NCBI GenBank assembly: GCA_015661395.1 | Contig: JACWML010000010.1 | Coordinates: 2,499 to 66,498 of the forward strand | Origin: Methanomicrobia archaeon | GTDB lineage: Archaea; Halobacteriota; Bog-38; Methanoflorentales; Methanoflorentaceae | Length of the DNA stretch: 64,000 nt | Reading direction: 5' to 3' | Part shown: positions 1-64,000 of the stretch, one piece after another | Layout of the letters: each line of letters begins with the position of its first letter | Numbering within the stretch: position 1 is the first letter of the stretch | The notes under the pieces: generated by a model | Seen by the model: only the letters and a program-made list of their open reading frames with translations | Databases searched by the model: none | What the model was told of the DNA's origin: nothing | Program-made: the position numbers and the translations under genes

Positions 1-468
1 TATAAAATCGCCAAGGAAAAGATCGATATCGCGGAAATGGTCGAAGGCGTGATTGAAGTCTATTCAGCGGCGTTTGCTTTGAAGCATACGCCAGAAATCG
101 CGTTAACGAGCAGAAGTTTGATGGGAGTCACGGTTCCCGAAGTATCATTTACCGCGATTAGCCATAGCATAGATGAGCGCGGGTACGGCATAATAGGGAC
201 GTCATCGGCGATTGACGAAGCTGCAGCCGCATACGAGGAGCTGTTGGACAAGATTATACGTGCGGCTGAAGTCGAAACCGCAGTCAAGCGACTGCTTATG
301 GAAATTGAAAGGATTAAGCGTCGCGTAAACGCGCTTGAGTTTCGGGTTATCCCGGACTTAAAAGAGGCCGAGGCGTTCATCATGTTCAGGCTTGAAGAGA
401 TGGAACGCGAAAATATTTTCAGGCTTAAGAAAATCAAGAAAAAAGCGGCGAGTTCTGAAGCCGCGTGA
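1..468 (+). CDS. A/V-type ATP synthase subunit D paralog, C-terminal part. The 5' end is cut by the window edge and the frame is open from nt 1.
   Basis: Translation YKIAKEKIDIAEMVEGV...RGYGIIGTSSAIDEAAAAYEELLDKIIRAAEVETAVKRLLMEIERIKRRVNALEFRVIPDLKEAE aligns residue for residue with the AtpD at 1086..1775 ([62 protein letters not shown]), about 40% identity by eye. It is convergent with the main atp operon. Confidence 0.7.
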   Translation, partial: YKIAKEKIDIAEMVEGVIEVYSAAFALKHTPEIALTSRSLMGVTVPEVSFTAISHSIDERGYGIIGTSSAIDEAAAAYEELLDKIIRAAEVETAVKRLLMEIERIKRRVNALEFRVIPDLKEAEAFIMFRLEEMERENIFRLKKIKKKAASSEAA

Positions 469-696
469 CACAGATCTTTTCGTCGTAACCAACGTATCTG
501 TGGCGGTCGCCTTTCTCTGAGACACCGCTGTGGGATATGTGGCCGACACACTGCGCATAACCACCGATCAAAGGAAAAAATGGGTCATGCTCTGTTCGCG
601 CGAACCGCCGCGGTGCTAGGTTCGATAGGCAGCTCTTAAGAATTGATTTCCAAAAAAGATATCTAAACGTAGCTAGAATACGATTAGGGTAGTGTT

Positions 697-1026
697 ATGC
701 CTGAAGCCCATGACGAGGAAGTTGGAAGACGGCTATTTCAAATACACAAGGAAAAAGCCGTTGAAGTTGCACTCGAAAAAATACGGCGAAAAATGCCGTC
801 TGAGTGGAAGTCATTCACTTCAACAGACATTGACGTGCTCAAGCACATCCTAGGTGAGGCGTGGGTCTGCATCAAGCGGAGCGATTGGGAGGGCATCTCT
901 TTCGCAAAGTTGACCCAGAAAGATTTACAGGTAATCATAGAAATCGCAAATCAAGTGAGTAGTAAGGAAAAACCGGAAAAAATAGCGGTTGATGAGGTTT
1001 GCTCTGCGATAATAACTAAGGAATAA
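697..1026 (+). CDS. hypothetical small protein (109 aa) between the two convergent atpD genes
   Basis: Clean ATG ORF, helical K/E-rich composition, no recognisable motif. Confidence 0.35.
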   Translation: MPEAHDEEVGRRLFQIHKEKAVEVALEKIRRKMPSEWKSFTSTDIDVLKHILGEAWVCIKRSDWEGISFAKLTQKDLQVIIEIANQVSSKEKPEKIAVDEVCSAIITKE

Positions 1027-1085
1027 CCCTTCTTACCGGTCCCGAGAAGGCGTAACCCCGTCGTTTTTTTGCCAGTCGACGCAGG

Positions 1086-1775
1086 CTAGACGATCGGACT
1101 TACGCCGCGCCCATAAGAAGCAGCCGGCTGCTTTTTCTTTGTAGCCTTCCGTCTTCGTTCGAGGATCTTTTTTACCTTCTTCAGCCGGTACAAATCCTCC
1201 CTCTCCCGCTCTTCAATGGATATCTTGATGTATTTGGCTTGGCTTTTTAGCTCAGGTATGAGTACTTGTTCGAGGGCGTTTACGCGCCTTCTGTTCATTT
1301 GAATCTCGTCTCCGAGCCTGCGAAGAGATGTTTCAGTTTCTGCCAGCCCGATGATCAGATCTAGCTCCGCTTCATACCGCTCTGCCGTTTCGTCAATCCG
1401 GCCGCTCGTCCCTATCATACTGTAACCCCGTTCGAGGACGCTTTTTGTGACCGTTTTTCGCTCAACGAGAGGAACGGGAACCCCCATTATGTTTTTTCCC
1501 CGAATCTCAAGGGTCAGGGATCGTTTCGTTGCAAAAGAAGCGGATTTCAGAGCTGTAAGATCGTCGACGGCTTCGGCGACGCACAGCGAGCGCTGCGCGG
1601 CGACTGCTGCGGTCTCCAGTTCTTCTCGCGATTTGGAAACCGAGACCATAATGTGAAAAAACTCCTGAATGAGGGCGTCCATTTTTTCGCGCAAGAGGTC
1701 TCGTCCTTGCTCCGCTAGCTTTATTTGAGCCCTCTTCTTGATGAGTTCCATTCTGGTCGGATTAACTTGTTCCAC
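1086..1775 (-). CDS. atpD: A-type ATP synthase subunit D
   Basis: 229 aa. Coiled-coil D-subunit signature, last gene of the atpHIKECFABD order, overlaps the atpB stop. Confidence 0.9.
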
Positions 1776-3174
1776 GTGATTTCCCCTTGTAGACCGGGTG
1801 GTATTTTTGAATGTAATCCAACTTGATTCGCTTGAGCTCTTCTTCGGGAAGCATTGAGAAGAGATCCCAAGCTATCGCGAAGGTGGTTTCGATATTTCGG
1901 TCTTCATCTCCTTGTGAGATGAATTTCCGCTCAAATTCGTCTGCGAACTCCAGATATTTCTTATCCAATTCAGTCAACGCTTCCTCCCCCACAATCGCTA
2001 CCAGTCGTCTCAAATCTCTGCCGTAGGCGTACGAAGCGTAGAGCTGATCTGCTACGTTCCGGTGATCTTCCCTGGTTTTTTCGGCTCCAATCCCTAGGTT
2101 CATCAGTCGAGACAAGCACGGGAGCGCGTCGATGGGAGGATCAACTCCTCTCCGGTACAGGTCTCTGCTCAACACGATTTGCCCTTCGGTAATATAGCCT
2201 GTCAAATCCGGCACAGGGTGGGTAATATCATCATCGGGCATAGTTAGGATCGGAATTTGGGTAATAGATCCGCTTTTTCCTTTAATCCGTCCTGCGCGTT
2301 CATAGATTGACGCGAGGTCCGTATACATGTATCCTGGGTAGCCTCGGCGGCCCGGAACCTCCTCGCGCGCGGTGGAGATCTCTCTCAAAGCCTCGCAGTA
2401 ATTCGTCATGTCAGTGAGAATAACTAGCACGTGCAGGTTGTGGGTATAAGCGAGGTATTCTGCAACGGACAAAGCGCACCGAGGTGTTGCGACGCGCTCA
2501 ATAGTCGGGTCGTCTGCCAAATTCATGAAGAATACCACGCGCTCGAGCGCCCCTGTCCGTTCGAAATCCGTCATGAAGAATGACGCATCTTTGTAAGTAA
2601 TGCCCATTGCAGCGAAAATGACCGCAAAGTTCTCTCCCTCGCCTAGCACTTTCGCCTGGCGCGCGATTTGAGCGGCTAACCTGTTTGCCGGCAAGCCGGA
2701 ACCAGAGAATATCGGCAGCTTTTGTCCACGAACTAGGGTGTTTAAGCCATCAATGGCGGACATTCCCGTTTGAATAAAGTCCGCCGGTTTGTCCCGTGCG
2801 TACGGATTTATTGGGGTCCCAGCGATATCCACGCTGTCCTCAGAAATGATGGCAGGGCCCCCATCTCTTGGGTTGCCAACGCCGTCGAAAATCCTTCCAA
2901 GCATGTCAAGAGAGACATCTATTTTCGGCGGTTCCCCTGTAAATCTGACCCGTGTTTCAAGGTCGTCTATGCCGCTAGTCCCCTCAAAGACTTGAATAAC
3001 TGCGAGCTCTCGAGAAACGTCTAGAACTTGACCAGTCCGTTCTTCGCCATTGGGAAGTGTAATCTTGGCAGTCTCTCCGAATGACACTCCTTTCACGTTC
3101 TCGGTGAATATCAACGGCCCAGACACATAGTTGATCGTTTTGTACTCTTTGGTGAGCAGACTAGGGGAGGTCAT
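1762..3174 (-). CDS. atpB: A-type ATP synthase subunit B (regulatory/beta-like)
   Basis: 470 aa. Conserved B-subunit blocks ([37 protein letters not shown]). Position in the operon. Confidence 0.95.
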
Positions 3175-4910
3175 TGTGCGACCTCCAGAGATGCGACACT
3201 TGTATCTATTTTGTCCAGGAGGCCTTTGATGGTGGCCACATCTTCTTGTTCCTTCATGCGCGCGATATCGGTTTTGACTGGCAAGTCAAGCAGTTGCTGG
3301 AGCGAAGCCCCTTTGCTCAGCGCATCGGTTATTGCATCGTGGAAGGTAAGGATTGCTTTCAACATCCAGTACTGCTTCTCAAGGGGGCAGAAAGAGTCGA
3401 CCTCGTCAAACGCGCTTTGTTGTAAGAAGTCCTCACGCACCATTCTCGTTACCTCTAAAATCGCCTTCTCGCTCTCTGGCAAGGCATCAGGGCCCACAAG
3501 TTGAACGATCTCCTGCAATTCGACCTCCTTTTGGAGAAGAAACATCGTTTTGTCTCGGAGCTCTCTCCAGTCGCGCGCGATGTTCTCTGCAAACCAGTCT
3601 TGGACGCTTTCTATGTAGAGACTATAGCTGTTGATCCAATTGACGGCCGGAAAATGTCTTCTGTACGCAAGGCTGGTATCCAAGGCCCAGAACGCGCCGG
3701 CTATCCGCAACGTGTTTTGTGTTATCGGTTCTGAGAAATCGCCTCCTGGTGGCGACACTGCCCCGACGACCGTGATAGATCCAGCTCGTCCATCAGAGCC
3801 CAAACAAACAACCCCGCCGGCACGTTCGTAAAAGGCGGCCAATCGTGTCGCGAGATAGGCGGGATATCCCTCCTCGCCAGGCATCTCTTCAAGCCGGCCT
3901 GAGACCTCCCTAAGCGCTTCTCCCCATCGTGAGGTCGAGTCTGCCATTAAAGCGACGTCATATCCCATGTCGCGGTAATATTCAGCCATTGTAATCCCTG
4001 TATAAATCGAGGCCTCCCTCGCTGCGACGGGCATGTTTGAGGTGTTCGCGATCATGATGGTTCTTTCGATCAAGGGTTGTTGGGTGCGAGGATCAACGAG
4101 CTCCGGAAACTCGGTAAGTACGTCAGTCATCTCGTTGCCTCGCTCCCCACAGCCGATGTACACTACAATCTGAGCATCTGCCCATTTGGCGAGCGTTTGT
4201 TCTGACACCGTCTTTCCGGTGCCGAATCCACCAGGAATCATGGCGGTGCCGCCTTTAGTCACGGGAAATATGCAATCAAAAATGCGTTGTCCCGTGAGCA
4301 AGGGTAACGTGGGGTCCAGCTTCTTGGCGTACGGCCTCCCGATTCGCACCGGCCATTTTTGCATCAGCGTTATGTTTGTATCGTTGTCTAAGGTACACAC
4401 CGTGTCTTCTACGGTGAATTCTCCGCTTTCTATTTTGGTTACCGTCCCAGAGACGTGAGGCGGAACCATAATCTTGTGTTCAATGTGGTACTCGTATACG
4501 CTGCCAACGACGTCTCCCGATTCGAGTGCATCACCTTTGTTCACTGAAGCGGTGAACTCCCACTTTCGGTCTCTGTCCACGCCAGGCACCGTGATACCTC
4601 GCGAAATGAAATCGCCGCTTTTTTCCATTAGTATCGGCAGAGGCCTCTGAATCCCGTCATATATGGACGAAATTATTCCGGGACCCAGCTCGACGCTCAG
4701 CGGACTCCCGGTATTCACCACCGTCTCTCCAACTTTTAGTCCTGAGGTGTCCTCATACACTTGAATGACGGCTTCATCTGCGTCTAATCGTATGATCTCG
4801 CCGTTAAGCTGCTCGTCACCGACTCGGACGACGTCGTACAATTTGGACCCTCTCATGTCGAGAGCGTAGACGACCGGGCCCGAAATCCGCGCGATGGATC
4901 CCTGCAACAT
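3171..4910 (-). CDS. atpA: A-type ATP synthase catalytic subunit A
   Basis: 579 aa. P-loop [27 protein letters not shown] block, no intein. Confidence 0.95.
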
Positions 4911-4913
4911 GTC

Positions 4914-5234
4914 CTATCGCCTCACCACGATGTTGTACCCAATCGCCCTGCGCAGCATCCGTTCGATGTAGTCGGTGCGATCGATCTGTCTTGTTCTCGA
5001 AGGTATCGGAATGATTATTGGTCTGTGCAGCTTTTCGATTTTTTCCATGAGCTTATCGTCCAATGAAGCCATAAAATCCTCGTTCACCGCGACAATGCCG
5101 GTGTCATCCTTAAATAACAAAGGGGGGATTATGCTCATAGCCTCCGCTAAGGTAGCCACTTCGAGAACCTCGACTCCCGCCAGCCGAAAACCCGGTGCCG
5201 TTTCTGGGTCGGTTACGACTACAAATTTATACAA
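4914..5234 (-). CDS. atpF: A-type ATP synthase subunit F
   Basis: 106 aa. Size and position between atpC and atpA. Confidence 0.8.
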   Translation of the reverse strand: MYKFVVVTDPETAPGFRLAGVEVLEVATLAEAMSIIPPLLFKDDTGIVAVNEDFMASLDDKLMEKIEKLHRPIIIPIPSRTRQIDRTDYIERMLRRAIGYNIVVRR

Positions 5235-6285
5235 AGACCAGTTCCTCCATCACTTCCTTTTCTGGCACGTACTCGGACTTGCACATCGCTATGATCCGGA
5301 TGTTGGTGATCTCGTTGAGCTTGGCCCACAAATAACCAATGACCAAGGCAAGACTTAGCGGATCGCCAGAGAACAAACTCAGGGCTTTTTGTAAGAGAAA
5401 CTTATCGAGCTCTTTTTCAAATGGGGATATCTTTTCTGCGGTGATGTACTGGTCCGGAAGCTGGGCGAGGAAGGCGTAAGAAGTGCCCGCCAATTGTTTG
5501 GTAACGCCGTCCATCGTTCGAGCTTTGCTTAAAGCCGAGAGCTTATCGACGTTTAACTCTTTTCCCCCGGAAATGAAGTAGTACTGGGGGTCCTCAAGTT
5601 CAACCTTGTCGCGAATGATCCGCAAAACGTTTTTTATGTTGGTCACGTCTATTTCCGTCCGCACTATCCCCCGAATGATCCCTTCATCGTAAGAATCACC
5701 AGCGACGGCGTCTAGAGCGTGGTTATAGTAAAACTTGTCGAGAGCATACTCCAACACAACGAGATCTCGCGTTTCGCTGAATTCCTTAAAATGTTGCGTT
5801 AACGGCCGTGAATATTCGATCCCCCACGTCGCAAGTAAGTCAATAACTGCTTTGACATCTGGTTGCTTAATCATCTCGGTGAGCGTCGCATCGCTAAGCG
5901 CTCCGGCAGGTGCAAGGCTCTCTGCGATCTCTTCAGGCACCTCTTGGATATTTTTCCCTCTCAAGATCGTCTTTATGTTTTGGATGTCCCATTTGTTCAG
6001 GAATATGTTAATAAGCGTTTCAGCGTCTTCGCCTTTCACAAAACTTAATATCAATCGAAAGGTCTTGCTGAGATTCCGCCGCAGCGCGTCTTCGACGCAC
6101 GCGAGACCGATATATTTGACACTCGCATCTTCTAGGTCTTGTCGGTACGGCGTGTTTTCTAACTCGTCGACAAAGGAGTTGATGTCCATTTTGGCCCCTA
6201 AGGCCTCGAGTTCTTTCCGCTCAAGGAGACGGCTTTTCATGCCCCTTATGCGCGCACCGATGTACTCGTAGTCCACCTTAGTCAC
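5227..6285 (-). CDS. atpC: A-type ATP synthase subunit C
   Basis: 352 aa helical protein in the canonical operon position. Confidence 0.85.
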   Translation of the reverse strand: MTKVDYEYIGARIRGMKSRLLERKELEALGAKMDINSFVDELENTPYRQDLEDASVKYIGLACVEDALRRNLSKTFRLILSFVKGEDAETLINIFLNKWDIQNIKTILRGKNIQEVPEEIAESLAPAGALSDATLTEMIKQPDVKAVIDLLATWGIEYSRPLTQHFKEFSETRDLVVLEYALDKFYYNHALDAVAGDSYDEGIIRGIVRTEIDVTNIKNVLRIIRDKVELEDPQYYFISGGKELNVDKLSALSKARTMDGVTKQLAGTSYAFLAQLPDQYITAEKISPFEKELDKFLLQKALSLFSGDPLSLALVIGYLWAKLNEITNIRIIAMCKSEYVPEKEVMEELVFV

Positions 6286-6952
6286 CGAATAGCGTGGAAA
6301 AGATCTCTCGTTTCAGGAGTTCTTTGGCATTGTTCAGTCTTGATTCAATCGTATTGGTTACGACCACCTTTCCGTCTTTGGTGCTGACGGCTAAACCTCC
6401 TGCGCTGGTCAAATCACCGACGATCTCGGAGTTCCGGCCTAGTTCATCTAACACCTGCCTGCATAGAGTTTCGTCCCGCGTATCGATATGAAGGCTTACC
6501 TTCTCTCCTTCGAGTTCGCGAACCGCTTCTTGGAGCATCTTCTTGAAATCTTCTTTGTAACTGGGGTTATCTCTAAAACTGTCTAAACTTTTTTTTGCGT
6601 CGAAAAACGCTCGATGTATGACTGCGTCCTTCTCTTTTATGATCCGCATTTTATTTTCGGCCTTGGCGTTGTAAATCAGTTTGTTTCGCTCTATCTCAGC
6701 CGATTTTTGTGCGTTCTCGCAGTGTGAGGCCTTAATCGCCTCAGCCTTTGCTTCTGCGCTTCTTTTTATTTCTGCGGCTTCTTGATGCGCCTTTTGTATC
6801 ATCTCTGTGATACCCTTTTCAGCGCTTACCCCCATCGACGCAATCAAATTTTCGTATGTCATTCGCCCCAACAGCCTTTTTTTCGGCTCTCCTTTGATGA
6901 GCAGTTTTTTTTGCGCGCTAGCGACTAGATTCCGATTGGTATTCTGAAACAA
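6278..6952 (-). CDS. atpE: A-type ATP synthase subunit E
   Basis: Charged coiled-coil N-terminus (AEIKRSAEAKAEAIKA) and globular C-terminus. The true start is probably an internal Met (MTYENLIASMGVS...). Confidence 0.8.
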   Translation of the reverse strand: MFQNTNRNLVASAQKKLLIKGEPKKRLLGRMTYENLIASMGVSAEKGITEMIQKAHQEAAEIKRSAEAKAEAIKASHCENAQKSAEIERNKLIYNAKAENKMRIIKEKDAVIHRAFFDAKKSLDSFRDNPSYKEDFKKMLQEAVRELEGEKVSLHIDTRDETLCRQVLDELGRNSEIVGDLTSAGGLAVSTKDGKVVVTNTIESRLNNAKELLKREIFSTLFGD

Positions 6953-7013
6953 CAGGAGATTTCATTGTAAACCCAGCAGTGTGCAGCGCCACCATTGAAA
7001 GGCCTAAGCGTCG

Positions 7014-7238
7014 TCACATCGTAGGCAGAACGAAAAGGATAATCGCAGCGACAACGAAGCCTAAAATGACTAAAGTTTCTGGAAGTGCCACAAACACGAG
7101 CGCTAAGCCGAATAATTCTGGTTTTTCTGCAATCACTCCTGCTCCTGCTGCACCGATTCTTGCCTGAGCTATCCCAGTTCCGAGTGCACCCAATCCAAAA
7201 GCTATTCCCGCACCAATCGCTATCGACCAATCGAGCAT
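7014..7238 (-). CDS. atpK: A-type ATP synthase proteolipid subunit K (c subunit, single hairpin)
   Basis: 74 aa with two TM helices, a Gly-rich helix 1, and the conserved carboxylate in helix 2 (ALPETLVILG). Confidence 0.85.
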   Translation of the reverse strand: MLDWSIAIGAGIAFGLGALGTGIAQARIGAAGAGVIAEKPELFGLALVFVALPETLVILGFVVAAIILFVLPTM

Positions 7239-7469
7239 TTTTCCAACTCCTATGGTTTTTTTGTCAGCACCGCGTCTTACGGTAACATCGTGATCCCACG
7301 CGGATTTGCGACTTGGATCCCAATAATATTCTACTCGGTGGCGCGCTTGCTTGTCGCATATCTGCGTTCATGTCCTCCACCTTCGCAGAGAGGTTTGATG
7401 ACCTTTTTTTGCCCCCGCTCTACAGACGGCTTCGACGTCGTGCGCTGCATAAAAGCTACCTCCGGACTC

Positions 7470-9392
7470 TCACTTTGCCGTCCCCCGCTTGAAAGGATCG
7501 TACGATCTGCCCCCGCCCTCATAAAACTTTGAATAGAATTCTACGATATGTAGCCTGAGTGCTTGAATCGAGGGGCTAAACATACACAGGACGACATTTA
7601 ATCCGTGAAGCAACACCGCTACCAAAAGACCTACCAATACGATTCCCATTGAGCTTCCTAGCTCATTGGCTACAAGCGCGAGTACTACGGAAGCCATCCC
7701 TATTGCCATGAGTCTCGCGTACGAGAGGACGTTTGTAAACGTACTCATGACTTCTATTGCTCCGGCAATTCCGCCTCCATACATGACTAGCGGGAGTCCA
7801 ATGACGAGTAGAACTATGCCGGGCGCTACGAGTATAGAGGGAACCACTGCAACTATCGCGAGCAGAATCACTATGATGCTCGCCAAGGTGAGGATCATGC
7901 CAACCCTGGTACATACAAGCTTTTGATTGCTGCGTCTGCGCGCGTTCACCACCCCTATGCCGAGGCCAAAGAATACGTGAAATACCCCGATGGCGACCGT
8001 GAAAATGATCAGCGGCACGATAATTTTAATCCTATCTAATGTCACCCCATCTATCGTTACGGGCTGTATCCAGCCCATCATTTGCCCGAGATTTCCGAAG
8101 AACTCGCCATAGAGATAGCCAAAGAACATTGTGGGAATTGAGCAGATGATCAGGATGTTCATCAGTTGCTTGATTGTGGGACTGCGTTGTCCGTAGAACC
8201 ATCTCACCACCAGCGCAAACACGAGTATACAGATGCCGTACCCAATGTCGCCTACCATGAGGCCAAAGAAGAACGGGAAAAACAGCGCGAGCAGCAGTGT
8301 CGGCTCAATCTCGCCGGACCGTGGTGTACCTATCAAATTGCTGAGAGTCTCAAAGGGCTTGACAATTCGCGGATTGTCGTAACACGACGGCGCGTTGTAG
8401 TTCTCCTCTCGACTTACGCTAAGGTCGTTTACGATGACTCTGCCTTCAAATGCCTTTTTTAATGCATTTTTAGTGTTTGCGAGCTGCTTTTGTGGCACCC
8501 AACCAATCATAACGAAGGTGTAGTCTGTCTGCCCGAACTTGGTGAAAACACTGAGCTCTTCATTCCTGTCCTCAAGCACTTCTTTGAGCACGCTGAGCTT
8601 CGGGTACCAGTTCCTCGACAGTTCTACTAACTCCTCGTTGACGGCGCTCATTTCGACCGTTGATTTCTGCCGTTGTTCGTCGACTAATGTCAGAACCTGG
8701 TCAAATGGCTTATCCAGATATTCGGGCGGGAGTCGAACTTCATTCACATTTTGGGACCAAATAAATGAGTGGACCTGGTCAGAATACCTTTTATTAAACA
8801 CCGTCACCGCAGCCGTCGTCGCCTCGTCGACATCCGCTGACATGAGCTCAAATTGGTTGTGCGTGATCTCGACTAGCGCTGAGCGAACAATCTCGAGGAC
8901 ATCCTTAAATTCCCTTTGGATGAGAATTACGGTGACTTCAAACCCCTCTAAAATAGGAAGTTGAGCCTCCAAAGGCTGCAGCTTCTCAATAACTTCTTCG
9001 TAATGAGTGAGATTCGTAAGCGTAAATTCAATATCACTTTTTCGCGTAGCTAGCTCTTTGGTTACCGTCTCGAGCTCGCCGATAACCTGGTTTGCCTCGT
9101 CGACGAGCTCATCATCATTTTTCCACCGAAGTCCCTCATAGATTTGGGTCTTTAGCGCCTCGTTCACGGGCATCGTGGGGAGCAGGTGAAACATCCCGCT
9201 GACTTTGACTAACGCACCTGCGATGTCGATTTTTGGGCTCGCCTGCACGCGTCGCAGCATCGTATCTCCTGGGGCGATAGTCGTCGACGCGTCTTCTAAA
9301 TGAACCGTCCCTAGGTTGTACAGAAAATCAACCGTGCTGTGCAAGTCATCTTTTGGTCCAATGACCTGGATCTTGGTCATTTTCTGCAGCAT
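7470..9392 (-). CDS. atpI: A-type ATP synthase subunit I (a subunit)
   Basis: 640 aa. Soluble N-terminal half followed by a multi-TM C-terminal half. Position upstream of atpK. Confidence 0.85.
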   Translation of the reverse strand: MLQKMTKIQVIGPKDDLHSTVDFLYNLGTVHLEDASTTIAPGDTMLRRVQASPKIDIAGALVKVSGMFHLLPTMPVNEALKTQIYEGLRWKNDDELVDEANQVIGELETVTKELATRKSDIEFTLTNLTHYEEVIEKLQPLEAQLPILEGFEVTVILIQREFKDVLEIVRSALVEITHNQFELMSADVDEATTAAVTVFNKRYSDQVHSFIWSQNVNEVRLPPEYLDKPFDQVLTLVDEQRQKSTVEMSAVNEELVELSRNWYPKLSVLKEVLEDRNEELSVFTKFGQTDYTFVMIGWVPQKQLANTKNALKKAFEGRVIVNDLSVSREENYNAPSCYDNPRIVKPFETLSNLIGTPRSGEIEPTLLLALFFPFFFGLMVGDIGYGICILVFALVVRWFYGQRSPTIKQLMNILIICSIPTMFFGYLYGEFFGNLGQMMGWIQPVTIDGVTLDRIKIIVPLIIFTVAIGVFHVFFGLGIGVVNARRRSNQKLVCTRVGMILTLASIIVILLAIVAVVPSILVAPGIVLLVIGLPLVMYGGGIAGAIEVMSTFTNVLSYARLMAIGMASVVLALVANELGSSMGIVLVGLLVAVLLHGLNVVLCMFSPSIQALRLHIVEFYSKFYEGGGRSYDPFKRGTAK

Positions 9393-9398
9393 ATCGAT

Positions 9399-9722
9399 CT
9401 ACTCCGGAGTCACCGCTTTCACTATTTTTTCTGCGGCCTTGGACAAGTTTTCCTCTCCGCTCTGTCTTGTCAGTTCTGCCTCTTCTGTGCCGAGCCGTTT
9501 CAGCTCTTCTACCTCATTAAGGACGCGCGCTAGTCTTTTTTTGGAGTACTCGTCAGCGGCTTGTGTTCCATCAGTTTCCGCCTTTTTCAAAATATCAGCG
9601 GCTTCCCTTTTAGCGTCTGTGATAATCTGCTCGGCGTCCCGCCGCGCCTGGTCCGCTTTTACGCTTAGTTCTACCTCTTTCCTTCGTATCTGCTGCAATA
9701 CCGACGGCTCTTCCTCAGCCAT
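9399..9722 (-). CDS. atpH: A-type ATP synthase subunit H
   Basis: 107 aa, entirely charged coiled-coil (ARRDAEQIITDAKREAADILKKAE). First gene of the operon. Confidence 0.7.
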   Translation of the reverse strand: MAEEEPSVLQQIRRKEVELSVKADQARRDAEQIITDAKREAADILKKAETDGTQAADEYSKKRLARVLNEVEELKRLGTEEAELTRQSGEENLSKAAEKIVKAVTPE

Positions 9723-9939
9723 TTTTTGCTTCCATCGGAGTTTTGATTTTATAGCCCGCGGCGCGCTTTTAGCTGTGCAGCTATATCATGATCTGGAACG
9801 TGTCGTTCGAGCTTTTTTTGATCGCTATATTTCGTGTTTTCAGCTGCGCGCAAAACGCGCTCTCGACACCTGTCTACTGCTCCTTGTTTCAGTTTATCGA
9901 CTAGCTGTATAACACCGTTATCCACATTGTGTCACCAAG

Positions 9940-9995
9940 GTGTTACATTTTTATCAATATTAATTATGTAAATATAAGTTGGGGGACGATATATG
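9940..9995. promoter_or_regulatory. AT-rich block with TATA-like elements in the 600-bp divergent intergenic region between atpH and the CBS gene
   Basis: tttttatcaatattaattatgtaaatataagtt stands out against the ~58% GC background. A separate TATA-like ttttatg at ~10300 is about 30 bp upstream of the CBS gene start. Confidence 0.3.
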
Positions 9996-10339
9996 TTACG
10001 GTGCAATATTGCTAAGAAAAAGCACCCTTTTTTTGCTTCTCTTAGACAATGAACGAAAAAAGAACCTTACGGGCCATTTTTTGTAATACTCTGCGAGGCG
10101 TATTCTCATACGAGAAAAGCGCTCGATACGGCTGGGGATGGACATGGTTGGTTGTAGCCAGTGTCTGCGCCACAATGCCAGAATTCCGCGGTTTTGAAGG
10201 TTAGCGCGGAGGCATTTGCAAACCTGCACGCGTGAAATCTAATGAAGGCGGTAAGTCTGCGCAACTCCTCTTTTGCAATCCACTCTCAGCACTGTCCAGC
10301 GTGCCCGAGCTTTTATGTACGGAGTTAGCATAATGACTC

Positions 10340-10765
10340 GTGGTGAGGATCGTGAAGCGACTCAAGGTTAGGGACGTGATCGAGCACAGACCGCAGACGA
10401 TTGATCCGAGTGCATCACTCCTTGAGGCGGCAAGGCGCATGGTAGAAGACGCAACAGACGCTTTCATTGTGTCGCCGCTTGAAAAGGATGAGCCATTCGG
10501 CATCATTACCCAGAGAGATATCGTCGATTTGTTCGCCGACGAGGTCGATATTGGCAAAGTGACGGTGGGAGAGATGGCCAGCAAGCCACTCTTCATCGTA
10601 TCTCCAGGAATGCCCATCCTGTACGCTGCTAAGATGTTTCGAAAAGCCGGGGTGAATCATCTGGCCGTCTTCAACGGACAAGAAATCCTCGGGATTATCT
10701 CGTGTGATGACGTCTTGGGAAGCCTTCCCAATTTGATGGAGCAGATCTACAGCGAGTTCGACTAG
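10340..10765 (+). CDS. CBS domain pair protein
   Basis: Two CBS repeats (VRDVIEHRPQTIDPSASLLEAARRM...DAFIV, then VGEMASKPLFIVSPGMPILYAAKMFRKAGVNHLAVFNGQEILGIISCDD). Confidence 0.75.
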   Translation: MVRIVKRLKVRDVIEHRPQTIDPSASLLEAARRMVEDATDAFIVSPLEKDEPFGIITQRDIVDLFADEVDIGKVTVGEMASKPLFIVSPGMPILYAAKMFRKAGVNHLAVFNGQEILGIISCDDVLGSLPNLMEQIYSEFD

Positions 10766-10782
10766 CCGTTTAGCCGACGGTG

Positions 10783-10802
10783 CCCGCACCGCGAGTGCGG
10801 TG
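10783..10802. terminator. GC hairpin downstream of the CBS gene (gcaccgc-gagt-gcggtgc), followed further on by an oligo-T run at ~10880
   Basis: Perfect 7-bp inverted repeat seen directly, 20 nt after the stop codon. Confidence 0.3.
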
Positions 10803-10982
10803 CCTCTGCGCAGGGGGTTCGGCGAGGCGAAGTGCTTTAGGAATGCTTTTAGATTAAGATCCAATCTCGGTTTGACTCGCTTTTTTTCCAAAACTATTAA
10901 GTAGCTATCGTGTAATCATATTACGAAATAGCTTGATGTATAAGCATCTTTGGAGTCTATCTGTCGTATTGAGGCGATCATA

Positions 10983-11285
10983 ATGGCTGAACAACCCCCT
11001 AAGAAACCTGTATTTGAGGACTACGGTATCGATCCTGCGATCTCTGAGATTCAGAATTTCAAGGCTGAAATCGTGTTCGAGCTGAAGAAAGCTGAGGTGC
11101 CATTTCCGATAACGAGTCGCGAACAGCTGATGACCGTGTTTCCCAAGGGCTGGAGCATGCAGTGCTCGATGAAAGGTCAAAAAATAGAGCTTCACGAGTA
11201 CGTTTCCAAAATGAAGGCCGACGAGTTTCCTATCAGGACTGCCGGCGACGTTGCGGACAAGCTTGCGTCGTTTTGCACGATTTAG
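10983..11285 (+). CDS. hypothetical protein (~100 aa)
   Basis: ORF with an ATG at 10983 (MAEQPPKK...). The track's 10950 start is a TTG. No recognisable motif. Confidence 0.4.
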   Translation: MAEQPPKKPVFEDYGIDPAISEIQNFKAEIVFELKKAEVPFPITSREQLMTVFPKGWSMQCSMKGQKIELHEYVSKMKADEFPIRTAGDVADKLASFCTI

Positions 11286-11444
11286 CTCAACGTCGCATCG
11301 GTTTTTGCAGCAACTGACTGTTCCCCGTTCAAAGAAGCCCACCGTTCTGAGCTTTTTTGGACACCTACTTTTTTTAAATATTCTTATATAATTGAGTGTG
11401 CATAAAAGACATGTAAAGCCATAGGTGTTAGCGCTGGTGGGCCT

Positions 11445-11825
11445 ATGCATGCGACCATAATGCCGGAAGAATGGCAGTTTGAAAAAGAAGTCGTTTGTTT
11501 TAACTGCCATACAAGAGCAACGCAAGTTGTGCGGATTAAAGACAGACAGGGCAGTGTTATATGCTCGGCGTGTGGCGCGCAGCGTCACTATATCATACGA
11601 AGCGTGATTTATGGGACGGATACGCCGCCGATGGCCCCTGTGGGGATGAAATATGATGCGTGGGACTTCGCGAAGACGAGCGGCTGTCTGAATTGTAAAG
11701 AACACGCAAGGCACAGCGTACATCTCGACGAGTACAAGATGAACGTGATCTGCGACGAATGCGGTTTTTCGCGAGTGTTGAAGCTCGATTATCTTGTCTT
11801 CCCACATGTCCTCTCGAACGAATAA
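11445..11825 (+). CDS. double zinc-ribbon protein
   Basis: Four CxxC pairs (CFNCH...CSACG, then CLNCK...CDECG). A TATA-like tttttttaaatattcttatataatt lies ~50 bp upstream. Confidence 0.5.
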   Translation: MHATIMPEEWQFEKEVVCFNCHTRATQVVRIKDRQGSVICSACGAQRHYIIRSVIYGTDTPPMAPVGMKYDAWDFAKTSGCLNCKEHARHSVHLDEYKMNVICDECGFSRVLKLDYLVFPHVLSNE

Positions 11826-11837
11826 GCTCCGCTGAAG

Positions 11838-12341
11838 ATGAGCACGCGGTTGTACGTCTTTCACGCAGGGCAGTGTAATCCGAAGAAGTGTACCGCCAAA
11901 AAACTTGCTAAATTTCATCTCGTAACTCTTTTCCCGACGCCACGACCCTTGTGGGGCTCTCATACGGTACTCCTTGATCCATCCGCACCCGCTCCGTTAT
12001 GCCGCGCGGACGTTGTGACGACGCTCGTTGCGGTTGACTGCTCTTGGAAACAGCGTGAGCGCGTGTTCGAGTCCTTCCGTGCGCGGACAAGGCGACGACT
12101 TCCGTATCTTTTGGCAGCGAATCCGGTGAACTATGGGCGGCCGTACGAGCTCACAACGGCAGAAGCACTGGCTGCTGCGCTCTACGTCCTTGGGGAGTCA
12201 CAACGCGCAAGAGAACTCTTAAACAAGTTCAAATGGGGTCCGACGTTTTTAAACTTGAACGCCGCACCCCTCAATGAATACGCCGGCGCGAACACCGTCG
12301 GCGACGTGCTTGCAAGTGAACGCGCCTATACAGAAGGCTAA
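11838..12341 (+). CDS. tsr3: 16S rRNA aminocarboxypropyltransferase Tsr3 (DUF367)
   Basis: N-terminal LYVFHAGQCNPKKCTAKKL and central LAANPVNYGRPYELTTAEALAAALYVLG match the Tsr3/DUF367 family. Confidence 0.75.
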   Translation: MSTRLYVFHAGQCNPKKCTAKKLAKFHLVTLFPTPRPLWGSHTVLLDPSAPAPLCRADVVTTLVAVDCSWKQRERVFESFRARTRRRLPYLLAANPVNYGRPYELTTAEALAAALYVLGESQRARELLNKFKWGPTFLNLNAAPLNEYAGANTVGDVLASERAYTEG

Positions 12342-12433
12342 ATGACTTCTTATCCGCGTTCCTGCGGTTAACGTAAACAGAAAGATTAAATGCTGTTAGG
12401 CGTATGGTTCTACCGACGTGAGAGGTACATCTG

Positions 12434-12580
12434 ATGGCACGTTTTCCAGAAGCTGAAAAAAGGTTGCTAAATATCAAAATCTGTATGCGGTGTAACGCCC
12501 GCAACCCGCCACGGGCGACTCGATGCAGGAAATGTGGTTACAAAAACCTGAGGGTCAAGTCGAAGGAACGAAGGGGTTAG
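12434..12580 (+). CDS. rpl40e: 50S ribosomal protein L40e. It is 48 aa, so the ORF track, which lists only ORFs of at least 60 aa, does not show it.
   Basis: Translation [48 protein letters not shown] has the archaeal L40e zinc-ribbon pattern (C-x2-C...C-x2-C) and N-terminus. Confidence 0.85.
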
Positions 12581-12584
12581 CCGA

Positions 12585-13328
12585 TTGAGGATCGAGCAGC
12601 ACCTTGAAGAGGCGATCAGCAAGGAAGGAACGATACATCTAACGCTTATCGATCCCGACTCACAGTCGCCCGAGGAAGCCGCGCGAATTGCACGGGGAGC
12701 TACAGCGGGAGGCACGACTGCGGTTCTTGTGGGGGGCTCCGTAGGCGTCGGCGGACATGGCCTAGAGTGCACCGTATCGGAAATCAAAGGTAGCACGGGT
12801 GTCCCTACTATCATCTTCCCTTCAGACGTAGGGAGTGTGTGTACCACGGCCGACGCGATGTTTTTCTTGTGCCTTATGAACTCTAGGAGCACAGCGTATC
12901 TCAGTACAAACCAAGCGCTCGGCGCCGTGTTTGTCAAGAGCTACGGAATAGAGCCTATTCCCGTAGCGTACATCATCGTCGAACCCGGGGGAACTGTTGG
13001 CTGGATTGGTGATGCGCGTTTGATTCCGCGCAACAAACCCGAGATTGCCGCCGCATACGCGCTCGCAGGAAAATATCTTGGGATGCGATGGATCTACCTT
13101 GAGGCAGGTTCTGGCGTCCCCGATACGGTCCCCGCCGAAATGGTAAAGGCGGTAAAAGCAGCTATAGACGATACAAGGCTGATCGTCGGCGGCGGGATAC
13201 GCACCGACAAGCAGGCCGAGTTGCTCGCGAAGGCGGGAGCGGATGTCATCGTAACGGGCACGGCAATCGAAGAGGACGTTGACATCGAAGACAAGATCGC
13301 ACGCTTTGTCCGCGTGATACAGCACTAA
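12585..13328 (+). CDS. geranylgeranylglyceryl phosphate synthase (GGGPS / PcrB family)
   Basis: TIM-barrel PcrB signature: LTLIDPD near the N-terminus, VGGSVGV, and C-terminal LIVGGGIRTDKQAELLAKAGADVIVTGTAIEE. Confidence 0.85.
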   Translation: MRIEQHLEEAISKEGTIHLTLIDPDSQSPEEAARIARGATAGGTTAVLVGGSVGVGGHGLECTVSEIKGSTGVPTIIFPSDVGSVCTTADAMFFLCLMNSRSTAYLSTNQALGAVFVKSYGIEPIPVAYIIVEPGGTVGWIGDARLIPRNKPEIAAAYALAGKYLGMRWIYLEAGSGVPDTVPAEMVKAVKAAIDDTRLIVGGGIRTDKQAELLAKAGADVIVTGTAIEEDVDIEDKIARFVRVIQH

Positions 13329-13368
13329 CCGCGTGCGCAGCACCCACCGGCACCTGGCGCAGTGCTTT

Positions 13369-15375
13369 CTACGCGCCCTTGTTCTTCTCTTTCCAGTTGC
13401 TGTAGTTGCATTGCGGGCAGCCCAGATCCCAAAATCGCTTGCCGCTTTGTACCTTGATAAGTCGCATGTCGTGCTGTTTGCACTTGCGCGCAGTTATGCG
13501 CAGCCTTCCTGATTTCGGCAGGGGGAGCCCAAAGGTGCACTGCGGGTATCCGCTGCACCCCACAAAGCGTCCGCCCCGTTTTGAGCGACGCACGACGAGA
13601 TCCGAGCTGCACTGAGGGCACGTCCCAACGGTCGCATCTCCGCGTAGCCCTTTTTGCAGCGATATGCTAATCTCTTCGTGTTGCTCATCAAGCGTGCTTA
13701 AGACCTTGTCGAGAATGTCCCTCGAGCTGACCACAACGAACTCCTTTGACAGCGTTCCCGCTTTGACCTTCTCCATCTCCTCTTCGAGGAGTCGGGTCAT
13801 CTCAGGTTTCGTAATTGTGGGGGCGTAGCGTTCGAGCGATTGCGTGACGCTGCACGCGATACCGGTGGGACGAAGGGGATTCACGTCAACATAGCCGCGC
13901 TGAGCGAGTTTCTTAATGATCTCGTGGCGGGTGCTTTTCGTCCCCAACCCGAGCTCTTCCATCTTCTTGATCAACTGGCCTTGTCCCCATCGCTGCGGCG
14001 GCTGCGTCTCCTTCTCCACAAGCTGTTTGTTCGTGACGGTGAGAACGTCGCCCTCGCGAAGGTCAGGGAGGTACCGCTCTTGCGTCTGTGCATACGGATA
14101 GTGATAGCGCCAGCCTTGATGTGAAAGTTCGAGCCCGGTCGCTCTGAACAGCTCCCCTTGGGAGTCCAGCGTGACCTTTTTTGTGCACCATCGCGCCGGG
14201 TCGGAGAGCGTTGCAAAGAACCGTCGCACAACGAGCTCATACACCTTCCAGCTTTGTGGCTCGAGGTCAGCTTGTGTAGCGCGCATCGTGGGATAGATCG
14301 GCGGATGGTCGGTCGTTTGCTTTTTACCTCGGGTGGCGACCAGCTGCTTCTTTTGTAGCAGCAAGCGAGCATTCTCAGCGAATGGACCGCTTCTGAACAT
14401 GTTCACTGAGAGGCGGAGATCGAGCTCATTCGGATAGACTGTGTTGTCCGTGCGCGGATAGCTTATCCATCCCGCCGTGTAGAGGCGCTCCGCCGTTTCC
14501 ATAGCGCGGCTTGCTGAAATACCAAGCGCGCTTGCTGCAGCGAGAAACTCGGTCGTGTTGAAGGGTTTTGGGGGGGTGTCTTCTCGTTCGGTTTTGGCAA
14601 ACGTAACGACGGTGGCCGTGTCGCCGATGTTTTGTGCCGCCGCCGTTGCGCTCGCTTTGTTTCGAAATCGGTCTGTTTGGTGCTTTGCGTGAAACGTTTC
14701 GCTGCTCGTGCTGAGGTCAATATATATTTCCCAGTATGGCTCTGCCACGAATTGTGCAATTCTTCGCTCGCGATCGACGATCAGCGCGAGCGTCGGACTT
14801 TGTACGCGTCCCGCAGACAAGAAACGATTGCCAAGTCGCTTGGCAGCCGTTGATATGTACCGCGTGAGCGCAGCACCCCAAATGAGGTCCACCGCCTGCC
14901 GTGCCTCCCCGGAATGAGCGAGGTTGAGGTCAATTTTGGTTGGCGATCGAAACGCGCGTTTGACCTCAATGGGGGTCATCGAACTAAACCGCACGCGGTC
15001 CACCCCTACGTCCTTGACGGACTTGACGATCGCGCACGCCTCTAAACCGATGAGTTCGCCTTCCGTGTCAAAGTCAGTCGCAATAGTCACCCGGTCGGCA
15101 TCCTTAGCGGCTCGTTTGAGTCCTGACACGATGCTCTTGTGCGTGGGAACGGTGACGACGTCAGCCCGGATTAGCTCGTGAAGGTTTGTCTTCCAGTCGC
15201 GGTATTCATCTGGGAAGTCGAGCTTGACGATATGACCCCTCAGGCCTAGCACGACCGTGCTATTGAAGCGATACGCGTTAGCGCTGGCGACTTTGGTTGC
15301 TGATGCTGCTCCGTCTGAGAGAATCTCGGCGATCCGCTTCGCCGCGATATCCTTCTCGGTCACGATGAGGTGCAT
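13369..15375 (-). CDS. topA: DNA topoisomerase I (type IA) with C-terminal zinc ribbons
   Basis: Toprim N-terminus [19 protein letters not shown], a catalytic Tyr region, and two C-terminal C4 ribbons (CPQCSSD...CSGYPQC, CKQHD...CPQC). Confidence 0.9.
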   Translation of the reverse strand: MHLIVTEKDIAAKRIAEILSDGAASATKVASANAYRFNSTVVLGLRGHIVKLDFPDEYRDWKTNLHELIRADVVTVPTHKSIVSGLKRAAKDADRVTIATDFDTEGELIGLEACAIVKSVKDVGVDRVRFSSMTPIEVKRAFRSPTKIDLNLAHSGEARQAVDLIWGAALTRYISTAAKRLGNRFLSAGRVQSPTLALIVDRERRIAQFVAEPYWEIYIDLSTSSETFHAKHQTDRFRNKASATAAAQNIGDTATVVTFAKTEREDTPPKPFNTTEFLAAASALGISASRAMETAERLYTAGWISYPRTDNTVYPNELDLRLSVNMFRSGPFAENARLLLQKKQLVATRGKKQTTDHPPIYPTMRATQADLEPQSWKVYELVVRRFFATLSDPARWCTKKVTLDSQGELFRATGLELSHQGWRYHYPYAQTQERYLPDLREGDVLTVTNKQLVEKETQPPQRWGQGQLIKKMEELGLGTKSTRHEIIKKLAQRGYVDVNPLRPTGIACSVTQSLERYAPTITKPEMTRLLEEEMEKVKAGTLSKEFVVVSSRDILDKVLSTLDEQHEEISISLQKGLRGDATVGTCPQCSSDLVVRRSKRGGRFVGCSGYPQCTFGLPLPKSGRLRITARKCKQHDMRLIKVQSGKRFWDLGCPQCNYSNWKEKNKGA

Positions 15376-16784
15376 CAGAGTTGCTCCCGAATGAGACGAT
15401 TGGTGAGGGTGGGATCAGCCCGTCCGCGTGTCTTCTTCATGACCTGACCGACGAGAAAGTTAAGCGCGCCTTTCTTGCCGCTGTGATAGTCGTCAACGGC
15501 CTGTGGGTTCTCTTCGATCGCTTGCGTAACGGCAGCGGTGATCTGTTCGATTGGGGCAGCGTGAAGTGCCTGCGCGTCGATGATCTCGCACGGGGTCCCT
15601 CCGGTGTCGAGGACAGTTCGTATGACCTCGACGGCTGCCTTTTCGGTAATGGTTCCCTGGTTCACGTTGGCTATGACGTCGATTAAGAAGTTGGGCCTGA
15701 ACGCGTCAAGGTTCAGCCCGCGATAGTTCAGCTCGCCCTGAAGCACGTCAACGACCCAGCTTGCCGCCGCCGACGGGTCGACTCGTGCGGCGACCGTTTC
15801 GAAGTAGTCGGCCAAGGGCTTCGACGCGGTGAGCACTTTCGCGAGGTAATCCGAAATGCCGTATTGCGCGATGAAGCGGTGACGTTTTGTATCCGGGAGT
15901 TCGACTTGCACTTGCTCGCGGAACTGCTCGGCCACCGGTTCGGGATCGACGCGCAGAAGATCAGGTTCGGGGAAGTACCGATAGTCGTGTTCTTGCTCTT
16001 TTGAACGGAGTGAAATTGTGATGCCGCGTGCCTCGTCGAAGTGCCGCGTTTCTTGCGTGATATGGATGCCTCTTCGAAGCAAGTTTCGCTGGCGAGTGAT
16101 TTCAAACAGGAGCGCTTTTTCCACGCCCTTGTATGAGGAGATGTTTTTGACTTCGGCCCGTTGCCCGCCGGCGATCGAAATGTTAGCGTCGACGCGAAGC
16201 GATCCCTCGAGGTTGCCGTCGAAGACGTCGAGGTATTCAAGGATGTTGCGCAACTTGTTCAGAAAGCGACGCGCTTCCTTGGGGGCGCGAAGGTCAGGCT
16301 CGGTGACCACTTCGAGCAGCGGCACGCCGGATCGATTATAATCGATGAGTGAGTACTGCGCCTTTTCGATGGTTCCGCGGTACGTAAGCTTCCCTGGATC
16401 TTCTTCCAAGTGCACGCGCCTGATTCGAATCGTCCGTTCCTGCCCTGCGCTGTCGACTGTCAAGTAGCCATTAGTGCCGAGCGGAAAGTCGTACTGGCTG
16501 ATTTGAAAGCCTTTCGGCAAATCTGGGTAGTAGTAGTTCTTCCGATAGAACTGCGTCTGTTGCACCGAGCAGTTGAGCGCTTTCGCGACCCGCTCGGCGT
16601 AAACGATTGCCATCTCGTTGACGACCGGTAGACTCCCCGGAAGCCCGAGACAGATAGGACACGTGTGGGTGTTTGGCTCTGAGTCCTGATAACGCGTTGA
16701 ACATCCACAAAAAAGCTTCGATTGGGTTGTGAGCTGTGTGTGCACCTCAAGCCCTATAATAATGTCGGTTCTTTCCGTGGTCAT
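15375..16784 (-). CDS. gatB: aspartyl/glutamyl-tRNA amidotransferase subunit B
   Basis: 469 aa. [19 protein letters not shown] and [13 protein letters not shown] are GatB hallmarks. The size fits GatB rather than GatE. Confidence 0.85.
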
Positions 16785-17094
16785 GTGATACGGTTTTTTG
16801 TCGCTACTTCTCTTACCGAGATCTGCGCTTATAACATTTAAACAGCGGCGTAGAAGCGCGTTGATTGCTTGGATATTTAGTCAATTCAGAGCAGGATGCC
16901 TGTAATGTTTTGAGGCCTTACGTTAGGATAGGTTCCAGCTACTAGTCGGAACGCTACCTATTATAATTAACTGCGCGGGCGCGGATGGGTTGCAGCTCGT
17001 CGCCGTGACTGGGAAGTTTGAAGGATAGGGTTATCACGAGATCGGACGGTATCACAGCGAACCAATTGAAAAGGTTTATCTGATAATCAGCAGC

Positions 17095-17796
17095 TTGTTT
17101 GTGGGAGGAGTCAGTATGAGCGCGGATAAATGGGCCATTCTACTGCTGGTCACCGTCATGTTACTCGCATCGGCTTGCACCATGGCGAGCGCGCAAAGCA
17201 CGCAAGGAGGCGTAGTAAAGATCAGCTCGCCTCCCAGGAACGGCAAGGCAGGGCCTACGGAGCGCGTGAGCGGTAAAGCACAGCTTTCAAAGGGGTATTC
17301 GCTTTGGATCGTGCCGTACGATCCAACCGCTGGCAAGTACTATCCGGAAGCCCCCCTGCTGACGGTGCGCAGTGATGCGACTTGGTCGTCTCGTCTCTCG
17401 GTAGGCACCATATTTGGCGTCGGCAAGACGTTCCAGATTTACGCGGTCGTCGCCGATAAAAGTGCTAGTGCTACGCTGAGCAAGTACGCCGCGCAGCGAA
17501 CGGGAATAACAAAACTGCCGCCTGGGGCGCAAGCCGTCGATGCTGTCACCGTAAAGCGCGTGGCAGCAGACGTTACGGGCGCGCCATCTGCAAGCCCCTC
17601 GCCCAGCGCCGTGCCGCGCACGGCGTCAACCGCTGGATCGAGCGCGACTGCACGGGCGAATACTTCTACGGAAAACGTCGCTCAAGCGAGTGCAGCTGCA
17701 AGTAGCCAAAACCCGCTTCCCGGTTTTGAGGCGTTGTACGCGCTTGGTGCTCTTGCTGCCGTGTTTCTGGTATTACGCGTCACCCGCCGTAGCTAA
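17095..17796 (+). CDS. secreted S/A/T-rich protein with a PGF-CTERM archaeosortase sorting signal
   Basis: N-terminal signal peptide (ILLLVTVMLLASACTMASAQ), a low-complexity Ser/Ala/Thr linker, then PGF + TM helix + basic tail (NPLPGFEALYALGALAAVFLVLRVTRRS). The ATG at 17116 is an alternative start. Confidence 0.7.
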   Translation: MFVGGVSMSADKWAILLLVTVMLLASACTMASAQSTQGGVVKISSPPRNGKAGPTERVSGKAQLSKGYSLWIVPYDPTAGKYYPEAPLLTVRSDATWSSRLSVGTIFGVGKTFQIYAVVADKSASATLSKYAAQRTGITKLPPGAQAVDAVTVKRVAADVTGAPSASPSPSAVPRTASTAGSSATARANTSTENVAQASAAASSQNPLPGFEALYALGALAAVFLVLRVTRRS

Positions 17797-18015
17797 GGTT
17801 CCATAGCCGCGATGGGCCAGTCTTAAAACGGTTGTTTCAGGACAGATCAGCTGGAGGTGGTCAATCTATGGTTGTCACGACGAATGCTGTCGGTGACCCT
17901 TCCATCGAAAACATAGTAGAACAGCTTACTGCACCAACGAGTGCGAGCTTCCTGAAGAAGCTCATTGTGCGCATCGCTTGCGTTAGATACGGCGTCAGCG
18001 CACTATCAAGCGCAC

Positions 18016-18213
18016 TTAACGAAGCGGTATCACTTCGCCGTCGCCGCGAGCCGCAGTTTCATCAGACGGGACAATGCAGCGCGTCTCACCCGGGTGGAGC
18101 ACTTGATTAACGGCGCACGTTAGGCGATCAGAACACTCTTGGCATTCTGGGGCCTGCAGTTCGTTTAAGCGTGCAACAAGGCGCCCATAATAGAGCGTCA
18201 CACGTTCGGCCAT
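18016..18213 (-). CDS. possible small protein (66 aa from MMAERV...) preceded by a GGAGGGG SD-like motif
   Basis: aggaggggaaaaact sits just before the ATG. No homology recognisable. It overlaps an alternative plus-strand ORF at 17832..18110. Confidence 0.25.
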   Translation of the reverse strand: MAERVTLYYGRLVARLNELQAPECQECSDRLTCAVNQVLHPGETRCIVPSDETAARGDGEVIPLR

Positions 18214-18809
18214 CATAGTTTTTCCCCTCCTTGCAGAATACCGTGCTCTGGATGTGTTTAAGCTTGTGTGATCACTTTTTTGTGTCACACCTCACGGAGG
18301 CCGTTTGCGCATGCCACTCGTACGTCCGCTGAGAACCGCTGAGCACCGAGAAACACGTGCGTTGTGAATGGCCATCGATAGACTGAAATGACGACGAGAC
18401 GTTTGAAAGGAGCGATAAGCAGCGATAAGCTGCGAAAACCGCGCACGCCGTGTCTGAAGGTCTACGCGCGCAGGGCCGGGTGCACTCTGCGTTTAGCAGC
18501 TGAAGGTGAGCAGCATCGATAACCGCTAGCGACTCGTCTTAGTCGCGACCGGCGTTAACCTACTGTTCGAGTACTCGCTTCGCGGCATTAACGGCTTTTT
18601 ACTACAGCCGCTCTGTTGCCGATCTTATTCATTGCCCATGCCAAGTACTTCACGATTCGTGAAGCGAGACTGGCACCAGGACCTTGTCTCTGTGTGGCGG
18701 TGGAACGGATTCGTTATCGCAGTTTTTCAAGTGAGGGGCGTTGTCACGACTCGGCAGGCGTAAAGCTGTTTGGGGTGCTGTGAGGGGCGCTGGCTTTCGT
18801 CTCCGTTCA

Positions 18810-20000
18810 CTATCGTTTCATGGCACGCTCGAACGCAAGGAGCGCCGCTGACAACAAAACGATCCCGAAACCGAAGAGTATGATGATGTCCGTTGAAATC
18901 GCTGGTATGCCCACACCAAGCACTACCACTTTTCGCAGCGCGCTAATGGCGTAGGTGAGCGGAAGGAACTGCGCGATGACCTGCATAAATTGTGGCATCT
19001 GCGATATCGGGAAGAAGACGCCGCTGAGGAACATCATGGGAAACGTTAGCGTCATCATGATCATCGTAGCGGTCTCCTCGGTACTCGTGAACGAGGTGAT
19101 GAGAATACCCAAGCCGACTAGGCTGAACACGCCGAGGAGCAAAATTCCCAAGATAAGCGCGATGCTCCCTTGTACGACCACGCCAAAGAGAACGATCGAA
19201 AGCGTAAGGACGATGATCCCCTGGATCATACCGCGTGTTGTCTGGGCGATGACCTTTCCGCCCAGTATCGACATCCGGTGCACCGGTGCGGCGAGCATGC
19301 CGTCGAGGGTGCCCATCTCCCGCTCGAAAGAAATGGCGTGTGGGAGGCCGGTCATAAGCGACATCATGACGACCATCCCCATGATGCCAGGCGCGACGAA
19401 CTCGAAGTAGTTGGTTTGTCCTGGAACGATGCCCGTCGTCTGGATGTTGTATGGTGCTACCTGGGCTAGCGAATAGTTCAGCGGCGTTTTATACGTCTGG
19501 TTCAGTCCGTACGTGGCCGTCTGTGTGCCCATTTGTTCAATGACTTGCGTGAGCTGCGTCTGTATGAGAGATGCCGTCTGAGGGTTCGACTGATCATTGA
19601 CAATCGTGACGTCTGCTTGCTTACCGCTATTGAGGTTAGATGTGAAATTGCTGCCAATAATAATGCCGGCGCTCTGCTGGCCGTTTTGAATGTTCGATTT
19701 CACGTCGGCGGCGCTGCCGACTGTCGAGAGATCCATCATGCCGGTCTTGTTGTTCAGAGCCTCGAGCTGTGCGACGAATTTCGTGCTGAGGGAGGCATTG
19801 CCCTGCACAGCGTCAAGGTTCGCGAGCGCAACGGGGACGTTAGACATCCCGCTATTTGAGGGGAAGATGTAGCCGACCATGCCCATCATGAAGAGGGGCA
19901 TAAGGATGAGCATCACAAGGCCCATGCGATTCCTGCTTATGTCTAACAAGTCTTTCCACGCAATCCACAGCGCGTGACGAATACCACTTCTAACTCCCAT
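18810..20000 (-). CDS. ABC-2 family transporter permease
   Basis: 396 aa. One N-terminal TM, a large extracytoplasmic loop, then 5 C-terminal TMs. Follows the ATPase gene. Confidence 0.8.
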   Translation of the reverse strand: MGVRSGIRHALWIAWKDLLDISRNRMGLVMLILMPLFMMGMVGYIFPSNSGMSNVPVALANLDAVQGNASLSTKFVAQLEALNNKTGMMDLSTVGSAADVKSNIQNGQQSAGIIIGSNFTSNLNSGKQADVTIVNDQSNPQTASLIQTQLTQVIEQMGTQTATYGLNQTYKTPLNYSLAQVAPYNIQTTGIVPGQTNYFEFVAPGIMGMVVMMSLMTGLPHAISFEREMGTLDGMLAAPVHRMSILGGKVIAQTTRGMIQGIIVLTLSIVLFGVVVQGSIALILGILLLGVFSLVGLGILITSFTSTEETATMIMMTLTFPMMFLSGVFFPISQMPQFMQVIAQFLPLTYAISALRKVVVLGVGIPAISTDIIILFGFGIVLLSAALLAFERAMKR

Positions 20001-20010
20001 TGGACAGCCC

Positions 20011-21033
20011 CTACCGTATCCTCGATCGCACTCTCGATCCGTGCCGAGAATGCCCTTCCTGTGTGGTTACCTTATCGGCGACCTGCTCCCTTACCTCGTG
20101 GCCAGTAAGATAGAGGAACACGTCTTCCAATGTCGGCTCAACGTTATGAATGGATCGAATCTGTCCTGCGCCTGATCGCACCGTATCAATGACGTTATCG
20201 CACGCCTCATCGCCCGACGCGTGAACCCTGATGTGCGTCTCGTCTTCTGCCGTGACCGTTTGCGTGCACGACAACGATTGAATGTCCGAGATAAGCGTTG
20301 GCGTAATGTTTGGAACGTCGAGCTCAATGACGTTCGTATCGGCACCGGTTATTACTTTTTTCAGATTTGACGGCGTATCGAGCGCGACGATCTTCCCGTA
20401 GTCGACGATACTGATCCGGTCGCATAGCACGTCAGCTTCGGCCATTGCATGCGTTGTTAAGATGATCGTTGTTCCAGCATCTTCGTTGATCCTGCGCGTA
20501 AAGTCGCGGATCTCGTTCGTGGATTGCGGATCAAGACCGAGCGTTGGTTCATCCAAGAATAGGATCTCCGGCTCGTTGAGGAGAGCGCGGATCACATTGA
20601 TGCGCTGCTTCATCCCGGTCGAAAACGTGCCGATCTGCTGGTCTGCCCACTTTTCCATATTAACGACCTTGAGCAGCTCATCGATGCGTTCACGCAGGGC
20701 GTTTCGCGGGATATCGTAAAGCTCGCCGAACAAGCGCAGGTTTTCATGCGCTGTGAGCCGATCATACATGATCATTTTTTCGGATACAAGTCCGATGTGC
20801 TCGCGCACCCTATCACCCTGATGAGCAATGTCAAAGCCGGCAACGGTCGCCGATCCTTGAGTAGGGCCACTCAGTGTGCAAAGCATCCGAATAGTCGTCG
20901 TTTTGCCCGCGCCGTTTGGCCCCAAGAAACCAAATATCTCGCCTGTCTTCACTTCAAAGGAGAGATGATCTACGGCGACGAAGTCGCGGAATTTCTTGAC
21001 GAGATTTGTGGCTTTGATTGCAATGTCGTCCAT
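20011..21033 (-). CDS. ABC transporter ATP-binding protein
   Basis: Walker A GPNGAGKTT, signature FSTGMKQR, Walker B ILFLDEPTLGLD. Confidence 0.9.
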   Translation of the reverse strand: MDDIAIKATNLVKKFRDFVAVDHLSFEVKTGEIFGFLGPNGAGKTTTIRMLCTLSGPTQGSATVAGFDIAHQGDRVREHIGLVSEKMIMYDRLTAHENLRLFGELYDIPRNALRERIDELLKVVNMEKWADQQIGTFSTGMKQRINVIRALLNEPEILFLDEPTLGLDPQSTNEIRDFTRRINEDAGTTIILTTHAMAEADVLCDRISIVDYGKIVALDTPSNLKKVITGADTNVIELDVPNITPTLISDIQSLSCTQTVTAEDETHIRVHASGDEACDNVIDTVRSGAGQIRSIHNVEPTLEDVFLYLTGHEVREQVADKVTTQEGHSRHGSRVRSRIR

Positions 21034-21173
21034 GTCACTAACCTGATTGATATATCTAAAGATATAGTATAAGATATTTGACTATTTGAAGGTTTCCCAA
21101 TTGGAAGCCCGCGCGCGCCATTCAGAGGCTTTTGTTCGAGCCCGCAAACCAGCGCAAGCATTAGAGAAACGTG

Positions 21174-21473
21174 TCATAGCTCTTTTTGAGTGTCATCGTT
21201 CGCTTTTTCGGCGTGGTGATCTGTTTGCCCTTCCGGTGCGAGAACTTCCTCGAGTTTGCCACCAAATATCTCTTGGACCAATTGTGAGAGCACGTCAGCT
21301 TTTACGAGAATGAACCCCCACGCACCCATTCTCGTGCTGCCCATCACAAGAAAACGGTCTCCCGTTTCAATTCCAAATTGTTTCCTCAGTTCAGCTGGAA
21401 TCACCACTTGACCTTTTTCGCCAATGATGGTGTCCCCATAGTACTTCATCTTTCGAAGCATCTGACCGTGCAC
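21174..21473 (-). CDS. AbrB/MazE/SpoVT-type DNA-binding protein
   Basis: The swapped-hairpin motif GEKGQVVIPAELRKQFGIETGDRFLVMG is typical of AbrB-type transcription regulators. It is the first gene of the ABC-2 operon. The true start is probably the internal Met (MKYYGD). Confidence 0.7.
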   Translation of the reverse strand: MHGQMLRKMKYYGDTIIGEKGQVVIPAELRKQFGIETGDRFLVMGSTRMGAWGFILVKADVLSQLVQEIFGGKLEEVLAPEGQTDHHAEKANDDTQKEL

Positions 21474-21814
21474 AATCTTCCCTCCGAGAGTACGCTTAAT
21501 CGTGTTAATCCTACTAATCTTACTTATCTTATCTTGCTATATATAACTATTAGGTGGCGACAATTCAGAGACAACTGCAGAATAGAACGCGCCGGCTTGT
21601 CATGCCATCAACTTAAGCAGGTGATATAGCCCCGTTGATTATGATATTCCTTGGAGAAAATGCTCTTGAAGGCGACCAACTAGCCGATTTATCAAGCAAG
21701 GTGATTGACGTTATCGCGAAGCTTTCAAATTCATTGAGCAAATGGTTTTGAAAATTGGCTTGATTTGAACAGACTGTCTCTCGATCTTAACAAAGGCTTG
21801 CGGACATTTTCGAC

Positions 21815-22522
21815 TTATGTCGGCTTGATCAAAGCGTACGCGACGTTGAGCAGCTGCATAATGAATACGACCGGTAGTTTGACCACGCCTTGCCATGTGG
21901 TAGGGGGTGGCGGCGTGCTGGCAATACGAGTGATTTTTTCATCAGCGCGCTTCGCTGCACGGGTTACCACAAGACTTACGATGACACCGAGGATGGCCCC
22001 TCCGATGACGTCGGTTACGTAGTGGAGGCCGAGGTAGACTCTGCTGAAGGCGACAAGTACGGCCCACACGAACAACGCGACACTGAACTTTCGGTGATAG
22101 GACGAGAGCGTAGTGGCGAAGGCAAAGGCGTTTGTGGTGTGACCACTTGGAAACGAGGGCTGGGCCTCTGGTGGTACGCCCAAATCGCTCGGCCGTGGGC
22201 GCGCAATGGCGTACTTCAGTCCGAACGCGAAAATATTCGCTGTTATGAAGACGAGCGCGAATACGAGCGCTTCTTTGCGGGCACCGGCGAGATAGAGCGC
22301 GATCGTGATGAGCACCATGAAGGTGATGCTGCCCGTGAACGTGACCCACCAAAATAGCGTATTGAGAAAGCCGCCGTCATTGAGTCCTCGGATGAAATGC
22401 GTGGCATTGTAGTCGAATCCGCCGAGATAGGCAGACGCTATCGGTGCATGGATAGGCGCCAAAAGAAGAAGCATCGTTGCAAAATGCATAGCGTCCGCTT
22501 TATAGTTTACGTAGGGCTCCAC
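21815..22522 (-). CDS. PAP2-superfamily membrane phosphatase
   Basis: All three PAP2 motifs are present: KYAIARPRP, PSGH, SRVYLGLHYVTDVIGG. Confidence 0.85.
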   Translation of the reverse strand: MEPYVNYKADAMHFATMLLLLAPIHAPIASAYLGGFDYNATHFIRGLNDGGFLNTLFWWVTFTGSITFMVLITIALYLAGARKEALVFALVFITANIFAFGLKYAIARPRPSDLGVPPEAQPSFPSGHTTNAFAFATTLSSYHRKFSVALFVWAVLVAFSRVYLGLHYVTDVIGGAILGVIVSLVVTRAAKRADEKITRIASTPPPPTTWQGVVKLPVVFIMQLLNVAYALIKPT

Positions 22523-22807
22523 GCGAGATCGTAGCGTGTGTCTTTTATTGACAGATGAGAGTCGGCGCGGCCAAAAAGCAGCTCCTCACGCGGAAGCTGG
22601 ACGAGCGGATTATGAAGACGGAATCCAAGATCGAGTACGTGCAGCACAAGGTCAAGACCTCGGAGATGACGAAGATGTGGATGGAGAAGATGTCAGCGCC
22701 AACGGCGTAACTGTCATTTAGCTTGTATACGATCTTCGGCCGTCAGCACAGCAGATGACGAAATGTAACCCGAGGGAGGATTTTTTCCTCCCTAAAGGTC
22801 AAGGTAT

Positions 22808-23545
22808 TTAGAGTCGTTTTGCAATCTCAGGCCAGTCTTTGCCTTTCGTGAGGAAGCTCCCTTCGACGTTTGCCTCCATCTCGACGAACCGCTTGAAGGG
22901 CACGCTAAAGGACAGTACGTTTTTATCGAGGTACTTGCGTGCGGTAATGTCGGTGAGGCCGATGACGGCCTTTGGCCTTTCCGCGCGCGCCTGATCGAGC
23001 ACTTGCATCACCAGGCTTTGGCATCCAGAACCGAACAACGTCGAGACGTTATCGTTGGTCGCTCGGTCGAAGTTCGCCAGGGTCGCGAGCGCTGACAGCT
23101 GGTCGGCGTTCGCAACGAAGACGACGATTGCAGTCTCGGCAATTTCGCCGTCGGTGACCTCGCTGAGCGGTTTCATCACCACGTAGCGCGTCGGCAGGGT
23201 GATCTCGGGGAGGTTCGCAATGAACTCGCGCACGAGCTCAGGGGTTTTCTTCCGGTATTCGCCCTCAAACTGCCCCTCCTTTCCGGTTGACAGGAAGTAG
23301 TCGATGTAGCCCAGCTGATAGGGGCCGAAGCAGAGCCCCACCTGCCCGCCCGGGCAGAGGACAGTCTCTTTTTCGAGCACTGCTGTGCGCCCGTTCATAG
23401 CGGCGACGAACAACGGAATGATGCAGCGGTTCTTTTGTCCGCCGTCTTCCGTGAACTCCAACGCGTTTTCGGGCTTGTGATCGGTCAGCAGAATGGCGAC
23501 GGGCCCGCCGTGCAGCCTGATGGCTTCAGCGATTTTACTGTGCAT
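22808..23545 (-). CDS. DUF169-family protein (COG2043-like)
   Basis: About 245 aa with a composition and length typical of methanogen DUF169 proteins. The assignment is from memory of the family, not a motif. Confidence 0.45.
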   Translation of the reverse strand: MHSKIAEAIRLHGGPVAILLTDHKPENALEFTEDGGQKNRCIIPLFVAAMNGRTAVLEKETVLCPGGQVGLCFGPYQLGYIDYFLSTGKEGQFEGEYRKKTPELVREFIANLPEITLPTRYVVMKPLSEVTDGEIAETAIVVFVANADQLSALATLANFDRATNDNVSTLFGSGCQSLVMQVLDQARAERPKAVIGLTDITARKYLDKNVLSFSVPFKRFVEMEANVEGSFLTKGKDWPEIAKRL

Positions 23546-23688
23546 ATGTGCTCATTCCTAAATTTAGTTGCTTTTCAGCGTATATACTTTTCACGCGAAT
23601 TTGTTGATATGTGTAGCCTACGCCGCAAATGAGCTATGTCGACGACGTATCGAGTTTCCCATCCGTTGCGCAGCAATCGTGCGCCCCC

Positions 23689-24276
23689 TCACTCCTTCGA
23701 GATGGACGAGAGCCAGGCGTGGATGCCATCGGTCAGTCGTCGGCTTTCCATCCGTGCGGGTCTAATGTAATTGATGTGCCACATGCGATCGAACGCGTTC
23801 CTGATGTCACTTTGCGTAACCCGCCGCGGACCGTATGAGCCAGGTTCCAATTCGCTGAAACAAAGCATGAAATAGGTCCCGTAGCGGTGAAGAACGCTTG
23901 TAAGATTAGTGACAAACCGGGGACGTTCTTCGTCGTTCAACACGTGAAACAATCCTGAGTCGATGACGGTATCGAATGTCCTCTCTAGGGTGCGCAGTTC
24001 CAGTGCGTTCCGCGTGAGAAACGTCACGTTGAGATTGCGTTCCGTCGCTTTATACCGCGCTTTCTCGACCGCGATAGGAGTGAAATCAACGCCCCACACG
24101 TCATGCCCTTTTGCGGCAAGAAATAGCGCGTTTTCTCCAGTCCCGCATCCGACGTCAAGGACGGATCCAACGATTTCACCAGCCTCCTCGAGCTGCACGA
24201 ACTCCTTCTGCGGACGGCCGATGTCCCACGGCGGTGCATCGTAGTAGATGGAGCTAAAGTCGACCATGCACACCAC
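23689..24276 (-). CDS. class I SAM-dependent methyltransferase (TPMT/TehB-like)
   Basis: Motif I VLDVGCGTGENALFLA. The preceding PPWDIGRPQ is reminiscent of the thiopurine/tellurite methyltransferase clade. Confidence 0.8.
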   Translation of the reverse strand: MVCMVDFSSIYYDAPPWDIGRPQKEFVQLEEAGEIVGSVLDVGCGTGENALFLAAKGHDVWGVDFTPIAVEKARYKATERNLNVTFLTRNALELRTLERTFDTVIDSGLFHVLNDEERPRFVTNLTSVLHRYGTYFMLCFSELEPGSYGPRRVTQSDIRNAFDRMWHINYIRPARMESRRLTDGIHAWLSSISKE

Positions 24277-24370
24277 GGTCTATAGCAGAGACACTATAAA
24301 GGTACGCTTGCCGCACATCTGAAACGTTAATACTAGGCGAGAACATACCGCACACAATTGAGGTATTATA

Positions 24371-25036
24371 ATGAAGATTGTTGGAATAAGCAGCAGTCCC
24401 CGCAGGAAGAACAGCCGAACCATGAAACTCGTCGAGGCTGTTCTTGACGGTGCACAAACGCAGGGAGCAGAGATCGAACTCGTCGATATCTGCGCGTTAG
24501 ACATCAACTATTGTATTGGATGCCAGGTGTGTTTCGCAAAAGGCGAGTGTGTTCAAGCGGATGATCTCGACGAATTGGTGGGCAAGATGCTCAGCGCCGA
24601 CGGCATCGTGCTCGGGTCGCCTGTGTACATCAACAGCGTGACCGCGCAACTTAAGACGGTGATCGATCGCATGGCCGATGCCATTCATTGTCAGCTGTTT
24701 TCGGGTAAATATGGCTGTGCCGTGACCACATCCGGAGGTTCCGGTACTGCAGACGTGCTGGGCTACATGAACTATTTCCTGAATGAACTAGGCGTCGTGA
24801 CGGTAGGGGAGGTCGGCGTTGCCCTTGGCAGGAATCCCGCTGCGCTTGATGCTGCCATTAACGAGGCTTCCAAGCTCGGAACGACGCTGGCAGAATCGAT
24901 CCAAACAAAGCGTGCCTATCCGGCGCAGGAGAAGGAGATCGCAGAGAGAAGAGCGTTTTTCGTGCGGCTAATCGAGGCAAACAGGGAGGAGTGGGCGCAC
25001 CAGTATGAGTATTGGATGGAGAAGGGTTGGATGTGA
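24371..25036 (+). CDS. iron-sulfur flavoprotein (ISF family, NADPH-dependent FMN reductase fold)
   Basis: Flavodoxin-like N-terminus (KIVGISSSPRRKNSRT), the compact Cys cluster CIGCQVCFAKGEC that characterises methanogen Isf proteins, and a GSPVY FMN-binding loop. Confidence 0.75.
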   Translation: MKIVGISSSPRRKNSRTMKLVEAVLDGAQTQGAEIELVDICALDINYCIGCQVCFAKGECVQADDLDELVGKMLSADGIVLGSPVYINSVTAQLKTVIDRMADAIHCQLFSGKYGCAVTTSGGSGTADVLGYMNYFLNELGVVTVGEVGVALGRNPAALDAAINEASKLGTTLAESIQTKRAYPAQEKEIAERRAFFVRLIEANREEWAHQYEYWMEKGWM

Positions 25037-25146
25037 AATGCCACGTACGACCAGGAGCGCGTTGAGGGGCCGATGCTTGTGCTTCATGACCTTCATTTCC
25101 AGAAAAAGTTTAAGCCGATCAAGGAGAAAGGGGGTATTCCAAATAA

Positions 25147-25347
25147 GTGATAGCCATGACGAAAAAAGCGGAATTATACTCGAGGAGAAGAGAGATGTAC
25201 CGCTTGTACATCGCTAAGTTGAACATGTCAGACATCCTCGAGAAGCTTTCTGCCAAGTATCGCGTATCCAAACGGGCGCTGTGCATGGATTGGCGGAAGC
25301 GGACCCAGTGGGTATACGACGTCTTTGACCTCGAGCGCGCGTCGTGA
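25147..25347 (+). CDS. small HTH-like protein, paralog A (66 aa)
   Basis: MTKKAELYSRRREMYRLYIAKLNMSDILEKLSAKYRVSKRALCMDWRKR has a helix-turn-helix-like pattern resembling IS OrfA / terminase-small-type N-termini. It is about 75% identical at the DNA level to the copy at 26348. Confidence 0.45.
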   Translation: MIAMTKKAELYSRRREMYRLYIAKLNMSDILEKLSAKYRVSKRALCMDWRKRTQWVYDVFDLERAS

Positions 25348-25872
25348 CCCGTCAAATGCTGCCGTTGCGCGACAGTGTGCGGCTGCTATTATAGTCTCCT
25401 AACTAGTGTTGTCGGAGCTGCGGGTTCACGCGACGCAATCGCGGGACGCTCAACGTTTTTCTAAGGGTTAACGTGCATGTTTTTTTAGGCGCTAGCTTTT
25501 TTGCGTACGTCGAGCACGTGTATCCATTGACGTTGGCTGGCGTGCGAGGATCACCGACTGTGATACGCATTCGTGACTCTTGCTCAGCGAAGCGACGTGG
25601 ACTTTGAAAATTATCGACGTATGAAAAATTTTAGAGGTCAAATAAAAACAAACTGGGCACGAAACCAGTTGGAAACTAGTTTCGCACGCATCAAAGATAA
25701 GCTAGGTCATTAATGTTGTTGCAGGGCTATGGAAGCACCATCATTTACGATACAGGATTGGGGTGCATCCGGGAGCCCTCTGCCGAGGCCATCCACGTGG
25801 CTTCCAGTGCAGATGGGGGAATGGAGGTGAGACTACACGAAGAAACGCACGATAGCAGTCACCGTTCTCGTT

Positions 25873-26226
25873 GTGCTGATAGCGTCCGTGGGGTTCGCGG
25901 GAGCGGTCTATGCGCAGACGACGAATGCTACAACCAACACCACTTCAACGGCTTCAAGCAGCACGAGCAGCACAAGTGGGCCCCTCGGGCCGCTCCTCGG
26001 ACCGTTGCTCGGCACGCCAAATCAGAACACGAATCTCAACACCGTCTGCCACAACAGAGCAGTGAGGCACGAGCTGATGACGTGGTACAAGCAACTTCCC
26101 ACCGACCAGAAGAACGCCCTGCAGAACGACCTCAAACAGGCGGTGACCAACTGGTATAATCAGTTGCCATCCGATCAGCAGGCCAAGCTGCAGAGCATAG
26201 TGAACCAGACAAGCCAAGCGCAGTAG
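25873..26226 (+). CDS. small secreted protein with WY(K/N)QLP(T/S)DQ repeats. The start is uncertain.
   Basis: The in-frame upstream extension from 25831 (DYTKKRTIAVTVLVVLIASVGFAGAVYAQ) is a textbook signal peptide, but no ATG exists in that frame and the first GTG is at 25873. The repeats are WYKQLPTDQKNALQNDLKQAVTNWYNQLPSDQQAKLQ. Confidence 0.45.
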   Translation: MLIASVGFAGAVYAQTTNATTNTTSTASSSTSSTSGPLGPLLGPLLGTPNQNTNLNTVCHNRAVRHELMTWYKQLPTDQKNALQNDLKQAVTNWYNQLPSDQQAKLQSIVNQTSQAQ

Positions 26227-26347
26227 AGAAAAAATGAGGTGAGGGGCGTCAGTGCCATACTTCCCCCCTTGAGCTCTAAAGGATCCCCTCGCCTCTTCTC
26301 ACTTTATTCCCCCTTTTTTTTAAATTGCAACGGCACGAGGTAATGAA

Positions 26348-26593
26348 ATGCCGCAAAGGGAGGCCGCGACGAAAAAAATGGAACTCTACTCGAGGAGACG
26401 GGAGATGTATCGTCTCCAGATCGCTGAACTGCACATATCGGAGATTATCGACAGGCTCTCGGTGAAATACCGCGTATCGAAGCGGGACCTGTGGGAGGAT
26501 TGGCAGAAGCGGGCCAGTGGGTGTACAACGTCTTTGACCTCGAGCCGGCTCAGGTGCCGCGGTCGACGTGATGCGACTGTCGCGCGACGTTGA
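26348..26593 (+). CDS. small HTH-like protein, paralog B. Its C-terminus is shifted by a 1-nt indel relative to paralog A.
   Basis: KKMELYSRRREMYRLQIAELHISEIIDRLSVKYRVSKRDLWEDWQKR matches paralog A. After QKR, the DNA gggccagtgg (versus ggacccagtgg in A) changes the frame and gives a 20-aa unrelated tail. Confidence 0.4.
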   Translation: MPQREAATKKMELYSRRREMYRLQIAELHISEIIDRLSVKYRVSKRDLWEDWQKRASGCTTSLTSSRLRCRGRRDATVARR

Positions 26594-26634
26594 AAACTTC
26601 TCTGTGTTAACCGGCTGCTATTGGAGGTTTGAAA

Positions 26635-26784
26635 ATGCCTGACGATTGGGAATTAAGGTATGCGATAGTGATGGAAGAAACATTTGAGAACCTTGCTGCC
26701 TTCACGTCCTCCCTTGCCTACGCAGAAATGGATTCAGCGCGTATAAATGACTTGCCTACGCAAGATAACACGCGGCAAGAATGA
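26635..26784 (+). CDS. possible small acidic protein (49 aa) with a GGAGGT SD-like motif 7 nt upstream
   Basis: ggaggtttgaaaATG. Too short for the ORF track. No homology recognisable. Confidence 0.25.
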   Translation: MPDDWELRYAIVMEETFENLAAFTSSLAYAEMDSARINDLPTQDNTRQE

Positions 26785-26977
26785 AATAAAAATTTGCAGG
26801 ACGTGATCATATAACTTCCGATTGGCCGAAGTGTCGAGTCGCAGTCTCACCGAATCGAAACCTAGGAGTAATTGATGCGCAATTCGGGAAAGAATAAGCA
26901 AGTGCCTCGTCTTTGCTTCGCTCAAGGAGCTTGCAACTGGCAAAGATTATTATCCGATGCAAGAGATTGCTACGTGA

Positions 26978-27751
26978 TTGTTGGTAGGACTTGATGTTAT
27001 GAAATGGCTTCGCGCAATACCTATTTTATGCGTTCTGCTACTGTTGTCGGTTGCGACCGCAGGATGCACAGCTAGTCTAAACCCGCCCTATATTCAATTT
27101 AACTCCTCCCAATCCTCGACAGGAACCCCGGCAGGAATCAACGCGCAGGGGACCACTAACGGAACCGCGCATATGCTTGCCGTGGAGCAAACGAGCGACA
27201 ACAGCTACTCAGGGGCCGTGTCTAACGTTGTCGTATATACGCAAGCTGGGACGGGCCACGTCTTTGTTGAGACCCAGCCGGCGACGGGCGTCGATTTTCA
27301 AGAGACCGCGAGAACTGTAGTAACCGTTGCAGCTGAGCGCGCTACCGTCAACGCAAATCAGCGAGATTTTGAATTCGTGGTAAGCGTGCCTAAGGGTGTT
27401 GACGAGGTAGATGGGCCAAGCGCTGGTCTTCCCATGACAATCGCAACATACGCGGCGATAATGAAGAAGCCGACCAATGAGTACGTCTATAGCACCGGAA
27501 CCGTTGACAGCAGCGGAGCGGTAGGCGATGTCGGTGGCGTTTTATATAAGGCAGAGGCAGCAGCACAAAATGGCGCTCGGGTCATCCTCGTCCCCTACGA
27601 TCAAACCGTCGTAAGCACTACTTCTCCGCTCGAAACAAACCCGACAACAGGGCTCGTAAACTTACAATCGCAGCTGAGTCACGACGGTTATAACGTGACG
27701 GTCGTCGGGGTAAAAACCGTCGACGATGCGTTACCCTACTACTTCAGTTGA
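26978..27751 (+). CDS. lipoprotein with a Lon-like (S16) serine protease domain and no ATPase module
   Basis: Signal peptide plus lipobox (LLLSVATAGC). Catalytic Ser motif VDGPSAGLPM and downstream GTVDSSGAVGDVGGVLYKAEAAAQNGARVILVP, with the Lys of the Ser-Lys dyad, match the Lon proteolytic domain. Confidence 0.7.
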   Translation: MLVGLDVMKWLRAIPILCVLLLLSVATAGCTASLNPPYIQFNSSQSSTGTPAGINAQGTTNGTAHMLAVEQTSDNSYSGAVSNVVVYTQAGTGHVFVETQPATGVDFQETARTVVTVAAERATVNANQRDFEFVVSVPKGVDEVDGPSAGLPMTIATYAAIMKKPTNEYVYSTGTVDSSGAVGDVGGVLYKAEAAAQNGARVILVPYDQTVVSTTSPLETNPTTGLVNLQSQLSHDGYNVTVVGVKTVDDALPYYFS

Positions 27752-27790
27752 AATGGTTGGCGCGCGCTAAGCCATCGAGGTAAACAAGAA

Positions 27791-28234
27791 ATGGAAGCCG
27801 TACTCAAACGGCGTCTAGAATTACTTATCACTTTGCTCGTTGTAGGAGTCGTGGCGGGAGCTGCCCTCGTCGTCCTCGGAGCAGAGAACGCCATACCAGG
27901 GACCAGCAATGGTTACATCAGCGTCGTTAAACCGCCACAGACGTCGCAATCGGCAGATCAACAGGCCCAGCAGCAAGCGCAATATGAAGCGCGCGTGAAG
28001 AGCCTCCTTGCGATCGCAGTGAAGGACGTGCGCGTGAACGCGTCCGTCGCCGGAAAGAACTATACCGTCGTGGGCATTCTCAGCTCGCCTCCCTCTTCGT
28101 CCGGTGCGCCTAGCATCGATTCTCTGGTGCTGCGAGTCGGGGGCAAGTTTTACAAGATCAACATCGATATAGCGCATGAGAATGTAATCTCTGTGGAGGA
28201 GCGCATCTGCTACGGTCCGGCGTGCAATGACTAG
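27791..28234 (+). CDS. membrane-anchored hypothetical protein
   Basis: N-terminal TM (LLITLLVVGVVAGAALVVL), a Gln-rich linker (QQAQQQAQYEA) and a C-terminal domain with CYGPAC. Confidence 0.5.
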   Translation: MEAVLKRRLELLITLLVVGVVAGAALVVLGAENAIPGTSNGYISVVKPPQTSQSADQQAQQQAQYEARVKSLLAIAVKDVRVNASVAGKNYTVVGILSSPPSSSGAPSIDSLVLRVGGKFYKINIDIAHENVISVEERICYGPACND

Positions 28235-28263
28235 CCTTAGGCCGCACGACGCGAGGCACAGTT

Positions 28264-28774
28264 ATGGTGGGGGGGGGAATTCGAGGAAAGACACTCTTTG
28301 CGGCAGCTGTTTTTATTGCCTCGGTGCTCGTGCTCGCGCTCAAGTTGCTCAATCCTACGCCGGTGCAAATCCTCGTTGAGGGCAATACTGCCATTACGAC
28401 TCAGGTCCCCGGGCTATTCACCTACGCCGATGTGCTCGTAATCGCTGTTGCGCTCGTTCTTATGAGCGTGAGCGGCACGTACATCTTGCTGCACGACTCA
28501 ACCACCCCTGCGGCTGCTGCGCCTGCGTCCGCCGGGGGACGTAATCCTCGAAGAACGTCGGCAGCGGTGGGAAGAGGTTGCCAGAACGCTTAAAGACGAT
28601 GAGCAGACCCTCTTCAAAGCAATTATCGACGAGGGAATCGTTCACCAGAGCGAACTGGTCGAAAAGACCGGCCTTCCGAAATCCAACGTCAGCAGAGCGC
28701 TCTACGGGCTGGAGAGCAGGGGCCTCATCGAGCGTAGGCGGCGCGGGATGGGAAATGTGGTGTTGCTTAAGTAA
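28264..28774 (+). pseudogene. membrane-tethered winged-helix transcription regulator (2 TM N-terminus + C-terminal wHTH), interrupted by a +1 frameshift in a G5 run at ~28534-28538
   Basis: Frame 1 gives the two TM helices and ends ...PASAGGRNPRRTSAAVGRGCQNA*. Frame 2 from the same point gives VILEERRQRWEEVARTLKDDEQTLFKAIIDEGIVHQSELVEKTGLPKSNVSRALYGLESRGLIERRRRGMGNVVLLK*, a clean MarR/PadR-like wHTH with no start codon of its own. Removing one G from gccgggggac joins them. Confidence 0.5.
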
Positions 28775-28998
28775 CAGCTCGTCAGTTACCATTCACGGCC
28801 GGTAGCTGCCCCTCGGGTGCGTGGTTTCCCGCACCAGCTCGTGTGGTGCACGGATAAAAACGTTGTCTATAGTTCTTTTTCTTCAAAACCTCACAAGTGG
28901 CAGGCAGCTCGACCGCTTGACGTGCAATCGTAGCTCGGTTTTGAGCGCAAAGGAGTGTACCTTCCAGTATGTCCCATCATCATCCGCGCCGCTTCGCC

Positions 28999-29379
28999 CT
29001 AGGGTGACCTATCTTTAGTATTCAAGAATCGAGGGAAAAACATTGGGGCGGTGCTTTTGTATACCAGATAACGCTCGCCAAAAATCCGCTCTAAATCACT
29101 TTCTTCGCTTCTGGCGATCCAATAGAGAACGCAGACGCAGGTAAAGGCCCAGATGAGTGCGAGCACGCCCCGCGAGAGCATAGCGACTCCAACGATCATG
29201 AAGATGAATCCGAGGTATATGGGATTCCTTGTTTTGGCATAAACGCCGGAGGCTACGAGGCCCTTAATGTGATATGTGGAGGGAATCTCCTTGAACGCTA
29301 AGATGCGCATCGCTACCCCGACGAGCAGCAGCGCGCCACCAGTTGCTTCTAGAGCGAGCGATCGGAACGAGGAGATCAT
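28999..29379 (-). CDS. isoprenylcysteine carboxyl methyltransferase (ICMT/PEMT) family membrane methyltransferase
   Basis: 3 TM helices plus the family C-terminal block (NPIYLGFIFMIVG...EESDLERIFGERYLVYKSTAPMFFP). An upstream out-of-frame ORF (29264..29473, MMRKTPSPRSRRLVVGIALLALGWASIVLSG) supplies a plausible missing first TM. Skipping one nt near 29388 would fuse them into a ~190-aa protein of normal family length. Confidence 0.6.
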   Translation of the reverse strand: MISSFRSLALEATGGALLLVGVAMRILAFKEIPSTYHIKGLVASGVYAKTRNPIYLGFIFMIVGVAMLSRGVLALIWAFTCVCVLYWIARSEESDLERIFGERYLVYKSTAPMFFPRFLNTKDRSP

Positions 29380-29565
29380 ATCCGCTCAACACGATGCTTG
29401 CCCAGCCGAGTGCCAGCAGCGCGATTCCCACAACTAGTCGCCTGCTCCGCGGAGAGGGCGTTTTTCTCATCATTCAGCCCAAGATTGGGCTATTTATGAG
29501 GGCTGCTTACGGGCTTTCAGATCCACGTGCGAGCTGGGACAGAGGCGCGGCCTACTGCATCACCA

Positions 29566-31010
29566 TCACAGGTGGAGCCCTTGAGCCACGCGTGCTCCGA
29601 GTTCGCTGTCTGCCTCGATAAAGTGATCCACCATGCGCTCCTGCATTGGTTTGTCGGCCTTCTCGAGTGAGTCGACAATGTTGTCGATCAGATGGTCTTG
29701 ATCGATCGTGCTGAGCGATCGGTACCTGTCGCCCGCTTGTGCGAAATCGTTCTTGAGGCTAATCTTTCGGCGAGTGACGTCCCCCTCGATCCGCTCCATG
29801 GACGTCGGGCCGGCAGGCGCTGCCTCCGGCGTGCCACCAGCGAGAGTGTTCGGTTCGTAGTTTACCGCTCCACGGAACGATCCTGATTGCATTGCGCCGT
29901 CGCGCTGGTCGTTCTCAACCGGTGCGTGCGGACTATTGATGGCGAGCTGTAGATAATTGGGCCCAAGGCGATGTCGCTGGGTGTCCGCGTACGAGAAGAC
30001 ACGGCCTTGCAGCAGCTTGTCAGCAGACGGTTCGATACCCGGAACGATGGCGCCGGGCGAGAACGCGGCCTGTTCTGTTTCTGCGAAGTAGTTCTCGGGG
30101 TTCCGATTCAGAACTATCTTGCCTACCGACATCAGCGGGAAGGTATCCTCGGGCCACGTCTTGGTTGCGTCAAGAGGGTCGAAGTCCTGTTTCAACTCGT
30201 CGACGATATCCATCAGCTGCACCTTGAGTTCGTACTCCGCCTCGCCTCCGTTTGCGATCGTATCCCAGAGGTCCCGAGTGAGGTAATCAGGGTCGGTCCC
30301 TGCCAAAGCTGTAGCTTTATGACGGTCAAGTGATTGGACGCCCAGCTTCGGCTTCCAGTGATACTTCACATAGCGCGCTTCCCCCGCTGCGTTGATCCAC
30401 TTGTAGGTGTTGACGCCAAATCCTTCCATCGTCCGGTAGCTCTTAGGCGTCCCGCGGTCCGAAAACAGCCAGGCGATCATGTGTGTCGACTCGGGCGTCA
30501 GGGAGATGAAATCCCAAAAGCGACTGTTTGCGGAGGAGCTCGTCGGGATGTTCGAGTCTGGCGCGGGCTTGAACGAGTGCACCATATCAGGAAACTTGAG
30601 GGCATCGCGGATGAAGAAAACAGGCAGGTTGTTTCCCACTAGGTCGTAATTTCCTTCTTCGGTGTAGAACTTGACTGCAAACCCTCGCGGGTCGTGCGCT
30701 GTGTCCGCAGATCCCCGAGCGCCGACGACCGTTGAAAAACGAACGAAGACGGGCGTCTGCGTTTCCGGATCCTGGAGGAACTTCGCACAGGTATACGGGG
30801 CCATGCTTTGGTAGACTTGGAAGTAGCCGTGGGCCCCGCCCCTTTCGCGTGTACGACGCGCTCCGGGATGCGCTCGCGGTCGAAGTGCGCGAGCTTTTCG
30901 ATCAGATGCACGTCTTGCAGCAAGACTGGTCCACGCTCACCGACGGTCAGTGAACTTTGGTTATCGGTGACGGGAACGCCTTGATTCGTGGTGAGGTGTT
31001 TGTCGCTCAT
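29566..31010 (-). pseudogene. katA: monofunctional haem catalase (KatA/KatE clade), split by a 1-nt indel in a G/C homopolymer at ~30831-30842
   Basis: N-terminal frame (30639..31010) reads [59 protein letters not shown] then goes out of frame. C-terminal frame (29566..30804) reads ...[64 protein letters not shown]... Adding one C to gggcccc restores [13 protein letters not shown], the canonical catalase motif. Confidence 0.8.
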
Positions 31011-31210
31011 AAGAGCAAGTTCACGTCAGGAGTCAAAAAGCCTTCGCCAGAACGGTGTAGCGGTCAGCCCTTGGCGCCGGCTGGCCTGATTTTTCACGCT
31101 TCTCAATTGTCCGCGGAGGGGTCTTTATTGGCGCAAAAGCCTTGCTGAGCGTTCCGGTCGCGTTTCGTCTACGGCCGTGAGCGACCATTTTTTGCAGCAG
31201 AAGAGGTTTT

Positions 31211-31885
31211 TCACGTTATTCCCCCTGAGCAGGGAATGCATACCGTTTCGCCGTTCTCCAGTCGCACTCTGTGTTCTGAAACCGGCTCTCCGCATTTGTG
31301 ACACGTTACCGACCGAAATATCCGTGCCTTTCTGGGAACCTCGGCGATTTCGATATGCGTGACGTCAAACAAATCTTCCTCTGGCATCTTCATGAGCGTT
31401 TCGGCGATCCCGTCTGCACGCTTCCTGAATTCCTGCTCTTCTTGCCGCGAGGCAGATCCGGAATTCACCTTTGTCCGCAGCTGGCTCCACGCTGGATCCA
31501 CGTGCTCGAGATCCACTGAGCTCTTCAATGCGATTCGTACCGCGTCACCGGTGTCCCTGTTTATGAACGTATACACGTGCTTTCCGTAGTCTCTAAACAC
31601 AAGATTGCCTTTTCCGAATGTGCAATCAGTTACAACCTGTACGGCGTCGACGCTACAGCTGTCGTTTTCAACTATGGCTACCAATTCCTCGTCGACTGAC
31701 TTATCAGAGGAAAGCTCCCGCGTCGCTATCTTTGCAGCGCGGTATCCGATTGCTGTTCCAGGACAAACGTGCCCGTGGAACGTCGTGACGTCCGGAAAAG
31801 AGGTCTGCTTTGCGGTCCCCATCTTGATCACCTGTGCGTCGTAAAACCCACGATTGACATCATCGTATCTGCTCTCAATATTCAT
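31211..31885 (-). CDS. FmdE/FwdE-family protein (formylmethanofuran dehydrogenase subunit E-like) with a C-terminal zinc ribbon
   Basis: FHGHVCPGTAIGYRA is the FmdE-family signature. C-terminal CHKCGE...CIPCSG. Confidence 0.75.
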   Translation of the reverse strand: MNIESRYDDVNRGFYDAQVIKMGTAKQTSFPDVTTFHGHVCPGTAIGYRAAKIATRELSSDKSVDEELVAIVENDSCSVDAVQVVTDCTFGKGNLVFRDYGKHVYTFINRDTGDAVRIALKSSVDLEHVDPAWSQLRTKVNSGSASRQEEQEFRKRADGIAETLMKMPEEDLFDVTHIEIAEVPRKARIFRSVTCHKCGEPVSEHRVRLENGETVCIPCSGGIT

Positions 31886-32146
31886 AAATTCCTGTTAAGG
31901 CTTTTGTTTCGAAATGCTTCCAACGCTGTTGTCCGCTTCGCGCTAACCAATCTTCGTGAAGAAACGCTAGCCCGCTTGCGCGTCAGAGCCGATGAAAAGC
32001 TGGTTAGGACTAGCTTGCGCAGCGAGCATTGTCGGGCGGTAATGCTGGATATGACCTGCGCTAGGAGTTTACCGCCGAAGCGCAAAACAAAGGAAACAAT
32101 CTTATAGAATCGGAAGCGCACGAATTGAGAGAGAAAAGGTGGAACC

Positions 32147-32593
32147 GTGAGCACGAATGAAGCCGACGTAAGCTCGATAGCATACTGTGGTCTTCACTGC
32201 GGCGACTGTCCGAATCACTCGGGAGAGATTGCTGATTTAGCGCGCGATTTGCGCAAAAAGCTGCGCGAGTATCATTTCGAGCGGGTGGCTCCAGGGCTTG
32301 CCACGTTCTTCAAGCCATTCGCCAACTATGCGCCGTGTTACGAGACCCTTGGGGCAATGGTGAAGCTTCGGTGCAAACGCGGGTGCCGCGACAATGGCGG
32401 GCCACCGCAGTGCAAGATCAGGAATTGTTGCAGGAAGCACGAGTTTCAGGGGTGCTGGCAATGCACTGATTTTGAGACCTGCGAGAAGCTCAGTTTCCTC
32501 ACGGCGACGCACGAAGACGCTCACACGAAGAACCTCAGAACGATCAACAAGCGAGGGATCGATGCGTTCCTCGCGGGAAAGAGATATCGGTGA
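32147..32593 (+). CDS. Cys-rich DUF3795-like protein
   Basis: YCGLHCGDCPNHSG N-terminal motif and about 14 Cys in total, as in DUF3795 proteins of methanogens and clostridia. Confidence 0.5.
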   Translation: MSTNEADVSSIAYCGLHCGDCPNHSGEIADLARDLRKKLREYHFERVAPGLATFFKPFANYAPCYETLGAMVKLRCKRGCRDNGGPPQCKIRNCCRKHEFQGCWQCTDFETCEKLSFLTATHEDAHTKNLRTINKRGIDAFLAGKRYR

Positions 32594-32756
32594 GTGTTGA
32601 TGCGTTCGGCGATCTTAGTTTCTCAGGTAATCACGACGGAGTACTTTATGTGCGTTCGCGCGCATACAAATCGATTAGAGCATTCCTTTTCTGCGTTCAT
32701 AGCTTACACTCTGGAGGCGAGAATCGGGGTGTGCTCGTTTAGAAGGGGAGACGGCG

Positions 32757-33008
32757 TTGTTTGGTAGTTGTCCTGGGACGTCGCATTTACGAACGCCCAC
32801 CCTGACTACTAAGAAGTGCCCGCGGTGCGGCGACTACGTGGAGATTTTCTCATCAGACGTCAAGGTCAAATGCGGCAAGTGTGGGCTCACGGTGTTTAAC
32901 GACATGAACCTGTGCATTCACTGGTGCGCCTATGCAAAAGAGTGCGTTGGCCCTGAACTCTACGAGCAGTTAACAAAGGGCGATAAGGAGCAAACTAAGT
33001 CGCCGTAG
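32757..33008 (+). CDS. small zinc-ribbon protein (TTG start, GGGGAG SD-like motif upstream)
   Basis: KKCPRCGDYVEIFSSDVKVKCGKCG plus a downstream CIHWCAYAKEC. Confidence 0.4.
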   Translation: MFGSCPGTSHLRTPTLTTKKCPRCGDYVEIFSSDVKVKCGKCGLTVFNDMNLCIHWCAYAKECVGPELYEQLTKGDKEQTKSP

Positions 33009-33137
33009 CGTTTTAAGCTGCAGAAGCGGCAGCTCGCGGCGATTTTTCAAGGGTGAAACCTTATATCTATAAACGCTAACGTGTGTTGACGACTAGACCT
33101 TCGACCACCAACCGTATGGTTTGCTGGGGATCAAGAA

Positions 33138-35332
33138 GTGAACGAACGCAGCGATGCACCGCCTGAGCGCTTCGAAATAGTGTCTGGCTTTCTCCGCGCT
33201 TTTTCTGATGCCGCGGTGCTCACGGACGCTGAAGGCATCATCCTCGCCGTTAACGAAGCAGCTGTCGAGCGGATCAGCACTAGCGCTGCCACACTCGTCG
33301 GCGCCTACGCGTACGATGTTCTTCCTGCTGAGGCAGCGCAGAGGCGCCGGAGATGGATGGCAGAGGTCGTCGCCTCAGGTGCCCCGATGCACGTGGAAGA
33401 ATGGTGCGAAGGGCGACGTTTTCGAATATCCCTTTATCCTCTTGCCAAAACGAACGGCTCGGTCACACGCGTGCTCATGCTTGACCAGGCCGTGACGGAA
33501 GAGCGTGACGTCATTGACGAACAACAGCGCCTTGCTGTGCTTGACTCGGCAACTGACGCGATCATAATTTTTGATCTCGATGGGCACATAAAGTACTGGA
33601 ATAAGGGTGCCGAACAGCAGTATGGGTGGAAGCAAGACGACGTGCGCGGGGTGATAATCCATACGTTGCTTCACACTGTCTTTCCATCCCGCCTTGAGGA
33701 CATCATAGGTCAGCTCTTGCGTGCGGGAAGGTGGGCGGGAGAGTTACGACATACCACTCGCGCCGGCATCGCCATTACGGTCATGAGCCACTGGACGTTG
33801 CAGTACGGTGCACGGAATGTGCCGGTGGCGATCCTCGAGACTGCGCGGGATATCACTGAGCGGAAGCAGGCTGAAGAGAAGCTCCGTGCCGCCTCGCTCT
33901 ACGCAAGAAGCCTTATCGAAGCAAGTCTCGATCCCCTCGTCACCATCAATGCTGACGGAAAACCGACAGGTCTTTTCTGACGGCTTCGTCAGAGACTACC
34001 CTCTGGCCATTCGGCACAAATCGGGCAGAATCACGGATGTGTTGTACAACGCGACACTGTTCAAGAATGAACGGAACGAGATTCAAGGAGTTTTTGCAGC
34101 TGCGCGGGATCGAGGTTATCCACGTCATCAACGAAGCTAGCGACCTTCCTACGTTGTTTGGAGAGGCCCTAGCTACGACGATTGAGCTGCTGGGGTTTGC
34201 TGCTGGATTCATTGCCACTGAAAACGAAGCTGGGCGGCTGCAGGTGCGTTATGCACATAACTTACCTTCAGCTTTCGTTGAATCCCTCGATCAGATCGAT
34301 ATCGACGCCACCCCCTACGTGCGAGACGTGTTTCGGAAAGGGGAATCTGTTGTCGTCGAGGAACTCCCTGCTGACGCGCTTGCTTCAAGGCACGGAGTGC
34401 ACGGAGCCGCCGTTTCCGTTCCCGTCTTCGCCGAAGGTGCCCTTATTGGACAATTCACGATATACGCGATGCGCCCGCACTCGTTTACGCCAGAGGAGCG
34501 AAATCTGCTTCGCACGATCGCAACCGAATTCGGCACGGCGTTGTCGAAGCTTGAGGCACAGGCAGCCGCTCATCACTACGCCGAGGAACTCGCGCAATAT
34601 TCTGCACATCTTGAAGAGCTCGTAGAGAAACGCACTGCGCAGCTCAGGGACGTCGAGCGCCTCGCCGGCATCGGGGAGACCGCTGCTATGATCGGTCACG
34701 ATCTCCGCAATCCCTTGCAAGGTCTCCAGTACATTGTCGATCTGCAGAGGCTCCGCTTCGAACGCATGTCTCCCGCCGACCGCAGCCGCGACGAGTGGCA
34801 AAAAGAACAAGCGCTCTTTGCCAGGATCAGCGACCAGATTTTTTACATGGACAAGATTGTTGGCGACCTCCAGGACTACGCCCGTCCGATCGTCCCTGAG
34901 CGCGAAGAGATCGTTGTCGAGAAGCTGATCGAAGACGTCGTTCAATCGCTGCCGCACACGGATGGTGTGCGCATTGCGACGGAGGTTCCAGACCTGCAAT
35001 TGATGGCGGATCCCCATCTGATGCATCGCGTGTTAGCAAACCTAATCCTCAACGCCGTGCAGGCGATGCCGGACGGTGGGACGGTCACCGTTAGCGCATC
35101 TACCGACGATGGCTCGGTGGCGATAAGCGTGCACGATACTGGCATCGGCATTCCGAACGACGCTAAAGACAAGCTCTTTAAACCGCTCTTTACCGGCAAG
35201 GCGAAGGGAACGGGACTTGGTTTAGCAGTGGTGAAGCGGATCGTCGAGGCGCACGCTGGGCGAATAACTGTTGAGAGTGAAGTCGGAAAAGGATCAACGT
35301 TTACCGTAAATTTCCCCAGCACTGAGGGTTGA
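33138..35332 (+). pseudogene. multi-domain sensor histidine kinase (PAS-PAS-PAS-GAF-HisKA-HATPase_c) disrupted at ~33960-33980 and ~34100
   Basis: Frame 0 (33138..33980) gives two complete PAS domains and the start of a third (SLIEASLDPLVTINADGK), then stops. Frame 1 (to 34140) carries the end of that PAS (QVFSDGFVRDYPLAIRHKSGRITDVLYNATLFKNERNEIQGVFAAARD) with about 40 central PAS residues missing. Frame 2 (34037..35332) carries GAF, the HisKA H-box (IGHDLRNPLQGL) and HATPase (N, G1 DTGIGIP, G2 GTGLGLAV). Confidence 0.55.
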
Positions 35333-35557
35333 AAGTCGAACGCGACTCGTCGTTCAGAAGTTAACGTGTCTAGAGCTGCTGAAGCTGCCACGCCCCCCCT
35401 TTTCTTTGTTTTTGGTCTTCCTAAAGCGAACTTTCTTGGTGGAAGGTTCTTATTCCTACCGCGGAAACCTAATCTGAAGAAAGGGGATGTGCGTGCAGTT
35501 GTTAGCGATACTACGTGTTTTGGAGTTCGTCGCGGGCGTTGAAGACGCGCGCGTCTC

Positions 35558-35926
35558 GTGGGAGTTAGGGCCACAAATACTGCGGATGATGACATCCGGC
35601 ACCGCGTCAAAGAGGGGTTAGACGTGGGCGCCATCGCAGAGACCAATCAAAAGGAGCGCCGAGATCAGTTCTTCTGTCAGCTTGCACGCCGCCATCTTGA
35701 CGCCGGTGAAAGCGACAAAGACGGCTGGGTGATCGTTCCCGAAGCAACGGGAACGTCAGCAGGTTACAATGAACGTGAAATACAAGGCTTTCTTGAGCGT
35801 CTCGTAGAGGACGGGTGGATCGAAGTGAAGGATCCTGCTCGGACCGGCGGAATCCATGCACGATTGACATCAGCAGGCAGAGCGCGTGCGCAAGTGATCT
35901 GCAAGGACGCGCCGTTTGCTCAATAA
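35558..35926 (+). CDS. hypothetical protein, possibly winged-helix (GTG start)
   Basis: C-terminal EREIQGFLERLVEDGWIEVKDPARTGGIHARLTSAGRARA resembles a wHTH wing. Weak. Confidence 0.3.
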   Translation: MGVRATNTADDDIRHRVKEGLDVGAIAETNQKERRDQFFCQLARRHLDAGESDKDGWVIVPEATGTSAGYNEREIQGFLERLVEDGWIEVKDPARTGGIHARLTSAGRARAQVICKDAPFAQ

Positions 35927-36205
35927 CAGTTGGACTGCGATTCTCGTGCGCGGAAGGATGGCGGGGACCTTGTGGTGGAGAGAGACTGGAGAAATAGCTG
36001 TTGTCGCATAGCGGTAGAAGGCGAGACACATCCGACATCGGCCGTCGCTTGTCCGCTGACACTCTCGGGTTTTCGCTGCGGTGGTGTTATTGACGTGCTC
36101 ACGCGCGTGTCGTATCTGACGCGCATGACGACGGCGAGAGTCCACTGCACGCTTCCCACCAGCTAATTAAGTAATGAATGCACACGAACGAGCGGTGATG
36201 GTACG

Positions 36206-36538
36206 ATGGACTTCGACGAATGCATCCGGTTTGCAACGGAGCACCCCATATGTGCGGTTGCGACCGTCGACGGCGACCAGCCGCGGGTTCGCATGTTGGG
36301 AATGTGGTTTGCGGCCAAGGAAGGCTTCTATTTCTCCACAGCGAAGGTGATGCGGGCGTCAGGCGTGGTCGCGTTCCTTGATGACCCGAAGCTCAAAGAG
36401 CGTCTTCTTGAGGACCGCCCGTTCTTGCGTCCTACTGCTGAGAACATCGCCATATTCCGCGTTGAGAAAGGCGATGCGTGGTTCTGGACCTTTTCCGACA
36501 GCGGGCGCGAGTCTGCGATTGAAAGGATCTCCTTTTAG
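36206..36538 (+). CDS. pyridoxamine 5'-phosphate oxidase-like FMN-binding split-barrel protein
   Basis: MDFDECIRFATEHPICAVATVDGDQPRVRMLGMWF...FYFST is the typical PNPOx-like family N-terminus. Confidence 0.6.
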   Translation: MDFDECIRFATEHPICAVATVDGDQPRVRMLGMWFAAKEGFYFSTAKVMRASGVVAFLDDPKLKERLLEDRPFLRPTAENIAIFRVEKGDAWFWTFSDSGRESAIERISF

Positions 36539-37204
36539 GTGAGCACAGGAGGAAGCGAAACCAGAGATCGAACGGAGAGCGATATGACAACTCAAGAACT
36601 TACCACCAAAGACGCGATCGAGCAAAGGCACAGCATTCGGAAATTTAAAAACGACCGTATTCCCGACGAGCATATTTTGGCGCTTATAGAAGCTGCTAGA
36701 TTGGCGCCCTCAGCCTCCAATACGCAACCGTGGCGGTTCAAGATTGTTTCCGACGACGAGACCAAGGTCAAACTGGTAGAAGCAGCGTATCACCAGTCAT
36801 TTGTGGGGCAGGCTCCGGTGGTGCTGGTATGCTGCGCCGACCTCCACGGCTACTTCGAAGGCATCGCCGCGAGAAGTCAGGATTTTGGAAAGGAAGGCGC
36901 GCTTGAGGAGAGCATGGTGCGCGTTCTTCGTGAGAGGGCCGACCAACTGAAAACGATGAACGTCCAAGATATGGCTCCTAGCATCGCTTTCAACGTCGCT
37001 ATCGCGATTGAACATATCGTGTTGCGGGCCTTGGATTTTGGCTTGGGGAGTTGCTGGGTGAGAATGATCGATGAACAAAAGATCAAGGACATTTTTGGCT
37101 GGAGTAACGCAATGCACGTCGTTGCACTGCTGCCGCTCGGCTACCCTGATGAGGTCCCTGCTCCACGAAAGCGGCGCACTGTCGAGGAGATCCTGTTGGA
37201 CTGA
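36539..37204 (+). CDS. nitroreductase-family oxidoreductase
   Basis: RHSIRKF, APSASNTQPWRF and the second-half nitroreductase fold. The likely true start is the ATG at 36584 (MTTQELT...). Confidence 0.8.
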   Translation: MSTGGSETRDRTESDMTTQELTTKDAIEQRHSIRKFKNDRIPDEHILALIEAARLAPSASNTQPWRFKIVSDDETKVKLVEAAYHQSFVGQAPVVLVCCADLHGYFEGIAARSQDFGKEGALEESMVRVLRERADQLKTMNVQDMAPSIAFNVAIAIEHIVLRALDFGLGSCWVRMIDEQKIKDIFGWSNAMHVVALLPLGYPDEVPAPRKRRTVEEILLD

Positions 37205-37246
37205 AATAGTGGCTAGGGCATACGTAAGTTTGGCCGAAAGACAAAT

Positions 37247-37398
37247 CAGTGCAAGCTGAGGCTTTCAAGGTCTCTTCGGTCGTTTTCAAATCGTATTTGG
37301 TCGAGAAGACTTTTGAGCTCGGCTTTTGATTCGTTTAAGCTCTTTTCTAACTTCGTCACGCGTTCCTTTAGGTCATTTATTTCGTTTTCGTAGTCCAT
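37247..37398 (-). CDS. possible small coiled-coil protein (50 aa)
   Basis: MDYENEINDLKERVTKLEKSLNESKAELKSLLDQIRFENDRRDLESLSLH, heptad-like. Too short for the ORF track. Confidence 0.2.
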
Positions 37399-37457
37399 TT
37401 TTGCAAGCCGCCATTTCTTCGTAATGAGTCTGTGTGAAACGCAGCAGCACTAATGCA

Positions 37458-37712
37458 TTACGATGGCTCGTACCACCCGTACTCGCGCTGCTGATGCGAT
37501 CGCACCCGTATCTTGCTTACAATCTGTCGCAGTTGCTGTCGGGCGCTGTCAGGAAGCCACGCATCGTGCACACGGTTCTGTAGGTACTGATACGCTTTCC
37601 AATTACACGAACACATTCGCAGTAGTTTTTCGGCCGCTATATCGGCATAGTCGTTCTTGTAGTCCGCGAGTTCGAGTATGAGCTCGTCGACTTCCACGCA
37701 CTCGTTGTTCAC
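37458..37712 (-). CDS. hypothetical protein (84 aa)
   Basis: ORF only. Lies immediately upstream, on the same strand, of the small coiled-coil ORF. Confidence 0.3.
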   Translation of the reverse strand: MNNECVEVDELILELADYKNDYADIAAEKLLRMCSCNWKAYQYLQNRVHDAWLPDSARQQLRQIVSKIRVRSHQQREYGWYEPS

Positions 37713-37805
37713 ATTTGAAAATGCGTGTGAACCCGGATAGTCATTGGCTGAGAGCGGCGCGGAAGTAGTCTTGCGGTCACCGCTTACCCCCCCGGCCTAC
37801 GCACG

Positions 37806-37870
37806 CTGGTGTGACACAAAAGCCCTGTCACGCTTTCCCACACAAACGCCCTGTCACGGTTTTACACGAA
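37806..37870. repeat. adjacent imperfect direct repeats of about 24 bp (gccctgtcacgctttcccacacaaa / gccctgtcacggttttacacgaaa), preceded by gtgacacaaaa
   Basis: Seen directly, 35-100 bp upstream of the small Cys-containing ORF at 37905. Confidence 0.5.
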
Positions 37871-37904
37871 ATCGCTGCCTCACGCGGCCTTATGAAACTA
37901 CTCT

Positions 37905-38090
37905 GTGCAGTTTGGATCGGAGATGAACGTTATGGCAACGAACGTAACGAGCATAAGAAACGGCGCCTGTCTGTACGGACTTCGCTTCGGCTGCGTGAAC
38001 ACGACCAACGATCCGAACTGCAACAAGTGTGCAGAGCGCCTCGCCAACGCCGTGAACAGCGTGCTTCGACCGACCGCACCAAATAGCTAG
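37905..38090 (+). CDS. possible small 4-Cys peptide (61 aa)
   Basis: ORF with CLYGLRFGC...CNKC. No homology recognisable. Confidence 0.2.
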   Translation: MQFGSEMNVMATNVTSIRNGACLYGLRFGCVNTTNDPNCNKCAERLANAVNSVLRPTAPNS

Positions 38091-38534
38091 ACCTAAACGT
38101 GCTGCAAAGCTCGCTACACCGACTTTTTTTGATTAACAGGTGCGGCACGTTGTGGTTAAGCTCTTTTGTAGGTCGACGCAGTCACAGCGTTTCGATGCGG
38201 TTTTGGGGCGCTTCTACCCATAAACTTTCAATTGCTGATTTATGGCACCACCAAAAACTGGGCCACGACGGCGAGGACGCTTACGAGCACCAACACGCCG
38301 CACATTATCGCGACTTTTCGTCTCATGCGGCTGACCTCTTAGCACGTTCGCGTTCCAAGCAAGCAAAACAGAGACACAAAAAAAAGAAGTGCCGCCGCTT
38401 ACGCATTTTCCTCTGATCTCGGTTGCCCTCGGACGCGACGTTTGAAGACAACGCTATGCGCTTTCCAGACTGCTTTATGAGTAGAGCTACCAAATTTGGC
38501 CAGCATCTGCTATAGCCAAACCGTCGTCAGAGTA

Positions 38535-39068
38535 TCACGGGGGAGATGGCAAGTATTCATACGCACCGATCCAGACGTATTGATCAGTCTGCAGAATCAG
38601 ATTACCTGGAGTTCCTAGCGACGCCCCGGTATCATAAATGGCATAAACAGTCGTTGCGTTCCCTTTTGCGCGCTGATTCGCTTCTGGACTAAGCTTACTC
38701 GGATACGAGGTCGCTACCAACCGATAACCAGCGTTATTATTATTAACGTATGTTGTCGCCGCGTCAGGAGAACCGAACCGGATCAGCGTGACGTTTTCAC
38801 TGTAGGTGAGGTTTACCGCGCTGTTGGTAGATGACGGGTACGTCCACGCATCTGTTATAACCGCAGATGATGCATTTATCGGCGTGACAAGCCACGCAGT
38901 CAAATTATTTGGATGTTCGGCCCTCAACGTCGTGTTATACGCCTCGATATATTGTGCAAGCTGAGGATCTGGCGGCGTCACTGCCGTCGTGGTTGACTTA
39001 ATGCAACCGGCCATGGATAGTGATGCGACGATAAGGAGCGCAATAACCACTGCCTCTTTTTTTGCCAT
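38535..39068 (-). CDS. secreted lipoprotein, N-glycosylation-sequon rich
   Basis: Signal peptide plus lipobox (LLIVASLSMAGC). At least six N-x-S/T sequons. No catalytic motif. Confidence 0.6.
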   Translation of the reverse strand: MAKKEAVVIALLIVASLSMAGCIKSTTTAVTPPDPQLAQYIEAYNTTLRAEHPNNLTAWLVTPINASSAVITDAWTYPSSTNSAVNLTYSENVTLIRFGSPDAATTYVNNNNAGYRLVATSYPSKLSPEANQRAKGNATTVYAIYDTGASLGTPGNLILQTDQYVWIGAYEYLPSPP

Positions 39069-39549
39069 CCGTTTCGCCTTCTTAAACGTCCTGTGCGTTC
39101 AAAAAACTAATCAAATACGTTGCATGGGTGAGAAGAAACTTAAGCCTTTCTGAGCTGGTGTCCAAGCACCGCAAGAAGCGGCGAGCGGCTTTCGCGACAG
39201 ACTGTGGTGGTCGAATACCGATTGGGGCGGTTTGGGGGACCATGACGCGCCGAGCTCCTCTTTATGTATAGTATAGCTCTTTGCTGGCGTAAACAAAAGA
39301 AAACGGGGCAGCTGTGGTTGGATCCACACAGTTTGCTCCCACGAAATGGCGTCTTATCGAAATGGGCGACGTCGCTCGGCCACCCGATGTGGCTTTGTCT
39401 CCTAGCTCCCGGAGGCTACCGAAAAGCTTATTACGTCCTTAACGCCTACATTTCGGAAGAGTTCAAGGAAAGGCACCCAGATTTTCAGAGCATTTAGGCA
39501 CGATTAACAGGCAAATTTTAAACCAGGCCCCAACGGCAGATACCACAGC

Positions 39550-40485
39550 ATGACTGATGCCATCGTAACAGAGAACCTGCGCAAACAGTTTGGCCAGTTC
39601 GAGGCACTCAAGGACCTGAACTTGACAATAGAGCCAGGGGTCTGTGTGGGATATCTTGGCCCCAACGGCGCCGGTAAGACCACCACAATCAAGATTTTAA
39701 CTAGCCTTCTTCGACCGACTGGTGGCAAAGCGTTCCTCAACGGAATCGACGTGGTGCGCAACCCTAAAGAAGCGCTTGCAAGCGTTGGTGCTGTTGTTGA
39801 GACGCCACAGCTTTATCCGCAGCTCACCCCCCTAGAGATTCTATCGTACATGGGGCAGTTACGCGGCTTGGACAGCGATGTTATTCGAGAGCGCTCGACC
39901 GCAGTGCTCGACGAGGTTAAAATGTCGGACTCAGCCCACAAGAGAACGGGGGACTTCTCGACCGGCATGAAGCAACGAGTTGCGATTGCCTCGGCGCTCC
40001 TCCACGATCCATCCATTCTGATATTCGATGAGCCAACTATCGGACTTGATCCGCGCGGCATGATAGAAGTCAGGGAGATCATCATGCAGCTTAAAGAGAG
40101 AGATTTTACTATTTTCATGAGCTCTCACCTCCTTTACGAGGTACAGGAAGTGTGCGATAAGGTCGCGATCGTTGACAAGGGGACGCTCCTCGTCTACGAC
40201 TCCGTCGCCAACCTGTCGCACGCAGGCGAGGGTGGCGTCTCGCTCACCGCCGTTGAGCCGATAACCGCGGAACAATGTGCCTCCGTGCGGGCTCTGCCTA
40301 ACGTAAGATCGGTAAAGCGAGTCGACCCGTCAGAGCTCCTTATAACGGTCGAGGGCGGGTTGAGCGAGCAGTCAGACCTGCTTGACCAGGTAAAAAATAT
40401 CGGCGTACGTGTAGCATTCTACAGACCTACTCGGTCTGCTATTGAAGATGTTTATTTGAGGCTTGTGCCAGAGGAGGAGTCATAG
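39550..40485 (+). CDS. ABC transporter ATP-binding protein
   Basis: Walker A GPNGAGKTT, signature FSTGMKQR, Walker B ILIFDEPTIGLD. Confidence 0.9.
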   Translation: MTDAIVTENLRKQFGQFEALKDLNLTIEPGVCVGYLGPNGAGKTTTIKILTSLLRPTGGKAFLNGIDVVRNPKEALASVGAVVETPQLYPQLTPLEILSYMGQLRGLDSDVIRERSTAVLDEVKMSDSAHKRTGDFSTGMKQRVAIASALLHDPSILIFDEPTIGLDPRGMIEVREIIMQLKERDFTIFMSSHLLYEVQEVCDKVAIVDKGTLLVYDSVANLSHAGEGGVSLTAVEPITAEQCASVRALPNVRSVKRVDPSELLITVEGGLSEQSDLLDQVKNIGVRVAFYRPTRSAIEDVYLRLVPEEES

Positions 40486-41309
40486 TGCCGCCAAGTGATC
40501 TTAGGCAGATGGCGGTTGTGACAAAGTACGAGCTCCTCAAGTACCTACGGGGCAAAAGGCTGCTCATCATTATTGCACTGATTGCCATAATAGGTATTCT
40601 AAACCTAGTCGTGCCCCCTACCATAGGCTCTGGGTATGACCCTGATCCGACGACATTTTCGTCGAGTATGCTTACCGAAATCGGAATCCTTATTGTGCTC
40701 TGTGCGACGTTCTTCGGGGCAGACGCAATCGTGTCTGAATTTGAACAAAAGACAGGCCTTCTGCTTTTCCCGAACGCTGTGAAGAGGCACGTGCTCGTGC
40801 TTGGCAAGTTCATCGCAAGCGCCCTGATATCGGTCGGGGCAGTCGCGCTTTACTACGCCATTACCGTAATAGCGGTAGTTGCGATTGACGGGAGCATTGC
40901 CGCGAACACCAGCCTCTCATTCTTGTATGCCTTAGCCTATTTGTTTGGGATATTGGCGATCGCCTATCTGTTCAGTGCCATTTTTAGAAGCTCAGTGTAT
41001 TCGGTCGTGCTGACGTTTTTTACGTTTTTTTTGATACTACCCATAATTGATCGTGTAGGGGGTAGCATAGCACACTTTAAGCCGTGGTTTACAATTACCT
41101 TTGCGTCGGGCATTGTTCTCGACATCTTCCAGCAGCCCTACCCTGTGGATGTGGTGCGCACCGTAGAGCGGACATTTCGTAACACTACGAGAACTCTTAC
41201 TGTCGCGCAGTACTACCCTTCGGTGGCGCAGGCGCTCGCGGTGATTTTCGTGTACTTCATAATTGGTCTCATATTAGCCCTGTGGCTAACGAAGCGACGG
41301 GAGATGTGA
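40485..41309 (+). CDS. ABC-2 family transporter permease
   Basis: 274 aa, 6 TM. Start overlaps the ATPase stop. Confidence 0.75.
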   Translation: MPPSDLRQMAVVTKYELLKYLRGKRLLIIIALIAIIGILNLVVPPTIGSGYDPDPTTFSSSMLTEIGILIVLCATFFGADAIVSEFEQKTGLLLFPNAVKRHVLVLGKFIASALISVGAVALYYAITVIAVVAIDGSIAANTSLSFLYALAYLFGILAIAYLFSAIFRSSVYSVVLTFFTFFLILPIIDRVGGSIAHFKPWFTITFASGIVLDIFQQPYPVDVVRTVERTFRNTTRTLTVAQYYPSVAQALAVIFVYFIIGLILALWLTKRREM

Positions 41310-41806
41310 ACACGAGAACAACTGAGACGCAGTTTAACTGGTCGCTTCCCAGACGTCCGGATAGCTGCTAGCCGCCCACCACATCACCTATCGTCGCGGG
41401 TCGGGCCGCCTGCGCCCAAGTTGTTGGCACAATGGTTTTCTGTGAGCGAACGCCTTGCTACGCCCTTTGGCATGTGATGAATGACCCTCTCACGACGCTA
41501 CGCCCACAATCGTGTCGCGATTCGCCCTTTGCGCATCTCATCATTAAAAGAAAAGGGAACGCGCGCTACACACGGTTGTCGTGAAAGCCTGACCAGGGCT
41601 TCGTGCCCTTTTTCAGCGTGCGCCTGTGCCAGGGCGCGAAAAAGTAGCTGGCGCCCTCCTTTTAGTGCATCAGGTTGTCTCGTGCCGGAGCAAACCGTGA
41701 TGAGGATTTGCAGACTCGTTAGTTCCCTTTCAGCGTTGAACAAGTCGTCGTGCGATCAAGCGTCTAACTGACCAGAGCGAAGTTGGCGCGATCTGCGGGG
41801 ACAGAG

Positions 41807-43240
41807 TCAGCGTCGGGGTGTTACCAGTCGCAACAAATATCCCAGAAAGACCCGCTGCGTCCGTGCAACTCGCGCAAGTACAGCCTCCGTGGAATAAAAC
41901 GTCGCTTTAACGACCGCCACCTCGCTTCGTGGTGAATAGAACGCGTAAATAGGGATCCCAATTGCAATCGTTATGAGTCCATAAATGACCGTGGTTATGC
42001 CGCTTTCGAAGATCAAAAGCGCCGACAAGAGTATGCCGGCGACAGGGAGGATCGGCCCCGTCATCTTTTCAATGACCGTGCGGCCCGCTCTAATCCGTCC
42101 GCGCTCTCGTAATGCAAGAACCACGGCACTGGTGACGAGATACACAAACGCAAGGTTAAAGGTCGAAAAGAGGATTAGCTGACTCAAGCCTCCGAACAGC
42201 GAGAGGCCCAGCGCAAGAACGCCTTGGGCGATGAGATTCTTATGCGGCGTGCCGTATCGCGCGTGAAGGTTGCTAAAAAAACGTGGAAATAGACCGTCGA
42301 GTGAGATGGCATAGGACAGACGGGACGTCGACAACGTGCCCGACTCATCGGATCCAGAAACGGATATCAGTGCCCCAACGCCGAGTATGAGGCCGCCGAC
42401 CAGCGCCAGCGTGGGCGTTAGGGAAAACGCCACGCTGCCAGCGGTGGCAAGGGGCGCGGGATCGAACTGGAGCGACGTCCAGTTAACGACGCCGATGATG
42501 ACGAAGTTCGTCAACAGGTAGAACAGCGTAACTATCGCCATTCCGACGATGATGGCCTTGGGTATCGTCCGGGTCGGATTTTCAATCTCGTTCGACGGAA
42601 TAACGGCGAGTTCAAACCCGGCGTACGCCCAGAAGATCAAAACGAGCGCCTGTCCAAAGTGGTCGAAGCCGAGCGGGGCAAAGGGCACGAAGTTCGCATA
42701 GGTTGCTGCCGGATTAAATGCCATGTAGATCGCCCCTGCGACGATCAACAGTAGAAGAGGGCTTAGCTTCGCAATCGTGAGAACGTCATTGGCTCGTCCT
42801 GCCATCTTCGTCCCGCGTACGTTGACGTAGGTGATCGACGCGATGAACAGCACTTTGATGACCACACCCTCCACGGTGGTGAGGGCGGGGAAGAAAAACG
42901 TGAAGTACCGCACGAAGGCGACGGGAAAAACGGCGAGCGCTGCCACTTCGGCGACCCAGAGCGGCCAGCCGACGATAAACCCCGCGAAATCTCCCCACAC
43001 CTCCTGTGCGTACGCGTAGGCGCCGCCGACCCGTGGCACGAGCGTTGCGCATTCGGCAAAGTTGAGCGCAATAATAATGGCGATCAGTCCGGCCGCCACC
43101 CACGCGACGAGGCTTGCTGGCCCGAGATATTGGCTACCTAAGGAGGCGACGACGTAGATGTCGGCGCCGACGATCGCCCCGACGAGCAAGTTGGTGACGT
43201 CAAAGAAACTAAGCTTTTTCAACGTTGCGCTGAGCTGCAT
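41807..43240 (-). CDS. APC-superfamily amino acid permease
   Basis: 477 aa, about 12 TM. N-terminal LSFFDVTNLLVGAIVGADIYV and the GGAYAYAQE block are typical of APC transporters. Confidence 0.85.
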   Translation of the reverse strand: MQLSATLKKLSFFDVTNLLVGAIVGADIYVVASLGSQYLGPASLVAWVAAGLIAIIIALNFAECATLVPRVGGAYAYAQEVWGDFAGFIVGWPLWVAEVAALAVFPVAFVRYFTFFFPALTTVEGVVIKVLFIASITYVNVRGTKMAGRANDVLTIAKLSPLLLLIVAGAIYMAFNPAATYANFVPFAPLGFDHFGQALVLIFWAYAGFELAVIPSNEIENPTRTIPKAIIVGMAIVTLFYLLTNFVIIGVVNWTSLQFDPAPLATAGSVAFSLTPTLALVGGLILGVGALISVSGSDESGTLSTSRLSYAISLDGLFPRFFSNLHARYGTPHKNLIAQGVLALGLSLFGGLSQLILFSTFNLAFVYLVTSAVVLALRERGRIRAGRTVIEKMTGPILPVAGILLSALLIFESGITTVIYGLITIAIGIPIYAFYSPRSEVAVVKATFYSTEAVLARVARTQRVFLGYLLRLVTPRR

Positions 43241-43559
43241 GCGATTAATCTAACAAAGGGCGCTACTAGTAGTCCGAACCATCAACCACCGACATCGTGC
43301 AATCAACGCAAGCAGATGCATCAGCCATCCCTCTGGTGATTGCTATCGGGTCCGTATGTGTAAACGCATATAAGCCTCTTCTCCTTGCTCGGGTTCAACA
43401 GCTGCAGCCGGTGGCTGCGTTGGTAACGGTATGTCTGTGCGTATGCGTTCCTCAACGCGTCGTGGCAATCCGGTGTGCCTCATTACACGTGCATCCCGCT
43501 CCAAAAGCCCCAATTGGTGGGCGATGATCAGCCGCGCGCGGTTCAAGTCACCGTGCGCG

Positions 43560-44171
43560 TCACAGAAGCGTGAGTAGGTCGCGAAGCGACTCTATGGCAC
43601 GCTCGTAGGTAGGCGGGTCACGATCGCATCGGATACGACATATCGTGTGCATCCCCAGTTGCGCCGCGGTCTCCAGATTTTGCGGCTGGTCGTCAACGAA
43701 AACGCACTGGTGTGGTGCAACACTGAGTGACCGCAGAAGGATTTGATATAGGCGACGGTCAGGCTTCCTAAAGCCGTAATTACCGCTGATAACGACTGAC
43801 GTGAAGAGTCGGTCGAGGGCGAAGCGCCTTCTAAGATAGGCGGACCACTCGCTTACGTCGTTCGACAGCATAGCAAGCACATAACGCTTCTTCAGTCGTT
43901 CAGCGACGGCGATAAAGTCAGGATCGAGCTTCAGTTGCGTGTCGAGGTACTCTCGTTCGCTGGCGGGCGCACAGCCCACCCGCGCCCAGAACTCCTGAGA
44001 CGATATCCGTCCAAGACTCGCCGACAGGTACAGCTGTCGAATCGTCTCTCGGTTTGTGCAGCCGCACTCACGAGCGACAAAAGGAATAAGCAGATTGCTG
44101 ACGTCGTCGCCCTCTACAAAGGTGACGCCCATCGCATCGAAAACCACGACATCGATGTTTCTGAAGTGCAT
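43560..44171 (-). CDS. HAD-superfamily hydrolase
   Basis: Motif I-like VVFDAMGVT (second Asp substituted) and motif IV FVDDQPQN. Start chosen at the ATG giving MHFRNIDVVVFD. The longer ORF to 44288 is also open. Confidence 0.6.
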   Translation of the reverse strand: MHFRNIDVVVFDAMGVTFVEGDDVSNLLIPFVARECGCTNRETIRQLYLSASLGRISSQEFWARVGCAPASEREYLDTQLKLDPDFIAVAERLKKRYVLAMLSNDVSEWSAYLRRRFALDRLFTSVVISGNYGFRKPDRRLYQILLRSLSVAPHQCVFVDDQPQNLETAAQLGMHTICRIRCDRDPPTYERAIESLRDLLTLL

Positions 44172-44291
44172 TGCGTGCTCAGTGACATACAAAGAGCGCA
44201 TCTTACTTGTGTTTCTCGATGTTAGCGTCCGGCTAGCAACTGACGCTCGGTCCCTCATTTGAGGGCGCGCAGAGCTAACAGGGCACATTGG

Positions 44292-44927
44292 CTAATTGTG
44301 CCGTTGTATCACGTGGGCCTGTGTCTGCCGGTCACTTGAAGCGCCTCTGGCTCGTCCGAGTTTTGCTCTGCGGGACCGTCCTAAGGCAAGGATTTGCGCC
44401 GATGAAACGACACAGCACAGAGCTGCTGCGACAAAAAGGACCGTGTTAAGGGGCGCGGGACTGAGGATTCCTGCAATGAGGAGCGCTAGCCGCTCAGGCC
44501 TCCCAAACGTAGTGAACACGGGGCCCCTCCCATGCGTCCGACCATAAACCCGTGCAAATAAGAGCGTGAAAGCGCCTCCAATCACAAAAAAAGCAGAAGG
44601 GGGCACACCTGCTCCTAACACGGCACCGACGACGAAGAATAGCTCTGAGAACCGATCGGATATCCCGTCAAAGTACAATCCGAATTCCGTTGCACGGTTT
44701 GCAGCTCTCGCAACGGAGCCGTCGAGCGCGTCGCAGAAGGCAGCGATGGCGAAAAGGATGATGCCAGTGTAGAGGTGACCACGGAGCGCCGCGAGCCCGG
44801 AGGAGAACGCAAGGCACAATCCGAGCGCTGTGATCTGGTTGGGTGTAACGCCCGCGCGGTCTAGCCGCGTTGCGACCGACTGGAGAATCGTGTCTTTGTG
44901 TGGCTTATAGCGGTACAAAAGGCTCAT
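44292..44927 (-). CDS. CDP-alcohol phosphatidyltransferase family protein (archaeal polar-lipid head-group transferase)
   Basis: Full family motif D-G-x2-A-R-x8-G-x3-D-x3-D, seen as DALDGSVARAANRATEFGLYFDGISDRFSE. 6 TM. Confidence 0.85.
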   Translation of the reverse strand: MSLLYRYKPHKDTILQSVATRLDRAGVTPNQITALGLCLAFSSGLAALRGHLYTGIILFAIAAFCDALDGSVARAANRATEFGLYFDGISDRFSELFFVVGAVLGAGVPPSAFFVIGGAFTLLFARVYGRTHGRGPVFTTFGRPERLALLIAGILSPAPLNTVLFVAAALCCVVSSAQILALGRSRRAKLGRARGASSDRQTQAHVIQRHN

Positions 44928-45312
44928 GCTATCGTGCGTGTCCGTTCGCTTGTTGATTCACCAGACTGTCTTCTTAGTGACATATCACTGAGCTGATTCG
45001 GACGTCGTTACTGTCAGTACCTATACATATCGCGTATAGATATCTAAACCGAACGTCAGCTGTTTTGAAATATTCCCTCGAATCTGAGACGTTCTGAGCA
45101 ACTTCTTGGTTTTGTTCGATGTACACGCTGCGATGGCCGCCGAGAGGACGCGAGACGGGCTCAGTTCGACCAAGTCGCGGCTAAGCTGTCTGAGACAGTG
45201 GGTTGAACGTCCTTTCGCTCGCGCTTGCGGCCATTCGTATGGTGTCAGAGCACCGTGTCGTGAGGTGCAGAATTGCCAGTAACTCGGCCGTGCTCCTCGT
45301 CCAAACGCGGTG

Positions 45313-47898
45313 TCACCCGGGAACAGGTTTTCGACGCGAGGGTTTGCGCTTGTTGGCAGGCATTCGAACGATCTCCATTCCCACCTCGGCGAGCAGGCGT
45401 GGTATGTTACGCGCGGCGTCTCGGTCGTACTCCTTCATGTGTTCGGGAAGCTCTGAATAAGGTATGATCCACGGGCTTAGCTTCTTCTCTTCGTCCTTTA
45501 TCGGATCCAATTTCCACCCGTCAAGGAGGCGTTCCACGTTCCAGCGGCCGTGCTCAAGCTCCGCCATGATCTCCACCTCGTCGGGAGTGAATTGCATCCG
45601 CGTCACGGTATCGCTGCGCGCCTTCCGGACGGTATAGCCGACGGCGTTCAATTTATGGGCGATATCGTCTGCCTGCGCCCTGTTGGATTGTTTCAAGTCG
45701 TCGCGGAGCTTGTCCCATTTGGCGCGCCGGGGTTCCTGGCTTTGGGTGCGCATGAGGAGCTTGCGATAGTTGTCATGGATCTCCTGCGCCATGCGCTCGC
45801 GCACCGGTGTGGGGAGCGTTTGCTCGGTTGAACTGATGAACGCCTGTGCCGAGATTGGATCCTTTGGCAGCTGAATGAGCTTCTCGGATTTGCTCCATTC
45901 GTCGTCTTGGATCAACCGCGCCGCTTCGTGTCCGCTTCCTGCGACAATGGCGACGCTCGCGCGCAACGCGAGCGCGAGGCGGTATTCTATGCCGGCGATG
46001 CTTTGTCCATCGATGCCAAGAAGCTTGACGCTCTTGGGCGAAACGTCTGATCCGATGAGATCAACCCAATACTGCAGGGTTTCCGAAGGGTTGAAGCGCA
46101 GGGGTTCCGAAGCTTTGAAGCCCTCGCTATCGGTGCGCCGGATATCGCAGTATCGCTGATCGACCGCGGCGTCAGGAAGCACGCGCGGCACGAATCCTAT
46201 GGTCTGCAGCTCGGGGTAGCGCTCTTGCACGTCGCCGACAATGCGGCTGATGCCGCTGCCCGTGCCGCCCGAGATGAGCGTCCCTGTGAACCCCTTGAAG
46301 GCCTCGAGCATGAGCCCTCGATAGCTCGCTGCGTATCCCTCATCGGGAGAATCGTAGCCGCCTGCGACGATGGCTACCGGCTCCTTTAAGCGTCGGCTAT
46401 TGGGCGTCGTCAGCTTTTTCAGGTCGGCGCGTGCCTCTGCGGCGTCGAATCGTCCGGCCCATCCGATGAGCAAGATGGTGCGCGCCCATTCGTACCCGCC
46501 CAACGCCTCGTGCACGGGCGCGAGCTTCACTAGTGAGTGGTAGGCATTTTCGATCGGCCACTCGGCGGTGCTCATCTGGATCGCCTTCGCATAGGCGATG
46601 AGGCTTTCGTGGCTCTCACCGAGGAGCAGGTGGAGCATCCCGAGGGCGTAGTATGCCCACGGGATGTTGATGCCGACGGCGGTCTGACCCCAACAACGTT
46701 GTATCGCCATGCGCATCAATGGTCGCACCACGTCGATGATCGACGTCGTACCACGGTGACTGATCTCGAGCTCGAGATAGTTGATGAGCGCGTAGGGATC
46801 TGACGGATCGAGCTCGAACGCCTTACGGTAGAGCTCGCGCGCCCGCGGTTCGTTGCACTCGCGATACGTGTCGGCCAGGCGCACGTACGTGTCGGCATTC
46901 TCGGCTTTCGCGAGCGACTCGTCAAGGTAGCCCTGTCCCTTCACGTAGTCCTCGCTCTCGGGCGTCCCACTGTTCTGCTTGCAGAGGGCGACACCCAGAT
47001 CTTTGAGAAGGGGGGCGTAGCCCGTGTCAGCGTACGCGCTGAAGGTCTCGATAGCCTGCTCCCAGTCGCCCAGCGTCATCGCCAGTCGGCCGATGCTGTG
47101 CGCGTGCTGGACGTTGTGCGGGTCGTGCTCGAGGATCATCTTGAGGGTGCGTATCTCATCTCGCACCTGCGTCTCGTTCATGTAGGCGCTGTAGTTGGCG
47201 GCATACGCCGTAAGCCGGTTCTCGATCGTCGCGAAGGATTGATCGGCGTCTTCGAGCAGCGCCGCTATTCGCGCGAGCTCGCGCTGCCACTGTCTGGGGA
47301 AGGTGAAAGCGCCCTTGTAGGCCTTGTCGTGACTGAAGTCGGCCCACGCGTGTTCGAGCAGCGTGCGCACCTGTATTTCCGCTTTCAACTCGGCGACCGT
47401 CTCGGGCACATCGATCGAAACCCCGCCGACAGTAATCGAACCGGGACGATGTAGGCTGACGATGTAGTGGACCGAGCGGTACCCGAACTCGGCCGCCTTG
47501 AGGCGCTGGTCAATATTGAAGCTGTTGTCCCAATCGATATCGAAAACGCGATCGGAATCACTCGGCTCAGCCTGCTTCTCGATGTACGTGCAGATCGCCG
47601 TCACCTCTGTCTGGGTATGGGTGATGACGCGTCCGCCGCAGAGGTCGGTGAAGTCATTGACGGGATCGCGCGTCTCATCCTGTTTTCGAATGATCTTCTC
47701 AGCGAAACTCGAAACTGATTTCGGCCGCGTCTGAACGATCGCGAGGGGCGCATACCGCTTAGCGAGTGCATCGAGGATGTTGTAGAGTACCTGCGCGAGC
47801 TCTTTATAACGTGGTTCCACGAGCTCGAAGTTCTCGATCTGTCCCTCATACCACGTGCGGAACTGCTCTTGATCAGCCTCACTCATCGTGCTCGGCAC
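45313..47898 (-). CDS. 861-aa multidomain protein: N-terminal RelA/SpoT-type nucleotidyltransferase (alarmone-synthetase-like), TPR repeats, a SLOG/LOG-like Rossmann domain, and two C-terminal RyR repeats
   Basis: RelA/SpoT blocks RPKSVSSFAEKIIRK, TDLCGGRVI, EFGYRSVHYIV and EIQVRTLLEHAWADFSHDKAYKG, including the catalytic Asp and Glu positions. TPR-like helices at ~250-400 aa. G-rich Rossmann loops VAIVAGGYDSPDEGY and ISGGTGSGIS. C-terminal AELEHGRWNVERLLDGWKLDPIKDEEKKLSPWIIPYSELPEHMKEYDRDAARNIPRLL matches the RyR domain consensus, preceded by a degenerate RyR half (EIHDNYRKLL...KWDKLRDDLKQSNRAQADDIAHKLNAVGY). Confidence 0.85.
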   Translation of the reverse strand: MPSTMSEADQEQFRTWYEGQIENFELVEPRYKELAQVLYNILDALAKRYAPLAIVQTRPKSVSSFAEKIIRKQDETRDPVNDFTDLCGGRVITHTQTEVTAICTYIEKQAEPSDSDRVFDIDWDNSFNIDQRLKAAEFGYRSVHYIVSLHRPGSITVGGVSIDVPETVAELKAEIQVRTLLEHAWADFSHDKAYKGAFTFPRQWQRELARIAALLEDADQSFATIENRLTAYAANYSAYMNETQVRDEIRTLKMILEHDPHNVQHAHSIGRLAMTLGDWEQAIETFSAYADTGYAPLLKDLGVALCKQNSGTPESEDYVKGQGYLDESLAKAENADTYVRLADTYRECNEPRARELYRKAFELDPSDPYALINYLELEISHRGTTSIIDVVRPLMRMAIQRCWGQTAVGINIPWAYYALGMLHLLLGESHESLIAYAKAIQMSTAEWPIENAYHSLVKLAPVHEALGGYEWARTILLIGWAGRFDAAEARADLKKLTTPNSRRLKEPVAIVAGGYDSPDEGYAASYRGLMLEAFKGFTGTLISGGTGSGISRIVGDVQERYPELQTIGFVPRVLPDAAVDQRYCDIRRTDSEGFKASEPLRFNPSETLQYWVDLIGSDVSPKSVKLLGIDGQSIAGIEYRLALALRASVAIVAGSGHEAARLIQDDEWSKSEKLIQLPKDPISAQAFISSTEQTLPTPVRERMAQEIHDNYRKLLMRTQSQEPRRAKWDKLRDDLKQSNRAQADDIAHKLNAVGYTVRKARSDTVTRMQFTPDEVEIMAELEHGRWNVERLLDGWKLDPIKDEEKKLSPWIIPYSELPEHMKEYDRDAARNIPRLLAEVGMEIVRMPANKRKPSRRKPVPG

Positions 47899-47940
47899 CT
47901 TCGCTCATTTCGAATTGATGTAGCACCCATAAGTATCGCT

Positions 47941-48357
47941 TCACTCCGGCATAACATTTCCCTGCGATTCTGCAAAGAAGCGCCGAAACTGCGTCGCAAG
48001 GTCAAGCTGATGCATCTCGGACGGCTGCACCCACCGATAGGAATCGTGCTCGCTGCTGAGTTTGACGTCCTCTGTGACGAGGTTCCCTTCCATGATGAGG
48101 CACGCCACTTTGACCGCGGGCACCTCGTACTCGATGGCCCCCAGCAATCGCCGCACGGATATCTGCAGGCCTGCTTCTTCGAACACCTCTCGCTTCAATG
48201 CCTCATCCAGCCGCTCTCCCGGATCGAGCTTGCCGCCGGGCGGTTCCCACTTCCCCGGATTGGTCTTTGAATCGGGTGATCGGCGCAGAAACAGGCATTT
48301 GCCCTCGTTGTTTTGAAGCAGTGCATAGACGGCGATTCCCCACGCTTTTTCAGTCAT
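47941..48357 (-). CDS. NUDIX hydrolase
   Basis: Complete Nudix box GGKLDPGERLDEALKREVFEEAGL. Start placed at the internal ATG (MTEKAWGIAVYALL). The upstream extension to 48621 is Arg/Cys-rich and unlikely to be coding. Ends 43 bp before the RelA/SpoT gene on the same strand. Confidence 0.8.
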   Translation of the reverse strand: MTEKAWGIAVYALLQNNEGKCLFLRRSPDSKTNPGKWEPPGGKLDPGERLDEALKREVFEEAGLQISVRRLLGAIEYEVPAVKVACLIMEGNLVTEDVKLSSEHDSYRWVQPSEMHQLDLATQFRRFFAESQGNVMPE

Positions 48358-48487
48358 TATAACCGATCCTCCTCGAGCGTCGTGTGCGACGATATTAGGG
48401 TTTAAACTAGGGTTATAGGGCGCCTTTGCCTTAAAAGTGCTGCTTTCGCACCAAGAACAAGCGTCGCAGTCAGCGCGCGCCAGACAG

Positions 48488-49213
48488 CTAGTATTGGAGC
48501 GCGTACCAACACGCAAGCGCGGTCGCGAGTACCATGTCATCGTATTCGCCGTCGCGCCACGCTTCCTCCCACGGGCCGCCGGAACTGATGCTGACCCTCG
48601 TAGCGAAATCCTGCAGCTCATCTTTTAACAGATCCCACAGCGGCAGGTCTTTTGTGGCGCGGAGCCAACTTTTGTTGAGCAGCAGCTTTACTGAGCGTGC
48701 GAGCTCACGCTTCGGGACGCGGTAAAAGCCGTCTCCGTACGAAACGTCGTCCCCGCCGATCACCACGGGCAGCGGCAGGAGGCGTGCCGCGCGGAACGCG
48801 TCGATGGCGGAGAGGCCCACGCCCGTGGCGTCCACGACGAGGTAGTATGGCACCAACCGCCGTGCCTCGGCCGACCGTTTTGGGGTGAGCGCGCGGATCC
48901 GACCTATGATCGTGAGCCGGGGCGTGCCTGGGGGTAACCGCTCTATGTGGCGAACCCGCAGCTTAACTGGTTGATCGAGCGGTTCACCGCGGCCCGGGCG
49001 CAGTCCTCCGAGTGTTGCCCACGGGGCGTCGGGCGCTCCGCCGGCGAGCAGGCTCTGGCCGATTTTTTCGATCGCGACGACAGCGGAAAAGTCATCGGCG
49101 CGGCCGAGATCACAGCTGATGAACACTCCGGCCAAACTGCGCGGTGAGCGCTGACGCGGTTCGTAGCGCGCATACCGATTGGAGAGGTCACGGGCGTCCG
49201 AGTCGCTTATCAC
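48488..49213 (-). CDS. possible RNase H-fold nuclease (phage terminase large-subunit C-terminal / RuvC-like pattern)
   Basis: N-terminal beta-strand Asp pattern (GVFISCDLGRADDFSAVVAIE), a second one (YYLVVDATGVGLSAIDAF) and a C-terminal DD-x3-ATALA-W (YDDMVLATALACWYA), as in RuvC and terminase nucleases. Pattern-level only. The ORF is Arg-rich. Confidence 0.35.
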   Translation of the reverse strand: MISDSDARDLSNRYARYEPRQRSPRSLAGVFISCDLGRADDFSAVVAIEKIGQSLLAGGAPDAPWATLGGLRPGRGEPLDQPVKLRVRHIERLPPGTPRLTIIGRIRALTPKRSAEARRLVPYYLVVDATGVGLSAIDAFRAARLLPLPVVIGGDDVSYGDGFYRVPKRELARSVKLLLNKSWLRATKDLPLWDLLKDELQDFATRVSISSGGPWEEAWRDGEYDDMVLATALACWYALQY

Positions 49214-49519
49214 GATGATCGGTCGCGTGTATATCCCTCTTTGCCCTTAGTTCCTTCCCCGTTTTTTCCCGTTTCGCTTCGTTCCTCGTGTATCGCTGTC
49301 GCTTCGAGGTGCGCTGAGCGCGTTGATGGAACCGCTCGTGCGGCGCGGTATCCACTAGCAGACGCAGTTGCGTGCGTGTTTCGTTTGGTTTTCGCCGCTG
49401 GTGCGCTTGACGGCTGTACGGTGCAACGACGAGGACGCGTGAAAGGGAAGCGAGCATCCCAGCTTCAGAAAACGCGATCAAATCACAACGCTTAAGCTGA
49501 TTGACGAAGCAGCGGTTTC

Positions 49520-49837
49520 GTGGTGTTGGTAGTGCGATCAAGCGCGTCGAACCAAGCGTGTGCCGAAACGATTAACTTTGGTGCTGCGGCTGAACAGGAG
49601 CGCCTCCGTGAGCTGTTGCAGCTGGCGGTCGATGAAGTCGCCCGAAGATATGAACACCGGTACCTGGAGCCGAGTCTCGTTTCGTTTGTGCTCGCGCGCA
49701 TGGTGCACGAGGCTGATCCCACGTTTTCTGAAGCGCTCGTGCGAGCCGAGTTCCTCAAGTTGGCCCTTGAGTTCACCGAACAACTAGACCGAGCGACGCG
49801 CGGCAGGTTTTCGCTAAGCCACGTGTGGAAGACGTAA
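49520..49837 (+). CDS. hypothetical helical protein (GTG start)
   Basis: ORF only. Overlapped by Arg/Ser-rich antisense ORFs that look less protein-like. Confidence 0.25.
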   Translation: MVLVVRSSASNQACAETINFGAAAEQERLRELLQLAVDEVARRYEHRYLEPSLVSFVLARMVHEADPTFSEALVRAEFLKLALEFTEQLDRATRGRFSLSHVWKT

Positions 49838-50007
49838 CCGGCTCTGCGGTAGCCGCCACCACCACGTCCGAGAGCACGCAACGGTATGGCTCTTTTTGTC
49901 AGGTCGCAGAGTGAACGCGACGTCACGCTGCGGAACGGACGGACGTGAGCGTGCGGAGGCTAGTCCTGAGTTTGCATACGGTGGCTGCTCGCGACGGGGC
50001 GTGAGAA

Positions 50008-50044
50008 CTACACCAAAACTACACCAAAACTACACCAAAACTAC
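50008..50044. repeat. 11-bp tandem repeat ctacaccaaaa, 3 full copies plus a partial
   Basis: actacaccaaaactacaccaaaactacaccaaaactacgctg, seen directly in the intergenic DNA. Confidence 0.85.
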
Positions 50045-50166
50045 GCTGCTGACGGTGATGAGCGTGCTGTTTGTAACCACGTCGTCATATGCATCGCCGC
50101 TCCAAGTCGCGCGAAGTTGTTCTCGCTATGCGAGGGCGAAAAAAAGTAAGCGAACAAGTCATCGAT

Positions 50167-50472
50167 CTAGAGTGCCTTTTTCGCCTCTTCTATCGCCTTC
50201 GCAGCAATTTCAGGCGTCGCCGCTCCAAGAATGACGGGCGTGAACTCTGGGTACGTGCCGAACTTCTTCGACACAATGAGCATAAGCTCCGTCATTTGTG
50301 CCTCATCCAGGTCGGCCACCATGAAAACAGCGCGCATGCCGGCCTGTGTATACGAGGCCTCTGGCGCGAACCGATCCATAACATGTCCGAGAATCGGTCC
50401 AGGCCCCCCTTCTTCGAAGTCTAAGCGATTGCCTTCGTCGGCAGGAATCTCGAAATATACCAAGTAACGCAC
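50167..50472 (-). CDS. small hypothetical protein (101 aa), possibly DUF3303-like
   Basis: MRYLVYFEIPADEGNRLDFEEGG...AVFMVADLDEAQMTEL... resembles the dimeric alpha+beta barrel-like DUF3303 family. From memory only. Confidence 0.4.
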   Translation of the reverse strand: MRYLVYFEIPADEGNRLDFEEGGPGPILGHVMDRFAPEASYTQAGMRAVFMVADLDEAQMTELMLIVSKKFGTYPEFTPVILGAATPEIAAKAIEEAKKAL

Positions 50473-50949
50473 GATTGATCACCTCTCGCATAATTCAACG
50501 TTCGAGAATAAGTGCTTTCACCGGGGGTTGAGCGCTTCTTGGGCGTCAAAATGGCCTAAATCGTTCGGTAGGTCACTCGTTTGGCAGCGCTGGCGGAGCG
50601 TTGGCGACACGTGGGCCAAGGACGGTAGCTGCGAGCTCAAAATCGTTGCCAGTTGTCACGGTGCCGGCGCGACGCCCCTAAAATCGTTCGGCGGTAAAAG
50701 CTTGTTTCGAGCACAGGTCTGCTCTTTCACCTTGTGCTGGTCTTGGTCGCTTACTTGTACATTCGTCGATATGCAGCTTCACGACAAAACAAGAGATGAC
50801 TGCGATAGTTAATGCAAGAGGGCCAGCAGGCCATTTCTGTCAGACAATTCACGATTGCCCAAAGAACGCACGCATGGCCATGGTCTGACATGATTGAACG
50901 ACGCAGCGAAAATGAAGAAACTAGTCATAGAAGGCCGGGATTTAGGAAA

Positions 50950-51000
50950 GCATATTGATGTACTAAAAAGATTTTTATAGTACATTGATGTATACCTTTT
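50950..51000. promoter_or_regulatory. candidate trp promoter and operator: an 8-bp inverted repeat (atgtacta...tagtacat) flanking a TATA-like ttttta, plus direct repeats attgatgta
   Basis: catATTGATGTACTAaaaagatttttaTAGTACATTGATGTATAC lies 25-75 bp upstream of the trpE GTG. It resembles the TGTACA-type TRP boxes described for TrpY in Methanothermobacter. Confidence 0.35.
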
Positions 51001-51025
51001 AGCATAACGTGGAGCATAATTATGG

Positions 51026-52420
51026 GTGAATGTTTTTGGCGAGGCCGACAATCTGACCGCACGAACCCCCGTTCGTGAAGTGTGCTTTCATCGAATTCCT
51101 TACGGTTCACCCGCGTCAATTTTCTTTAAACTGAGCGCAGGGCACGATTACGCGTTCCTGCTCGAATCGCGAACCGGCCTAGGAAACACTGCACAATACT
51201 CCTACGTCGGATTTGATCCGACCACGGTCGTGCGCGTCAAGGATGGCGTCACCACCGTCAATCAACGTCAGAAACACGTTCCGGACCCCTTAAAAGCTGT
51301 TCAGAACCAAATCAGCTTGAAGCGGCACGCACAGCATCGATATGGATTCCTCGGTGGGGCGGTCGGGTATCTCTCCTATGACGCTATCCGCTATTGGGAG
51401 CGCCTTCCGCAAACGGCCGTCGATGATCTTGACTTTCCTGACCTCGAAATGGGTATCTACGACGACGGGATAGTTCTCGACCACGTGCGCCGTGAGGCGT
51501 TCTACTTCCATCTCGAGGAGAACCGTTACGAACAGCTCTCTGCCCTCTTGCGCAGGCCCTGTGAGCCGGGCGACTTTGCCATTGCGCATCCGCGCCTGAA
51601 TGTCGGCAAGGCGAAGTACGCGACGATGGTGGAGAAGGCGAAAGCGTACATCGCTGCTGGCGACATTTTTCAGGCGGTCCTTTCGAAACGCTATAGCTTC
51701 GCATTTTCCGGCGATTTGGCACCCGTGTATCTCGCGCTTAGAGCGATGAACCCCTCGCCATACATGTTCTACCTTAAGATGCAAGACCGCGCTATTATAG
51801 GGACAAGTCCTGAAACCCTCGTGAAACTCACCGATGACAAGATCGAGAGCTTTCCCATAGCCGGCAGTCGCCCGATTACAGGAGACCCTATAAAAGACGC
51901 TCAGCTGACGGACGACCTTCTTAGCGACCCGAAAGAGCTAGCGGAGCACGTTATGCTTGTCGATCTGGCGCGCAACGACGTAGGCCGAGTTGCCGAGGCC
52001 GGCAGCGTGCACGTTCCTGCGTTCATGGACGTGCAGCGGTACAGCCACGTGCAGCACATTGTCTCGCTGGTTTCCGGGAAATTACGTGATGGTGCGGACT
52101 GCTTTGACGTCTTGCGTGCGGCGTTTCCGGCGGGCACGGTGTCGGGCGCGCCTAAAGTTCGCGCTATGGAAATCATCGAAGAGCTTGAGCCGGTTCGGCG
52201 CGGACCGTACGCAGGTGCGGTCGGGTACTTTTCATGCAACGGCGATATGGATTTTGCGATTACCATACGGGCGCTGTTTGCGAAAGGGGGTACGTGTCAT
52301 CTGCAGACGGGAGGCGGCATCGTTGCCGATTCCGTTCCTGAGAACGAATGGACAGAGACGGAACTCAAAGCTCGGGCGTTAATGAAGGCGCTCGAGGACA
52401 CAGGAGGCACTTTGCGATGA
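51026..52420 (+). CDS. trpE: anthranilate synthase component I
   Basis: Chorismate-binding domain blocks (GTSPETLVKL, LVDLARNDVGRV, GAVGYFSCNGDMDFAITIR). GTG start. Confidence 0.9.
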   Translation: MNVFGEADNLTARTPVREVCFHRIPYGSPASIFFKLSAGHDYAFLLESRTGLGNTAQYSYVGFDPTTVVRVKDGVTTVNQRQKHVPDPLKAVQNQISLKRHAQHRYGFLGGAVGYLSYDAIRYWERLPQTAVDDLDFPDLEMGIYDDGIVLDHVRREAFYFHLEENRYEQLSALLRRPCEPGDFAIAHPRLNVGKAKYATMVEKAKAYIAAGDIFQAVLSKRYSFAFSGDLAPVYLALRAMNPSPYMFYLKMQDRAIIGTSPETLVKLTDDKIESFPIAGSRPITGDPIKDAQLTDDLLSDPKELAEHVMLVDLARNDVGRVAEAGSVHVPAFMDVQRYSHVQHIVSLVSGKLRDGADCFDVLRAAFPAGTVSGAPKVRAMEIIEELEPVRRGPYAGAVGYFSCNGDMDFAITIRALFAKGGTCHLQTGGGIVADSVPENEWTETELKARALMKALEDTGGTLR

Positions 52421-53004
52421 AGGTTCTTGTTATTGACAATTATGACTCATTTGTGTACAACCTCGTTCAACATGTAGGCGAATTAGGCGGAACACCGCTC
52501 GTGTACCGAAACGACCAGTTGACCCTCGAGGAGGCAACGGCACTTGATCCGGATCGGATAATCCTTTCGCCAGGTCCGGGCACACCGACAGAGGAGCGCT
52601 TCTTCGGCGTGTGTTCTTCTATCCTTGAGCATCTGAGCCCGACGACGTCGACTCTCGGGGTGTGCCTCGGCCATCAAGGAATCGTCGCAGCCTTTGGCGG
52701 TCACATCACAGCTGCGCAGCACGTGATGCACGGCAAGGCAAGCCACATCCGGCACTGCGGTTCAGGGCTCTACGATGGTATTGAGAATCCTTTCTTCGCC
52801 ACCCGCTACCACTCCCTCGTCGCGGACCGCGCATCGCTCCCGCCGTGCCTCGAGGTAACGGCCGAAGCGTGTGACGACGGGGAGATCATGGGCGTCCGCC
52901 ACGACACGTACCCGATAGAAGGTGTGCAGTTCCACCCCGAATCTATCTTGACCGCATCCGGCAAACGCGTCATCACCAATTTTCTCAAGGGGGGGCGAGC
53001 GTGA
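52417..53004 (+). CDS. trpG: anthranilate synthase component II (glutamine amidotransferase)
   Basis: MKVLVIDNYDSFVYNL, catalytic GVCLGHQ, and the His/Glu dyad region. Start overlaps the trpE stop (ATGA). Confidence 0.9.
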   Translation: MKVLVIDNYDSFVYNLVQHVGELGGTPLVYRNDQLTLEEATALDPDRIILSPGPGTPTEERFFGVCSSILEHLSPTTSTLGVCLGHQGIVAAFGGHITAAQHVMHGKASHIRHCGSGLYDGIENPFFATRYHSLVADRASLPPCLEVTAEACDDGEIMGVRHDTYPIEGVQFHPESILTASGKRVITNFLKGGRA

Positions 53005-54062
53005 TCAGGGACAGCATAGCGAAGGTCGTGAGCGGAGCGAACTTGACGCCTCGAGAAGCGCGCGCCGCCATGCTAGAACTGCTGTTAGGCGCGGCGACAG
53101 AGGCACAGATCGGCGCGTTCCTCACCGCTCTTTCGATGAAAAGGGAAACGGTAGAGGAGCTCGCTGCCTTTGCGTTGGTTATGAAGGAGTTCTGTCACAT
53201 CATCCGTCCGAACGTCAAGGGGCGGATGGTCGACACGTGCGGCACAGGAGGCGACGGCATAAAAACCTTCAACGTCAGCACCGTCGCGGCATTGGTCGCC
53301 GCCGGTGCGGGAGTCACCATTGCAAAGCACGGAAATCGCTCCGTTACGAGCAACAGTGGCAGTGCGGATGTGCTGGAACAGCTCGGACTGAACCTGTCCC
53401 AAGGGCCAGCCGAGGTCCAAAAGGCAATCGAGTCAATCGGCATCGGGTTCATGTTCGCCCCTCAGTTCCATCCGGCAATGCGCGCCGTGCTTAAGACGCG
53501 ACAAGAGATCGGCGTGCGGACGGTTTTTAATCTTCTCGGGCCACTCGTGAATCCGGCGAACGCCCAGGCGCACCTTCTCGGCGTCGCTGAGCGGGCGTGG
53601 GTGATGCCACTCGCCATGACGTTGATGACTCTCGGGTGCGAGGATGCCATGGTTGTCTACGGGATCGGCGGACTTGATGAGATCTCGCTCTTTGGAAAGA
53701 CGGTCGTGGCACGCGTGACGGGCACGAGCCTTACCCAACACGAGCTGAGTCCAAAAGACTTTGCCCTTGAGTCGGTCAAACCGAGCCAACTTCTCGTGAC
53801 TGACCCGCGACAGAGCGCTCGTCTAGCGATCACATTGCTCAATTCGAATCCCCGCGTTCAAGAACCAAGAATGGGGGTCACGCTCGCCAACGCGGCGGCT
53901 GCGATCCTCGTTGGCGGTCTAGGCGATGACCTCGAGTATTGTGTCGAACTGGCAGCTGAATCGATCGCAAGCGGTGCAGCCTATGGAAAACTCAGAGCGC
54001 TCGTAGAGCTCTCCGGCGGGAACGTTTCAGTGCTCGACGAGTTGGAGAGGTCGCATGCCTGA
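53001..54062 (+). CDS. trpD: anthranilate phosphoribosyltransferase
   Basis: DTCGTGGDG and KHGNRSVTSNSGSADVLE motifs. Confidence 0.9.
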   Translation: MIRDSIAKVVSGANLTPREARAAMLELLLGAATEAQIGAFLTALSMKRETVEELAAFALVMKEFCHIIRPNVKGRMVDTCGTGGDGIKTFNVSTVAALVAAGAGVTIAKHGNRSVTSNSGSADVLEQLGLNLSQGPAEVQKAIESIGIGFMFAPQFHPAMRAVLKTRQEIGVRTVFNLLGPLVNPANAQAHLLGVAERAWVMPLAMTLMTLGCEDAMVVYGIGGLDEISLFGKTVVARVTGTSLTQHELSPKDFALESVKPSQLLVTDPRQSARLAITLLNSNPRVQEPRMGVTLANAAAAILVGGLGDDLEYCVELAAESIASGAAYGKLRALVELSGGNVSVLDELERSHA

Positions 54063-54843
54063 TTTCTTTGATATCCTCTGTCGCACCGCCCACAAAACCG
54101 TCGCGGGAGGGTATTACTCCGGGTTCGCGGAGCGCGACAAGCCGGTTGATACCCGCCCCACGCTTCGTTTGAGTGAGTGTATACGCAGGTGCGCGTGTCT
54201 TCCGCTCATTGCCGAGGTTAAGCTGGCGTCCCCGACGATGGGAGCGGTCCACGTGGACGCGGGCGCAATTGCGAGGCACATGCAAGCAGGAGGTGCTGTC
54301 GGAATTTCCGTAGTGACCGAACCCCGTTTCTTCAAGGGGTTCTCTCATATGCTGGGCACCGTCCGAAGCTGCGTCTCGGTCCCCCTCGTTATGAAAGACT
54401 TCGTCGTCAGTGCCTGCCAGATCGAAGCCGCGCGAGACGCCGGCGCGAGTGCTATCCTGCTGATACAGGCGCTGTTTGACCGAGGCTACGCCACACGCGG
54501 AGCTGAGGACATGATTGCGTTCGCGCACGCGATCGGACTTGAAGTGCTCTTGGAGGCACATACCGATTCTGAATTTAAGCGGGCCTTATCTACTGACGCA
54601 GACCTTGTCGGCATCAACAACCGGGATCTGAGGACGCTAACCGTCGATCTTATGACCACCAGGGATATCTTGGAAAAAGTCCCCACAGATGGGAGGGTCG
54701 TCGTGAGTGAGAGCGGCGTTGAGACCCCAGAAGAAGCCCTATTTCTCAAGCGATGTGGCGTAGACGCGTTATTGGTCGGTTCCGCCCTCATGCGGGCTGA
54801 GGACGCGCGTCGAGCGGTCAACAGGATGGTGGGTGCGGCATGA
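54055..54843 (+). CDS. trpC: indole-3-glycerol phosphate synthase
   Basis: IGPS TIM-barrel blocks (IAEVKLASP, ISVVTEPRFFKGF, VGINNRDL). Confidence 0.9.
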   Translation: MPDFFDILCRTAHKTVAGGYYSGFAERDKPVDTRPTLRLSECIRRCACLPLIAEVKLASPTMGAVHVDAGAIARHMQAGGAVGISVVTEPRFFKGFSHMLGTVRSCVSVPLVMKDFVVSACQIEAARDAGASAILLIQALFDRGYATRGAEDMIAFAHAIGLEVLLEAHTDSEFKRALSTDADLVGINNRDLRTLTVDLMTTRDILEKVPTDGRVVVSESGVETPEEALFLKRCGVDALLVGSALMRAEDARRAVNRMVGAA

Positions 54844-55487
54844 GGCGAGTGCGTGTCAAGGTCTGTGGCATAACGAACATGGAAGACCTCGAAGTAGCCG
54901 TCGATGCGGGCGCGGATGCGCTCGGCTTCGTCGTGGATGTGCCTGAGTCACCTAGAAGCATATCGCTGGATCGCGCACGGGACCTCGTCGAAGCGACGCC
55001 GCCCTTCGTCCAGGGCGTTCTCGTTTCGGTGTTTGACACCATCGATCAGCTCGAGACGCTGTGCTCGTGTCTTGCCCCCGATGTGGTGCAGGTGGCAGGC
55101 ACGCTGCCTCGCGATGCCATTGGTGAGCAGCTTCGCGGCATTCGGGTAATCCAGGCCGTGGCGGTGAATGATCGGGCGGCGGACGTCGCCCTCCCCTCTG
55201 CGCACTGCGATGCGGTTCTCACCGACTCGCGCGTTCCCGGCGCACATGGGGGCACGGGGAAACCGCATAACTGGAACGTTAGCCGGGCAATCAGGGAACT
55301 GATCGCGCCTACCCCCCTTATATTGGCGGGAGGCTTAACGCCAGGCAACGTTCGGGCAGCCATCGAAAATGTGCGCCCGTATGCGGTTGACGTTTCAAGC
55401 GGAGTTGAGATCCGCGCAGGTATCAAGGATCCCGCGAAGATTCGCGCGTTTATCGAAGCAGTGACGGAGGCATCTGATGGACTATAG
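54840..55487 (+). CDS. trpF: phosphoribosylanthranilate isomerase
   Basis: VKVCGIT N-terminus and the PRAI fold. Position in the operon. Confidence 0.85.
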
Positions 55488-56670
55488 CGATTATCCCGTC
55501 AACGGCAAGTACGGGCACTTTGGGGGCAGTTTCGTTCCTGAAACGTTGGTAGCGGCACTTTCAGAGCTTGCAGAGGCCTATGCGCGTTTTCGTGGAGATC
55601 ACGATTTTCAACAGCGGCTCAGCGGATACCTCACTACATTTGCGGGACGGCCAACCCCCCTGTACTACGCCGAAAACATCTCCGAGAAACTCGGCGGTGC
55701 CAGGATCTACCTCAAGCGTGAGGACCTTGCTCACGGCGGCGCCCATAAGATTAACAATACACTCGGTCAGGCACTGCTTGCAAAGCGCATGGGGAAAACA
55801 CGCGTTATCGCCGAAACGGGAGCAGGGCAGCACGGGGTAGCCACCGCTATCGCGTGTGCGGCGCTGGGGCTTAAATCTGAAGTTTACATGGGGACTGAAG
55901 ATATGGAGCGTCAGAAGCTCAACGTGTTCCGGATGGAGCTGCTCAACGCAGTGGTGCGCCCGGTGGAACTCGGATCCCGGACGCTCAAGGATGCGATCAA
56001 CGAAGCCCTGCGCGATTGGACAGCCAACGTGCTTACGACGCACTACCTGATCGGTTCCGTTGTCGGGCCCCACCCCTATCCGATGATCGTTAGGGACTTC
56101 CAAAGCGTTATCGGGTACGAAATACGCGAGCAAATGACGCGACAGGTCGGGCGCCTCCCGGATGCGCTCGTCGCGTGCGTTGGAGGCGGCAGCAACGCGA
56201 TCGGCACGTTCCATCCGTTCCTCGACGAGGATGTGGCGATGCACGGGGTTGAGGCTGGAGGAGAGGGGCTCGCGACGGCACGGCACGGGGCGTCGTTGTG
56301 CGCAGGGTCAGAGGGGGTGTTCCACGGCATGTTGACGTACCTGCTTCAAGACGCTGACGGGCAGGTTCAGCCGACGCACAGCATTTCAGCCGGCCTCGAC
56401 TATCCCGGCGTTGGCCCCGAGCACGCGTTTTTGAAACACGAGAACCGAGTCATCTTTAGCGCCGTGAGCGACACGCAGGCGCTTGAGGCCTTCCTCGAAT
56501 TGTCAAGGACTGAGGGCATCCTGCCTGCTTTGGAGTCGGCACACGCCGTTGCTCACGCCATGAGGCTCGCGCCTACGCTAGATACGGACGATGTCCTCGT
56601 GGTTACGCTTTCAGGCAGAGGCGACAAGGACGTTGACGTGGTAGCGCGCTACGTGGGGGCAGACCTATGA
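55477..56670 (+). CDS. trpB: tryptophan synthase beta chain
   Basis: PLP-Lys block [13 protein letters not shown], then GGGSNAIG and the rest of the TrpB fold. Confidence 0.95.
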
Positions 56671-57479
56671 GCGCCATCGCCGCGACGTTTCGCGACTTGA
56701 GACAAAAGAGTGAGGGTGGCCTGATCGTGTACGTGATGGCAGGCGATCCTACACCAAAGCACACCTTGAAAATCGTCGATGCGTTGGTCGCAGGCGGGGC
56801 CGACATCGTTGAGCTCGGAATCCCGTTCTCCGATCCGATCGCCGATGGTCCAACGCTGCAACGCGCAGCTGGGCGGGCGCTGGAAGCAGGAACAACCCCA
56901 AGGAAGGTTTTTGACCTTGCCCGCGCGATATCGAGGGCGCACGAGGTGCCGGTGGTGGTTATGACGTACTACAACATCGTGCACCAGATGGGCGTTGAAG
57001 CGTTCTGCACAGCGGCTCAACAAAGCGGCGTGAATGGCGTCATCGCCCCGGATCTTCCTGTTGAAGAAGCGTCGCAGTATAGGGAGGCGGCGATGCGACA
57101 TGGCATTGACACCATCTTTCTCGCTGCCCCATCGACCTCAGCGGCGCGATTGGAAAAGCTCGTGACAGCCTCGTCAGGTTTCGTGTACCTCGTTTCAGCG
57201 AACGGAATCACCGGCGCGCGGAAGATCTTGCAGGACAAGAGCATCGCGAGTATACAACGAACCGCGTCACTCATTCGAGGGAGAGCCCCATTAGCGGTCG
57301 GATTCGGCCTTTCGTTGCCTTCGCACGTCAGGCAGGTGATCGACAACGGAGCGAGCGCGGCCATAGTGGGGAGCAGATTCGTGCAGATTGTCGAGCAGAA
57401 CCTGGACGACGGACACACGATGCTGAGAGGGCTGCGTGAGTGTGCGCACACGCTAAAGGGTGGCACTTTGCTCAGCTGA
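56667..57479 (+). CDS. trpA: tryptophan synthase alpha chain
   Basis: [18 protein letters not shown] and GFGLS blocks. Confidence 0.9.
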
Positions 57480-57640
57480 GCGACGGATTGAAGCATTAGG
57501 GTGCACCTACGCCCCACCGGATACATGTCTCTCGGGTTTTTCGGCCTACTCGCAAAAAAAGGAAGGAGGGGTTGATACCCCTTAGCATCCGCTGGGCGCG
57601 ACCCGACACAAACTGCAGCTCCCACCGACGAGACGCGGGT

Positions 57641-58300
57641 TCACTCCTCAAGGGGCGTAACGTAGCAGGATGCCAGCTTGCTGCTAATGAGCTTCTGTTC
57701 GTGAAAAAGCCGCGCGGTGAGGTGGTACATGCCCTCTTCGCTCGCGTAGAGCTCGCTTACGAATCGCTTCGTGCCGCCTTCTGCGATAAAGTCGATATCG
57801 ATCACGTCCATGAGCGTGTGGGATTTCGACGGGGGAGTTGCGGCGATCTCAAGCCGTAGATTCTGCACGTCGCGGTGGGCGTGCACGACCGTTTCCGTCT
57901 CGATTGTTTCTTCATAGGCCCAGTAGGGCCGATTCACGAAGAAGGTCTGAATCTCGGCGGGATCTTCAATGAGTCGAACCTCGTAATAGGGAGAGTACCA
58001 GTTCACGAAAGCACCGTCGCGGTTCGCCGTGACGTGCAGATAGACCCATCCGGTGTGGTTCGCAAAGACGTGGAAGTTGAGCGCTGCCATGTCGTGAGGG
58101 CGCAACTCTTGCACGAAATGAAAAGAGCCGCTTGTCAAAACGTCGAGATCGTGCGAGTTATAGGTATACAGCGTCGCGCTCACGTCGACGAGGCGTTCCG
58201 TCGATACGTTCCTCAGCCGGACAGTGATCCAGTGGCGCCCCCGTTCGAGCACCTCGGGCGTAACGGTTGCCTCGAAGGGATGCTTGAGTCGTTCTTCCAT
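57641..58300 (-). CDS. hypothetical beta-rich protein co-oriented immediately downstream of hsp20
   Basis: 219 aa, aromatic/His-rich. Starts 12 nt after the hsp20 stop. No motif recognised. Confidence 0.55.
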   Translation of the reverse strand: MEERLKHPFEATVTPEVLERGRHWITVRLRNVSTERLVDVSATLYTYNSHDLDVLTSGSFHFVQELRPHDMAALNFHVFANHTGWVYLHVTANRDGAFVNWYSPYYEVRLIEDPAEIQTFFVNRPYWAYEETIETETVVHAHRDVQNLRLEIAATPPSKSHTLMDVIDIDFIAEGGTKRFVSELYASEEGMYHLTARLFHEQKLISSKLASCYVTPLEE

Positions 58301-58311
58301 GGCGCATCGAC

Positions 58312-58794
58312 CTACTTAACGTTCACTCGCGTTTTCTTTTTCGCCTCAGTGGGCTCCTTCTTCGGGATCGTCACCTCGAGTACGCCGCTCTTGAACGTTG
58401 CCGCTGCTTTATCTGGAAGAACGTCGGCGTGGAGGTTGAGCGTCCGGCGGTACGATGCGAAGCCGCGCTCGCGGTAGGCGTAATCCTCATCCTTGCGTTC
58501 CGTTTCGGTGCTCGATTCAGCGCTGATCTCGATTCGTTCGGGCGTAAGGTTGATCTCGATATCCTCCTTCTTCACTCCGGGCAGGTCTGCGACCACCTGG
58601 ATGGCGTCGCCAAGGTCAAGGACGTCAACGCGTGGCCGTTTCAAAGCGGGCACCTGCGAGGGCCATAGGCGCTCGAGGCCGTCCTCCACGTTGACGCGGA
58701 ACGTGTCGAACACGCGGCGCATCTCGGCGAAGGGGTCACTCATCCAGTAGTCCTTCGGCGTGATTCGCTTCTCTTCTTTCTTTTCGTCGGTCAT
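58312..58794 (-). CDS. Hsp20/alpha-crystallin family small heat-shock protein
   Basis: Alpha-crystallin domain blocks (VADLPGVKKEDIEINL, GVLEVTIPKK). Confidence 0.85.
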   Translation of the reverse strand: MTDEKKEEKRITPKDYWMSDPFAEMRRVFDTFRVNVEDGLERLWPSQVPALKRPRVDVLDLGDAIQVVADLPGVKKEDIEINLTPERIEISAESSTETERKDEDYAYRERGFASYRRTLNLHADVLPDKAAATFKSGVLEVTIPKKEPTEAKKKTRVNVK

Positions 58795-59594
58795 AGTATC
58801 ATCAAATTACGTAGCGCACGAGGATAAAGCATACGCAAGGAAAAAACAGATCACGAAGGAGAAACACGCTCCGCAAAACCAACACAGTACTTTTGCATAT
58901 GCAATAAGTAGGTTTTTGGGCAACTCGTAGGGAGGCATAGGGGGTTTTTCTGTTGCACGTCAACATTAACTCCAGCAATCGGGGCGGCTGTCGTAATCGC
59001 TACATTCTTTTTAGCTGCTATGGGGGTTGTCTCCTCGCGAATGGAGCCGTTAACAACGTCTCTAATATCAACACAACGACAAGGGATAGCAGAAAGATCC
59101 CTAAGTTTTGCACGATGCTAAAACCGCTGGCATATTCAGAACAGATACGGAGCATATTTTATTTGTGTAAGGAGTAAAAGTGGCTAGCAAATGCTTGCCT
59201 ATAAGTTGTAGAGGTCAAATGATGAGTGTGGGCGCAAGACCGAGGGACTATCAGGATTATCACAGACCACTCGCGACCTACTCAGAAAAAGAACGAAACC
59301 GGATTTTAGAAAGCAAAGCACAACAGAGGGCGAGAGCCCAACTGCATAAGAAGCTTAGGGGTGCGGTTCCTGGCGTTTTTAACGTGATGCAAGAAACCCC
59401 CTATTAAGCTTACTTGTTTTGAGAAGAGAGACAATGAGGAGCCCCCTGCGTGACACCCCAAGTTAATTAACGGCCAAAATGCGATCTGATCAACAAAAGC
59501 ACTTCATAAAATGCACAACTGCGTTACCTCAACAGACACTATGCGATTTAGTTTTAGTGCAAAAAAAGGAGGAAAAAGGCAGTCTATTTTTGGT

Positions 59595-59981
59595 TTAACC
59601 TACGATCTGCGTTATTTCTTTGACGATGCCGTTCTCTACGTGTTCAGTCCACAGCATTTCGGGCACGTCAACAGCAAGAAACAGCCAAGTAACCAACAAG
59701 GTTTCGACTGCTGCCACTGCCAGGTTCTGGATCAACTTGCCTATGCCTATGTGGATTGAAAAATCATTCGGCTCACCCGTTATGAGTATGCTGAACGCCC
59801 TGTCCGCAGTGATGATATCCCGCAAAATCCCAGCCTTTGTCGCCTGTACGACTATTCCCAAAGGCGCAGTGGATGACTGTGTCTTGTAGCCTTCAGTTGA
59901 AAGTTGCTGAACAATCTGCTGCGATAATTGATTTAGGTCCTTGTTTTTTCCTTGAAAATGCAGTATTTTTTCAGATACCAT
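59595..59981 (-). CDS. hypothetical protein (128 aa) in the low-GC island
   Basis: ORF with coding-like composition (MVSEKILHFQGKNKDLNQLSQQIVQQL...). No motif recognised. Confidence 0.35.
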   Translation of the reverse strand: MVSEKILHFQGKNKDLNQLSQQIVQQLSTEGYKTQSSTAPLGIVVQATKAGILRDIITADRAFSILITGEPNDFSIHIGIGKLIQNLAVAAVETLLVTWLFLAVDVPEMLWTEHVENGIVKEITQIVG

Positions 59982-60147
59982 TTTAAAAACCTACACGTCA
60001 GTTGAGTGAGCGACTAGTTAATAGTTGTTCATAATGCTGCCGTTCTTTTTGTCGTTTCCTCGGACCACATATAAACCAATTAGATCAGGACCCCTCGTGC
60101 AATGGTTATATAGTTAGAACATCTAATTATTAGAAGATGCAATTATT

Positions 60148-60600
60148 ATGACCGCAGATCTAGAAGAATCCGCCCGTAAGCTGCTTGAAGTAGTTCCAAT
60201 TATCATGCAAGACATACGATCTGAGATGCGTCGTCGACGGTTACTAGACTTGACCGTCCCTCAGTTCCGCGTCTTGGCTTTTGTGAACCGCAATGAAGGC
60301 TCTTCACTCTGGGAGGTGGCATCTCACGTGGGGCTAACCCCCCCTTCCACGTCTCGGCTTGTGGACGGTCTCATCGCGCGCGGTTTGATGGCACGGAACG
60401 ACCATCCGGCTGATAGACGACGTGTACGGCTAACCGTCACGGGTCACGGACTGGCGATTTTGGAGGCATCTACCCAAGGAACTGTGTCATATCTAGCAAA
60501 CAAACTTAGCGGTGTGGACGCTGACGATAGAGAAGCCATCGACAAAGCCGTGGAAGCGCTGCGAACTGTCTTTGCTACCAGCACAAGCGTGGTGACGTAA
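60148..60600 (+). CDS. MarR-family transcriptional regulator
   Basis: LTVPQFRVLAFVNRNEGSSLWEVASHVGLTPPSTSRLVDGLIARGLMARNDHPADRRRVRLTVT is a MarR wHTH with its wing. Confidence 0.8.
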   Translation: MTADLEESARKLLEVVPIIMQDIRSEMRRRRLLDLTVPQFRVLAFVNRNEGSSLWEVASHVGLTPPSTSRLVDGLIARGLMARNDHPADRRRVRLTVTGHGLAILEASTQGTVSYLANKLSGVDADDREAIDKAVEALRTVFATSTSVVT

Positions 60601-60604
60601 GACT

Positions 60605-61720
60605 ATGTCTATCCTCACAACAGAGGACCTCACTCGTAGGGTTGGAGAGCCGAAAGCCGTCAGTGGCCTGAGCGTACCCCCCAGAGTCACGCCCGACAAC
60701 GACAGGAGGCCCATTCTTGCAGTAAGTAACCTAAGCAAAGGGTTCGGCAAGGTTACGGCAGTGGATGCCATCAACTTCGAGGTGTTTGAGGGCGAAATCT
60801 TCGGGCTTGTCGGCTTAAACGGAGCTGGGAAGACAACAACGATGCTAATTCTGTCATCCCTTCTAAATCCTGATTCCGGCAACGCCACCTTGTGCGGTTA
60901 TGACGTCGTGAAGGAGAAGGATAGTGTGCGGCGTTCTATCGGGTTCGTTTTCGAGGAAGAGGCTGTTGACATCTACCTTACGGGCAAGCAGAACCTGGAT
61001 TTTGCGGCACGCATGTACAGTCTCCCAAAACAAGAGAGGGAGAAGAGGGTGGCTGAGGTCTTAAAGACTGTTGGACTTGAACAGCACGCGAATGCCAAAG
61101 TAAGGGATTATTCCGGGGGGATGCTGCGAAGGCTTGAGATAGCGAGAGGAATGCTTACCTCTCCTAAGGTCCTCCTCCTGGACGAGCCGACGATAGGGCT
61201 GGACGTGCAGACGCGAAGATACCTCTGGGATTACCTCCGCCGAGTGAACAAGGAGATGGGGGCAACGGTTCTTTTGGCTACGTCATATCTTGAGGAAGCT
61301 GATTATCTCTGTAACAGAATAGCAATTTTGCACGAAGGCAAGATAGTCGCGTTAAATACCCCTGAGGCGCTAAAAGGCTCAATCGGTGAGAATCTGATAA
61401 CGCTTAAGGTATCAAAGGGCTCGCAGGAAGAGTTCGCAGAACTGCTAATCGGTGAGAATCTGGTAATGCCTGAGTTATCAAAGGGCCCGCAGGAAGAGTT
61501 CGCAGAACTGCTGCGGGAGATGCCCTGGGCAAAAAGCGTTGAAAGTCACGACGGCGCTTTAGTGCTGAGCCTTATGGACAAGAGTATAGGGATACCTGAG
61601 ATCGTGCGACTGGCCAAAACACACGGATTTAGCATCTCCTCTATAAAATCAAGCACGCCAAACTTAAACGATGTTCTATTGCACTACGTGAAGAAGAGCG
61701 TAGAGGAGCACGATGGATGA
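60605..61720 (+). CDS. ABC transporter ATP-binding protein (first of two), carrying an internal 22-aa tandem duplication
   Basis: Walker A GLNGAGKTT, signature YSGGMLRR, Walker B LLLDEPTIGLD. The duplicated segment is IGENLITLKVSKGSQEEFAELL / IGENLVMPELSKGPQEEFAELL. Confidence 0.85.
   Translation: MSILTTEDLTRRVGEPKAVSGLSVPPRVTPDNDRRPILAVSNLSKGFGKVTAVDAINFEVFEGEIFGLVGLNGAGKTTTMLILSSLLNPDSGNATLCGYDVVKEKDSVRRSIGFVFEEEAVDIYLTGKQNLDFAARMYSLPKQEREKRVAEVLKTVGLEQHANAKVRDYSGGMLRRLEIARGMLTSPKVLLLDEPTIGLDVQTRRYLWDYLRRVNKEMGATVLLATSYLEEADYLCNRIAILHEGKIVALNTPEALKGSIGENLITLKVSKGSQEEFAELLIGENLVMPELSKGPQEEFAELLREMPWAKSVESHDGALVLSLMDKSIGIPEIVRLAKTHGFSISSIKSSTPNLNDVLLHYVKKSVEEHDG
61382..61513. repeat. 66-bp in-frame tandem duplication (2 copies, about 88% identical) inside the ABC ATPase gene
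   Basis: atcggtgagaatctgataacgcttaaggtatcaaagggctcgcaggaagagttcgcagaactgcta followed by atcggtgagaatctggtaatgcctgagttatcaaagggcccgcaggaagagttcgcagaactgctg. Confidence 0.8.
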
Positions 61721-62679
61721 TGGAAGACGTGATAGGAGTACACGAGCTTACGAAGAAGTTCGGCGACTTTGTTGCGGTTGACCACATCAACTTCACAGTC
61801 AAGAGAGGTGAAATATTCGGGTTCCTCGGTCCAAACGGAGCTGGAAAATCAACGGCCATAAAGATGCTGACAACACTGCTGCATCCGACTTCAGGTTCCG
61901 CCGAGATCTGTGGGTACGACGTGGTCAAAGATAGTGACGAAGTCAGAAGGCATATCGGAATTGTTTTCCAAGACCGGTCCAGCGATGACTATCTAACGGG
62001 CAGACAGAACCTTGATTTTCATGCACGAATGTACGAAATGAGCGGGGAGGAAAGGGAGAGCAAGATAGAGGAGGTCCTCGATTTGCTTGAGCTGAAAGGA
62101 AAAGAGAACATCAAGCTTCACAATTTGCCAGAAGGCGTTCGTCGACGATTTGAAGTGGCAAGAGGCTTCATGACTCGTCCGGACGTCGTGTTCCTCGACG
62201 AACCTACCATAGGATTTGATATAAAGGCGAGGATGGATTTATGGAACCAGATAAAGACGGCGAGGGAGATCGAGGGAGTAACCGTTTCGCTCACGACGCA
62301 TTTTATCGAGGAGGCGAACTATCTCTGTGATCGCGTGGCTATCATCGACAAGGCAAAGATAATAGCGCTGGATACGCCTCAGAAGCTGAAGGAGGCGGTA
62401 GGGTCCGATTTAATCTCACTTCAAATTGCTGACGGAGGAGAGAAGAGGGCTACGTTCATGGAGAAGGTAAACGAGCTTGACTGGATAACGCGTGTTGAGG
62501 AATACAGCAATTCGATTTTGTTAAATGCGGAAAGCGGTGAGGGAAGGGTGGCTGACCTCATAGATTTTGCGGATACGCATGGATTTGTCATTACATCTAT
62601 AGATGAGCGTGAACCGAGCCTCGAGGACGTCTTTTTGTACTTCACCGGCAGGACGATACGAGAGGCTGAAGGTGGGTAG
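61717..62679 (+). CDS. ABC transporter ATP-binding protein (second)
   Basis: Walker A GPNGAGKST and Walker B VVFLDEPTIGFD. The signature motif is degenerate (LPEGVRRR). Start overlaps the previous stop. Confidence 0.9.
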   Translation: MMEDVIGVHELTKKFGDFVAVDHINFTVKRGEIFGFLGPNGAGKSTAIKMLTTLLHPTSGSAEICGYDVVKDSDEVRRHIGIVFQDRSSDDYLTGRQNLDFHARMYEMSGEERESKIEEVLDLLELKGKENIKLHNLPEGVRRRFEVARGFMTRPDVVFLDEPTIGFDIKARMDLWNQIKTAREIEGVTVSLTTHFIEEANYLCDRVAIIDKAKIIALDTPQKLKEAVGSDLISLQIADGGEKRATFMEKVNELDWITRVEEYSNSILLNAESGEGRVADLIDFADTHGFVITSIDEREPSLEDVFLYFTGRTIREAEGG

Positions 62680-62714
62680 ATGAGATTGGAACGAAACGCG
62701 GGCGGGATGGTAAA

Positions 62715-63542
62715 ATGGAAGTGCAAGAAGTAACTCACAAACCCCTATTTGAGGGCGAGCCAATTTACAGCATGTGGTTGCGGGAATTGATACGATTCTC
62801 CGCCATGCGATCGCGAATCCTCGCGACATTCGCCTCGCCGTTGATCTGGCTTCTTTTTTTAGGTATTCCATTGAGTCAGATCTTTGCAAGTGGAGGAGCA
62901 AGCCAGAGTGTGCCTGGGGGATTGCCCTTCTTCGCGTTCATCGTTCCAGGAATTGTCAGCATGGGCTTGCTATTCGGGGGTACGAATAGTGGTGTCACCG
63001 TCCTCTGGGACAAGGAGTTCGGGTTCCTAAAGGAGGTGATGGTCGCTCCTGTGCGGCGCACATCGCTCATGATAGGCAGGAGCTTAGGAGCGCTGACGAT
63101 CGCACTCATTCAAGCTCTGGCCACGATAGGAATTGCTCTTATCCTCGGCACATGGCTTGGTTTCAGAATCATTAGCGTTGCTGGTTTCTTCTTGGCGATG
63201 GGCTTCATGATTATTACCTTCTTTGCTTTCGTTGGTTTCGGCTTGACGCTGGGCGCCTTGATCGAGAATACTGAGGGATTCATGACAATTGTGCGCATGT
63301 TAGAGTTTCCGATGTTTTTCCTGTCTGGTGCCTTATTGCCACTTACAGTGATTAAGGGCATTCCTGTTTTGTATCAGCTACAATTCATCAACCCCCTTAC
63401 GTATGGCGTTGACGGGGTACGGGGGCTTCTCACCGGCGTATTCCTCCTTCCGGCATGGCTTGATCTAACTGTCATTGTCGCTTTCGCACTGCTATTCCTT
63501 TTCCTAGGTGCCTATGCATTTTCTAGGATGGAAGTTGACTAA
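62715..63542 (+). CDS. ABC-2 family transporter permease
   Basis: 275 aa, 6 TM. Last gene of the MarR-ABC cassette. Confidence 0.8.
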   Translation: MEVQEVTHKPLFEGEPIYSMWLRELIRFSAMRSRILATFASPLIWLLFLGIPLSQIFASGGASQSVPGGLPFFAFIVPGIVSMGLLFGGTNSGVTVLWDKEFGFLKEVMVAPVRRTSLMIGRSLGALTIALIQALATIGIALILGTWLGFRIISVAGFFLAMGFMIITFFAFVGFGLTLGALIENTEGFMTIVRMLEFPMFFLSGALLPLTVIKGIPVLYQLQFINPLTYGVDGVRGLLTGVFLLPAWLDLTVIVAFALLFLFLGAYAFSRMEVD

Positions 63543-64000
63543 GTGTAGCCTTAACCCGGTAGAAAGAGGGGCAAAGAATAATCCCCAATGAATTGACGAA
63601 GCCAAGAATGGTAGTGCCGTTAGAGCGTAATCCGCTTAACGCAAAAAATGAGTATGGATTAATAAACAAGCGTAGCGCTCTGCCGCTCAATAGCAGCAGC
63701 AGCCTCGCTGTTTTCGTCTCCTACCCGTGATGACACGGTCTTTATCAAAGCCGTCATCACCGAGCCTTTCAATCCCCCGGTGTTCGGTAATGGCCTCTCG
63801 GTCAGGCTCCTCAACGGCGTACTTGTCGAGGATGAAATCCCACTTGTACGATTCGTTCGGCAGGATAAATGACTCGAGGGGTTTCTCCGTTTTCCTTTTT
63901 GCGTGCATCTTTTTCTCTCACCTCCATAGCCAAGAGAGGCGGATGACCTAGTCAACGCATCCTTCATACTCTATAGAGAACTCCGGAGTGGCGTCCTTCG

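Follow-up and report, generated by a model that had tools for sequence, protein, structure and literature searches.

The window, the whole 64,000-nucleotide stretch of DNA analysed here, opens inside a gene. Frame 1 of the plus strand is open from the first base to a TGA stop at 466–468, and the translation of 1–468 (155 codons plus stop) matches the Pfam family ATP-synt_D (PF01813) over profile positions 49–196 of 196 (E = 1e-38), so that ~ 48–58 N-terminal residues of this gene, atpD2, lie outside the window. The sequence-only reading had placed this ORF at roughly 40% identity to the AtpD of an intact minus-strand ATPase operon in the window, and BLASTP agreed. The in-window part is 45% identical to atpD1 over 144 gapless residues (E = 6e-39), and full-length D2, taken from contigs identical to the window, is 41% identical to D1 over 198 aa (E = 6e-49). 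Full-length D2 is 213 aa long and scores above the cut-off of the NCBIfam equivalog NF001542 (305 vs 261 bits).

The intact minus-strand operon (operon 1) was also found as claimed, with nine genes at 1086–9722 that read D-B-A-F-C-E-K-I-H along the window. Its first gene, atpH1 (9399–9722; PF16999), encodes peripheral stalk subunit H and is followed by atpI1 (7470–9392; PF01496), the a subunit that forms the stator and ion channel, and atpK1 (7014–7238), a c subunit. Subunit E of the peripheral stalk is encoded by atpE1 (6278–6862; PF01991), for which we used the start of the public gene call (194 aa), while the longest ORF reaches 6952. Next come atpC1 (5227–6285; PF01992), the d-like rotor socket, and atpF1 (4914–5234; PF01990), subunit F. 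The catalytic subunit A (atpA1, 3171–4910) and the non-catalytic subunit B (atpB1, 1762–3174) precede atpD1 (1086–1775), the central stalk subunit D, which matches PF01813 with E = 2e-51 and scores 224 bits against NF001545, where the cut-off is 226.

Public contigs that are 100% identical to window positions 1–11000, recovered by a look-up with the protein of the small ORF described below, carry a complete second operon upstream (operon 2; plus strand, 1478–9772 of contig L003; genes assigned by Pfam families and translations). It runs H2-I2-K2-E2-C2-F2-A2-B2-D2, with its bulk beyond the window and atpD2 as its last gene, and both operons thus have the same nine subunits in the order H-I-K-E-C-F-A-B-D. 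The expectation that a second operon ends at the window start, convergent with the first, was therefore correct; the proposed search upstream for atpB and atpA paralogs recovered B2 and A2, and the alternative of an isolated atpD fragment fails.

The two D genes lie tail to tail across a gap of 617 bp, which holds a conserved ORF of 109 aa (ORF109; 697–1026, plus strand), convergent with atpD1. Its predicted product is all-helical, 74–100% identical across the clade, with a dN/dS of ~ 0.15. No Pfam or NCBIfam model matched it, an exhaustive search gave a family of 119 representatives, and an AF2 model (pLDDT 81.6, six helices) had no fold match in the PDB. Homologues adjoin A-type ATPase operons in three other records (L090, L091 and L095), and in other genomes the gene travels with Methanomicrobiales-type operons. 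A run of seven T, read from the sequence at 1064–1070 (plus strand) between the stops of ORF109 and atpD1, may be an archaeal oligo-T terminator of plus-strand transcription. Scans of the intergenic region for bacterial-type promoters and terminators and for inverted repeats, which do not model archaeal signals, yielded about as many hits as shuffled sequence does, or none that could be interpreted. Scans of the window for tRNA and Rfam families returned no matches.

The source organism is Ca. Methanoflorens (Bog-38 / Methanoflorentaceae). A relative whose proteins are 89–100% identical to those of the window, MAG SPRUCE 210 (L005), has been assigned to Ca. Methanoflorens crillii (PMC12296737). 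The same convergent pair was observed in L005–L014 and L088/L089; every related species found has it tail to tail, and the junction was seen in ~ 12 species-level genomes. None of the 18 genes is disrupted in the window lineage, and each has a dN/dS of 0.01–0.24, indicating strong purifying selection. The pair is ancestral to this whole methanogen lineage. That the second operon is a decaying relic, or that the junction is a chimeric assembly of two organisms, we consider extremely improbable. Such a history might be suspected from one long-read assembly with a frameshifted A1 (L007), another with a split B1 (L009), and a "chromosome" record, OY969924.1, in which the entire pair occurs twice at ~ 74% nucleotide identity, a doubling which suggests that some records may have been misassembled or misbinned. 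However, the frameshifts are confined to single assemblies, which makes sequencing errors their simplest cause. The identical junction was present in independent ENA, JGI, and NCBI assemblies (four of the four contigs examined), and the sequence collection has the ORF109 protein in 105 of its blocks. Together with the ~ 12 genomes, the intact genes, the low dN/dS, and a base composition that is equal in the two operons (GC/GC3 of 0.502/0.570 in operon 1 and 0.508/0.573 in operon 2), this largely refutes a pseudogene or an assembly artefact.

By every sequence criterion tested, both operons look like ordinary archaeal A-type enzymes, with no sign of a new kind of machine. The best model for both A subunits was the archaeal A-type TIGR01043 (941.1 bits for A1 and 976.9 bits for A2), although only A2 exceeds its equivalog cut-off of 972.15, A1 staying just under it. 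The P-loop of A1, GGFGTGKT, is a signature of the Methanomicrobiales, whose A subunits share this variant, and TIGR01043 may therefore under-represent that clade. A1 lies above the cut-off of the subfamily model NF003220 (894 vs 470 bits), and A, B, I, and D of operon 2 exceed their NCBIfam equivalog cut-offs. Both A subunits contain the ATP-synt_ab_Xtn insert, the P-loop, and GERGNE, and their nearest PDB entry is the A-type subunit A of Pyrococcus horikoshii. The stator motifs are intact in I1 (SYARLMAIG and LRLHIVE) and in I2 (SYSRLLSIG and LRLHYVE), and we take these SYxRL and LRLHxVE motifs to hold the essential Arg of V/A-type a subunits. K1 (74 aa, with PET) and K2 (79 aa, with PES) are both single-hairpin c subunits of ~ 70–80 aa with the ion-binding rotor glutamate intact in helix 2.

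The suggestion that one of the operons might be a V-type or N-ATPase-like system was not borne out. Against the V-type model TIGR01042, A1 and A2 scored 725 and 721 bits, below both the cut-off of 779.9 and their own A-type scores, and neither K is the double hairpin of ~ 150–160 aa found in V-type enzymes. Scores against the N-ATPase models TIGR03305 and TIGR03324 were 107–127 bits, where the cut-offs are ~ 750, with the alternate F1Fo beta model giving only ~ 107–110 bits for both A subunits. The N-ATPase gene order atpDCQRBEFAG is absent, and both operons show the A-type order.

Within the A type, the two operons are old, divergent lineages. Identity between them is 61% for A, 67% for B, 41% for D, and 28% for I. 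The nearest named relatives of A1 are Methanoregula and Methanoculleus (76–78%), and B1 is 86% identical to the B of Methanoregula; those of A2 are Methanosalsum, Methanomethylovorans, and Methanoperedens (72–74%). Neighbour-joining trees were built from limited taxa that did not include Methanocella, Archaeoglobi, or class I methanogens. In the tree of A, operon 1 grouped with Methanomicrobiales at 98% and operon 2 with Methanosarcinales at 91%, and in a concatenated tree of A, B, D, I, and C (2147 columns) the corresponding values were 100% and 96.5%. Operon 2 is sister to the Methanosarcinales enzymes, and operon 1 nests in the Methanomicrobiales beside Methanoregula, with moderate support for this last sister relationship (50% for A, 81% for the concatenation). 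The Methanocellales AtpA was grouped with that of Methanosarcina mazei by Sakai et al. 2011. Operon 2 is the type expected for the lineage (Methanosarcinales/Methanocellales), and the in-window operon 1, which the sequence-only reading had treated as its reference, is the more divergent one.

Operon 2 would then be the vertically inherited enzyme, while operon 1 may have been acquired long ago by lateral transfer, the donor being Methanomicrobiales-like, or may be an old paralogue kept in some lineages only; its base composition would since have fully ameliorated to that of the host. A recent horizontal transfer was rejected, given the equal GC and GC3 and the occurrence of the pair in every relative, down to the deepest found.

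A division of labour by coupling ion was considered, in which one enzyme would be Na+-coupled, drawing on the Na+ gradient of the Mtr methyltransferase, and the other H+-coupled. At ion-site positions 32/65/66/67/70 (I. tartaricus numbering), K1 has Q/E/T/L/L and K2 has E/E/S/I/F (Q...PETLVIL and E...PESIVIF). The two sites therefore differ in Q32/T66 vs E32/S66, and by Mulkidjanian's minimal ligand set (Q/E32, E65, S/T66) Na+ binding is possible for both. K1 is 74% identical to the K of Methanoregula and 67% to a fragment of M. paludicola MCP_2286, and K2 is 65% identical to the K of M. mazei and 58% to M. paludicola MCP_0343. K2 also resembles the c subunit of M. acetivorans and M. nitroreducens, which is said to use both H+ and Na+ in a paper that cites Schlegel 2012. 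In Methanoregula and a Methanoculleus MAG, the partner of a Methanomicrobiales-type operon is an enzyme with the full Na+ motif, which suggests a recurring theme of paired enzymes with different ion preference.

Yet the strict Na+ motif of the Methanothermobacter/Methanocaldococcus type, a helix-1 Gln with P-E-T-Q-x-x-Y, is found in neither K1 nor K2. Both are hydrophobic at 67 and 70, where the Na+-coupled methanogen enzymes (PETQAIY) have a polar residue and a Tyr, and the sites are similar enough in character that no clear functional distinction follows from sequence. Sakai et al. expected the Methanosarcina-like type to use H+, and acid, ion-poor bog water would probably disfavour Na+ coupling. 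On balance, a strict Na+/H+ division seems rather unlikely. Of the earlier suggestion of different ion specificity, what stands is that the ion sites differ. Neither c subunit carries the full Na+ signature, and the operons may or may not differ in their preferred coupling ion or in the number of ions per ATP.

We found that the arrangement is best read as a second complete A1AO operon converging on the intact in-window one, the two probably encoding isoenzymes for different energetic conditions. Each operon would yield a functional rotary ATP synthase with its own rotor (c) and stator (a), and the use of the two as isoenzymes under such conditions is the most likely reading. If Methanocella conradii is a guide, the constitutive enzyme would be the Methanosarcina-like one, and the Methanomicrobiales-like one would be the form induced at low hydrogen, under syntrophic conditions. 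In M. conradii, expression of Atp1 (Mtc_1394-1402) is high and constant, and Atp2 (Mtc_2332-2337) is up by log2 3.0–4.7 (8–26-fold) in syntrophic coculture, the tie between Atp2 and the operon 1 type being made through a single M. paludicola c-subunit fragment, MCP_2286.

Another reading is that one operon runs in reverse as an acid-stress pump, with ATP-driven H+ export for pH homeostasis in acidic peat, resembling the V-type-like ATPase that acidophilic and hadal Thaumarchaeota acquired by horizontal transfer. Ca. Methanoflorens does dominate acidic bogs, and Wang et al. 2019 found that a transferred second ATPase operon correlates with high pressure or low pH and makes E. coli acid-tolerant (PMC6863869). 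Both operons here are A-type rather than V-type-like, however, and group with euryarchaeal A-type enzymes in the trees; the same two c-subunit types occur in the rice-field species Methanocella paludicola, the pair is also present in fen MAGs (L009, fen_29), and induction of the second operon in M. conradii went with syntrophic coculture, where growth was slower too, and not with a change of pH. Both the pump and its likeness to the thaumarchaeal case are therefore improbable. A more specific form of the isoenzyme reading is that Methanoflorens switches by hydrogen supply between two mechanically different A1AO synthases, with a different rotor and stator and a different ion-per-ATP ratio or preference, and that ORF109, hitherto unrecognised, specifically assists or regulates the Methanomicrobiales-type enzyme; we offer this tentatively, as a conjecture that may well prove wrong.

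Ca. Methanoflorens has been reported as the most abundant methanogen of northern bogs and thawing permafrost, and its energy conservation limits how little hydrogen can sustain it. That it always carries two complete synthases of different evolutionary type raises the hypothesis that these are isoenzymes for high and low energy supply or for different coupling ions. A literature search found no report of two ATPases in Methanoflorens. The analysis also draws attention to the ORF109 family, small conserved genes that travel with one enzyme type.

The sequence-only reading called two A-type rotary ATPases in one archaeon unusual, which overstated the case. Paired rotary ATPases, often adjacent, recur in class II methanogens (Methanocella, Methanoregula, Methanoculleus, and Methanoflorens), and in Methanocella they had already been seen, though little discussed. 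Methanoflorentaceae has been placed in Methanocellales, and Methanocella, a group of hydrogenotrophic class II methanogens, is the cultured group nearest Methanoflorens. Methanocella paludicola shares both c-subunit types (MCP_0343 resembling K2 and MCP_2286 resembling K1), a likeness judged from published c-subunit fragments. M. conradii likewise has a pair of A-type operons, of which one is constitutive and the other rises in syntrophy; what type the second enzyme is, or where it came from, is not taken up in the papers on Methanocella. By locus tags the two sets lie far apart in Methanocella, whereas those of Methanoflorens lie side by side and converge, separated by a conserved small gene.

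The ahaHIKECFABD operon of Methanosarcina mazei and M. acetivorans has the same gene order as operon 2, whose c subunit shares the Methanosarcina site E...PE(T/S)IVIFGLVVA. The A of operon 2 is nevertheless only 72–74% identical to Methanosarcinales A, and its c subunit has Ser rather than Methanosarcina's Thr after the rotor Glu, as is also reported for Methanoperedens. To our knowledge, the cytochrome-based H+ pumps known from Methanosarcina are absent from the Methanoflorens host. Operon 1 resembles the Methanomicrobiales A1AO of Methanoregula (CP112999) and the Methanoculleus MAG in gene order, GGFGTGKT, and subunit sizes, and the c-subunit site Q...PETLVILGFVVA is common to both. Unlike in Methanomicrobiales, operon 1 sits in a non-Methanomicrobiales host with a Methanosarcina-like enzyme as its partner. 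Methanoregula and the Methanoculleus MAG also have a second rotary ATPase beside the first, in Methanoregula a bacterial-like V-type cluster with a 147-aa K and in the Methanoculleus MAG an enzyme with a three-hairpin c subunit and the Na+ motif.

Hadopelagic Nitrosopumilus, like Methanoflorens, has two complete rotary ATPase operons of different phylogenetic origins, for which horizontal operon transfer has been invoked (PMC6863869), but of its two enzymes the second is V-type-like, with a link to high pressure or low pH, while both are A-type in Methanoflorens. The N-ATPase of M. acetivorans and M. barkeri is likewise a laterally acquired second rotary ATPase in a methanogen; there the extra enzyme is F-type and of bacterial origin, which is not so in Methanoflorens.

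The stretch opens within a reading frame: frame 1 is open from base 1 to a TGA stop at 466-468, and the translation of 1-468 (+) hits the Pfam family ATP-synt_D (E 1e-38), covering positions 49-196 of the 196-position profile. An ungapped alignment with the D protein encoded at 1086-1775 (-) shows 45% identity across 144 residues (E 6e-39), far beyond chance, confirming the two tail-to-tail D-subunit genes proposed by the sequence-only reading. The minus-strand copy belongs to an intact A-type ATPase operon (operon 1; 1086-9722, order D-B-A-F-C-E-K-I-H). The region upstream of the window was reached by an exact-sequence look-up in public assemblies of ORF109, a 109-aa ORF between the two D genes, which is indexed in 105 blocks. 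Of four contigs retrieved, three were 100% identical to window 1-11000, with window position 1 at locus position 9305, and carry a complete operon 2 in the order H2-I2-K2-E2-C2-F2-A2-B2-D2. The predicted second rotary ATPase operon is thus present in full, and the alternative of no ATPase genes upstream fails. Ahead of operon 2 lie a pterin-binding (MtrH-like) gene and, in divergent orientation, a gene for RACo (reductive activator of corrinoid enzymes), outside the window at 1-1353 of the contig L003; this pair hints at a corrinoid methyltransferase system. Identities between the two operons were 61% for A, 67% for B, 44% for K, 41% for D, 29% for C, 28% for I, and ~25% for each of E, F, and H, and the operons are old relatives of each other.

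The exact proteins of the locus are labelled as a "Halobacteriota archaeon" MAG in NCBI. The nearest species-representative genome is MAG SPRUCE 210 (L005; proteins 89-100% identical to the window's), assigned to Ca. Methanoflorens crillii (PMC12296737), and, according to published descriptions, the methanogens of northern peat are dominated by the lineage Bog-38 / Ca. Methanoflorentaceae / Rice Cluster II. Every retrieved close relative whose sequence crosses the junction showed the convergent operon pair (L005-L013, L088, and L089); L014 and L042 are short contigs holding only parts of it. Across all 18 genes of the two ATPases, pairwise dN/dS was 0.01-0.24 and synonymous sites were close to saturation, and GC/GC3 was the same for operon 1 (0.502/0.570) and operon 2 (0.508/0.573). 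The conserved pair, low dN/dS, and equal composition argue that the junction is real and that both operons are long-resident, functional genes. An assembly artefact at the junction was rejected, since relatives carry the same pair, and we consider a relic or artefact as the explanation of the locus extremely improbable.

Several observations on these records stand apart. The 2.74-Mb "chromosome" OY969924.1 carries the operon pair twice (L007, 376-21014, and L011, 1804504-1825142; ~73-75% nucleotide identity over 20 kb), reflecting a genuine, ancient duplication or else the merging of two species during assembly. In the deepest relative (L088/L089), operon-1 proteins were closer to those of the window (A1 90%, D1 90%) than operon-2 proteins (A2 83%, D2 77%, I2 56%), whereas L008 and L011 showed the opposite order, an incongruence suggesting that one operon has been exchanged between members of the clade. 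Among public records (L006, L069; proteins P0050, P0156, P0318), near-identical Methanoflorens-type loci are labelled "Candidatus Bathyarchaeia" or "Candidatus Acidoferrum", and a MAG named "Yoonia sp." contains an MGII-type ATPase contig; such assignments probably stem from mistakes in binning or labelling. Elsewhere in the window, the genome of this strict anaerobe has a catalase gene (29566-30804, -; Pfam E 1e-148, without the first ~65 model positions) and a gene for an 861-aa protein with RelA/SpoT, TPR, and RyR domains (45313-47898, -).

Both A subunits scored best against the archaeal A-type model TIGR01043 (cut-off 972 bits), A2 above the cut-off at 977 and A1 below it at 941. Both were under the V-type model cut-off and reached only ~107-110 bits against the alternate-F1Fo (N-ATPase) beta model. 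Equivalog cut-offs were passed by A, B, I, and D of operon 2, while those of operon 1 fell just or well below (I1 375 vs 670). The nearest PDB entry for A1 and A2 was the Pyrococcus horikoshii A-type subunit A, followed by Thermus, Enterococcus, and eukaryotic V-ATPases. K1 and K2 are both single-hairpin c subunits, and both operons retain their catalytic and stator motifs intact; the P-loop of A1 is the GGFGTGKT variant common to Methanoregula and Methanoculleus, and that of A2 the usual GPFGSGKT. The suggestion that one enzyme might be V-type or N-ATPase-like was not borne out, and such an identity was rejected for either operon on the NCBIfam-model scores, PDB neighbours, and single-hairpin c subunits.

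The two copies fall into distinct lineages. Outside its own clade, A1 is nearest to named Methanomicrobiales (Methanoregula, Methanoculleus; 76-78%), and A2 to Methanosarcinales (Methanosalsum, Methanomethylovorans, Methanoperedens; 72-74%). With B paralogues as the root, a neighbour-joining (NJ) tree of A placed operon 1 within Methanomicrobiales (98%) and operon 2 as sister to Methanosarcinales (91%). The concatenated A+B+D+I+C tree (2147 columns) grouped operon 1 with Methanomicrobiales (100%; with Methanoregula, 81%) and operon 2 with Methanomethylovorans (96.5%). Methanocellales AtpA has been reported to group with Methanosarcina mazei (Sakai et al. 2011). We infer that the enzyme native to this lineage is operon 2 and that operon 1 is an extra, Methanomicrobiales-type enzyme, either anciently acquired or an old paralogue retained; direction and timing remain inferences, because both trees were built by NJ from a limited sample that lacks Methanocella sequences.

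The c subunits were aligned with those published by Sakai et al. At positions 32/65/66/67/70 (Ilyobacter numbering), K1 has Q/E/T/L/L and is closest to Methanoregula K (74%) and Methanocella paludicola MCP_2286 (67%); K2 has E/E/S/I/F and is closest to M. mazei K (65%) and MCP_0343 (58%). Na+-coupled methanogen enzymes have Q/E/T/Q/Y. By the minimal Na+ ligand set of Q/E32, E65, and S/T66 (Mulkidjanian et al.), both could bind Na+; judged by the fuller methanogen motif, neither rotor is dedicated to Na+. K2 belongs to the M. acetivorans/Methanoperedens type of c subunit, described as using H+ and Na+ alike. The suggested difference in ion specificity is therefore not supported; an ion-specific division of labour between the enzymes is possible but doubtful.

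ORF109 (697-1026, +) is 74-100% identical across the clade, with dN/dS ~0.15. It matched no Pfam or NCBIfam family, and its predicted six-helix model (pLDDT 81.6) gave no fold match in the PDB. The family comprises 119 representatives at 50% clustering, and every homologue with informative context adjoins an A-type ATPase operon, mostly of Methanomicrobiales type, usually convergent with atpD and once directly upstream of atpH. In a Methanoculleus MAG, the homologue (L090 13824-14189, -) converges on the D gene of the Methanomicrobiales-type operon. Of those at L091 3046-3390 and L095 8001-8348, one is convergent with atpD on a 69%-GC contig and the other sits immediately 5' of atpH, ahead of a Methanomicrobiales-type operon. 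At L011 10975-13039, four genes (for CBS-domain, MTH865-like, zinc-ribbon, and 164-aa proteins, found in the window beyond atpH1 at 10340-12341) separate atpD2 from ORF109, which still adjoins atpD1, linking it to operon 1 and not operon 2. Any accessory or regulatory role for ORF109 is conjecture.

The locus most likely encodes two working A1AO ATP synthases used as isoenzymes, with similar catalytic heads and strongly differing rotors and stators. In Methanocella conradii, expression of one A-type operon (Mtc_1394-1402) is high and constant, and another, Atp2 (Mtc_2332-2337), shows little expression in monoculture and an 8-26-fold rise in syntrophic coculture. By analogy, we favour a reading in which the Methanosarcina-like operon 2 would be the housekeeping form and the Methanomicrobiales-like operon 1 the one preferred when hydrogen is low or energy is limiting; this depends on M. 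conradii Atp2 being, as presumed, an orthologue of the MCP_2286/K1 type. Beside this housekeeping and low-hydrogen split, an acid-stress pump seems unlikely to us. A literature search found no paper noting two ATPases in Methanoflorens. The locus is of moderate interest: its host carries ecological weight, and peat omics data that already exist allow the hypothesis to be tested.

Two rotary ATPases in one archaeon, which the sequence-only reading had called unusual, are a known situation. The M. paludicola supplement contains two c subunits of exactly the K1 and K2 types; the paper itself discusses one enzyme only (Sakai et al. 2011). Methanoregula CP112999.1 (L086 1-3647) has a bacterial-like V-type cluster (..B-D-I-K) directly upstream of its A-type operon, with a 147-aa K whose sequence reads as an Enterococcus hirae-like Na+ motif. 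In the Methanoculleus MAG (L090 5302-21740; JGI 3300022547 contig, protein assigned to Methanoculleus sp. by NCBI), two A-type operons lie tail to tail, a Methanomicrobiales-type operon convergent with a third type whose 240-aa, three-hairpin c subunit carries the PETQAIY Na+ motif and whose 599-aa A subunit is ~60% identical to A1 and A2 alike. Hadal Nitrosopumilus has A-type and V-type-like operons (PMC6863869), and some Methanosarcina an extra F-type operon. The locus is one of dual A-type ATP synthases, a kind already known in Methanocellales-related methanogens.

Follow-up and report, generated by a model that had tools for sequence, protein, structure and literature searches.

Three genes lie next to one another on the + strand of the 64,000-nucleotide stretch of archaeal DNA analysed here (the window): a gene for a stand-alone Lon (S16) proteolytic-domain protein, a gene for a single-pass protein that we call mid, and a gene for a membrane-tethered regulator with two TM helices and a wHTH (Table 1). 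The same three genes, with a single-TM protein following the protease, had been described in the first-pass annotation of this DNA, and their strand and positions agreed with it. The gaps are only 39 nt between protease and mid and 29 nt between mid and regulator, so the three genes are probably co-transcribed in the window lineage. Upstream of them lie a palindrome, which we predict to be the operator of the regulator, a gene for a small secreted protein (sec117) and one of two paralogous small open reading frames (sORF2).

Table 1. Positions of the genes, protein segments and DNA elements at the locus (~ marks approximate borders).
Feature	Position	Strand	Remarks
Palindrome GTTGGAAACTAGTTTCGCAC, predicted operator of the regulator	25668..25687	+	single good match in the window
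sec117, small secreted protein	25873..26226	+	first gene downstream of the palindrome; 5' end uncertain
sORF2	26348..26593	+	paralogue of sORF1 (25147-25347)
BRE/TATA-like element GGCAAAGATTATTAT, putative promoter	26939..26953	+	~45-60 nt upstream of the protease ATG
Extracytoplasmic stand-alone Lon (S16) proteolytic-domain protein, predicted lipoprotein	26999..27751	+	Pfam/NCBIfam/PDB matches, homologue alignment
mid, N-terminally anchored single-pass protein, 147 aa	27791..28234	+	AF2, homologue comparisons
Membrane-tethered regulator	28264..28774	+	2 TM + wHTH, interrupted by an extra G
Regulator TM1	~28291-28350	+	
Regulator conserved ecto-loop NPTPVQILVEGNTAITTQVPGLFTY	~28351-28425	+	
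Regulator TM2	~28426-28494	+	followed by a flexible Ala/Pro linker
Regulator wHTH	~28595-28771	+	

The reading frame of the protease opens at 26978 (TTG), and its start is likely the ATG at 26999 (MKWLR...), which gives a 250-aa product that is present in public data at 100% identity (P0001). This product belongs to S16 by its match to the Pfam model Lon_C (E=1.1e-11, 45.1 bits, cut-off 21.1), and Lon proteolytic domains of the PDB matched it with E=1e-13 to 1e-9. The catalytic dyad is formed by Ser141 of DGPSAG (27419-27421) and Lys184 of GGVLYK (27548-27550) and was invariant across 17 diverse homologues, down to 27% identity. Neither an AAA+ module nor a PDZ domain was found in the protein with Pfam and NCBIfam, the scores against the LonA/LonB equivalogs of NCBIfam were far under the cut-offs (e.g. 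65 vs 723 bits), and the SepM model NF041438 stayed below its threshold (E=6e-14, 51.7 bits, cut-off 200). Judged by its domain content, it is a stand-alone Lon-domain protein and not a Lon protease proper (LonA/LonB). Near the N-terminus, a lipobox-like ATAG is followed by C (Cys at 27065-27067; context MKWLRAIPILCVLLLLSVATAG followed by C), which is pattern-level evidence; the AGC was kept in every close-clade orthologue and paralogue, and more distant relatives have a plain N-terminal TM anchor in place of the lipobox. We predict that the protein is anchored as a lipoprotein and that it represents a cell-surface, ATP-independent Lon-domain serine protease of a widespread archaeal family. 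The earlier description of an S16 protease lipoprotein with Ser-Lys dyad motifs and without AAA+ agrees with these results. Members of the archaeal family are annotated as S16, or as 'S18'/COG1750-type. The BRE/TATA-like element ahead of the gene, whose role as promoter we infer from the archaeal promoter consensus, was kept in orthologous loci with and without mid and the regulator. When the protease promoter was compared between these two kinds of loci for a difference in operators, a 12-nt element was missing in the related loci L004 and L019 but was not conserved in every pair-bearing clade.

No match to mid was found in Pfam, NCBIfam, PHROGs or a PDB profile search, and the best Foldseek match reached only E=0.17 (amine-oxidase N-domains, NTF2-like folds). 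Confidence in the two AF2 models (mid and regulator) was modest, with pLDDT values of 72 and 66. In the model of mid, a TM helix (residues 2-34) and a disordered juxtamembrane linker are combined with an alpha+beta ectodomain made up of a helix and a four-stranded sheet. A CYGPAC motif lies at the C-terminus (28208-28225), and a variable Pro/Ser loop carries large insertions in some orthologues. The helix plus four-strand pattern prompted a comparison with PepSY/cystatin-like protease inhibitors, which was unsupported.

The regulator gene is split between two frames: frame 1 (28264 to ~28533) encodes the two TM helices, and frame 2, which runs to the stop at 28772-28774, encodes the wHTH. After frame repair the product matched DUF7343 (E=1.9e-10, 40.9 bits, cut-off 27.6) and MarR_2 (32.9 bits, cut-off 27), consistent with the previous assignment of two TM helices and a MarR-like wHTH. 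The AF2 model shows the order TM1, beta-hairpin loop, TM2, disordered linker and wHTH, and Foldseek retrieved MarR/ArsR/CodY wHTHs (E~1e-3, probability 1.0). The ecto-loop of ~25 residues is nearly invariant and, according to the model, folds into a tight beta-hairpin. In the model there is one helix ahead of the wHTH and nothing past the wing, whereas a classical MarR is a soluble dimer with flanking dimerisation helices; on this modelled structure the regulator is not a classical MarR, and only its DNA-binding domain is MarR-like. Compared with a 99.45%-identical contig (L091), in which the regulator is intact (169 aa), the frameshift consists of one extra G in the run 28534-28538. Over 6.7 kb, 9 indels separated the window from L091, most of them in homopolymers, and either assembly had broken genes of its own. 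Because such indels are common between both assemblies, the frameshift is far more probably an error of sequencing or assembly, or a slip at the strain level, than the mark of an old pseudogene, and the pseudogene reading was rejected. Moreover, intact orthologues of 168-216 aa are abundant, contrary to the pseudogene without intact relatives that the first-pass annotation had reckoned with.

The palindrome has the 20-bp consensus GTTGGAAAC-NN-GTTTCCAAC, which can also be given as GTTGGAAAC-NN-GTTTC(C/A)AAC, and the whole 64-kb window contains one match with <=1 mismatch to GGAAACNNGTTTCM. An extra GAAAC half-site (25661-25665) and, on the 3' side, an A/T-rich TATA-like stretch accompany this match, which is located 1.3 kb upstream of the protease. 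Between them follow sec117 and then a T-run (~26310-26323) that may be an archaeal terminator. The sec117 product combines a signal-peptide-like N-terminus and a Thr/Ser-rich linker with two WY.QLP.DQ helical repeats. No significant family match was obtained for it, and sec117 was confined to loci in which the palindrome and the mid-regulator pair are present too. A CpxP/Spy-like LTxxQ chaperone was considered for sec117 and rejected, as the only matches, to Metal_resist (E=0.1) and DUF3106 (E~0.05), were sub-threshold and the PDB gave none. The two sORFs (65-81 aa) share the motif ELYSRRREMYRL...YRVSKR and had no family matches; the frame of sORF2 is probably disturbed by homopolymer indels of this assembly. 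A mobile-element or viral origin of the region was likewise rejected, the small ORFs having no PHROG matches.

The order protease-mid-regulator was retained in ~20 related loci, which represent one orthologous, broadly syntenic locus with the shared order methyltransferase, flavodoxin, sORF, protease, mid, regulator, catalase and FmdE. The palindrome was present in all related loci that have mid and the regulator and sufficient upstream sequence. In relatives of the L005/L006 type, however, protease and mid are 225-246 nt apart and the spacer carries a TATA-like box of its own, so that mid and the regulator are not always co-transcribed with the protease. Neither mid nor the regulator is present at the orthologous loci L004, L019 and L022, and the palindrome, sec117 and sORF2 are missing there as well; the protease and its promoter are kept, and such pair-less loci also retain sORF1. 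L023 (E=1e-18) and L019 still contain remnants of mid, and in a neighbour-joining tree (without support values) the losses nest inside the pair-bearing clade. The window lineage has lost mid and the regulator by deletion at least twice, and in these cases the protease remained intact.

The regulator family is large: 1045 clusters matched with E<=1e-3, and 274 clusters (at 50% identity) with E<=1e-10. Full-length proteins of 150-205 aa that share the 2TM-loop-wHTH layout are numerous among them, and Altiarchaeales and Nitrososphaerales are among the named members. We surveyed 80 regulator loci from other archaea, 70 of which were evaluable for the upstream gene. A gene for a protein with a single N-terminal TM helix stands immediately 5' of the regulator on the same strand in 57 of these 70, and a mid homologue is present in 45 of the 80. 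A further paralogous form of mid was recognised by hhalign (probability 92.8%, E=4e-7); a second type of upstream partner (A11) aligned in the TM helix only and was treated as a different family. The palindrome was detected 50-120 nt upstream of the partner-regulator pair in 38 of 68 loci of other lineages, and the remaining 30 had none at the threshold used. Its density was 1.67 per kb upstream of the pair vs 0.084 per kb elsewhere in those loci, and the perfect core had no copy in 776 kb of unrelated archaeal loci with a Lon-like protease. The neighbours of the pair are heterogeneous: among 149 neighbour proteins the only recurrent Pfam families were ABC transporters (4 members), Lon_C (2) and archaeal flagellin (2), and a Lon-like gene was near the regulator in only 2 of 27 regulator groups. 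The conserved unit is the mid-type partner, the regulator and the palindrome, and the Lon-type protease is an optional neighbour. Conservation of the three-gene neighbourhood, which the first-pass annotation had named as a check, holds for the ~20 related loci but not for most other lineages, where the pair occurs without a Lon-like gene.

The protease in turn is mostly found without the pair. At more than 60 Lon-like protease loci of other archaea (Bathyarchaeia, Nitrososphaeria, Methanoregula, Methanoculleus, Methanosarcina and Hadarchaeota) no regulator, mid homologue, palindrome or shared neighbour was nearby, and across archaea no neighbour of the protease was conserved other than CBS-domain genes beside a paralogue clade. 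A second lineage nevertheless has a Lon-like protease in palindrome-headed operons, in two different gene orders: in L133, L135 and L144 the palindrome heads genes for a mid-like protein, a MacB permease, an ABC ATPase, a Lon_C protease and a lectin protein, and in L143 it heads a mid homologue followed by a Lon-like protease. Regulators with a linked protease thus fall into two clades that are not sisters, and the proteases of one clade are only 34-36% identical to those of the other. Because the second lineage places the protease inside such operons, it is probably a co-expressed or regulon member, rather than a demonstrated site-1 protease of the regulator.

We consider the best explanation to be a membrane one-component system, made up of the pair and the palindrome, that is separable from the surface Lon-domain protease, and we give this reading a probability of roughly 0.5. 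The regulator would be held in the membrane by its N-terminal two-helix hairpin, with the C-terminal wHTH in the cytoplasm on a flexible linker, and mid would be a sensing or modulating partner that contacts the ecto-loop or the TM helices. While still membrane-bound, the regulator would bind the palindrome (GTTGGAAACNNGTTTCCAAC) beside the TATA box and control transcription from the membrane without cleavage. The palindrome would serve as the head of the partner-regulator operon in most lineages and of the sec117 gene in the window lineage. The protease, with its own conserved promoter, would be a co-expressed envelope enzyme and not an obligatory activator of the regulator; in the second lineage it would belong to the palindrome-controlled operons.

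The first-pass annotation had instead seen here the layout of regulated intramembrane or site-1 proteolysis (RIP). In such a model the Lon-domain lipoprotein would act as site-1 protease on the regulator loop and thereby start the release of the wHTH. Its account of domains and topology stood, and a membrane-anchored candidate substrate (2 TM + wHTH) is present; the protease and the regulator, however, are not co-conserved, and there is no intramembrane protease gene in the locus. An extracytoplasmic protease with an intact dyad and a tethered wHTH share one probable transcription unit, the ecto-loop is nearly invariant, as expected for a recognition element, and the association recurs in the second lineage, all of which would fit cleavage. 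But the regulator exposes only the ~25-residue hairpin, and a cut there would leave TM2 and the wHTH anchored and would not shorten a C-terminal ectodomain as in known systems. Moreover, the genes called in the window region and in the related loci included no S2P, rhomboid or SPP gene, most regulators lack the protease and most proteases the regulator, the protease outlives loss of the regulator, and ToxR, CadC and ArnR are membrane-tethered regulators that act without release. We therefore regard release by site-1 cleavage as very unlikely. To our knowledge, the site-1 protease is not usually encoded beside its substrate in classic RIP systems, and the layout is therefore not diagnostic of RIP. 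Nor does missing adjacency speak against proteolysis as such, because a protease encoded elsewhere in the genome could process the regulator.

Proteolysis could also act through the partner, with the protease degrading mid, or mid shielding the regulator, so that protease activity sets the regulator output. The mid-family gene adjoins a Lon-like protease in two unrelated arrangements (protease-mid-regulator in the window vs regulator-mid homologue-protease in L143), mid has a real ectodomain with disordered Pro/Ser/Gln-rich segments and a juxtamembrane linker, and there are precedents in YlbL, which degrades YneA (PMC6051672), and TcpH, which protects TcpP (PMC11323476). We nonetheless judge tuning of this kind unlikely, since most mid-regulator pairs have no Lon-like gene nearby, an ABC transporter separates the protease from the mid-like gene in L133, L135 and L144, and the protease is kept after deletion of the pair, from which it follows that it has other substrates. 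That retention, together with a protease promoter conserved with or without the pair, would equally suit the absence of any functional link, the pair having been inserted beside the protease in an ancestor of the lineage and the order persisting by descent; all ~20 three-gene loci of the window type are indeed one orthologous locus, and the neighbours of the pair elsewhere vary. Simple descent, however, does not readily account for the non-sister clade with its palindrome-headed protease operons in two orders or for the 39-nt and 29-nt gaps of the window clade, which imply co-transcription. A rough estimate (one or two Lon-like genes per ~2000-gene genome, ~12 neighbouring genes, ~17 groups with usable contigs) gives ~0.2 chance co-localisations vs the 2 seen, and we hold a purely historical association to be quite improbable. 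A separable one-component system fits these observations best in our assessment. By analogy, and tentatively, this may be an undescribed archaeal envelope-signalling system in which a Lon-domain protease was recruited in at least two lineages for proteolytic control of the partner or the regulator; we think such recruitment possible, if somewhat unlikely.

Envelope-to-transcription signalling is little known in archaea, and membrane-bound archaeal transcription factors beyond ArnR/ArnR1 are essentially uncharacterised. No publications on DUF7343 or the COG1750-type family were found, and archaeal stand-alone surface Lon-domain proteases are unstudied. The present analysis defines a widespread family with a fixed partner gene and a specific palindromic site, which makes the system directly testable. 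It also distinguishes a conserved core of partner, regulator and operator from lineage-specific additions, namely the Lon-like protease, the MacB-type ABC transporter and the small secreted protein. This distinction points to an envelope-related regulon.

Among known systems, the locus shares with RIP (DegS/RseP-RseA, PrsW/RasP-RsiW, Tsp/RseP-TcpP) a membrane-anchored regulator beside an extracytoplasmic serine protease; it differs in having no linked site-2 protease, no sizeable substrate ectodomain and no co-conservation of protease and regulator. BcrR is a one-component regulator that senses at the membrane and binds DNA unreleased; its HTH is N-terminal and of the XRE type, it has four TM helices, and it lacks a partner protein. 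As with BcrR, the archaeal pair adjoins or heads ABC-transporter operons in several lineages, although the regulators are unrelated in sequence. With ToxR/ToxS, TcpP/TcpH and PsaE/PsaF, the pair has in common a wHTH and a membrane anchor in one polypeptide and an adjacent, co-oriented gene for a small single-pass, mostly extracytoplasmic protein; TcpH is a single-pass protein that controls TcpP proteolysis (PMC11323476, PMC8407435). The architecture is nevertheless reversed: ToxR-type regulators have an N-terminal OmpR-type wHTH, one TM helix and a C-terminal periplasmic domain, whereas the archaeal regulator has a 2-TM hairpin with a ~25-aa ecto-loop and a C-terminal MarR/DUF7343-type wHTH. 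Further, the partner gene precedes the regulator here, the two kinds are unrelated in sequence, and the pair described here occurs in archaea. By analogy, the regulator resembles the ToxR-like kind in its workings and is not a member of it.

The closest archaeal counterparts are ArnR and ArnR1 of Sulfolobus acidocaldarius, HTH + TM activators that act membrane-bound according to PMC13286277 (citing Lassak 2013 and Bischof 2019); the text consulted mentions no dedicated single-pass partner gene. In ArnR the HTH is N-terminal and the TM helices are C-terminal. It belongs to a family different from that of the window regulator and targets the archaellum promoter. On the side of the protease, YlbL of B. 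subtilis is a TM + Lon-domain protein without AAA+ that extracellularly removes the small N-terminal-TM protein YneA (PMC6051672). The archaeal protease resembles YlbL and the streptococcal SepM in its S16 Ser-Lys dyad, its lack of AAA+, its N-terminal anchor and its predicted extracytoplasmic location; unlike these PDZ-bearing proteins it has no PDZ domain, and a lipobox here, or a plain TM helix in relatives, serves as the putative anchor. With scores far under the NCBIfam cut-offs, it is not a member of the YlbL or SepM equivalogs. If recruitment of the protease proves true, the locus would represent the first archaeal extracytoplasmic protease-to-transcription-factor cascade, with a logic like that of TcpH/TcpP-Tsp or YlbL-YneA.

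The stand-alone Lon (S16) domain gene is followed on the same strand by a gene for a protein with a single transmembrane (TM) helix, here called mid, and by a gene for a regulator with two TM helices and a winged helix-turn-helix (wHTH). The first-pass annotation had described this layout and read it as regulated intramembrane proteolysis (RIP), with a Lon-domain lipoprotein, carrying a Ser-Lys dyad but no AAA+ module, as the site-1 protease of the tethered regulator. Its description of the genes and both domain assignments were borne out. ATG 26999 is the likely protease start and yields a protein known at 100% identity from public assemblies. This product matched the Pfam Lon C-terminal proteolytic domain above threshold (E=1.1e-11) and solved Lon P-domain structures (E=1e-13), the DGPSAG Ser and a downstream Lys were invariant in its alignment (n=17 homologues, down to 27% identity), and by sequence it is a true S16-domain protein. 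It is not a Lon protease proper, since the AAA+ module is absent and LonA/LonB models score far under their cut-offs, nor a member of the PDZ-bearing YlbL/SepM family, since it lacks PDZ and falls far under that cut-off; for the COG1750-type protease family, our literature search found no paper mentioning it. The N-terminus (MKWLRAIPILCVLLLLSVATAG followed by Cys) is lipobox-like and the Cys is kept throughout the close clade, whereas a plain TM anchor takes the place of the lipobox in distant relatives; with either anchor the protease domain is predicted to be extracytoplasmic.

In mid, an N-terminal TM helix leads through a disordered linker to a helix and a four-stranded sheet, and the C-terminal CYGPAC has two invariant extracytoplasmic Cys; the protein matched no described family in Pfam, NCBIfam or PHROGs; some orthologues (among P0256-P0260) have 30-40-aa Pro/Ser/Ala-rich insertions in one ectodomain loop. 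The frame-repaired regulator scored above threshold for MarR_2 and for DUF7343, a family that no paper found in our literature search names. Its AF2 model (pLDDT 66) suggests two TM helices (residues 3-29 and 54-77) joined by a beta-hairpin ecto-loop and followed by a disordered linker, one helix and a MarR/ArsR-like wHTH. The linker varies in length between orthologues, and PASAGDII(T)AAA tandem repeats lengthen it in some (P0166, P0174, P0182). Compared with reference contig L091 (99.45% identity across 6.7 kb; regulator intact, 169 aa), the frameshift is one extra G in a run, and the two sequences differ by nine indels, mainly in homopolymers, with different genes broken: the flavodoxin in L091, the regulator and catalase in the window. 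Such a pattern marks errors in a long-read consensus or strain-level slips rather than an old pseudogene; many orthologues are intact, and the concern that the regulator might be a genuine pseudogene did not hold. This gene seems susceptible to slippage or homopolymer errors: a nine-G run occupies codons 2-4 (ATG GTG GGG GGG GGA), and in L002, L016 and L017 a different insertion of 1 nt lies close to its 5' end. The window catalase is split into two overlapping ORFs (frameshift near 30830) and is unbroken in relatives L005, L006 and L091 (481-526 aa), which together with the nine indels points to long-read assembly errors throughout the window.

Coordinates of features in the window and in related loci
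Feature	Location	Strand	Remarks
Three closely spaced genes	26978-28774	+	protease, mid, regulator; gene calls in window
Protease ORF	26978-27751, likely start ATG 26999	+	250-aa product
mid	27791-28234	+	147 aa, one N-terminal TM helix
Regulator	28264-28774	+	two TM helices in one frame, winged helix in next
Nine-G run	28269-28277		regulator
Run with extra G	28534-28538		regulator frameshift
Palindrome GTTGGAAACTAGTTTCGCAC	25668-25687		single good match in 64-kb window
sec117	25873-26226		small secreted protein; downstream of palindrome, then T-run
Paralogous small ORFs	25147-25347, 26348-26593		65-81 aa
Catalase ORFs	29566-30804, 30639-31010	-	
Oxidative-stress-type surroundings	28999-29379 (-), 29566-31010 (-), 24371-25036 (+); L001 10619+		
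Palindrome-headed operons	L133:1465-7808, L135:201-6353, L144:1646-7102		second lineage
Alternative partner	L094, L096, L111, L113, L117, L119-L121, L124-L126, L129, L130, L132, L139		

What emerges more solidly, and is of more use, is a regulator system tethered to the membrane, hitherto uncharacterised and widespread in archaea, that has a defined partner and a predicted operator. The regulator profile, in a full HMMER search, retrieved 1045 clusters, of which 274 had E<=1e-10; many are full-length and share the 2TM-loop-wHTH plan, and named members came from Altiarchaeales and Nitrososphaerales. Among 80 metagenome loci (27 groups at 80% identity), a gene for a single-N-terminal-TM protein of 100-300 aa lay directly upstream on the same strand in 57 of the 70 evaluable; 45 of the 80 had a recognisable mid homologue (core EIAxKDSRVQEL..GKxY ... 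ILxVKVEGKxYxITIDLNxETVKSIEE, often then CYGP..C) and a further 16 a partner from a different small Cys-containing family. This alternative single-TM family has the motif PxFVPAxAxVNSHS ... C..VNG and here too the palindrome lies ahead of the partner gene. Three loci of the regulator group nearest the window's in a rough tree (L159, L160, L165) lacked a partner ORF upstream, and ORFs around the regulator were very sparse. The neighbours of the mid-regulator pair in other lineages were heterogeneous, ABC transporters being the sole modestly recurrent class.

The palindrome, GTTGGAAAC-NN-GTTTC(C/A)AAC, emerged from an alignment of regions upstream of pairs and is followed after ~10 nt by a TATA-like TTAAGG/TTATGG. 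With at most one mismatch in ten core positions, it lay 50-120 nt upstream of the pair in 38/68 evaluable loci, at a density of 1.67 per kb upstream of the pair versus 0.084 per kb elsewhere in the same loci, and no perfect core occurred in 776 kb of protease-centred loci from other archaea. All pair-bearing loci related to the window's with sufficient upstream sequence had it 0.43-1.33 kb upstream of the protease, some in two or three copies. The first gene past this site, sec117, encodes two WY.QLP.DQ repeats and a linker rich in Thr and Ser; its 5' end is ambiguous, with another conserved frame overlapping it (MEVRLHEETHDSSHRSRC), and Pfam gave nothing significant, the sub-threshold hints (Metal_resist, E=0.1; DUF3106, E~0.05) being reminiscent of CpxP/Spy-type periplasmic proteins. 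Palindrome and sec117 are flanked by two paralogous small ORFs (ELYSRRREMYRL...YRVSKR..W.KR) that matched no family in Pfam or PHROGs.

The window belongs to the Bog-38 group, which is uncultured and known from peatlands. The three-gene order is kept in ~20 distinct loci of this lineage (proteases 60-91% identical), broadly within the stretch methyltransferase, flavodoxin, small ORFs, protease, mid, regulator, catalase and FmdE; these are one orthologous locus and therefore a single evolutionary event. The surroundings are of oxidative-stress type (catalase, flavodoxin-like FMN reductase, PEMT-like methyltransferase, and a KatG-type peroxidase in relatives), and redox sensing by the system is speculation only. 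Gaps of 39 nt (protease-mid) and 29 nt (mid-regulator) imply co-transcription in the window's clade; in other clades mid is preceded by a spacer of 225-246 nt that has a TATA-like box of its own. Four orthologous loci (L004, L019, L022, L023) have the protease, intact and with a BRE/TATA-like promoter, and lack the pair. Since remnants persist (in L023 a decayed mid piece, 70% identity over 53 residues, E=1e-18; in L019 the spacer and first codons) and these loci nest inside the pair-bearing clade of a neighbour-joining (NJ) tree, at least two deletions removed the pair and left the protease whole. In L004, L019 and L022 the palindrome, sec117 and the second small ORF are also absent. This co-loss of the regulator and a distant palindrome on either side of a kept protease, our strongest internal evidence, points to the palindrome as the regulator's predicted operator and to a protease separable in function. 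One small-ORF copy stays upstream of the protease even where the pair is lost, and recombination between the two copies could be the source of the palindrome-sec117 deletion.

Conservation of the neighbourhood holds within the lineage but not beyond it: 60+ Lon-like loci of other archaea (Bathyarchaeia, Nitrososphaeria, Methanoregulaceae, Methanoculleus, Methanosarcina, Hadarchaeota and others) had no regulator, mid or common neighbour. A paralogous lipobox Lon-like clade (47-60% identity) adjoins tandem CBS-domain genes in L008, L027, L028 and L079, with neither regulator nor mid nearby, and both paralogues occur on one complete chromosome (L017 and L028). Lon-like proteases also occur in a second regulator group, which a rough NJ tree does not place as sister to that of the window; they share only 34-36% identity with the window protease. 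In L133, L135 and L144 the palindrome lies ~50 nt before a tightly packed operon of a mid-like 285-289-aa protein, a MacB-type (MacB/FtsX) permease, an ABC ATPase, a Lon_C protease and an H-type-lectin surface protein, and a further copy precedes a small mid-family gene; in L143 a one-mismatch palindrome is followed by a mid homologue (hhalign probability 92.8%) and directly by a Lon-like protease, which its close relatives L141 and L154 lack. The association thus occurs in 2 of the roughly 17 groups whose contigs were usable (chance expectation ~0.2, a rough estimate), and the protease is probably linked to the pair as an accessory. Pure synteny, with no functional link between protease and pair, is weakened by this second lineage and seems unlikely.

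From the observed domains, pair conservation, motif conservation and specificity, and loss pattern, we propose, with a probability of about 0.5, that the regulator is a membrane-resident one-component factor that would bind the palindrome beside the TATA box without release from the membrane, with mid as its extracytoplasmic partner. In the window's lineage sec117 would be the operator-proximal target, and the Lon-domain lipoprotein would be a co-expressed envelope protease, in the second lineage a regulon member. That the protease acts on mid, or that mid shields the regulator, is possible but doubtful; a mid-family gene adjoins the protease gene in two arrangements, and YlbL-YneA offers a precedent (PMC6051672). 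The first-pass annotation had the architecture right and a protease link is plausible, but cleavage of the regulator's ecto-loop by the protease is very unlikely: the loop is tiny, no site-2 protease is linked, protease and regulator are not co-conserved, and the protease outlives loss of the pair.

The proposed membrane-resident regulator would bind DNA unreleased, as ToxR-, CadC- and ArnR-type factors do. Although it is a member of none of the known systems ToxR/ToxS, TcpP/TcpH, PsaE/PsaF and ArnR, its domain order being reversed, its wHTH class different and sequence kinship lacking, the regulator with its partner would work like the ToxR/ToxS, TcpP/TcpH and PsaE/PsaF pairs and like archaeal ArnR.

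Follow-up and report, generated by a model that had tools for sequence, protein, structure and literature searches.

A RelA/SpoT-TPR-SLOG-RyR protein and its NUDIX hydrolase neighbor belong to a large archaeal and bacterial family, a possible switch in stress or virus defense under nucleotide control

The window, by which we mean the whole stretch of 64 kb of archaeal DNA analyzed here, encodes an 857-residue protein that joins a RelA/SpoT-type synthetase to TPR repeats, a SLOG domain and a tandem RyR domain, with a gene for a NUDIX hydrolase directly upstream. We hypothesize that the two genes constitute a conflict-type (defense or stress) module, in which a sensor-gated RelA/SpoT pyrophosphokinase is paired with a NUDIX enzyme that removes its product, a reading to which we give slightly less than an even chance. 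The module has the look of a switch against stress or viruses that is controlled by nucleotides, and it belongs to a large family in archaea and bacteria, which comprises thousands of 50%-identity clusters without a characterized member.

The two-gene unit

The first-pass annotation reported an 861-aa ORF at 45313..47898. The ORF is real and runs for 861 codons without interruption, as seen in the ORF listing and the translation, but it lies on the minus strand, and the plus-strand frame over the same interval is full of stops. The stop codon occupies 45313-45315 and translation likely starts at the ATG at 47886 (MSEADQ...) rather than at the GTG at 47898, which would add four residues to the protein; the ATG is preferred because a database protein with 100% identity (P0001, found on three contigs) is 857 aa long. 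All of the motif strings quoted in the annotation were found in the translation. The large gene, its domains and the adjacent features are arranged as follows.

45313..47886, minus strand: gene for the RelA/SpoT-TPR-SLOG-RyR protein, 857 aa (ORF listing, translation, identical database protein P0001, AF2 model)
47191..47886, minus strand: RelA/SpoT (SAS-like) pyrophosphokinase domain, residues 1-232
46402..47181, minus strand: TPR / TPR-S helical repeats, residues 236-495
45817..46395, minus strand: SLOG (LSDAT_prok-type) Rossmannoid domain, residues 498-690
45352..45813, minus strand: tandem RyR (R12-like) domain, residues 692-845
47887..47940, minus strand: spacer of 54 nt separating the NUDIX gene from the large gene; a terminator scan found no site in it
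47941..48357, minus strand: NUDIX hydrolase partner gene, 138 aa, ATG at 48357, directly upstream of the large gene
48401..48417, minus strand: TATAA and TTTAAA, A/T-rich elements resembling a TATA box, upstream of the ATG of the NUDIX gene by 44-60 nt, read by eye

The worry, raised in the same annotation, that the large ORF is an assembly chimera, or that it is otherwise spurious, has a probability that is practically nil, since hundreds of independent contigs carry the architecture in full length, with the same domain order in 139 of the best 150 among 3,655 cluster representatives (50% identity, E <= 1e-30), the identical protein occurs on three other contigs, AF2 gives a single confident model (pLDDT 88.7, pTM 0.81) and the base composition shows no break across the gene.

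The NUDIX protein (Pfam match E 9e-21) has an intact NUDIX box, GKLDPGERLDEALKREVFEEAGL, and is MutT/NudI/NudG-like, not ADPR-pyrophosphatase-like. A GGAGGA ribosome-binding site precedes the ATG at 48357, and the orthologous partners are 137-148 aa in length. A longer ORF of 226 aa, starting at 48621, is probably not used; residues 90-217 alone align to NUDIX structures (best 3GRN, E 6e-29). The spacer is only 54 nt long and has no terminator-like site, and the two genes are therefore probably co-transcribed, with the TATAA and TTTAAA elements as the tentative archaeal promoter of the unit.

The association of the two genes is conserved within the family, on archaeal and bacterial contigs alike. 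Of 54 non-redundant loci, 42 contain a NUDIX gene, and in 38 it immediately adjoins the large gene, on the upstream side in 31 and on the downstream side in 7. Furthermore, the pairwise distances of the NUDIX and the large proteins are correlated (r = 0.79, Mantel p ~0.001, n = 29), and in four representatives (P0302, P0340, P0355 and P0360) the NUDIX domain is fused to the N-terminus of the large protein. Two other candidates were rejected. The structure 3GRN is that of a NUDIX protein from Methanosarcina mazei, which is 43% identical to the one in the window, and an operon with a family member there would have put the system in a tractable organism, but as a family operon partner it fails, the gene being solitary, with no RelA/SpoT or RyR neighbor beside it in the M. 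mazei genomes. Likewise, an ORF of 241 aa located upstream of the NUDIX gene (48488-49213) was considered as a third component, but it is conserved only in close relatives and thus represents local synteny rather than a part of the system.

Domains and conserved residues

The four modules proposed by the first-pass annotation, RelA/SpoT, TPR, SLOG and RyR, are all confirmed by Pfam and by family-level matches. The RelA_SpoT profile (PF04607; residues 57-196, E 1.8e-15, 57.6 bits versus a cut-off of 27) and the RyR profile (PF02026; residues 775-844, E 7.4e-15, 55.4 bits versus a cut-off of 27.4) both score above their cut-offs in the regions to which these domains had been assigned, and they are matched by 55 and all 56 of 56 family members, respectively.

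The N-terminal domain has the SAS-type fold and contains the catalytic and substrate motifs of RSH synthetases, namely the basic R-x-K...K, D-x-x-G-x-R (its Asp binds Mg), G-Y-R-S-x-H (its Tyr is the stacking residue), E-I-Q-V/I-R-T (its Glu is catalytic), and H...Y-K. All of the 75 sequences compared share thirteen residues (R54, K56, K64, D81, G84, R86, E133, G135, H140, E170, Q172, T175 and H186), and 74 of them also keep Y136, a degree of conservation that supports the earlier prediction of a catalytically competent synthetase. The stacking Tyr and the Mg-binding Asp are common to the guanine-, adenine- and tRNA-acceptor classes of these enzymes. The best family matches of the domain are a phage protein family (phrog_9640) and a PADLOC defense candidate (PDC-S33), where the latter match (E 1.1e-13) covers profile positions 48-274 of 349 and residues 35-278, that is, the RelA/SpoT part only. 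HD, TGS and ACT/RIS domains are absent from the Pfam matches of the large protein at E <= 1, and no Pfam match to SIR2 was found in it.

Several TPR families match residues 237-443, with E-values down to 3.5e-9, and the TPR-S profile is matched by 34 of the 56 family members. For the SLOG domain, the match to LSDAT_prok (PF18171) in the protein from the window (residues 624-678, E 0.0019, 18-20.9 bits) is below the cut-off of 25.4; across the family, 52 of the 56 members match this profile at E <= 0.01, the best at 2.3e-9. The fold of the domain is Rossmannoid, its first strands are followed by Gly-rich loops, the Glu of a G..G.....E motif is conserved, and the Pfam clade to which it is assigned is LSDAT, not LOG. 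Its structural matches include the SLOG domain of ThsA bound to 3'cADPR and the MHR1/2 region of TRPM2, which is an ADPR-binding region of that channel.

What had been described as a degenerate RyR half in front of a conserved RyR domain is a complete tandem R12-like domain, consisting of two repeats in a pseudo-symmetric unit, of which repeat 1 is divergent (H704..Y707, S734-N735-R736) and repeat 2 canonical (H779..W782, R786, K797, D821-R822). The region has sequence matches to RyR1/2/3 and to the bacterial structure 3NRT. It shares with the phage RyDEP and the animal R12 (RY12) domains the PF02026 fold as a two-repeat unit and the ligand-contact residues H779, W782, R786 and D821; unlike these, it is found in a cellular multidomain enzyme and not in a stand-alone viral sponge or glycosidase or in a Ca2+ channel.

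The statement that no function has been assigned to RyR domains of prokaryotes is now outdated. Binding or cleavage of 2'/3'cADPR has been described for RyR-domain proteins of phages (PMC13232231), and the R12 domain of RyR1/RyR3 binds ADP/ATP (PMC13642953, PMC12627627). In a sequence alignment, W782, R786 and K/R797 correspond to W882, R886 and R897 of RyR1, which hold ADP/ATP by stacking on its adenine and binding its phosphates (PMC13642953). H779, W782 and D821, mapped by spacing only, are set at the same intervals as H75, W78 and D117 of RyDEP, which contact cADPR (PMC13232231). The equivalents of the ligand contacts (H779, W782, R786, K/R797 and D821) are invariant or nearly so in the family. 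However, the phosphate-binding His (H904 in RyR1, H100 in RyDEP) is replaced by Ser or Asn, here S804, and the ligand may therefore differ.

Family distribution and gene neighborhoods

Family members are present in archaeal and bacterial MAGs. As judged from the source names of the protein matches, the hosts include Bathyarchaeia, Halobacteriota and Altiarchaeales, as well as Chloroflexota, Planctomycetes, Omnitrophica and Eisenbacteria, and the proteins are 45-50% identical. The host of the window is archaeal, as indicated by subunits of an A-type ATP synthase and by Euryarchaeota MAGs as the closest genomic relatives, and at least two close archaeal MAG loci with the large protein were recovered in a contig search; the bacterial members show, however, that the family is not specific to archaea. 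The architecture was presented in the first-pass annotation as an undescribed combination. In the literature we found no description of a RelA/SpoT-TPR-SLOG-RyR protein, allowing that an earlier, purely computational mention may exist, but with 3,655 representatives the combination is not rare. The variants among the best 150 representatives have lost RyR, gained an extra RyR, are fused to KaiC or NUDIX, or carry helical N-extensions of no known family. No swapping of the effector on the TPR-SLOG-RyR scaffold was seen among these 150, a list biased to full-length matches.

The neighborhoods are rich in conflict genes. Of 59 non-redundant loci, about 20 have a TIR gene no more than 6 kb away; Pfam validated 24 of the 26 TIR ORFs, and in one locus (L068) a ThsB-like TIR gene is located directly upstream. 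STAND NTPases (NACHT, AAA_16) are frequent, and WD40 genes are also co-located. In 12 of the 59 loci, 2TM-RCK channel-like proteins with a near-identical tandem RyR module are encoded beside the enzyme, sometimes between the NUDIX gene and the large gene, and the same module is attached to a P-loop ATPase in one neighborhood protein. The attachment of RyR to several neighboring proteins is how shared sensor domains behave.

Other observations count against a role in conflict. The window contains neither a TIR gene nor a second RyR gene in its 64 kb, and its flanks consist of housekeeping genes for lipid synthesis, a HAD protein, a permease and the trp operon. Among viral contigs, we found no full-length member and only two stand-alone RelA/SpoT proteins. 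About two-thirds of the loci have no TIR gene within the available flanks, and a TIR-made signal is thus not an obligatory input. The window has no tRNA or Rfam matches. The suggestion in the first-pass annotation of a self-contained second-messenger or abortive-infection effector is in general agreement with the NUDIX partner and the TIR- and STAND-rich neighborhoods, but "self-contained" is incomplete, the NUDIX gene directly upstream having been missed.

Proposed mechanism and alternative explanations

We propose that the large protein is a RelA/SpoT-type pyrophosphokinase that would take pyrophosphate from ATP and attach it to a purine nucleotide at its 3'-OH, with (p)ppGpp or (pp)pApp as the putative product and the CCA end of tRNA as a less likely acceptor. 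The C-terminal sensor region, consisting of the LSDAT-type SLOG and the tandem RyR domains, would gate this activity by binding adenine-nucleotide or ADP-ribose-type ligands, the likely ones being ADPR or 2'/3'cADPR from TIR proteins, or ADP/ATP, and the TPR array could serve as a scaffold or as a relay from sensor to enzyme. The probably co-transcribed MutT-like NUDIX protein may hydrolyze the pyrophosphorylated product, which would both set a threshold and protect the cell, much like the HD hydrolase of long Rel/SpoT proteins and the SAH antitoxins of toxic SAS. It could also act on the input signal rather than on the product. The analysis shows which domains are present and how they fold, that the residues for catalysis and ligand contact are conserved, and that NUDIX, TIR and RyR-channel genes are linked to the large gene; the ligand, the product, the direction of control (from sensor to enzyme) and the biological role are inferred.

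Degradation of (p)ppGpp is a known activity of some NUDIX enzymes (PMC7584652, PMC3153485), and Atkinson et al. suggested that NUDIX proteins could fill this role in archaea with SAS genes but without a known hydrolase (PMC3153485). A dedicated NUDIX hydrolase would be an answer to the puzzle of how these archaea dispose of the alarmone. The proposed mechanism would also connect two systems that are usually studied apart, the RelA/SpoT alarmones and the NAD-derived ADPR/cADPR signals, and it gives RyR domains of prokaryotes a role in the cell that can be tested, a first biochemical function of the phage versions having been reported only months ago.

A more specific version, which we consider rather unlikely, is that the family serves cells as a receptor-effector of immune signals of the ADPR type, with the RyR R12 domain and the LSDAT/SLOG domain known from TRPM2 gating an alarmone or tRNA pyrophosphokinase to which the NUDIX enzyme is linked. 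If true, archaea and bacteria alike would have a new immune output similar to that of Thoeris, and a function in cells rather than in viruses would be established for the first time for prokaryotic RyR domains. The sensor modules would then be the ones that animals use in Ca2+ channels, and the nucleotide-sensing modules of RyR and TRPM channels could plausibly have come from this prokaryotic family.

We also considered the possibility, unlikely in our view, that the module generates a signal instead of responding to one. The TPR array would sense a protein trigger, for example a viral one, and the RelA/SpoT domain would make a diffusible messenger such as (pp)pApp, which the NUDIX enzyme clears and for which the RyR domains are receptors, both in cis, as feedback, and on effectors such as the 2TM-RCK-RyR proteins. 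This would agree with the near-identical RyR modules on channel-like proteins in 12 of the 59 loci, with the binding by R12 domains of adenine nucleotides bearing several phosphates (PMC13642953) and with the Pfam name of TPR-S, which denotes a predicted sensor repeat. However, most loci, including the window, have no separate RyR effector, so that the product would have to act alone, and RyR domains are not known to bind 3'-pyrophosphorylated nucleotides. The order of the domains speaks for a sensor-gated effector. In ThsA-like effectors of this type, the enzyme is N-terminal and the nucleotide-binding domains are C-terminal, as they are here.

Another hypothesis, to our minds distinctly unlikely, is that the pair is a non-canonical counterpart of a bifunctional Rel/SpoT serving a stringent-like response of archaea and some bacteria, unrelated to viruses, with NUDIX as the hydrolase, RelA/SpoT as the synthetase, and SLOG and RyR sensing the energy state of the cell (ADP/ATP) or NAD-derived metabolites. 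The NUDIX-synthetase-regulatory fusions mirror the organization of long RSH, the RY12 domain has been described as an ADP sensor (PMC13642953), a NUDIX hydrolase has been suggested for archaeal SAS (PMC3153485), and the only sequence matches of the N-domain in PDB are the housekeeping SAS structures RelQ and RelP (E 3e-7 to 6e-3), which together with the housekeeping flanks in the window would fit such a role. It is less easily reconciled with the 45-50% identity between bacterial and archaeal members and the scattered lineages of the named hosts, which suggest horizontal transfer rather than a vertical core function, with the frequent co-location of TIR, NACHT, AAA_16 and WD40 genes, or with the phage family and defense candidate as the best family matches.

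Finally, it is very unlikely, in our view, that the protein is a multi-enzyme for stepwise making or destroying of a modified nucleotide, such as in cADPR turnover, in which SLOG and RyR would not be sensors but glycosidases, the former an N-glycosidase like LOG and the latter similar to RyDEP. The conserved H/W/D residues are not indicative of catalysis, because they are also kept in the non-catalytic RyR sponges and in animal R12, and seven of eight tested RyDEP homologs showed no cleavage (PMC13232231); furthermore, Pfam places the SLOG domain in the LSDAT clade and not in LOG.

The sensor-gated pyrophosphokinase module that we favor is, by analogy, a variant of the toxSAS-hydrolase pairs and the Thoeris-like sensor-effectors, and we found no published description of it. 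Like the toxSAS pairs (FaRel, FaRel2, PhRel and CapRel, some of which are neutralized by SAH), it would combine an RSH synthetase with a co-inherited, adjacent hydrolase able to undo the product, and its N-domain is most similar to phage- and defense-linked RSH families (phrog_9640, PDC-S33); a stand-alone relative of 392 aa is encoded on a phage contig (L092). However, the toxin in those pairs is a small single-domain SAS, whereas the protein described here has 857 residues and four domains, and its neighbor is a NUDIX protein (adjacent in 38/54 loci) rather than an SAH HD-hydrolase or a protein antitoxin. The differences from Thoeris (ThsB TIR and ThsA SIR2-SLOG) are that the effector would be a RelA/SpoT pyrophosphokinase and not a SIR2 NADase or TM/Macro, that the SLOG domain belongs to the LSDAT clade, that a RyR sensor and a TPR array are additional, that the conserved second gene is NUDIX, and that a TIR gene, which the window lacks, is not obligatory.

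The order of hydrolase, synthetase and regulatory domains resembles that of long RSH proteins (HD hydrolase, SYNTH, TGS...ACT), here as an operon and literally so in the four NUDIX-fused representatives, but NUDIX takes the place of the HD hydrolase, and TPR-SLOG-RyR that of the ribosome-sensing TGS/ACT. TRPM2 likewise combines an LSDAT/MHR1-2 SLOG with a C-terminal NUDT9-H NUDIX domain, but the large protein contains no channel, the NUDIX protein is MutT-like and not NUDT9/ADPRase-like, and the proposed output would be nucleotidyl-pyrophosphate transfer rather than ion flux. The presence of SLOG, NUDIX and RyR in one probable prokaryotic operon, with RyR also on channel-like neighbors, bears on the origins of the sensors in TRPM2 and the ryanodine receptor.

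The large gene and the domains of its product

The reading frame given in the first-pass annotation (45313..47898) is uninterrupted over 861 codons, but it lies on the minus strand, the corresponding plus-strand frame being riddled with stops. The ATG at 47886 is the likely start, because a protein identical over its full length and found on three other contigs in the database protein search (P0001) is 857 aa long. The two genes of the module are:

45313-47886, minus strand: large gene, 857 aa, RelA/SpoT-TPR-SLOG-RyR
47941-48357, minus strand: NUDIX hydrolase gene, 138 aa, directly upstream of the large gene

Pfam placed RelA_SpoT at residues 57-196 (E 1.8e-15), several TPR families within residues 237-443 (E down to 3.5e-9) and RyR at residues 775-844 (E 7.4e-15), with a sub-threshold match to LSDAT_prok ("SLOG in TRPM, prokaryote") at residues 624-678 (E 0.0019). 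When 56 members were scanned individually, RyR was recovered in all 56, RelA_SpoT in 55, LSDAT_prok in 52 (best E 2.3e-9) and TPR-S in 34. An AlphaFold2 model based on an alignment of 75 family members had a mean pLDDT of 88.7 and a pTM of 0.81 for the full protein, and residues 495-857 modeled alone reached 89.2 and 0.87. The central helical region found TPR proteins as structural matches, and the Rossmannoid domain resembled SLOG folds, with scores of 17.1-17.3 for TM1055, 15.3-15.4 for TRPM2, about 14 for LOG enzymes, about 12 for DprA and, in the same comparison, 10.9-11.4 for the ThsA-SLOG domain bound to 3'cADPR. The per-member scan and the structure models therefore bear out all four domains named in the first-pass annotation, including the RyR pair, and the motifs quoted there are all present in the translation.

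The residues of RSH synthetase chemistry are all invariant or nearly so across the 75 aligned sequences, among them D81 (Mg2+), Y136 (acceptor stacking) and E170 (the catalytic Glu). Sequence does not tell which acceptor is used, as the conserved Asp and Tyr occur alike in enzymes that make (p)ppGpp or (pp)pApp and in those that modify tRNA. The best family match of the N-domain overall is phrog_9640, a phage family of unassigned function (E 9e-35); it also matches the PADLOC defence candidate PDC-S33 (E 1e-13), and its sequence matches in the PDB are RelQ/RelP-type structures only. On a phage or prophage contig (L092:2659-3837), a RelA_SpoT protein of 392 aa, stand-alone and sharing 35% identity with the N-domain, has an AbiEi-like regulator and terminase gpA in its vicinity, a gene arrangement like that of toxSAS/CapRel.

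In the SLOG domain the glycine loops are retained, and one Glu, E634, is invariant. In RyR repeat 2, seven residues (H779, W782, E785, G790, W791, P805 and R822) do not vary among the 75 sequences, and three more (R786, D821 and K/R797) hardly do. Alignment of residues 772-839 with RyR1 872-939 makes W782 the counterpart of W882, which stacks against the adenine ring of ADP/ATP and whose mutation abolishes the nucleotide-dependent effect (PMC13642953), and R786 and K797 the counterparts of the phosphate-binding R886 and R897. The spacing of H779, W782 and D821 is exactly that of H75, W78 and D117, which contact 3'cADPR in the phage enzyme RyDEP (PMC13232231); the phosphate-binding His (RyDEP H100, RyR1 H904) is replaced by Ser.

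The NUDIX partner

The large protein had been described as self-contained, a view that overlooked the same-strand NUDIX gene directly upstream. The long NUDIX ORF (47941..48621) is misleading, as the part that aligns to NUDIX proteins is confined to roughly the last 130 residues; the ATG at 48357, preceded by GGAGGA, is a candidate start that gives a product of orthologue size. The NUDIX box is intact, the enzyme is of the MutT/NudI/NudG rather than the ADPR-pyrophosphatase type, and a terminator scan found no terminator-like site in the 54-nt spacer between the two genes. Degradation of (p)ppGpp by NUDIX enzymes is on record (PMC7584652, PMC3153485).

The pairing was seen in all eight loci first inspected, which range from Eisenbacteria to Altiarchaeales. 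Of 54 non-redundant loci whose upstream sequence was long enough, 31 have the NUDIX gene as the next gene upstream, 7 as the next gene downstream and 4 at another place in the locus. Pairwise distances of the two proteins are correlated (r = 0.79, Mantel p about 0.001, n = 29). Four cluster representatives (P0302, P0340, P0355 and P0360) carry NUDIX as an N-terminal part of the large protein itself, a Rosetta-stone fusion with the same hydrolase-synthetase-regulatory order as long Rel/SpoT enzymes. The box of P0360 appears degenerate (REVKLRTG instead of RE..EE.G). The closest solved NUDIX relative, at 43% identity, is 3GRN, a crystallised "MutT related protein" of Methanosarcina mazei; its gene (L090/L091, 7001-7438) was rejected as an operon partner of the family, being solitary in Methanosarcina beside an aldehyde ferredoxin oxidoreductase and a peptidase.

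Family distribution and gene neighbourhoods

A word-indexed search returned 762 matches to the large protein, the best 120 of them mostly full-length (about 830 aa), and a metagenome scan found at least 579 stretches encoding family members. An exhaustive search of 1.84 billion representatives gave 3,655 cluster representatives at E ≤ 1e-30, the 150th best still at about 1e-214. In the best 150 of these, the order RelA-TPR-SLOG-RyR was kept in 139, the RyR region was absent in 10 and an extra N-terminal RyR was present in 1. Source names among the best 120 of the 762 matches include Bathyarchaeia, Halobacteriota and Altiarchaeales as well as Anaerolineae/Chloroflexota, Planctomycetes, Omnitrophica and Eisenbacteria, these bacterial members sharing 45-50% identity with the window protein. 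Judged from these sequences, the family is a cross-domain one that has spread horizontally, and no archaeal speciality. That the ORF is a chimera is ruled out by the recurrence of the architecture across archaeal and bacterial members.

The closest among the genomic loci listed are Euryarchaeota MAGs. In the nearest of them (L001:5989-8524, 83% identity) two overlapping ORFs (5989-7776 and 7730-8524) take the place of the single large gene, probably an assembly frameshift error rather than the mark of a pseudogene. Some archaeal members from peat metagenomes (proteins P0040, P0054, P0058; loci L006, L007, L031-L035) carry a C-terminal KaiC-type ATPase (residues 838-1042 of P0058; about 1,058 aa in total), and their contigs also encode an archaeal-type histone. 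Helical N-terminal extensions of about 130 residues, neither TIR nor NUDIX, occur in P0298, P0304 and P0342.

In a Pfam census of immediate neighbours at 59 non-redundant loci, NUDIX (26) was followed by TIR_2 and AAA_16 (8 each), TrkA_N (7), NACHT and TIR (6 each), RyR and DUF4062 (5 each) and WD40-type domains (4-5). An iterated profile detected TIR ORFs in the flanks of 20 of the 59 loci (24 of 26 ORFs confirmed by Pfam), and in L068 a ThsB-like TIR gene lies directly upstream. Four of seven longer loci without a detectable NUDIX gene (L042, L049, L056, L068) have a TIR gene, in what is a small sample.

In 12 of the 59 loci the large gene has a neighbour whose product also bears a tandem RyR module, very similar to that of the large protein. 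This neighbour is usually about 600 aa long, with a pair of predicted membrane helices at the N-terminus, TrkA_N/RCK domains and, at the C-terminus, the tandem RyR, whose motifs are nearly identical to those of the large protein (L008:698-2494, L053:2819-4627, L065:4681-6507, L088:4645-6468, L047:1461-3278, L086:6708-8486, L068:4501-6453, L070:10556-12589; L044:621-3611, 996 aa, has additional RyR repeats). These look like prokaryotic channel-type proteins with a RyR R12 sensor. A third kind of carrier, the 853-aa protein at L065:1251-3812 (minus strand), joins a Walker A/B P-loop ATPase (GPPGSGKS, FFDEFD) to the same module; the likeness of its N-terminal region to a PfkB-type kinase is by eye only.

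The 64-kb window holds the two-gene core only, with no TIR or second RyR gene, and the flanks of the pair are housekeeping genes. A-type ATP synthase subunits A, B and I and an archaetidylinositol-phosphate-synthase-like gene identify it as archaeal; no tRNA genes or Rfam matches were found in it. Other features are:

1762-9392: A-type ATP synthase operon
13369-15375: topoisomerase I
15375-16784: GatB
29566-30804: catalase-like gene
34037-35332: bacterial-type histidine kinase
48488-49213, minus strand: 241-aa ORF just upstream of the NUDIX gene

The last of these matches phrog_27743 (E 6e-27), a viral family without assigned function; it has no Pfam match, and its conservation is confined to close relatives, e.g. 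locus L005. Together with the stretch at 49.2-51.0 kb, which is without recognisable genes, it may be a mobile-element remnant.

A proposed sensor-gated pyrophosphokinase and its alternatives

On the best-supported reading, the module is a pyrophosphokinase that is gated by sensor domains and paired with a hydrolase dedicated to its product. SLOG and RyR would bind a putative ligand of the adenine-nucleotide or ADPR type and regulate the RelA/SpoT domain by way of the TPR scaffold, and the NUDIX enzyme would remove the product. A role in conflict is suggested by the effector-then-sensor domain order, which is like that of Thoeris ThsA, by the conserved ligand-contact residues, by the RyR module common to other proteins of the same neighbourhoods, by the TIR/STAND company and by the NUDIX fusions. 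Against this, TIR is not obligatory and the context in the window is housekeeping.

Alternatively, the enzyme may generate a signal, its product being detected by RyR domains such as those of the RCK proteins. The family may also be a housekeeping Rel-like regulator that senses ADP/ATP, as the RyR1-like residues and the flanks in the window would allow; the TIR/STAND company argues for conflict instead. Finally, SLOG and RyR may themselves have an enzymatic role.

The combination of RelA/SpoT with SLOG and RyR, or its pairing with NUDIX, is undescribed in the papers searched, an earlier computational mention being possible. The RSH classification papers (PMC3153485 among them) name only an unplaced archaeal "divRel" and are silent on TPR, RyR or NUDIX partners. 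The module is akin to toxSAS-hydrolase pairs, Thoeris-like sensor-effectors and long RSHs, and is without a characterised member; in public annotation the family goes no further than "RyR domain-containing protein" or "ppGpp synthetase/RelA/SpoT-type nucleotidyltransferase".

Follow-up and report, generated by a model that had tools for sequence, protein, structure and literature searches.

The 64-kb stretch of Methanomicrobia archaeon DNA analysed here (the window) carries on its minus strand a cassette in which a NUDIX hydrolase gene is paired with the gene for a large RelA/SpoT-family synthetase fused to putative sensor domains. The two genes form a conserved, co-evolving pair, the cassette is widespread and, as far as could be found, it is uncharacterised, with no experimental description of any family member found in the literature. 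The explanation that we favour, and to which we give roughly even confidence as a whole, is that the pair is a horizontally exchanged two-gene operon encoding a sensor-gated alarmone synthetase and a NUDIX enzyme that resets it. The features of the locus are as follows.

45317..48486, minus strand: two-gene cassette made up of the NUDIX and synthetase genes and a putative promoter region, 3,170 bp (3.17-kb), variably present
45313..48357, minus strand: span of the proposed two-gene operon, NUDIX gene first, synthetase gene second
48428..48444, minus strand: TATA/BRE-like element AGCAGCACTTTTAAGGC, ~70 nt 5' of the NUDIX ATG
47941..48357, minus strand: NUDIX hydrolase, 138 aa, MutT/NudI/NudG-like (PF00293)
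45313..47886, minus strand: RelA/SpoT-TPR-SLOG-RyR protein, 857 aa, ATG start
47182..47886, minus strand: RelQ/RelP-like pyrophosphokinase (synthetase) domain, residues 1-235
46411..47175, minus strand: TPR array, residues ~238-492
45817..46389, minus strand: SLOG domain of the TRPM (LSDAT) type, residues ~500-690
45352..45810, minus strand: RyR (R12-type) domain, residues ~693-845
48488..49213, minus strand: 241-aa ORF, orphan nuclease half of a split viral large terminase, outside the cassette
50006..50044, no strand assigned: 11-bp tandem repeat AACTACACCAA, 3.5 copies, 100% match (TRF), outside the cassette
51026..57479: seven trp genes (trpEGDCFBA-type set), the flank on one side

The original prediction described three minus-strand genes between unrelated housekeeping genes, and all three are found, as ORFs of 241, 138 and 861 aa. 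The flanks are also as described, with the seven trp genes on one side and a CDP-alcohol phosphatidyltransferase, a HAD hydrolase and an amino-acid permease on the other. The largest gene is real but its predicted start is not the best one: GTG 47898 would give 861 aa (45313..47898, minus strand), whereas the start is most likely ATG 47886, which is preceded by a GGTG motif, is kept in four relatives and yields the 857 aa of a database entry that is 100% identical. With the start at ATG 47886, the spacer between the NUDIX and synthetase genes is 54 nt, not 43. This spacer holds no A/T-rich element comparable to AGCAGCACTTTTAAGGC, and a TATA-like element of archaeal type is seen upstream of the NUDIX gene only. 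This candidate single promoter of the pair is kept in the window and in the related loci L002, L004 and L005, and in a variant form in L071.

Linkage of the two genes was counted in 80 species-level loci from archaea and bacteria. The two genes are same-strand neighbours in ~46 of these, the NUDIX orthologue lying directly upstream in ~37 and directly downstream in ~9, and the spacers are typically <100 nt. A NUDIX gene is present within 6 kb in 52 loci and absent from that distance in 28, counts to be read knowing that the upstream side is cut by a contig end in eight loci, three of which are too short for NUDIX to be judged; the NUDIX gene therefore appears not to be obligatory. Divergence of the two proteins co-varies (Mantel r 0.61, p 0.001), and dN/dS values of 0.13-0.41 across the two genes (0.13-0.30 for NUDIX) indicate that both are under purifying selection. 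The large protein has >760 full-length homologues and a patchy distribution, with relatives in 328 of ~185,000 species genomes.

The predicted RelA/SpoT-SLOG-RyR fusion is borne out, with a TPR array to be added between the first two domains. The protein matches the RelA_SpoT family (PF04607) with E 1.8e-15, and its synthetase domain also matches solved small alarmone synthetases significantly, RelQ/RelP being the best hits in both sequence and structure; in a profile search against the PDB, RelP/RelQ scored E 1e-17 and CapRel E 0.01. The motifs for catalysis and ATP binding (R-x-K, the D of DxxG-R, GYRSxH and EIQ(I/V)RT) are all present. Among 29 sequences of 46-87% identity, R54, K56, D81, G84, R86, G135, Y136, H140, E170, Q172 and T175 are invariant, and R137 and S138 nearly so. 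The pyrophosphate acceptor could be GDP/GTP, ADP/ATP or a tRNA 3' end, a choice that the sequence cannot make. To our knowledge, archaea are not known to use (p)ppGpp. The TPR region matches several TPR Pfam families and the SPY/OGT TPRs, and is all-helical in the AF2 model.

The SLOG domain, a signal-binding domain also found in Thoeris effectors, is weak in the window copy when judged against LSDAT_prok (E 0.0019; 18 bits, below the Pfam cut-off of 25.4); the family matches 19 of 29 orthologues, the best with E 2.3e-9. The RyR domain is clear-cut (PF02026, E 7.4e-15, 55.4 bits against a cut-off of 27.4), and its R12 fold is matched by Foldseek to human RyR3 Repeat12 bound to ATP/ADP (TM ~0.6). 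Both types of sensor domain also occur in animal calcium channels. Phage RyR-domain proteins bind 2'/3'cADPR with nanomolar affinity (PMC13232231); more broadly, proteins of the RyDEP family bind or cleave this molecule and RyR R12 binds ADP/ATP (PMC13232231, PMC13642953), the RY12 domain of RyR1 being described as an ADP sensor (PMC13642953). The archaeal domain shares its fold with these proteins, and its invariant H779 and W782 fall, in an alignment, on H75 and W78, the residues with which phage RyDEP contacts its ligand (PMC13232231). It differs in that RyDEP H100, which coordinates phosphate, is replaced by Ser and RyDEP D117 by Glu, and in being host-side and fused to an effector.

The 138-aa protein is, as predicted, a NUDIX hydrolase with a full Nudix box. 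It matches PF00293 with E 2.5e-21 (76.5 bits against a cut-off of 21.1), and the box (pattern GX5EX7REUXEEXGU) is complete at residues 42-64 as G42-x5-E48-x7-R56-E57-x2-E60-E61-x-G63, with catalytic residues that are invariant across 39 partner NUDIX sequences. The best solved structure is 3grn (E 2.6e-29) and the nearest group by sequence is the NTP-type MutT/NudI/NudG. Hydrolysis of (p)ppGpp has been reported for Escherichia coli MutT and NudG and for NahA, a NUDIX hydrolase of Bacillus (PMC5845004, PMC7584652). The same make-and-break logic can be recognised in bacterial RelQ/RelP together with NahA, MutT and NudG (PMC7584652, PMC5845004), although there the genes are neither sensor-fused nor in an operon, whereas the present pair belongs to an archaeon and behaves as a variably present cassette. 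A make-and-break role, as originally suggested for the two enzymes, is the most likely one.

That the locus includes an inserted accessory element is correct as regards variable presence. In L088, whose flanks are 92% identical to the window at the nucleotide level, the 3,170-bp cassette is replaced by ~35 bp, and it is also missing in L085 and L089/L090, flank identity across these relatives being 86-92%. L004 and L005 do carry the cassette, 86-91% identical, but in two further, unrelated contexts, so that three different genomic contexts are represented overall. Comparison of L071 with L002, in which a 95.6% identical flank borders cassettes that are only 72% identical, shows allele replacement. 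The cassette is thus accessory and apparently horizontally exchanged. No target-site duplication is evident at its junctions, there is no tRNA gene in the 64-kb window, and 2.9 million viral contigs contain no relatives. The proposed extent of 45.0-50.5 kb does not hold, the variable unit being 45317..48486. The 11-bp repeat thought to lie just beyond the module is present but belongs to another variable junction: the window and L085 cease to be homologous at ~50036, where L085 has ~6.5 kb containing HEPN/ApeA genes, an integrase fragment (the only one seen, at this neighbouring junction) and TBP.

What surrounds the synthetase gene elsewhere offers clues to its role. Of the Pfam families in 120 immediate neighbours, TIR_2 is the most frequent; in 22 of the 80 loci a TIR gene is found no more than 6 kb away, in many cases as the next gene downstream in the same orientation, which suggests a Thoeris-like input at those loci. 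Other recurrent neighbours are DUF4062-NACHT, NPHP3_N-type NTPase, WD40 and second RyR-domain proteins. PADLOC candidate matches, to PDC-S07 and PDC-S33, are weak; the NUDIX protein scores E 1.7e-24 against PDC-S07. None of the ORFs in the 64-kb window gives a TIR match, and neither a STAND gene nor a second RyR gene is present; the window belongs to a type, represented by 26 of the 80 loci, that has the pair only, lacking TIR and second RyR genes. Type I Thoeris consists of a ThsB TIR sensor and a ThsA SIR2-SLOG effector. By comparison, the output here is a RelA/SpoT pyrophosphokinase rather than SIR2, the SLOG domain belongs to the TRPM/LSDAT type, the protein also has R12 and TPR domains and is partnered by a NUDIX enzyme, and a TIR gene is missing from the window and from the vicinity of 58 of the 80 loci. 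The main text of a systematic survey of TIR systems does not mention the architecture.

The 241-aa ORF was predicted to be a terminase-type or RNase H-like nuclease, and as regards the fold the prediction was right. It has no Pfam match of its own, but its AF2 model (pLDDT 72) is best matched by the nuclease domains of large terminases, including those of G20c (5m1q, E 3.8e-5), HCMV UL89 and RB49 gp17 (Foldseek hits 5m1q, 3n4q and 3c6a), and some homologues carry PF17289 (Terminase_6C). With the large terminases the family shares the RNase H-like nuclease fold and conserved acidic motifs (DLG..D, VVDATGVG and DD(L/M)VLA). Homologues on viral contigs directly follow a Terminase_6N ATPase ORF, and in one (L091) the homologue is one ORF upstream of a portal gene; on such contigs the large terminase is split, and the homologue is its nuclease half. 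The window gene, by contrast, is chromosomal, conserved in an archaeal clade and under purifying selection (dN/dS 0.16-0.29), and has neither Terminase_6N ORF nor portal gene beside it, its upstream neighbour being a divergent 105-aa ORF with no Pfam match.

That this nuclease works with the NUDIX and synthetase proteins, as the original three-gene module had it, now seems very improbable. The three genes do sit side by side on one strand in the window and in L002/L003, and in L004 and L005 the 3' end of the nuclease gene persists as a remnant attached to the cassette; yet the gene is intact in the loci without the pair (L085-L090), the pair occurs without it in L071 and ~70-75 other, non-close loci, and the cassette boundary falls just after its stop codon. 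The tight module thus stands for the NUDIX-synthetase pair only, and the nuclease gene, given its viral homologues, is a viral relic unrelated to that pair. A constitutively toxic, SAS-like synthetase held in check by NUDIX as a type IV-like antitoxin, an enzyme that destroys what the synthetase makes, is less far-fetched: the hydrolase gene precedes the synthetase gene in a compact operon, the pairing is conserved and the genes co-evolve, NUDIX enzymes can degrade alarmones (PMC5845004, PMC7584652), and alarmone hydrolases serve as antitoxins in toxSAS systems (PMC7229694). The 28 of 80 loci with a synthetase and no NUDIX within 6 kb argue against constitutive toxicity, the partner being apparently dispensable in about a third of loci. 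Moreover, toxSAS and CapRel growth-arrest effectors of the RelA/SpoT family are paired with a small alarmone hydrolase or a protein antitoxin rather than a NUDIX, and a survey of toxSAS systems does not mention Nudix antitoxins; the protein here is an 857-aa multi-sensor fusion rather than a small single-domain SAS, with a synthetase domain much closer to RelP/RelQ than to CapRel. A strict toxin-antitoxin reading is weakened by these observations, and we think it quite unlikely.

Two further explanations keep the sensor-gated synthetase. NUDIX might act on the input, hydrolysing an ADPR-type ligand (linear ADPR derived from cADPR, for example) and so ending signalling. This would recall TRPM2, an ADPR-gated channel that pairs SLOG/MHR1-2 with a NUDT9H NUDIX domain, although the present system has no channel, encodes its NUDIX, of MutT-like rather than NUDT9 type, as a protein of its own and has a nucleotide synthetase as its output. 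By sequence the NUDIX resembles the NTP-type enzymes far more closely, the E values against ADPR pyrophosphatase models being no better than 0.015-0.035, the best 60 PDB matches include no ADPRase, and Pro80 is kept neither in 3grn nor in 16 of the 39 partner NUDIX proteins, so that we regard an action on the input as possible but rather doubtful. Alternatively, the cassette could serve housekeeping stress or energy signalling, R12 and SLOG sensing ADP/ATP or a metabolite, the synthetase making an alarmone and NUDIX turning it over. The ADP-sensing RY12 of RyR1 (PMC13642953), the resemblance to RelQ/RelP, the purifying selection on both genes and the 26 loci with the pair only are all consistent with such a role. 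It is nonetheless unlikely in view of the patchy distribution, the empty sites beside 86-92% identical flanks, the several contexts, the allele replacement and the enrichment of TIR, NACHT and WD40 proteins among the neighbours.

We return to the sensor-gated synthetase with a resetting NUDIX. The computations show the linkage and co-evolution of the genes, their intact catalytic motifs, the folds of the domains, the variable presence and the types of gene nearby; which ligand is bound, what is made, in which direction control runs and which role the switch has, antiviral or in conflict-related dormancy, is what we infer. The SLOG domain, the R12 domain or both would bind a ligand derived from an adenine nucleotide. 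At loci with a TIR gene next door this would probably be a cADPR-type signal, whilst for TIR-less loci such as the window the candidates are ADPR, ADP/ATP or a signal whose source is encoded elsewhere in the genome. Binding may relieve auto-inhibition of the synthetase, which would then use ATP to pyrophosphorylate a purine nucleotide; the resulting alarmone, resembling (p)ppGpp or (pp)pApp, would arrest growth. NUDIX, by hydrolysing this product, would set the threshold for arrest and let the cell recover. Taken together, the cassette is probably a signal-triggered growth-arrest or antiviral switch.

The locus consists of three minus-strand ORFs, found as the original prediction had placed them, together with the following elements:

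45313..47898, minus strand: large ORF as first called (861 aa), encoding RelA/SpoT, TPR, SLOG and RyR (R12-type) domains (the synthetase gene)
47941..48357, minus strand: 138-aa NUDIX hydrolase (PF00293, E 2.5e-21) with a complete Nudix box
48428..48444: conserved TATA/BRE-like element AGCAGCACTTTTAAGGC, present upstream of the NUDIX gene only
48488..49213, minus strand: 241-aa ORF whose predicted model (pLDDT 72) matches large-terminase nuclease domains best
49520..49837, plus strand: 105-aa ORF, divergent from the 241-aa gene

The earlier identification of the second gene as a NUDIX hydrolase with a full Nudix box is borne out, as is that of the 241-aa product, which has no Pfam match, as a terminase-type nuclease. 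The tight same-strand adjacency of the NUDIX and synthetase genes also stands, but the GTG at 47898 from which the latter had been called does not: comparison with related sequences indicates that the ATG at 47886, which has a GGTG motif in front and is conserved in relatives, is the likely start, giving a protein of 857 aa and a spacer of 54 nt rather than 43. The TATA/BRE-like element, being conserved and upstream of the NUDIX gene only, points to a probable single transcript carrying both genes. A scan for promoters and terminators was uninformative, the models being bacterial and the host archaeal, and an exact-sequence lookup of the window protein returned no record. An imperfect 24-bp tandem duplication (46074..46121; two copies, 87% match) within the SLOG-coding part of the synthetase gene is probably without significance.

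The full-length synthetase architecture is found in more than 760 homologues (45–87% identity), and relatives are spread over archaea and many bacterial phyla, in 328 species-representative genomes. For 80 of these loci, the ORFs of a six-frame translation were searched with phmmer. Within 6 kb of the synthetase gene, 52 of the 80 have a NUDIX gene and the other 28 do not; in ~37 loci it is related to that of the window (E 1e-18 to 1e-78) and sits immediately upstream in the same orientation, whilst a more divergent NUDIX gene lies directly downstream in ~9, mostly in Gemmatimonadota. Across phyla, identity to the window copies moves together (~42–48% for NUDIX, 44–49% for the synthetase protein), and the two pairwise distance matrices are correlated (Mantel r 0.61, p 0.001). 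The catalytic residues of both enzymes are kept in all or nearly all sequences, with dN/dS values of 0.13–0.41. Judged by these sequence comparisons, the NUDIX–synthetase pair is real and ancient. Some homologues of ~1,055 aa (P0040, P0054 and P0058) have an extra KaiC/RecA-like ATPase domain (PF06745) fused to RelA/SpoT-SLOG-RyR. At related locus L005 (OY969693.1, a complete chromosome) a pair of overlapping ORFs, 5983-7773 and 7661-8521, takes the place of a single synthetase gene (span 5983-8521), through a frameshift that would make it a pseudogene or through faulty assembly. Among solved structures, PDB 3grn (E 2.6e-29), an uncharacterised ‘MutT related protein’, is nearest to the window NUDIX; the Methanosarcina protein of that structure was not among the 50 candidates scored in the NUDIX homologue search.

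The proposed three-gene module had been read as an accessory element inserted between unrelated flanks; the pair is indeed variably present, and the flanks are as described. On one side lie CDP-alcohol phosphatidyltransferase, HAD hydrolase and permease genes, on the other a trpEGDCFBA-type set of seven trp genes. Related locus L088 matches the window at 92% identity between the trp operon and the 241-aa gene's stop codon, then carries ~35 bp in place of window positions 45317..48486, and regains that identity just past the synthetase stop codon; the pair is missing from L085 and L089/L090 too. Conversely, the same cassette (86–91% identity) recurs in L004 and L005, where 75–233 bp of the 3′ end of the 241-aa gene are left beside it, in two contexts related neither to one another nor to the window. 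Between L071 and L002 the upstream flank is 95.6% identical and the cassettes only 72%, a disparity that indicates allele replacement. The window contains no integrase or tRNA gene, and no target-site duplication is evident at the junctions. The 35-nt filler of the empty sites finds its best match in the NUDIX 5′ leader, yet with a score no better than that of shuffled sequence. That the pair is phage-encoded was ruled out, since 2.9 million viral contigs yielded no relative of the synthetase gene.

The 241-aa gene had been proposed as the third member of a nuclease–NUDIX–synthetase module. Although it lies on the same strand beside the pair, presence and absence in relatives contradict this: the gene is intact without the pair in L085–L090, and is absent from L071, where the pair is present, and from all distant loci. 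We thus consider a three-gene module highly improbable. Relatives of the gene are encoded on 57 viral contigs as stand-alone ORFs of ~205–230 aa, directly after a Terminase_6N ATPase ORF whose stop overlaps their start, and in L091 a relative lies one ORF upstream of a Mu-type portal gene. By this order the 241-aa gene is the nuclease portion of a large terminase split in two; the window contains no ATPase partner. A decaying pseudogene was ruled out, as many relatives have an intact copy and the gene is under purifying selection (dN/dS 0.16–0.29), fragmentary copies being confined to L004 and L005. We take it for a viral relic, domesticated or kept for a long time, that lies by chance beside the insertion point.

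The locus varies at other sites also. The 11-bp tandem repeat noted beyond the genes is real (50006..50044) and falls exactly at the break of homology between the window and L085 (~50036). At this break L085 has ~6.5 kb (L085:610-7165) containing a TBP gene, a truncated phage-type integrase and a pair of HEPN_Apea/ApeA genes; the window has instead ~0.8 kb (~50036..50836) with a 101-aa ORF (50167..50472), and the L085 version of the repeat is degenerate and shorter. Given this difference in content, the trpE-proximal interval is a second variable hotspot beside the cassette. The 105-aa ORF (49520..49837), without a Pfam or NCBIfam match, is gene-called at ~101 aa in L085–L089, and its DNA is conserved also in L002 and L071. 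A second indel lies at ~45128..45133, where the window lacks an ~850-bp segment that in relatives bears an opposite-strand gene of ~130–198 aa between the cassette site and CDP-alcohol phosphatidyltransferase (L088:8956-9808, L085:9005-9595, L002:9136-9732); this gene has no Pfam match.

The Pfam family most often encoded right next to the synthetase gene at related loci is TIR_2 (120 neighbours compared). TIR proteins, detected across the 80 loci by iterative HMM and checked against Pfam, occur in 22, fused to WD40, TPR or NPHP3_N-type NTPase modules; their genes are mostly on the same strand as the synthetase gene and often directly downstream. Bacterial pairs of the L007, L018 or L050 type have a TIR-WD40 or TIR-TPR gene alongside. 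A second RyR-domain protein, usually a TrkA_N-RyR protein of ~610 aa, is present in 26, and DUF4062-NACHT proteins recur nearby. NUDIX is the sole partner in 26 loci, the window being of this type: its 64 kb contain neither a TIR gene nor a second RyR gene. The ~610-aa TrkA_N-RyR gene lies directly beside the synthetase gene in L018, L022, L024, L027, L036, L038, L048, L068 and L084. A three-component bacterial variant (NUDIX, TrkA_N-RyR and synthetase) is suggested.

How might the pair work? In type I Thoeris, TIR-made 3′cADPR binds the SLOG domain of ThsA and activates the effector (10.64898/2025.12.03.692087); like ThsA, the synthetase protein carries a SLOG domain. Phage RyR-domain (PF02026) proteins bind 2′/3′cADPR with nanomolar affinity or cleave them, using residues H75, W78, H100 and D117 (2026 preprint, PMC13232231), and the R12 domain of RyR1 has been described as an ADP sensor (PMC13642953). 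In an alignment with the phage protein DyoEdafos gp78, H75 and W78 correspond to H779 and W782 of the window protein, both invariant in the family, and H100 and D117 to Ser804 and Glu819. The synthetase domain is RelQ/RelP-like in profile searches (E 7e-17, versus 0.01 for CapRel), and the NUDIX protein is MutT/NudI/NudG-like; MutT, NudG and NahA hydrolyse (p)ppGpp (PMC5845004, PMC7584652). From these ligand precedents and enzyme relationships we infer ligand, product and phenotype alike, and propose with moderate confidence that a ligand of SLOG and/or R12 would gate an alarmone synthetase and NUDIX would remove what it makes, the pair serving as a conflict or dormancy switch.

Other readings appear weaker. 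It is doubtful that NUDIX hydrolyses an ADPR-type input instead of the synthetase product, and a housekeeping energy or stress sensor is unlikely. The original prediction also raised a toxSAS-like toxin–antitoxin pair with NUDIX as the antitoxin; the linkage of the two genes is indeed conserved, but the 28 loci without NUDIX weaken this idea, which we regard as rather improbable. A survey of toxSAS systems mentions neither Nudix, TPR nor archaea. The searchable literature yielded no account, whether experimental or comparative, of the architecture or of its NUDIX linkage; Burroughs et al. in 2015, where the LSDAT/SLOG families were reportedly defined, may already depict the architecture. On the proposed reading the pair would belong among nucleotide-signal-controlled conflict systems.

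More tentatively, the pair may be the core of a new Thoeris-like immune class, in which a TIR-made cADPR-type signal would act through SLOG and/or RyR-R12 to yield an alarmone that NUDIX clears. If so, one prokaryotic operon unites three nucleotide-handling modules found later in the animal Ca2+ channels TRPM2 (SLOG, NUDIX) and RyR (R12), which would hint at a shared origin of these modules in an ancient ADPR-signalling system that archaea have as well. For annotation, proteins now labelled ‘RyR domain-containing protein’ or ‘ppGpp synthetase’ form a family whose genes share a conserved operon with a NUDIX gene, itself currently labelled ‘8-oxo-dGTP diphosphatase’. To our knowledge, (p)ppGpp-type signalling is not established in archaea. 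Should the model hold, it would place such a system there, join TIR/ADPR immune signalling with RelA/SpoT alarmone signalling, fields usually kept apart, and give a cellular, host-side role to RyR-R12, whose binding of Thoeris signals has only just been demonstrated, for phage proteins. With two genes, the system would also be a simple one in which to probe what SLOG and R12 sense, a question for animal TRPM and RyR channels too.
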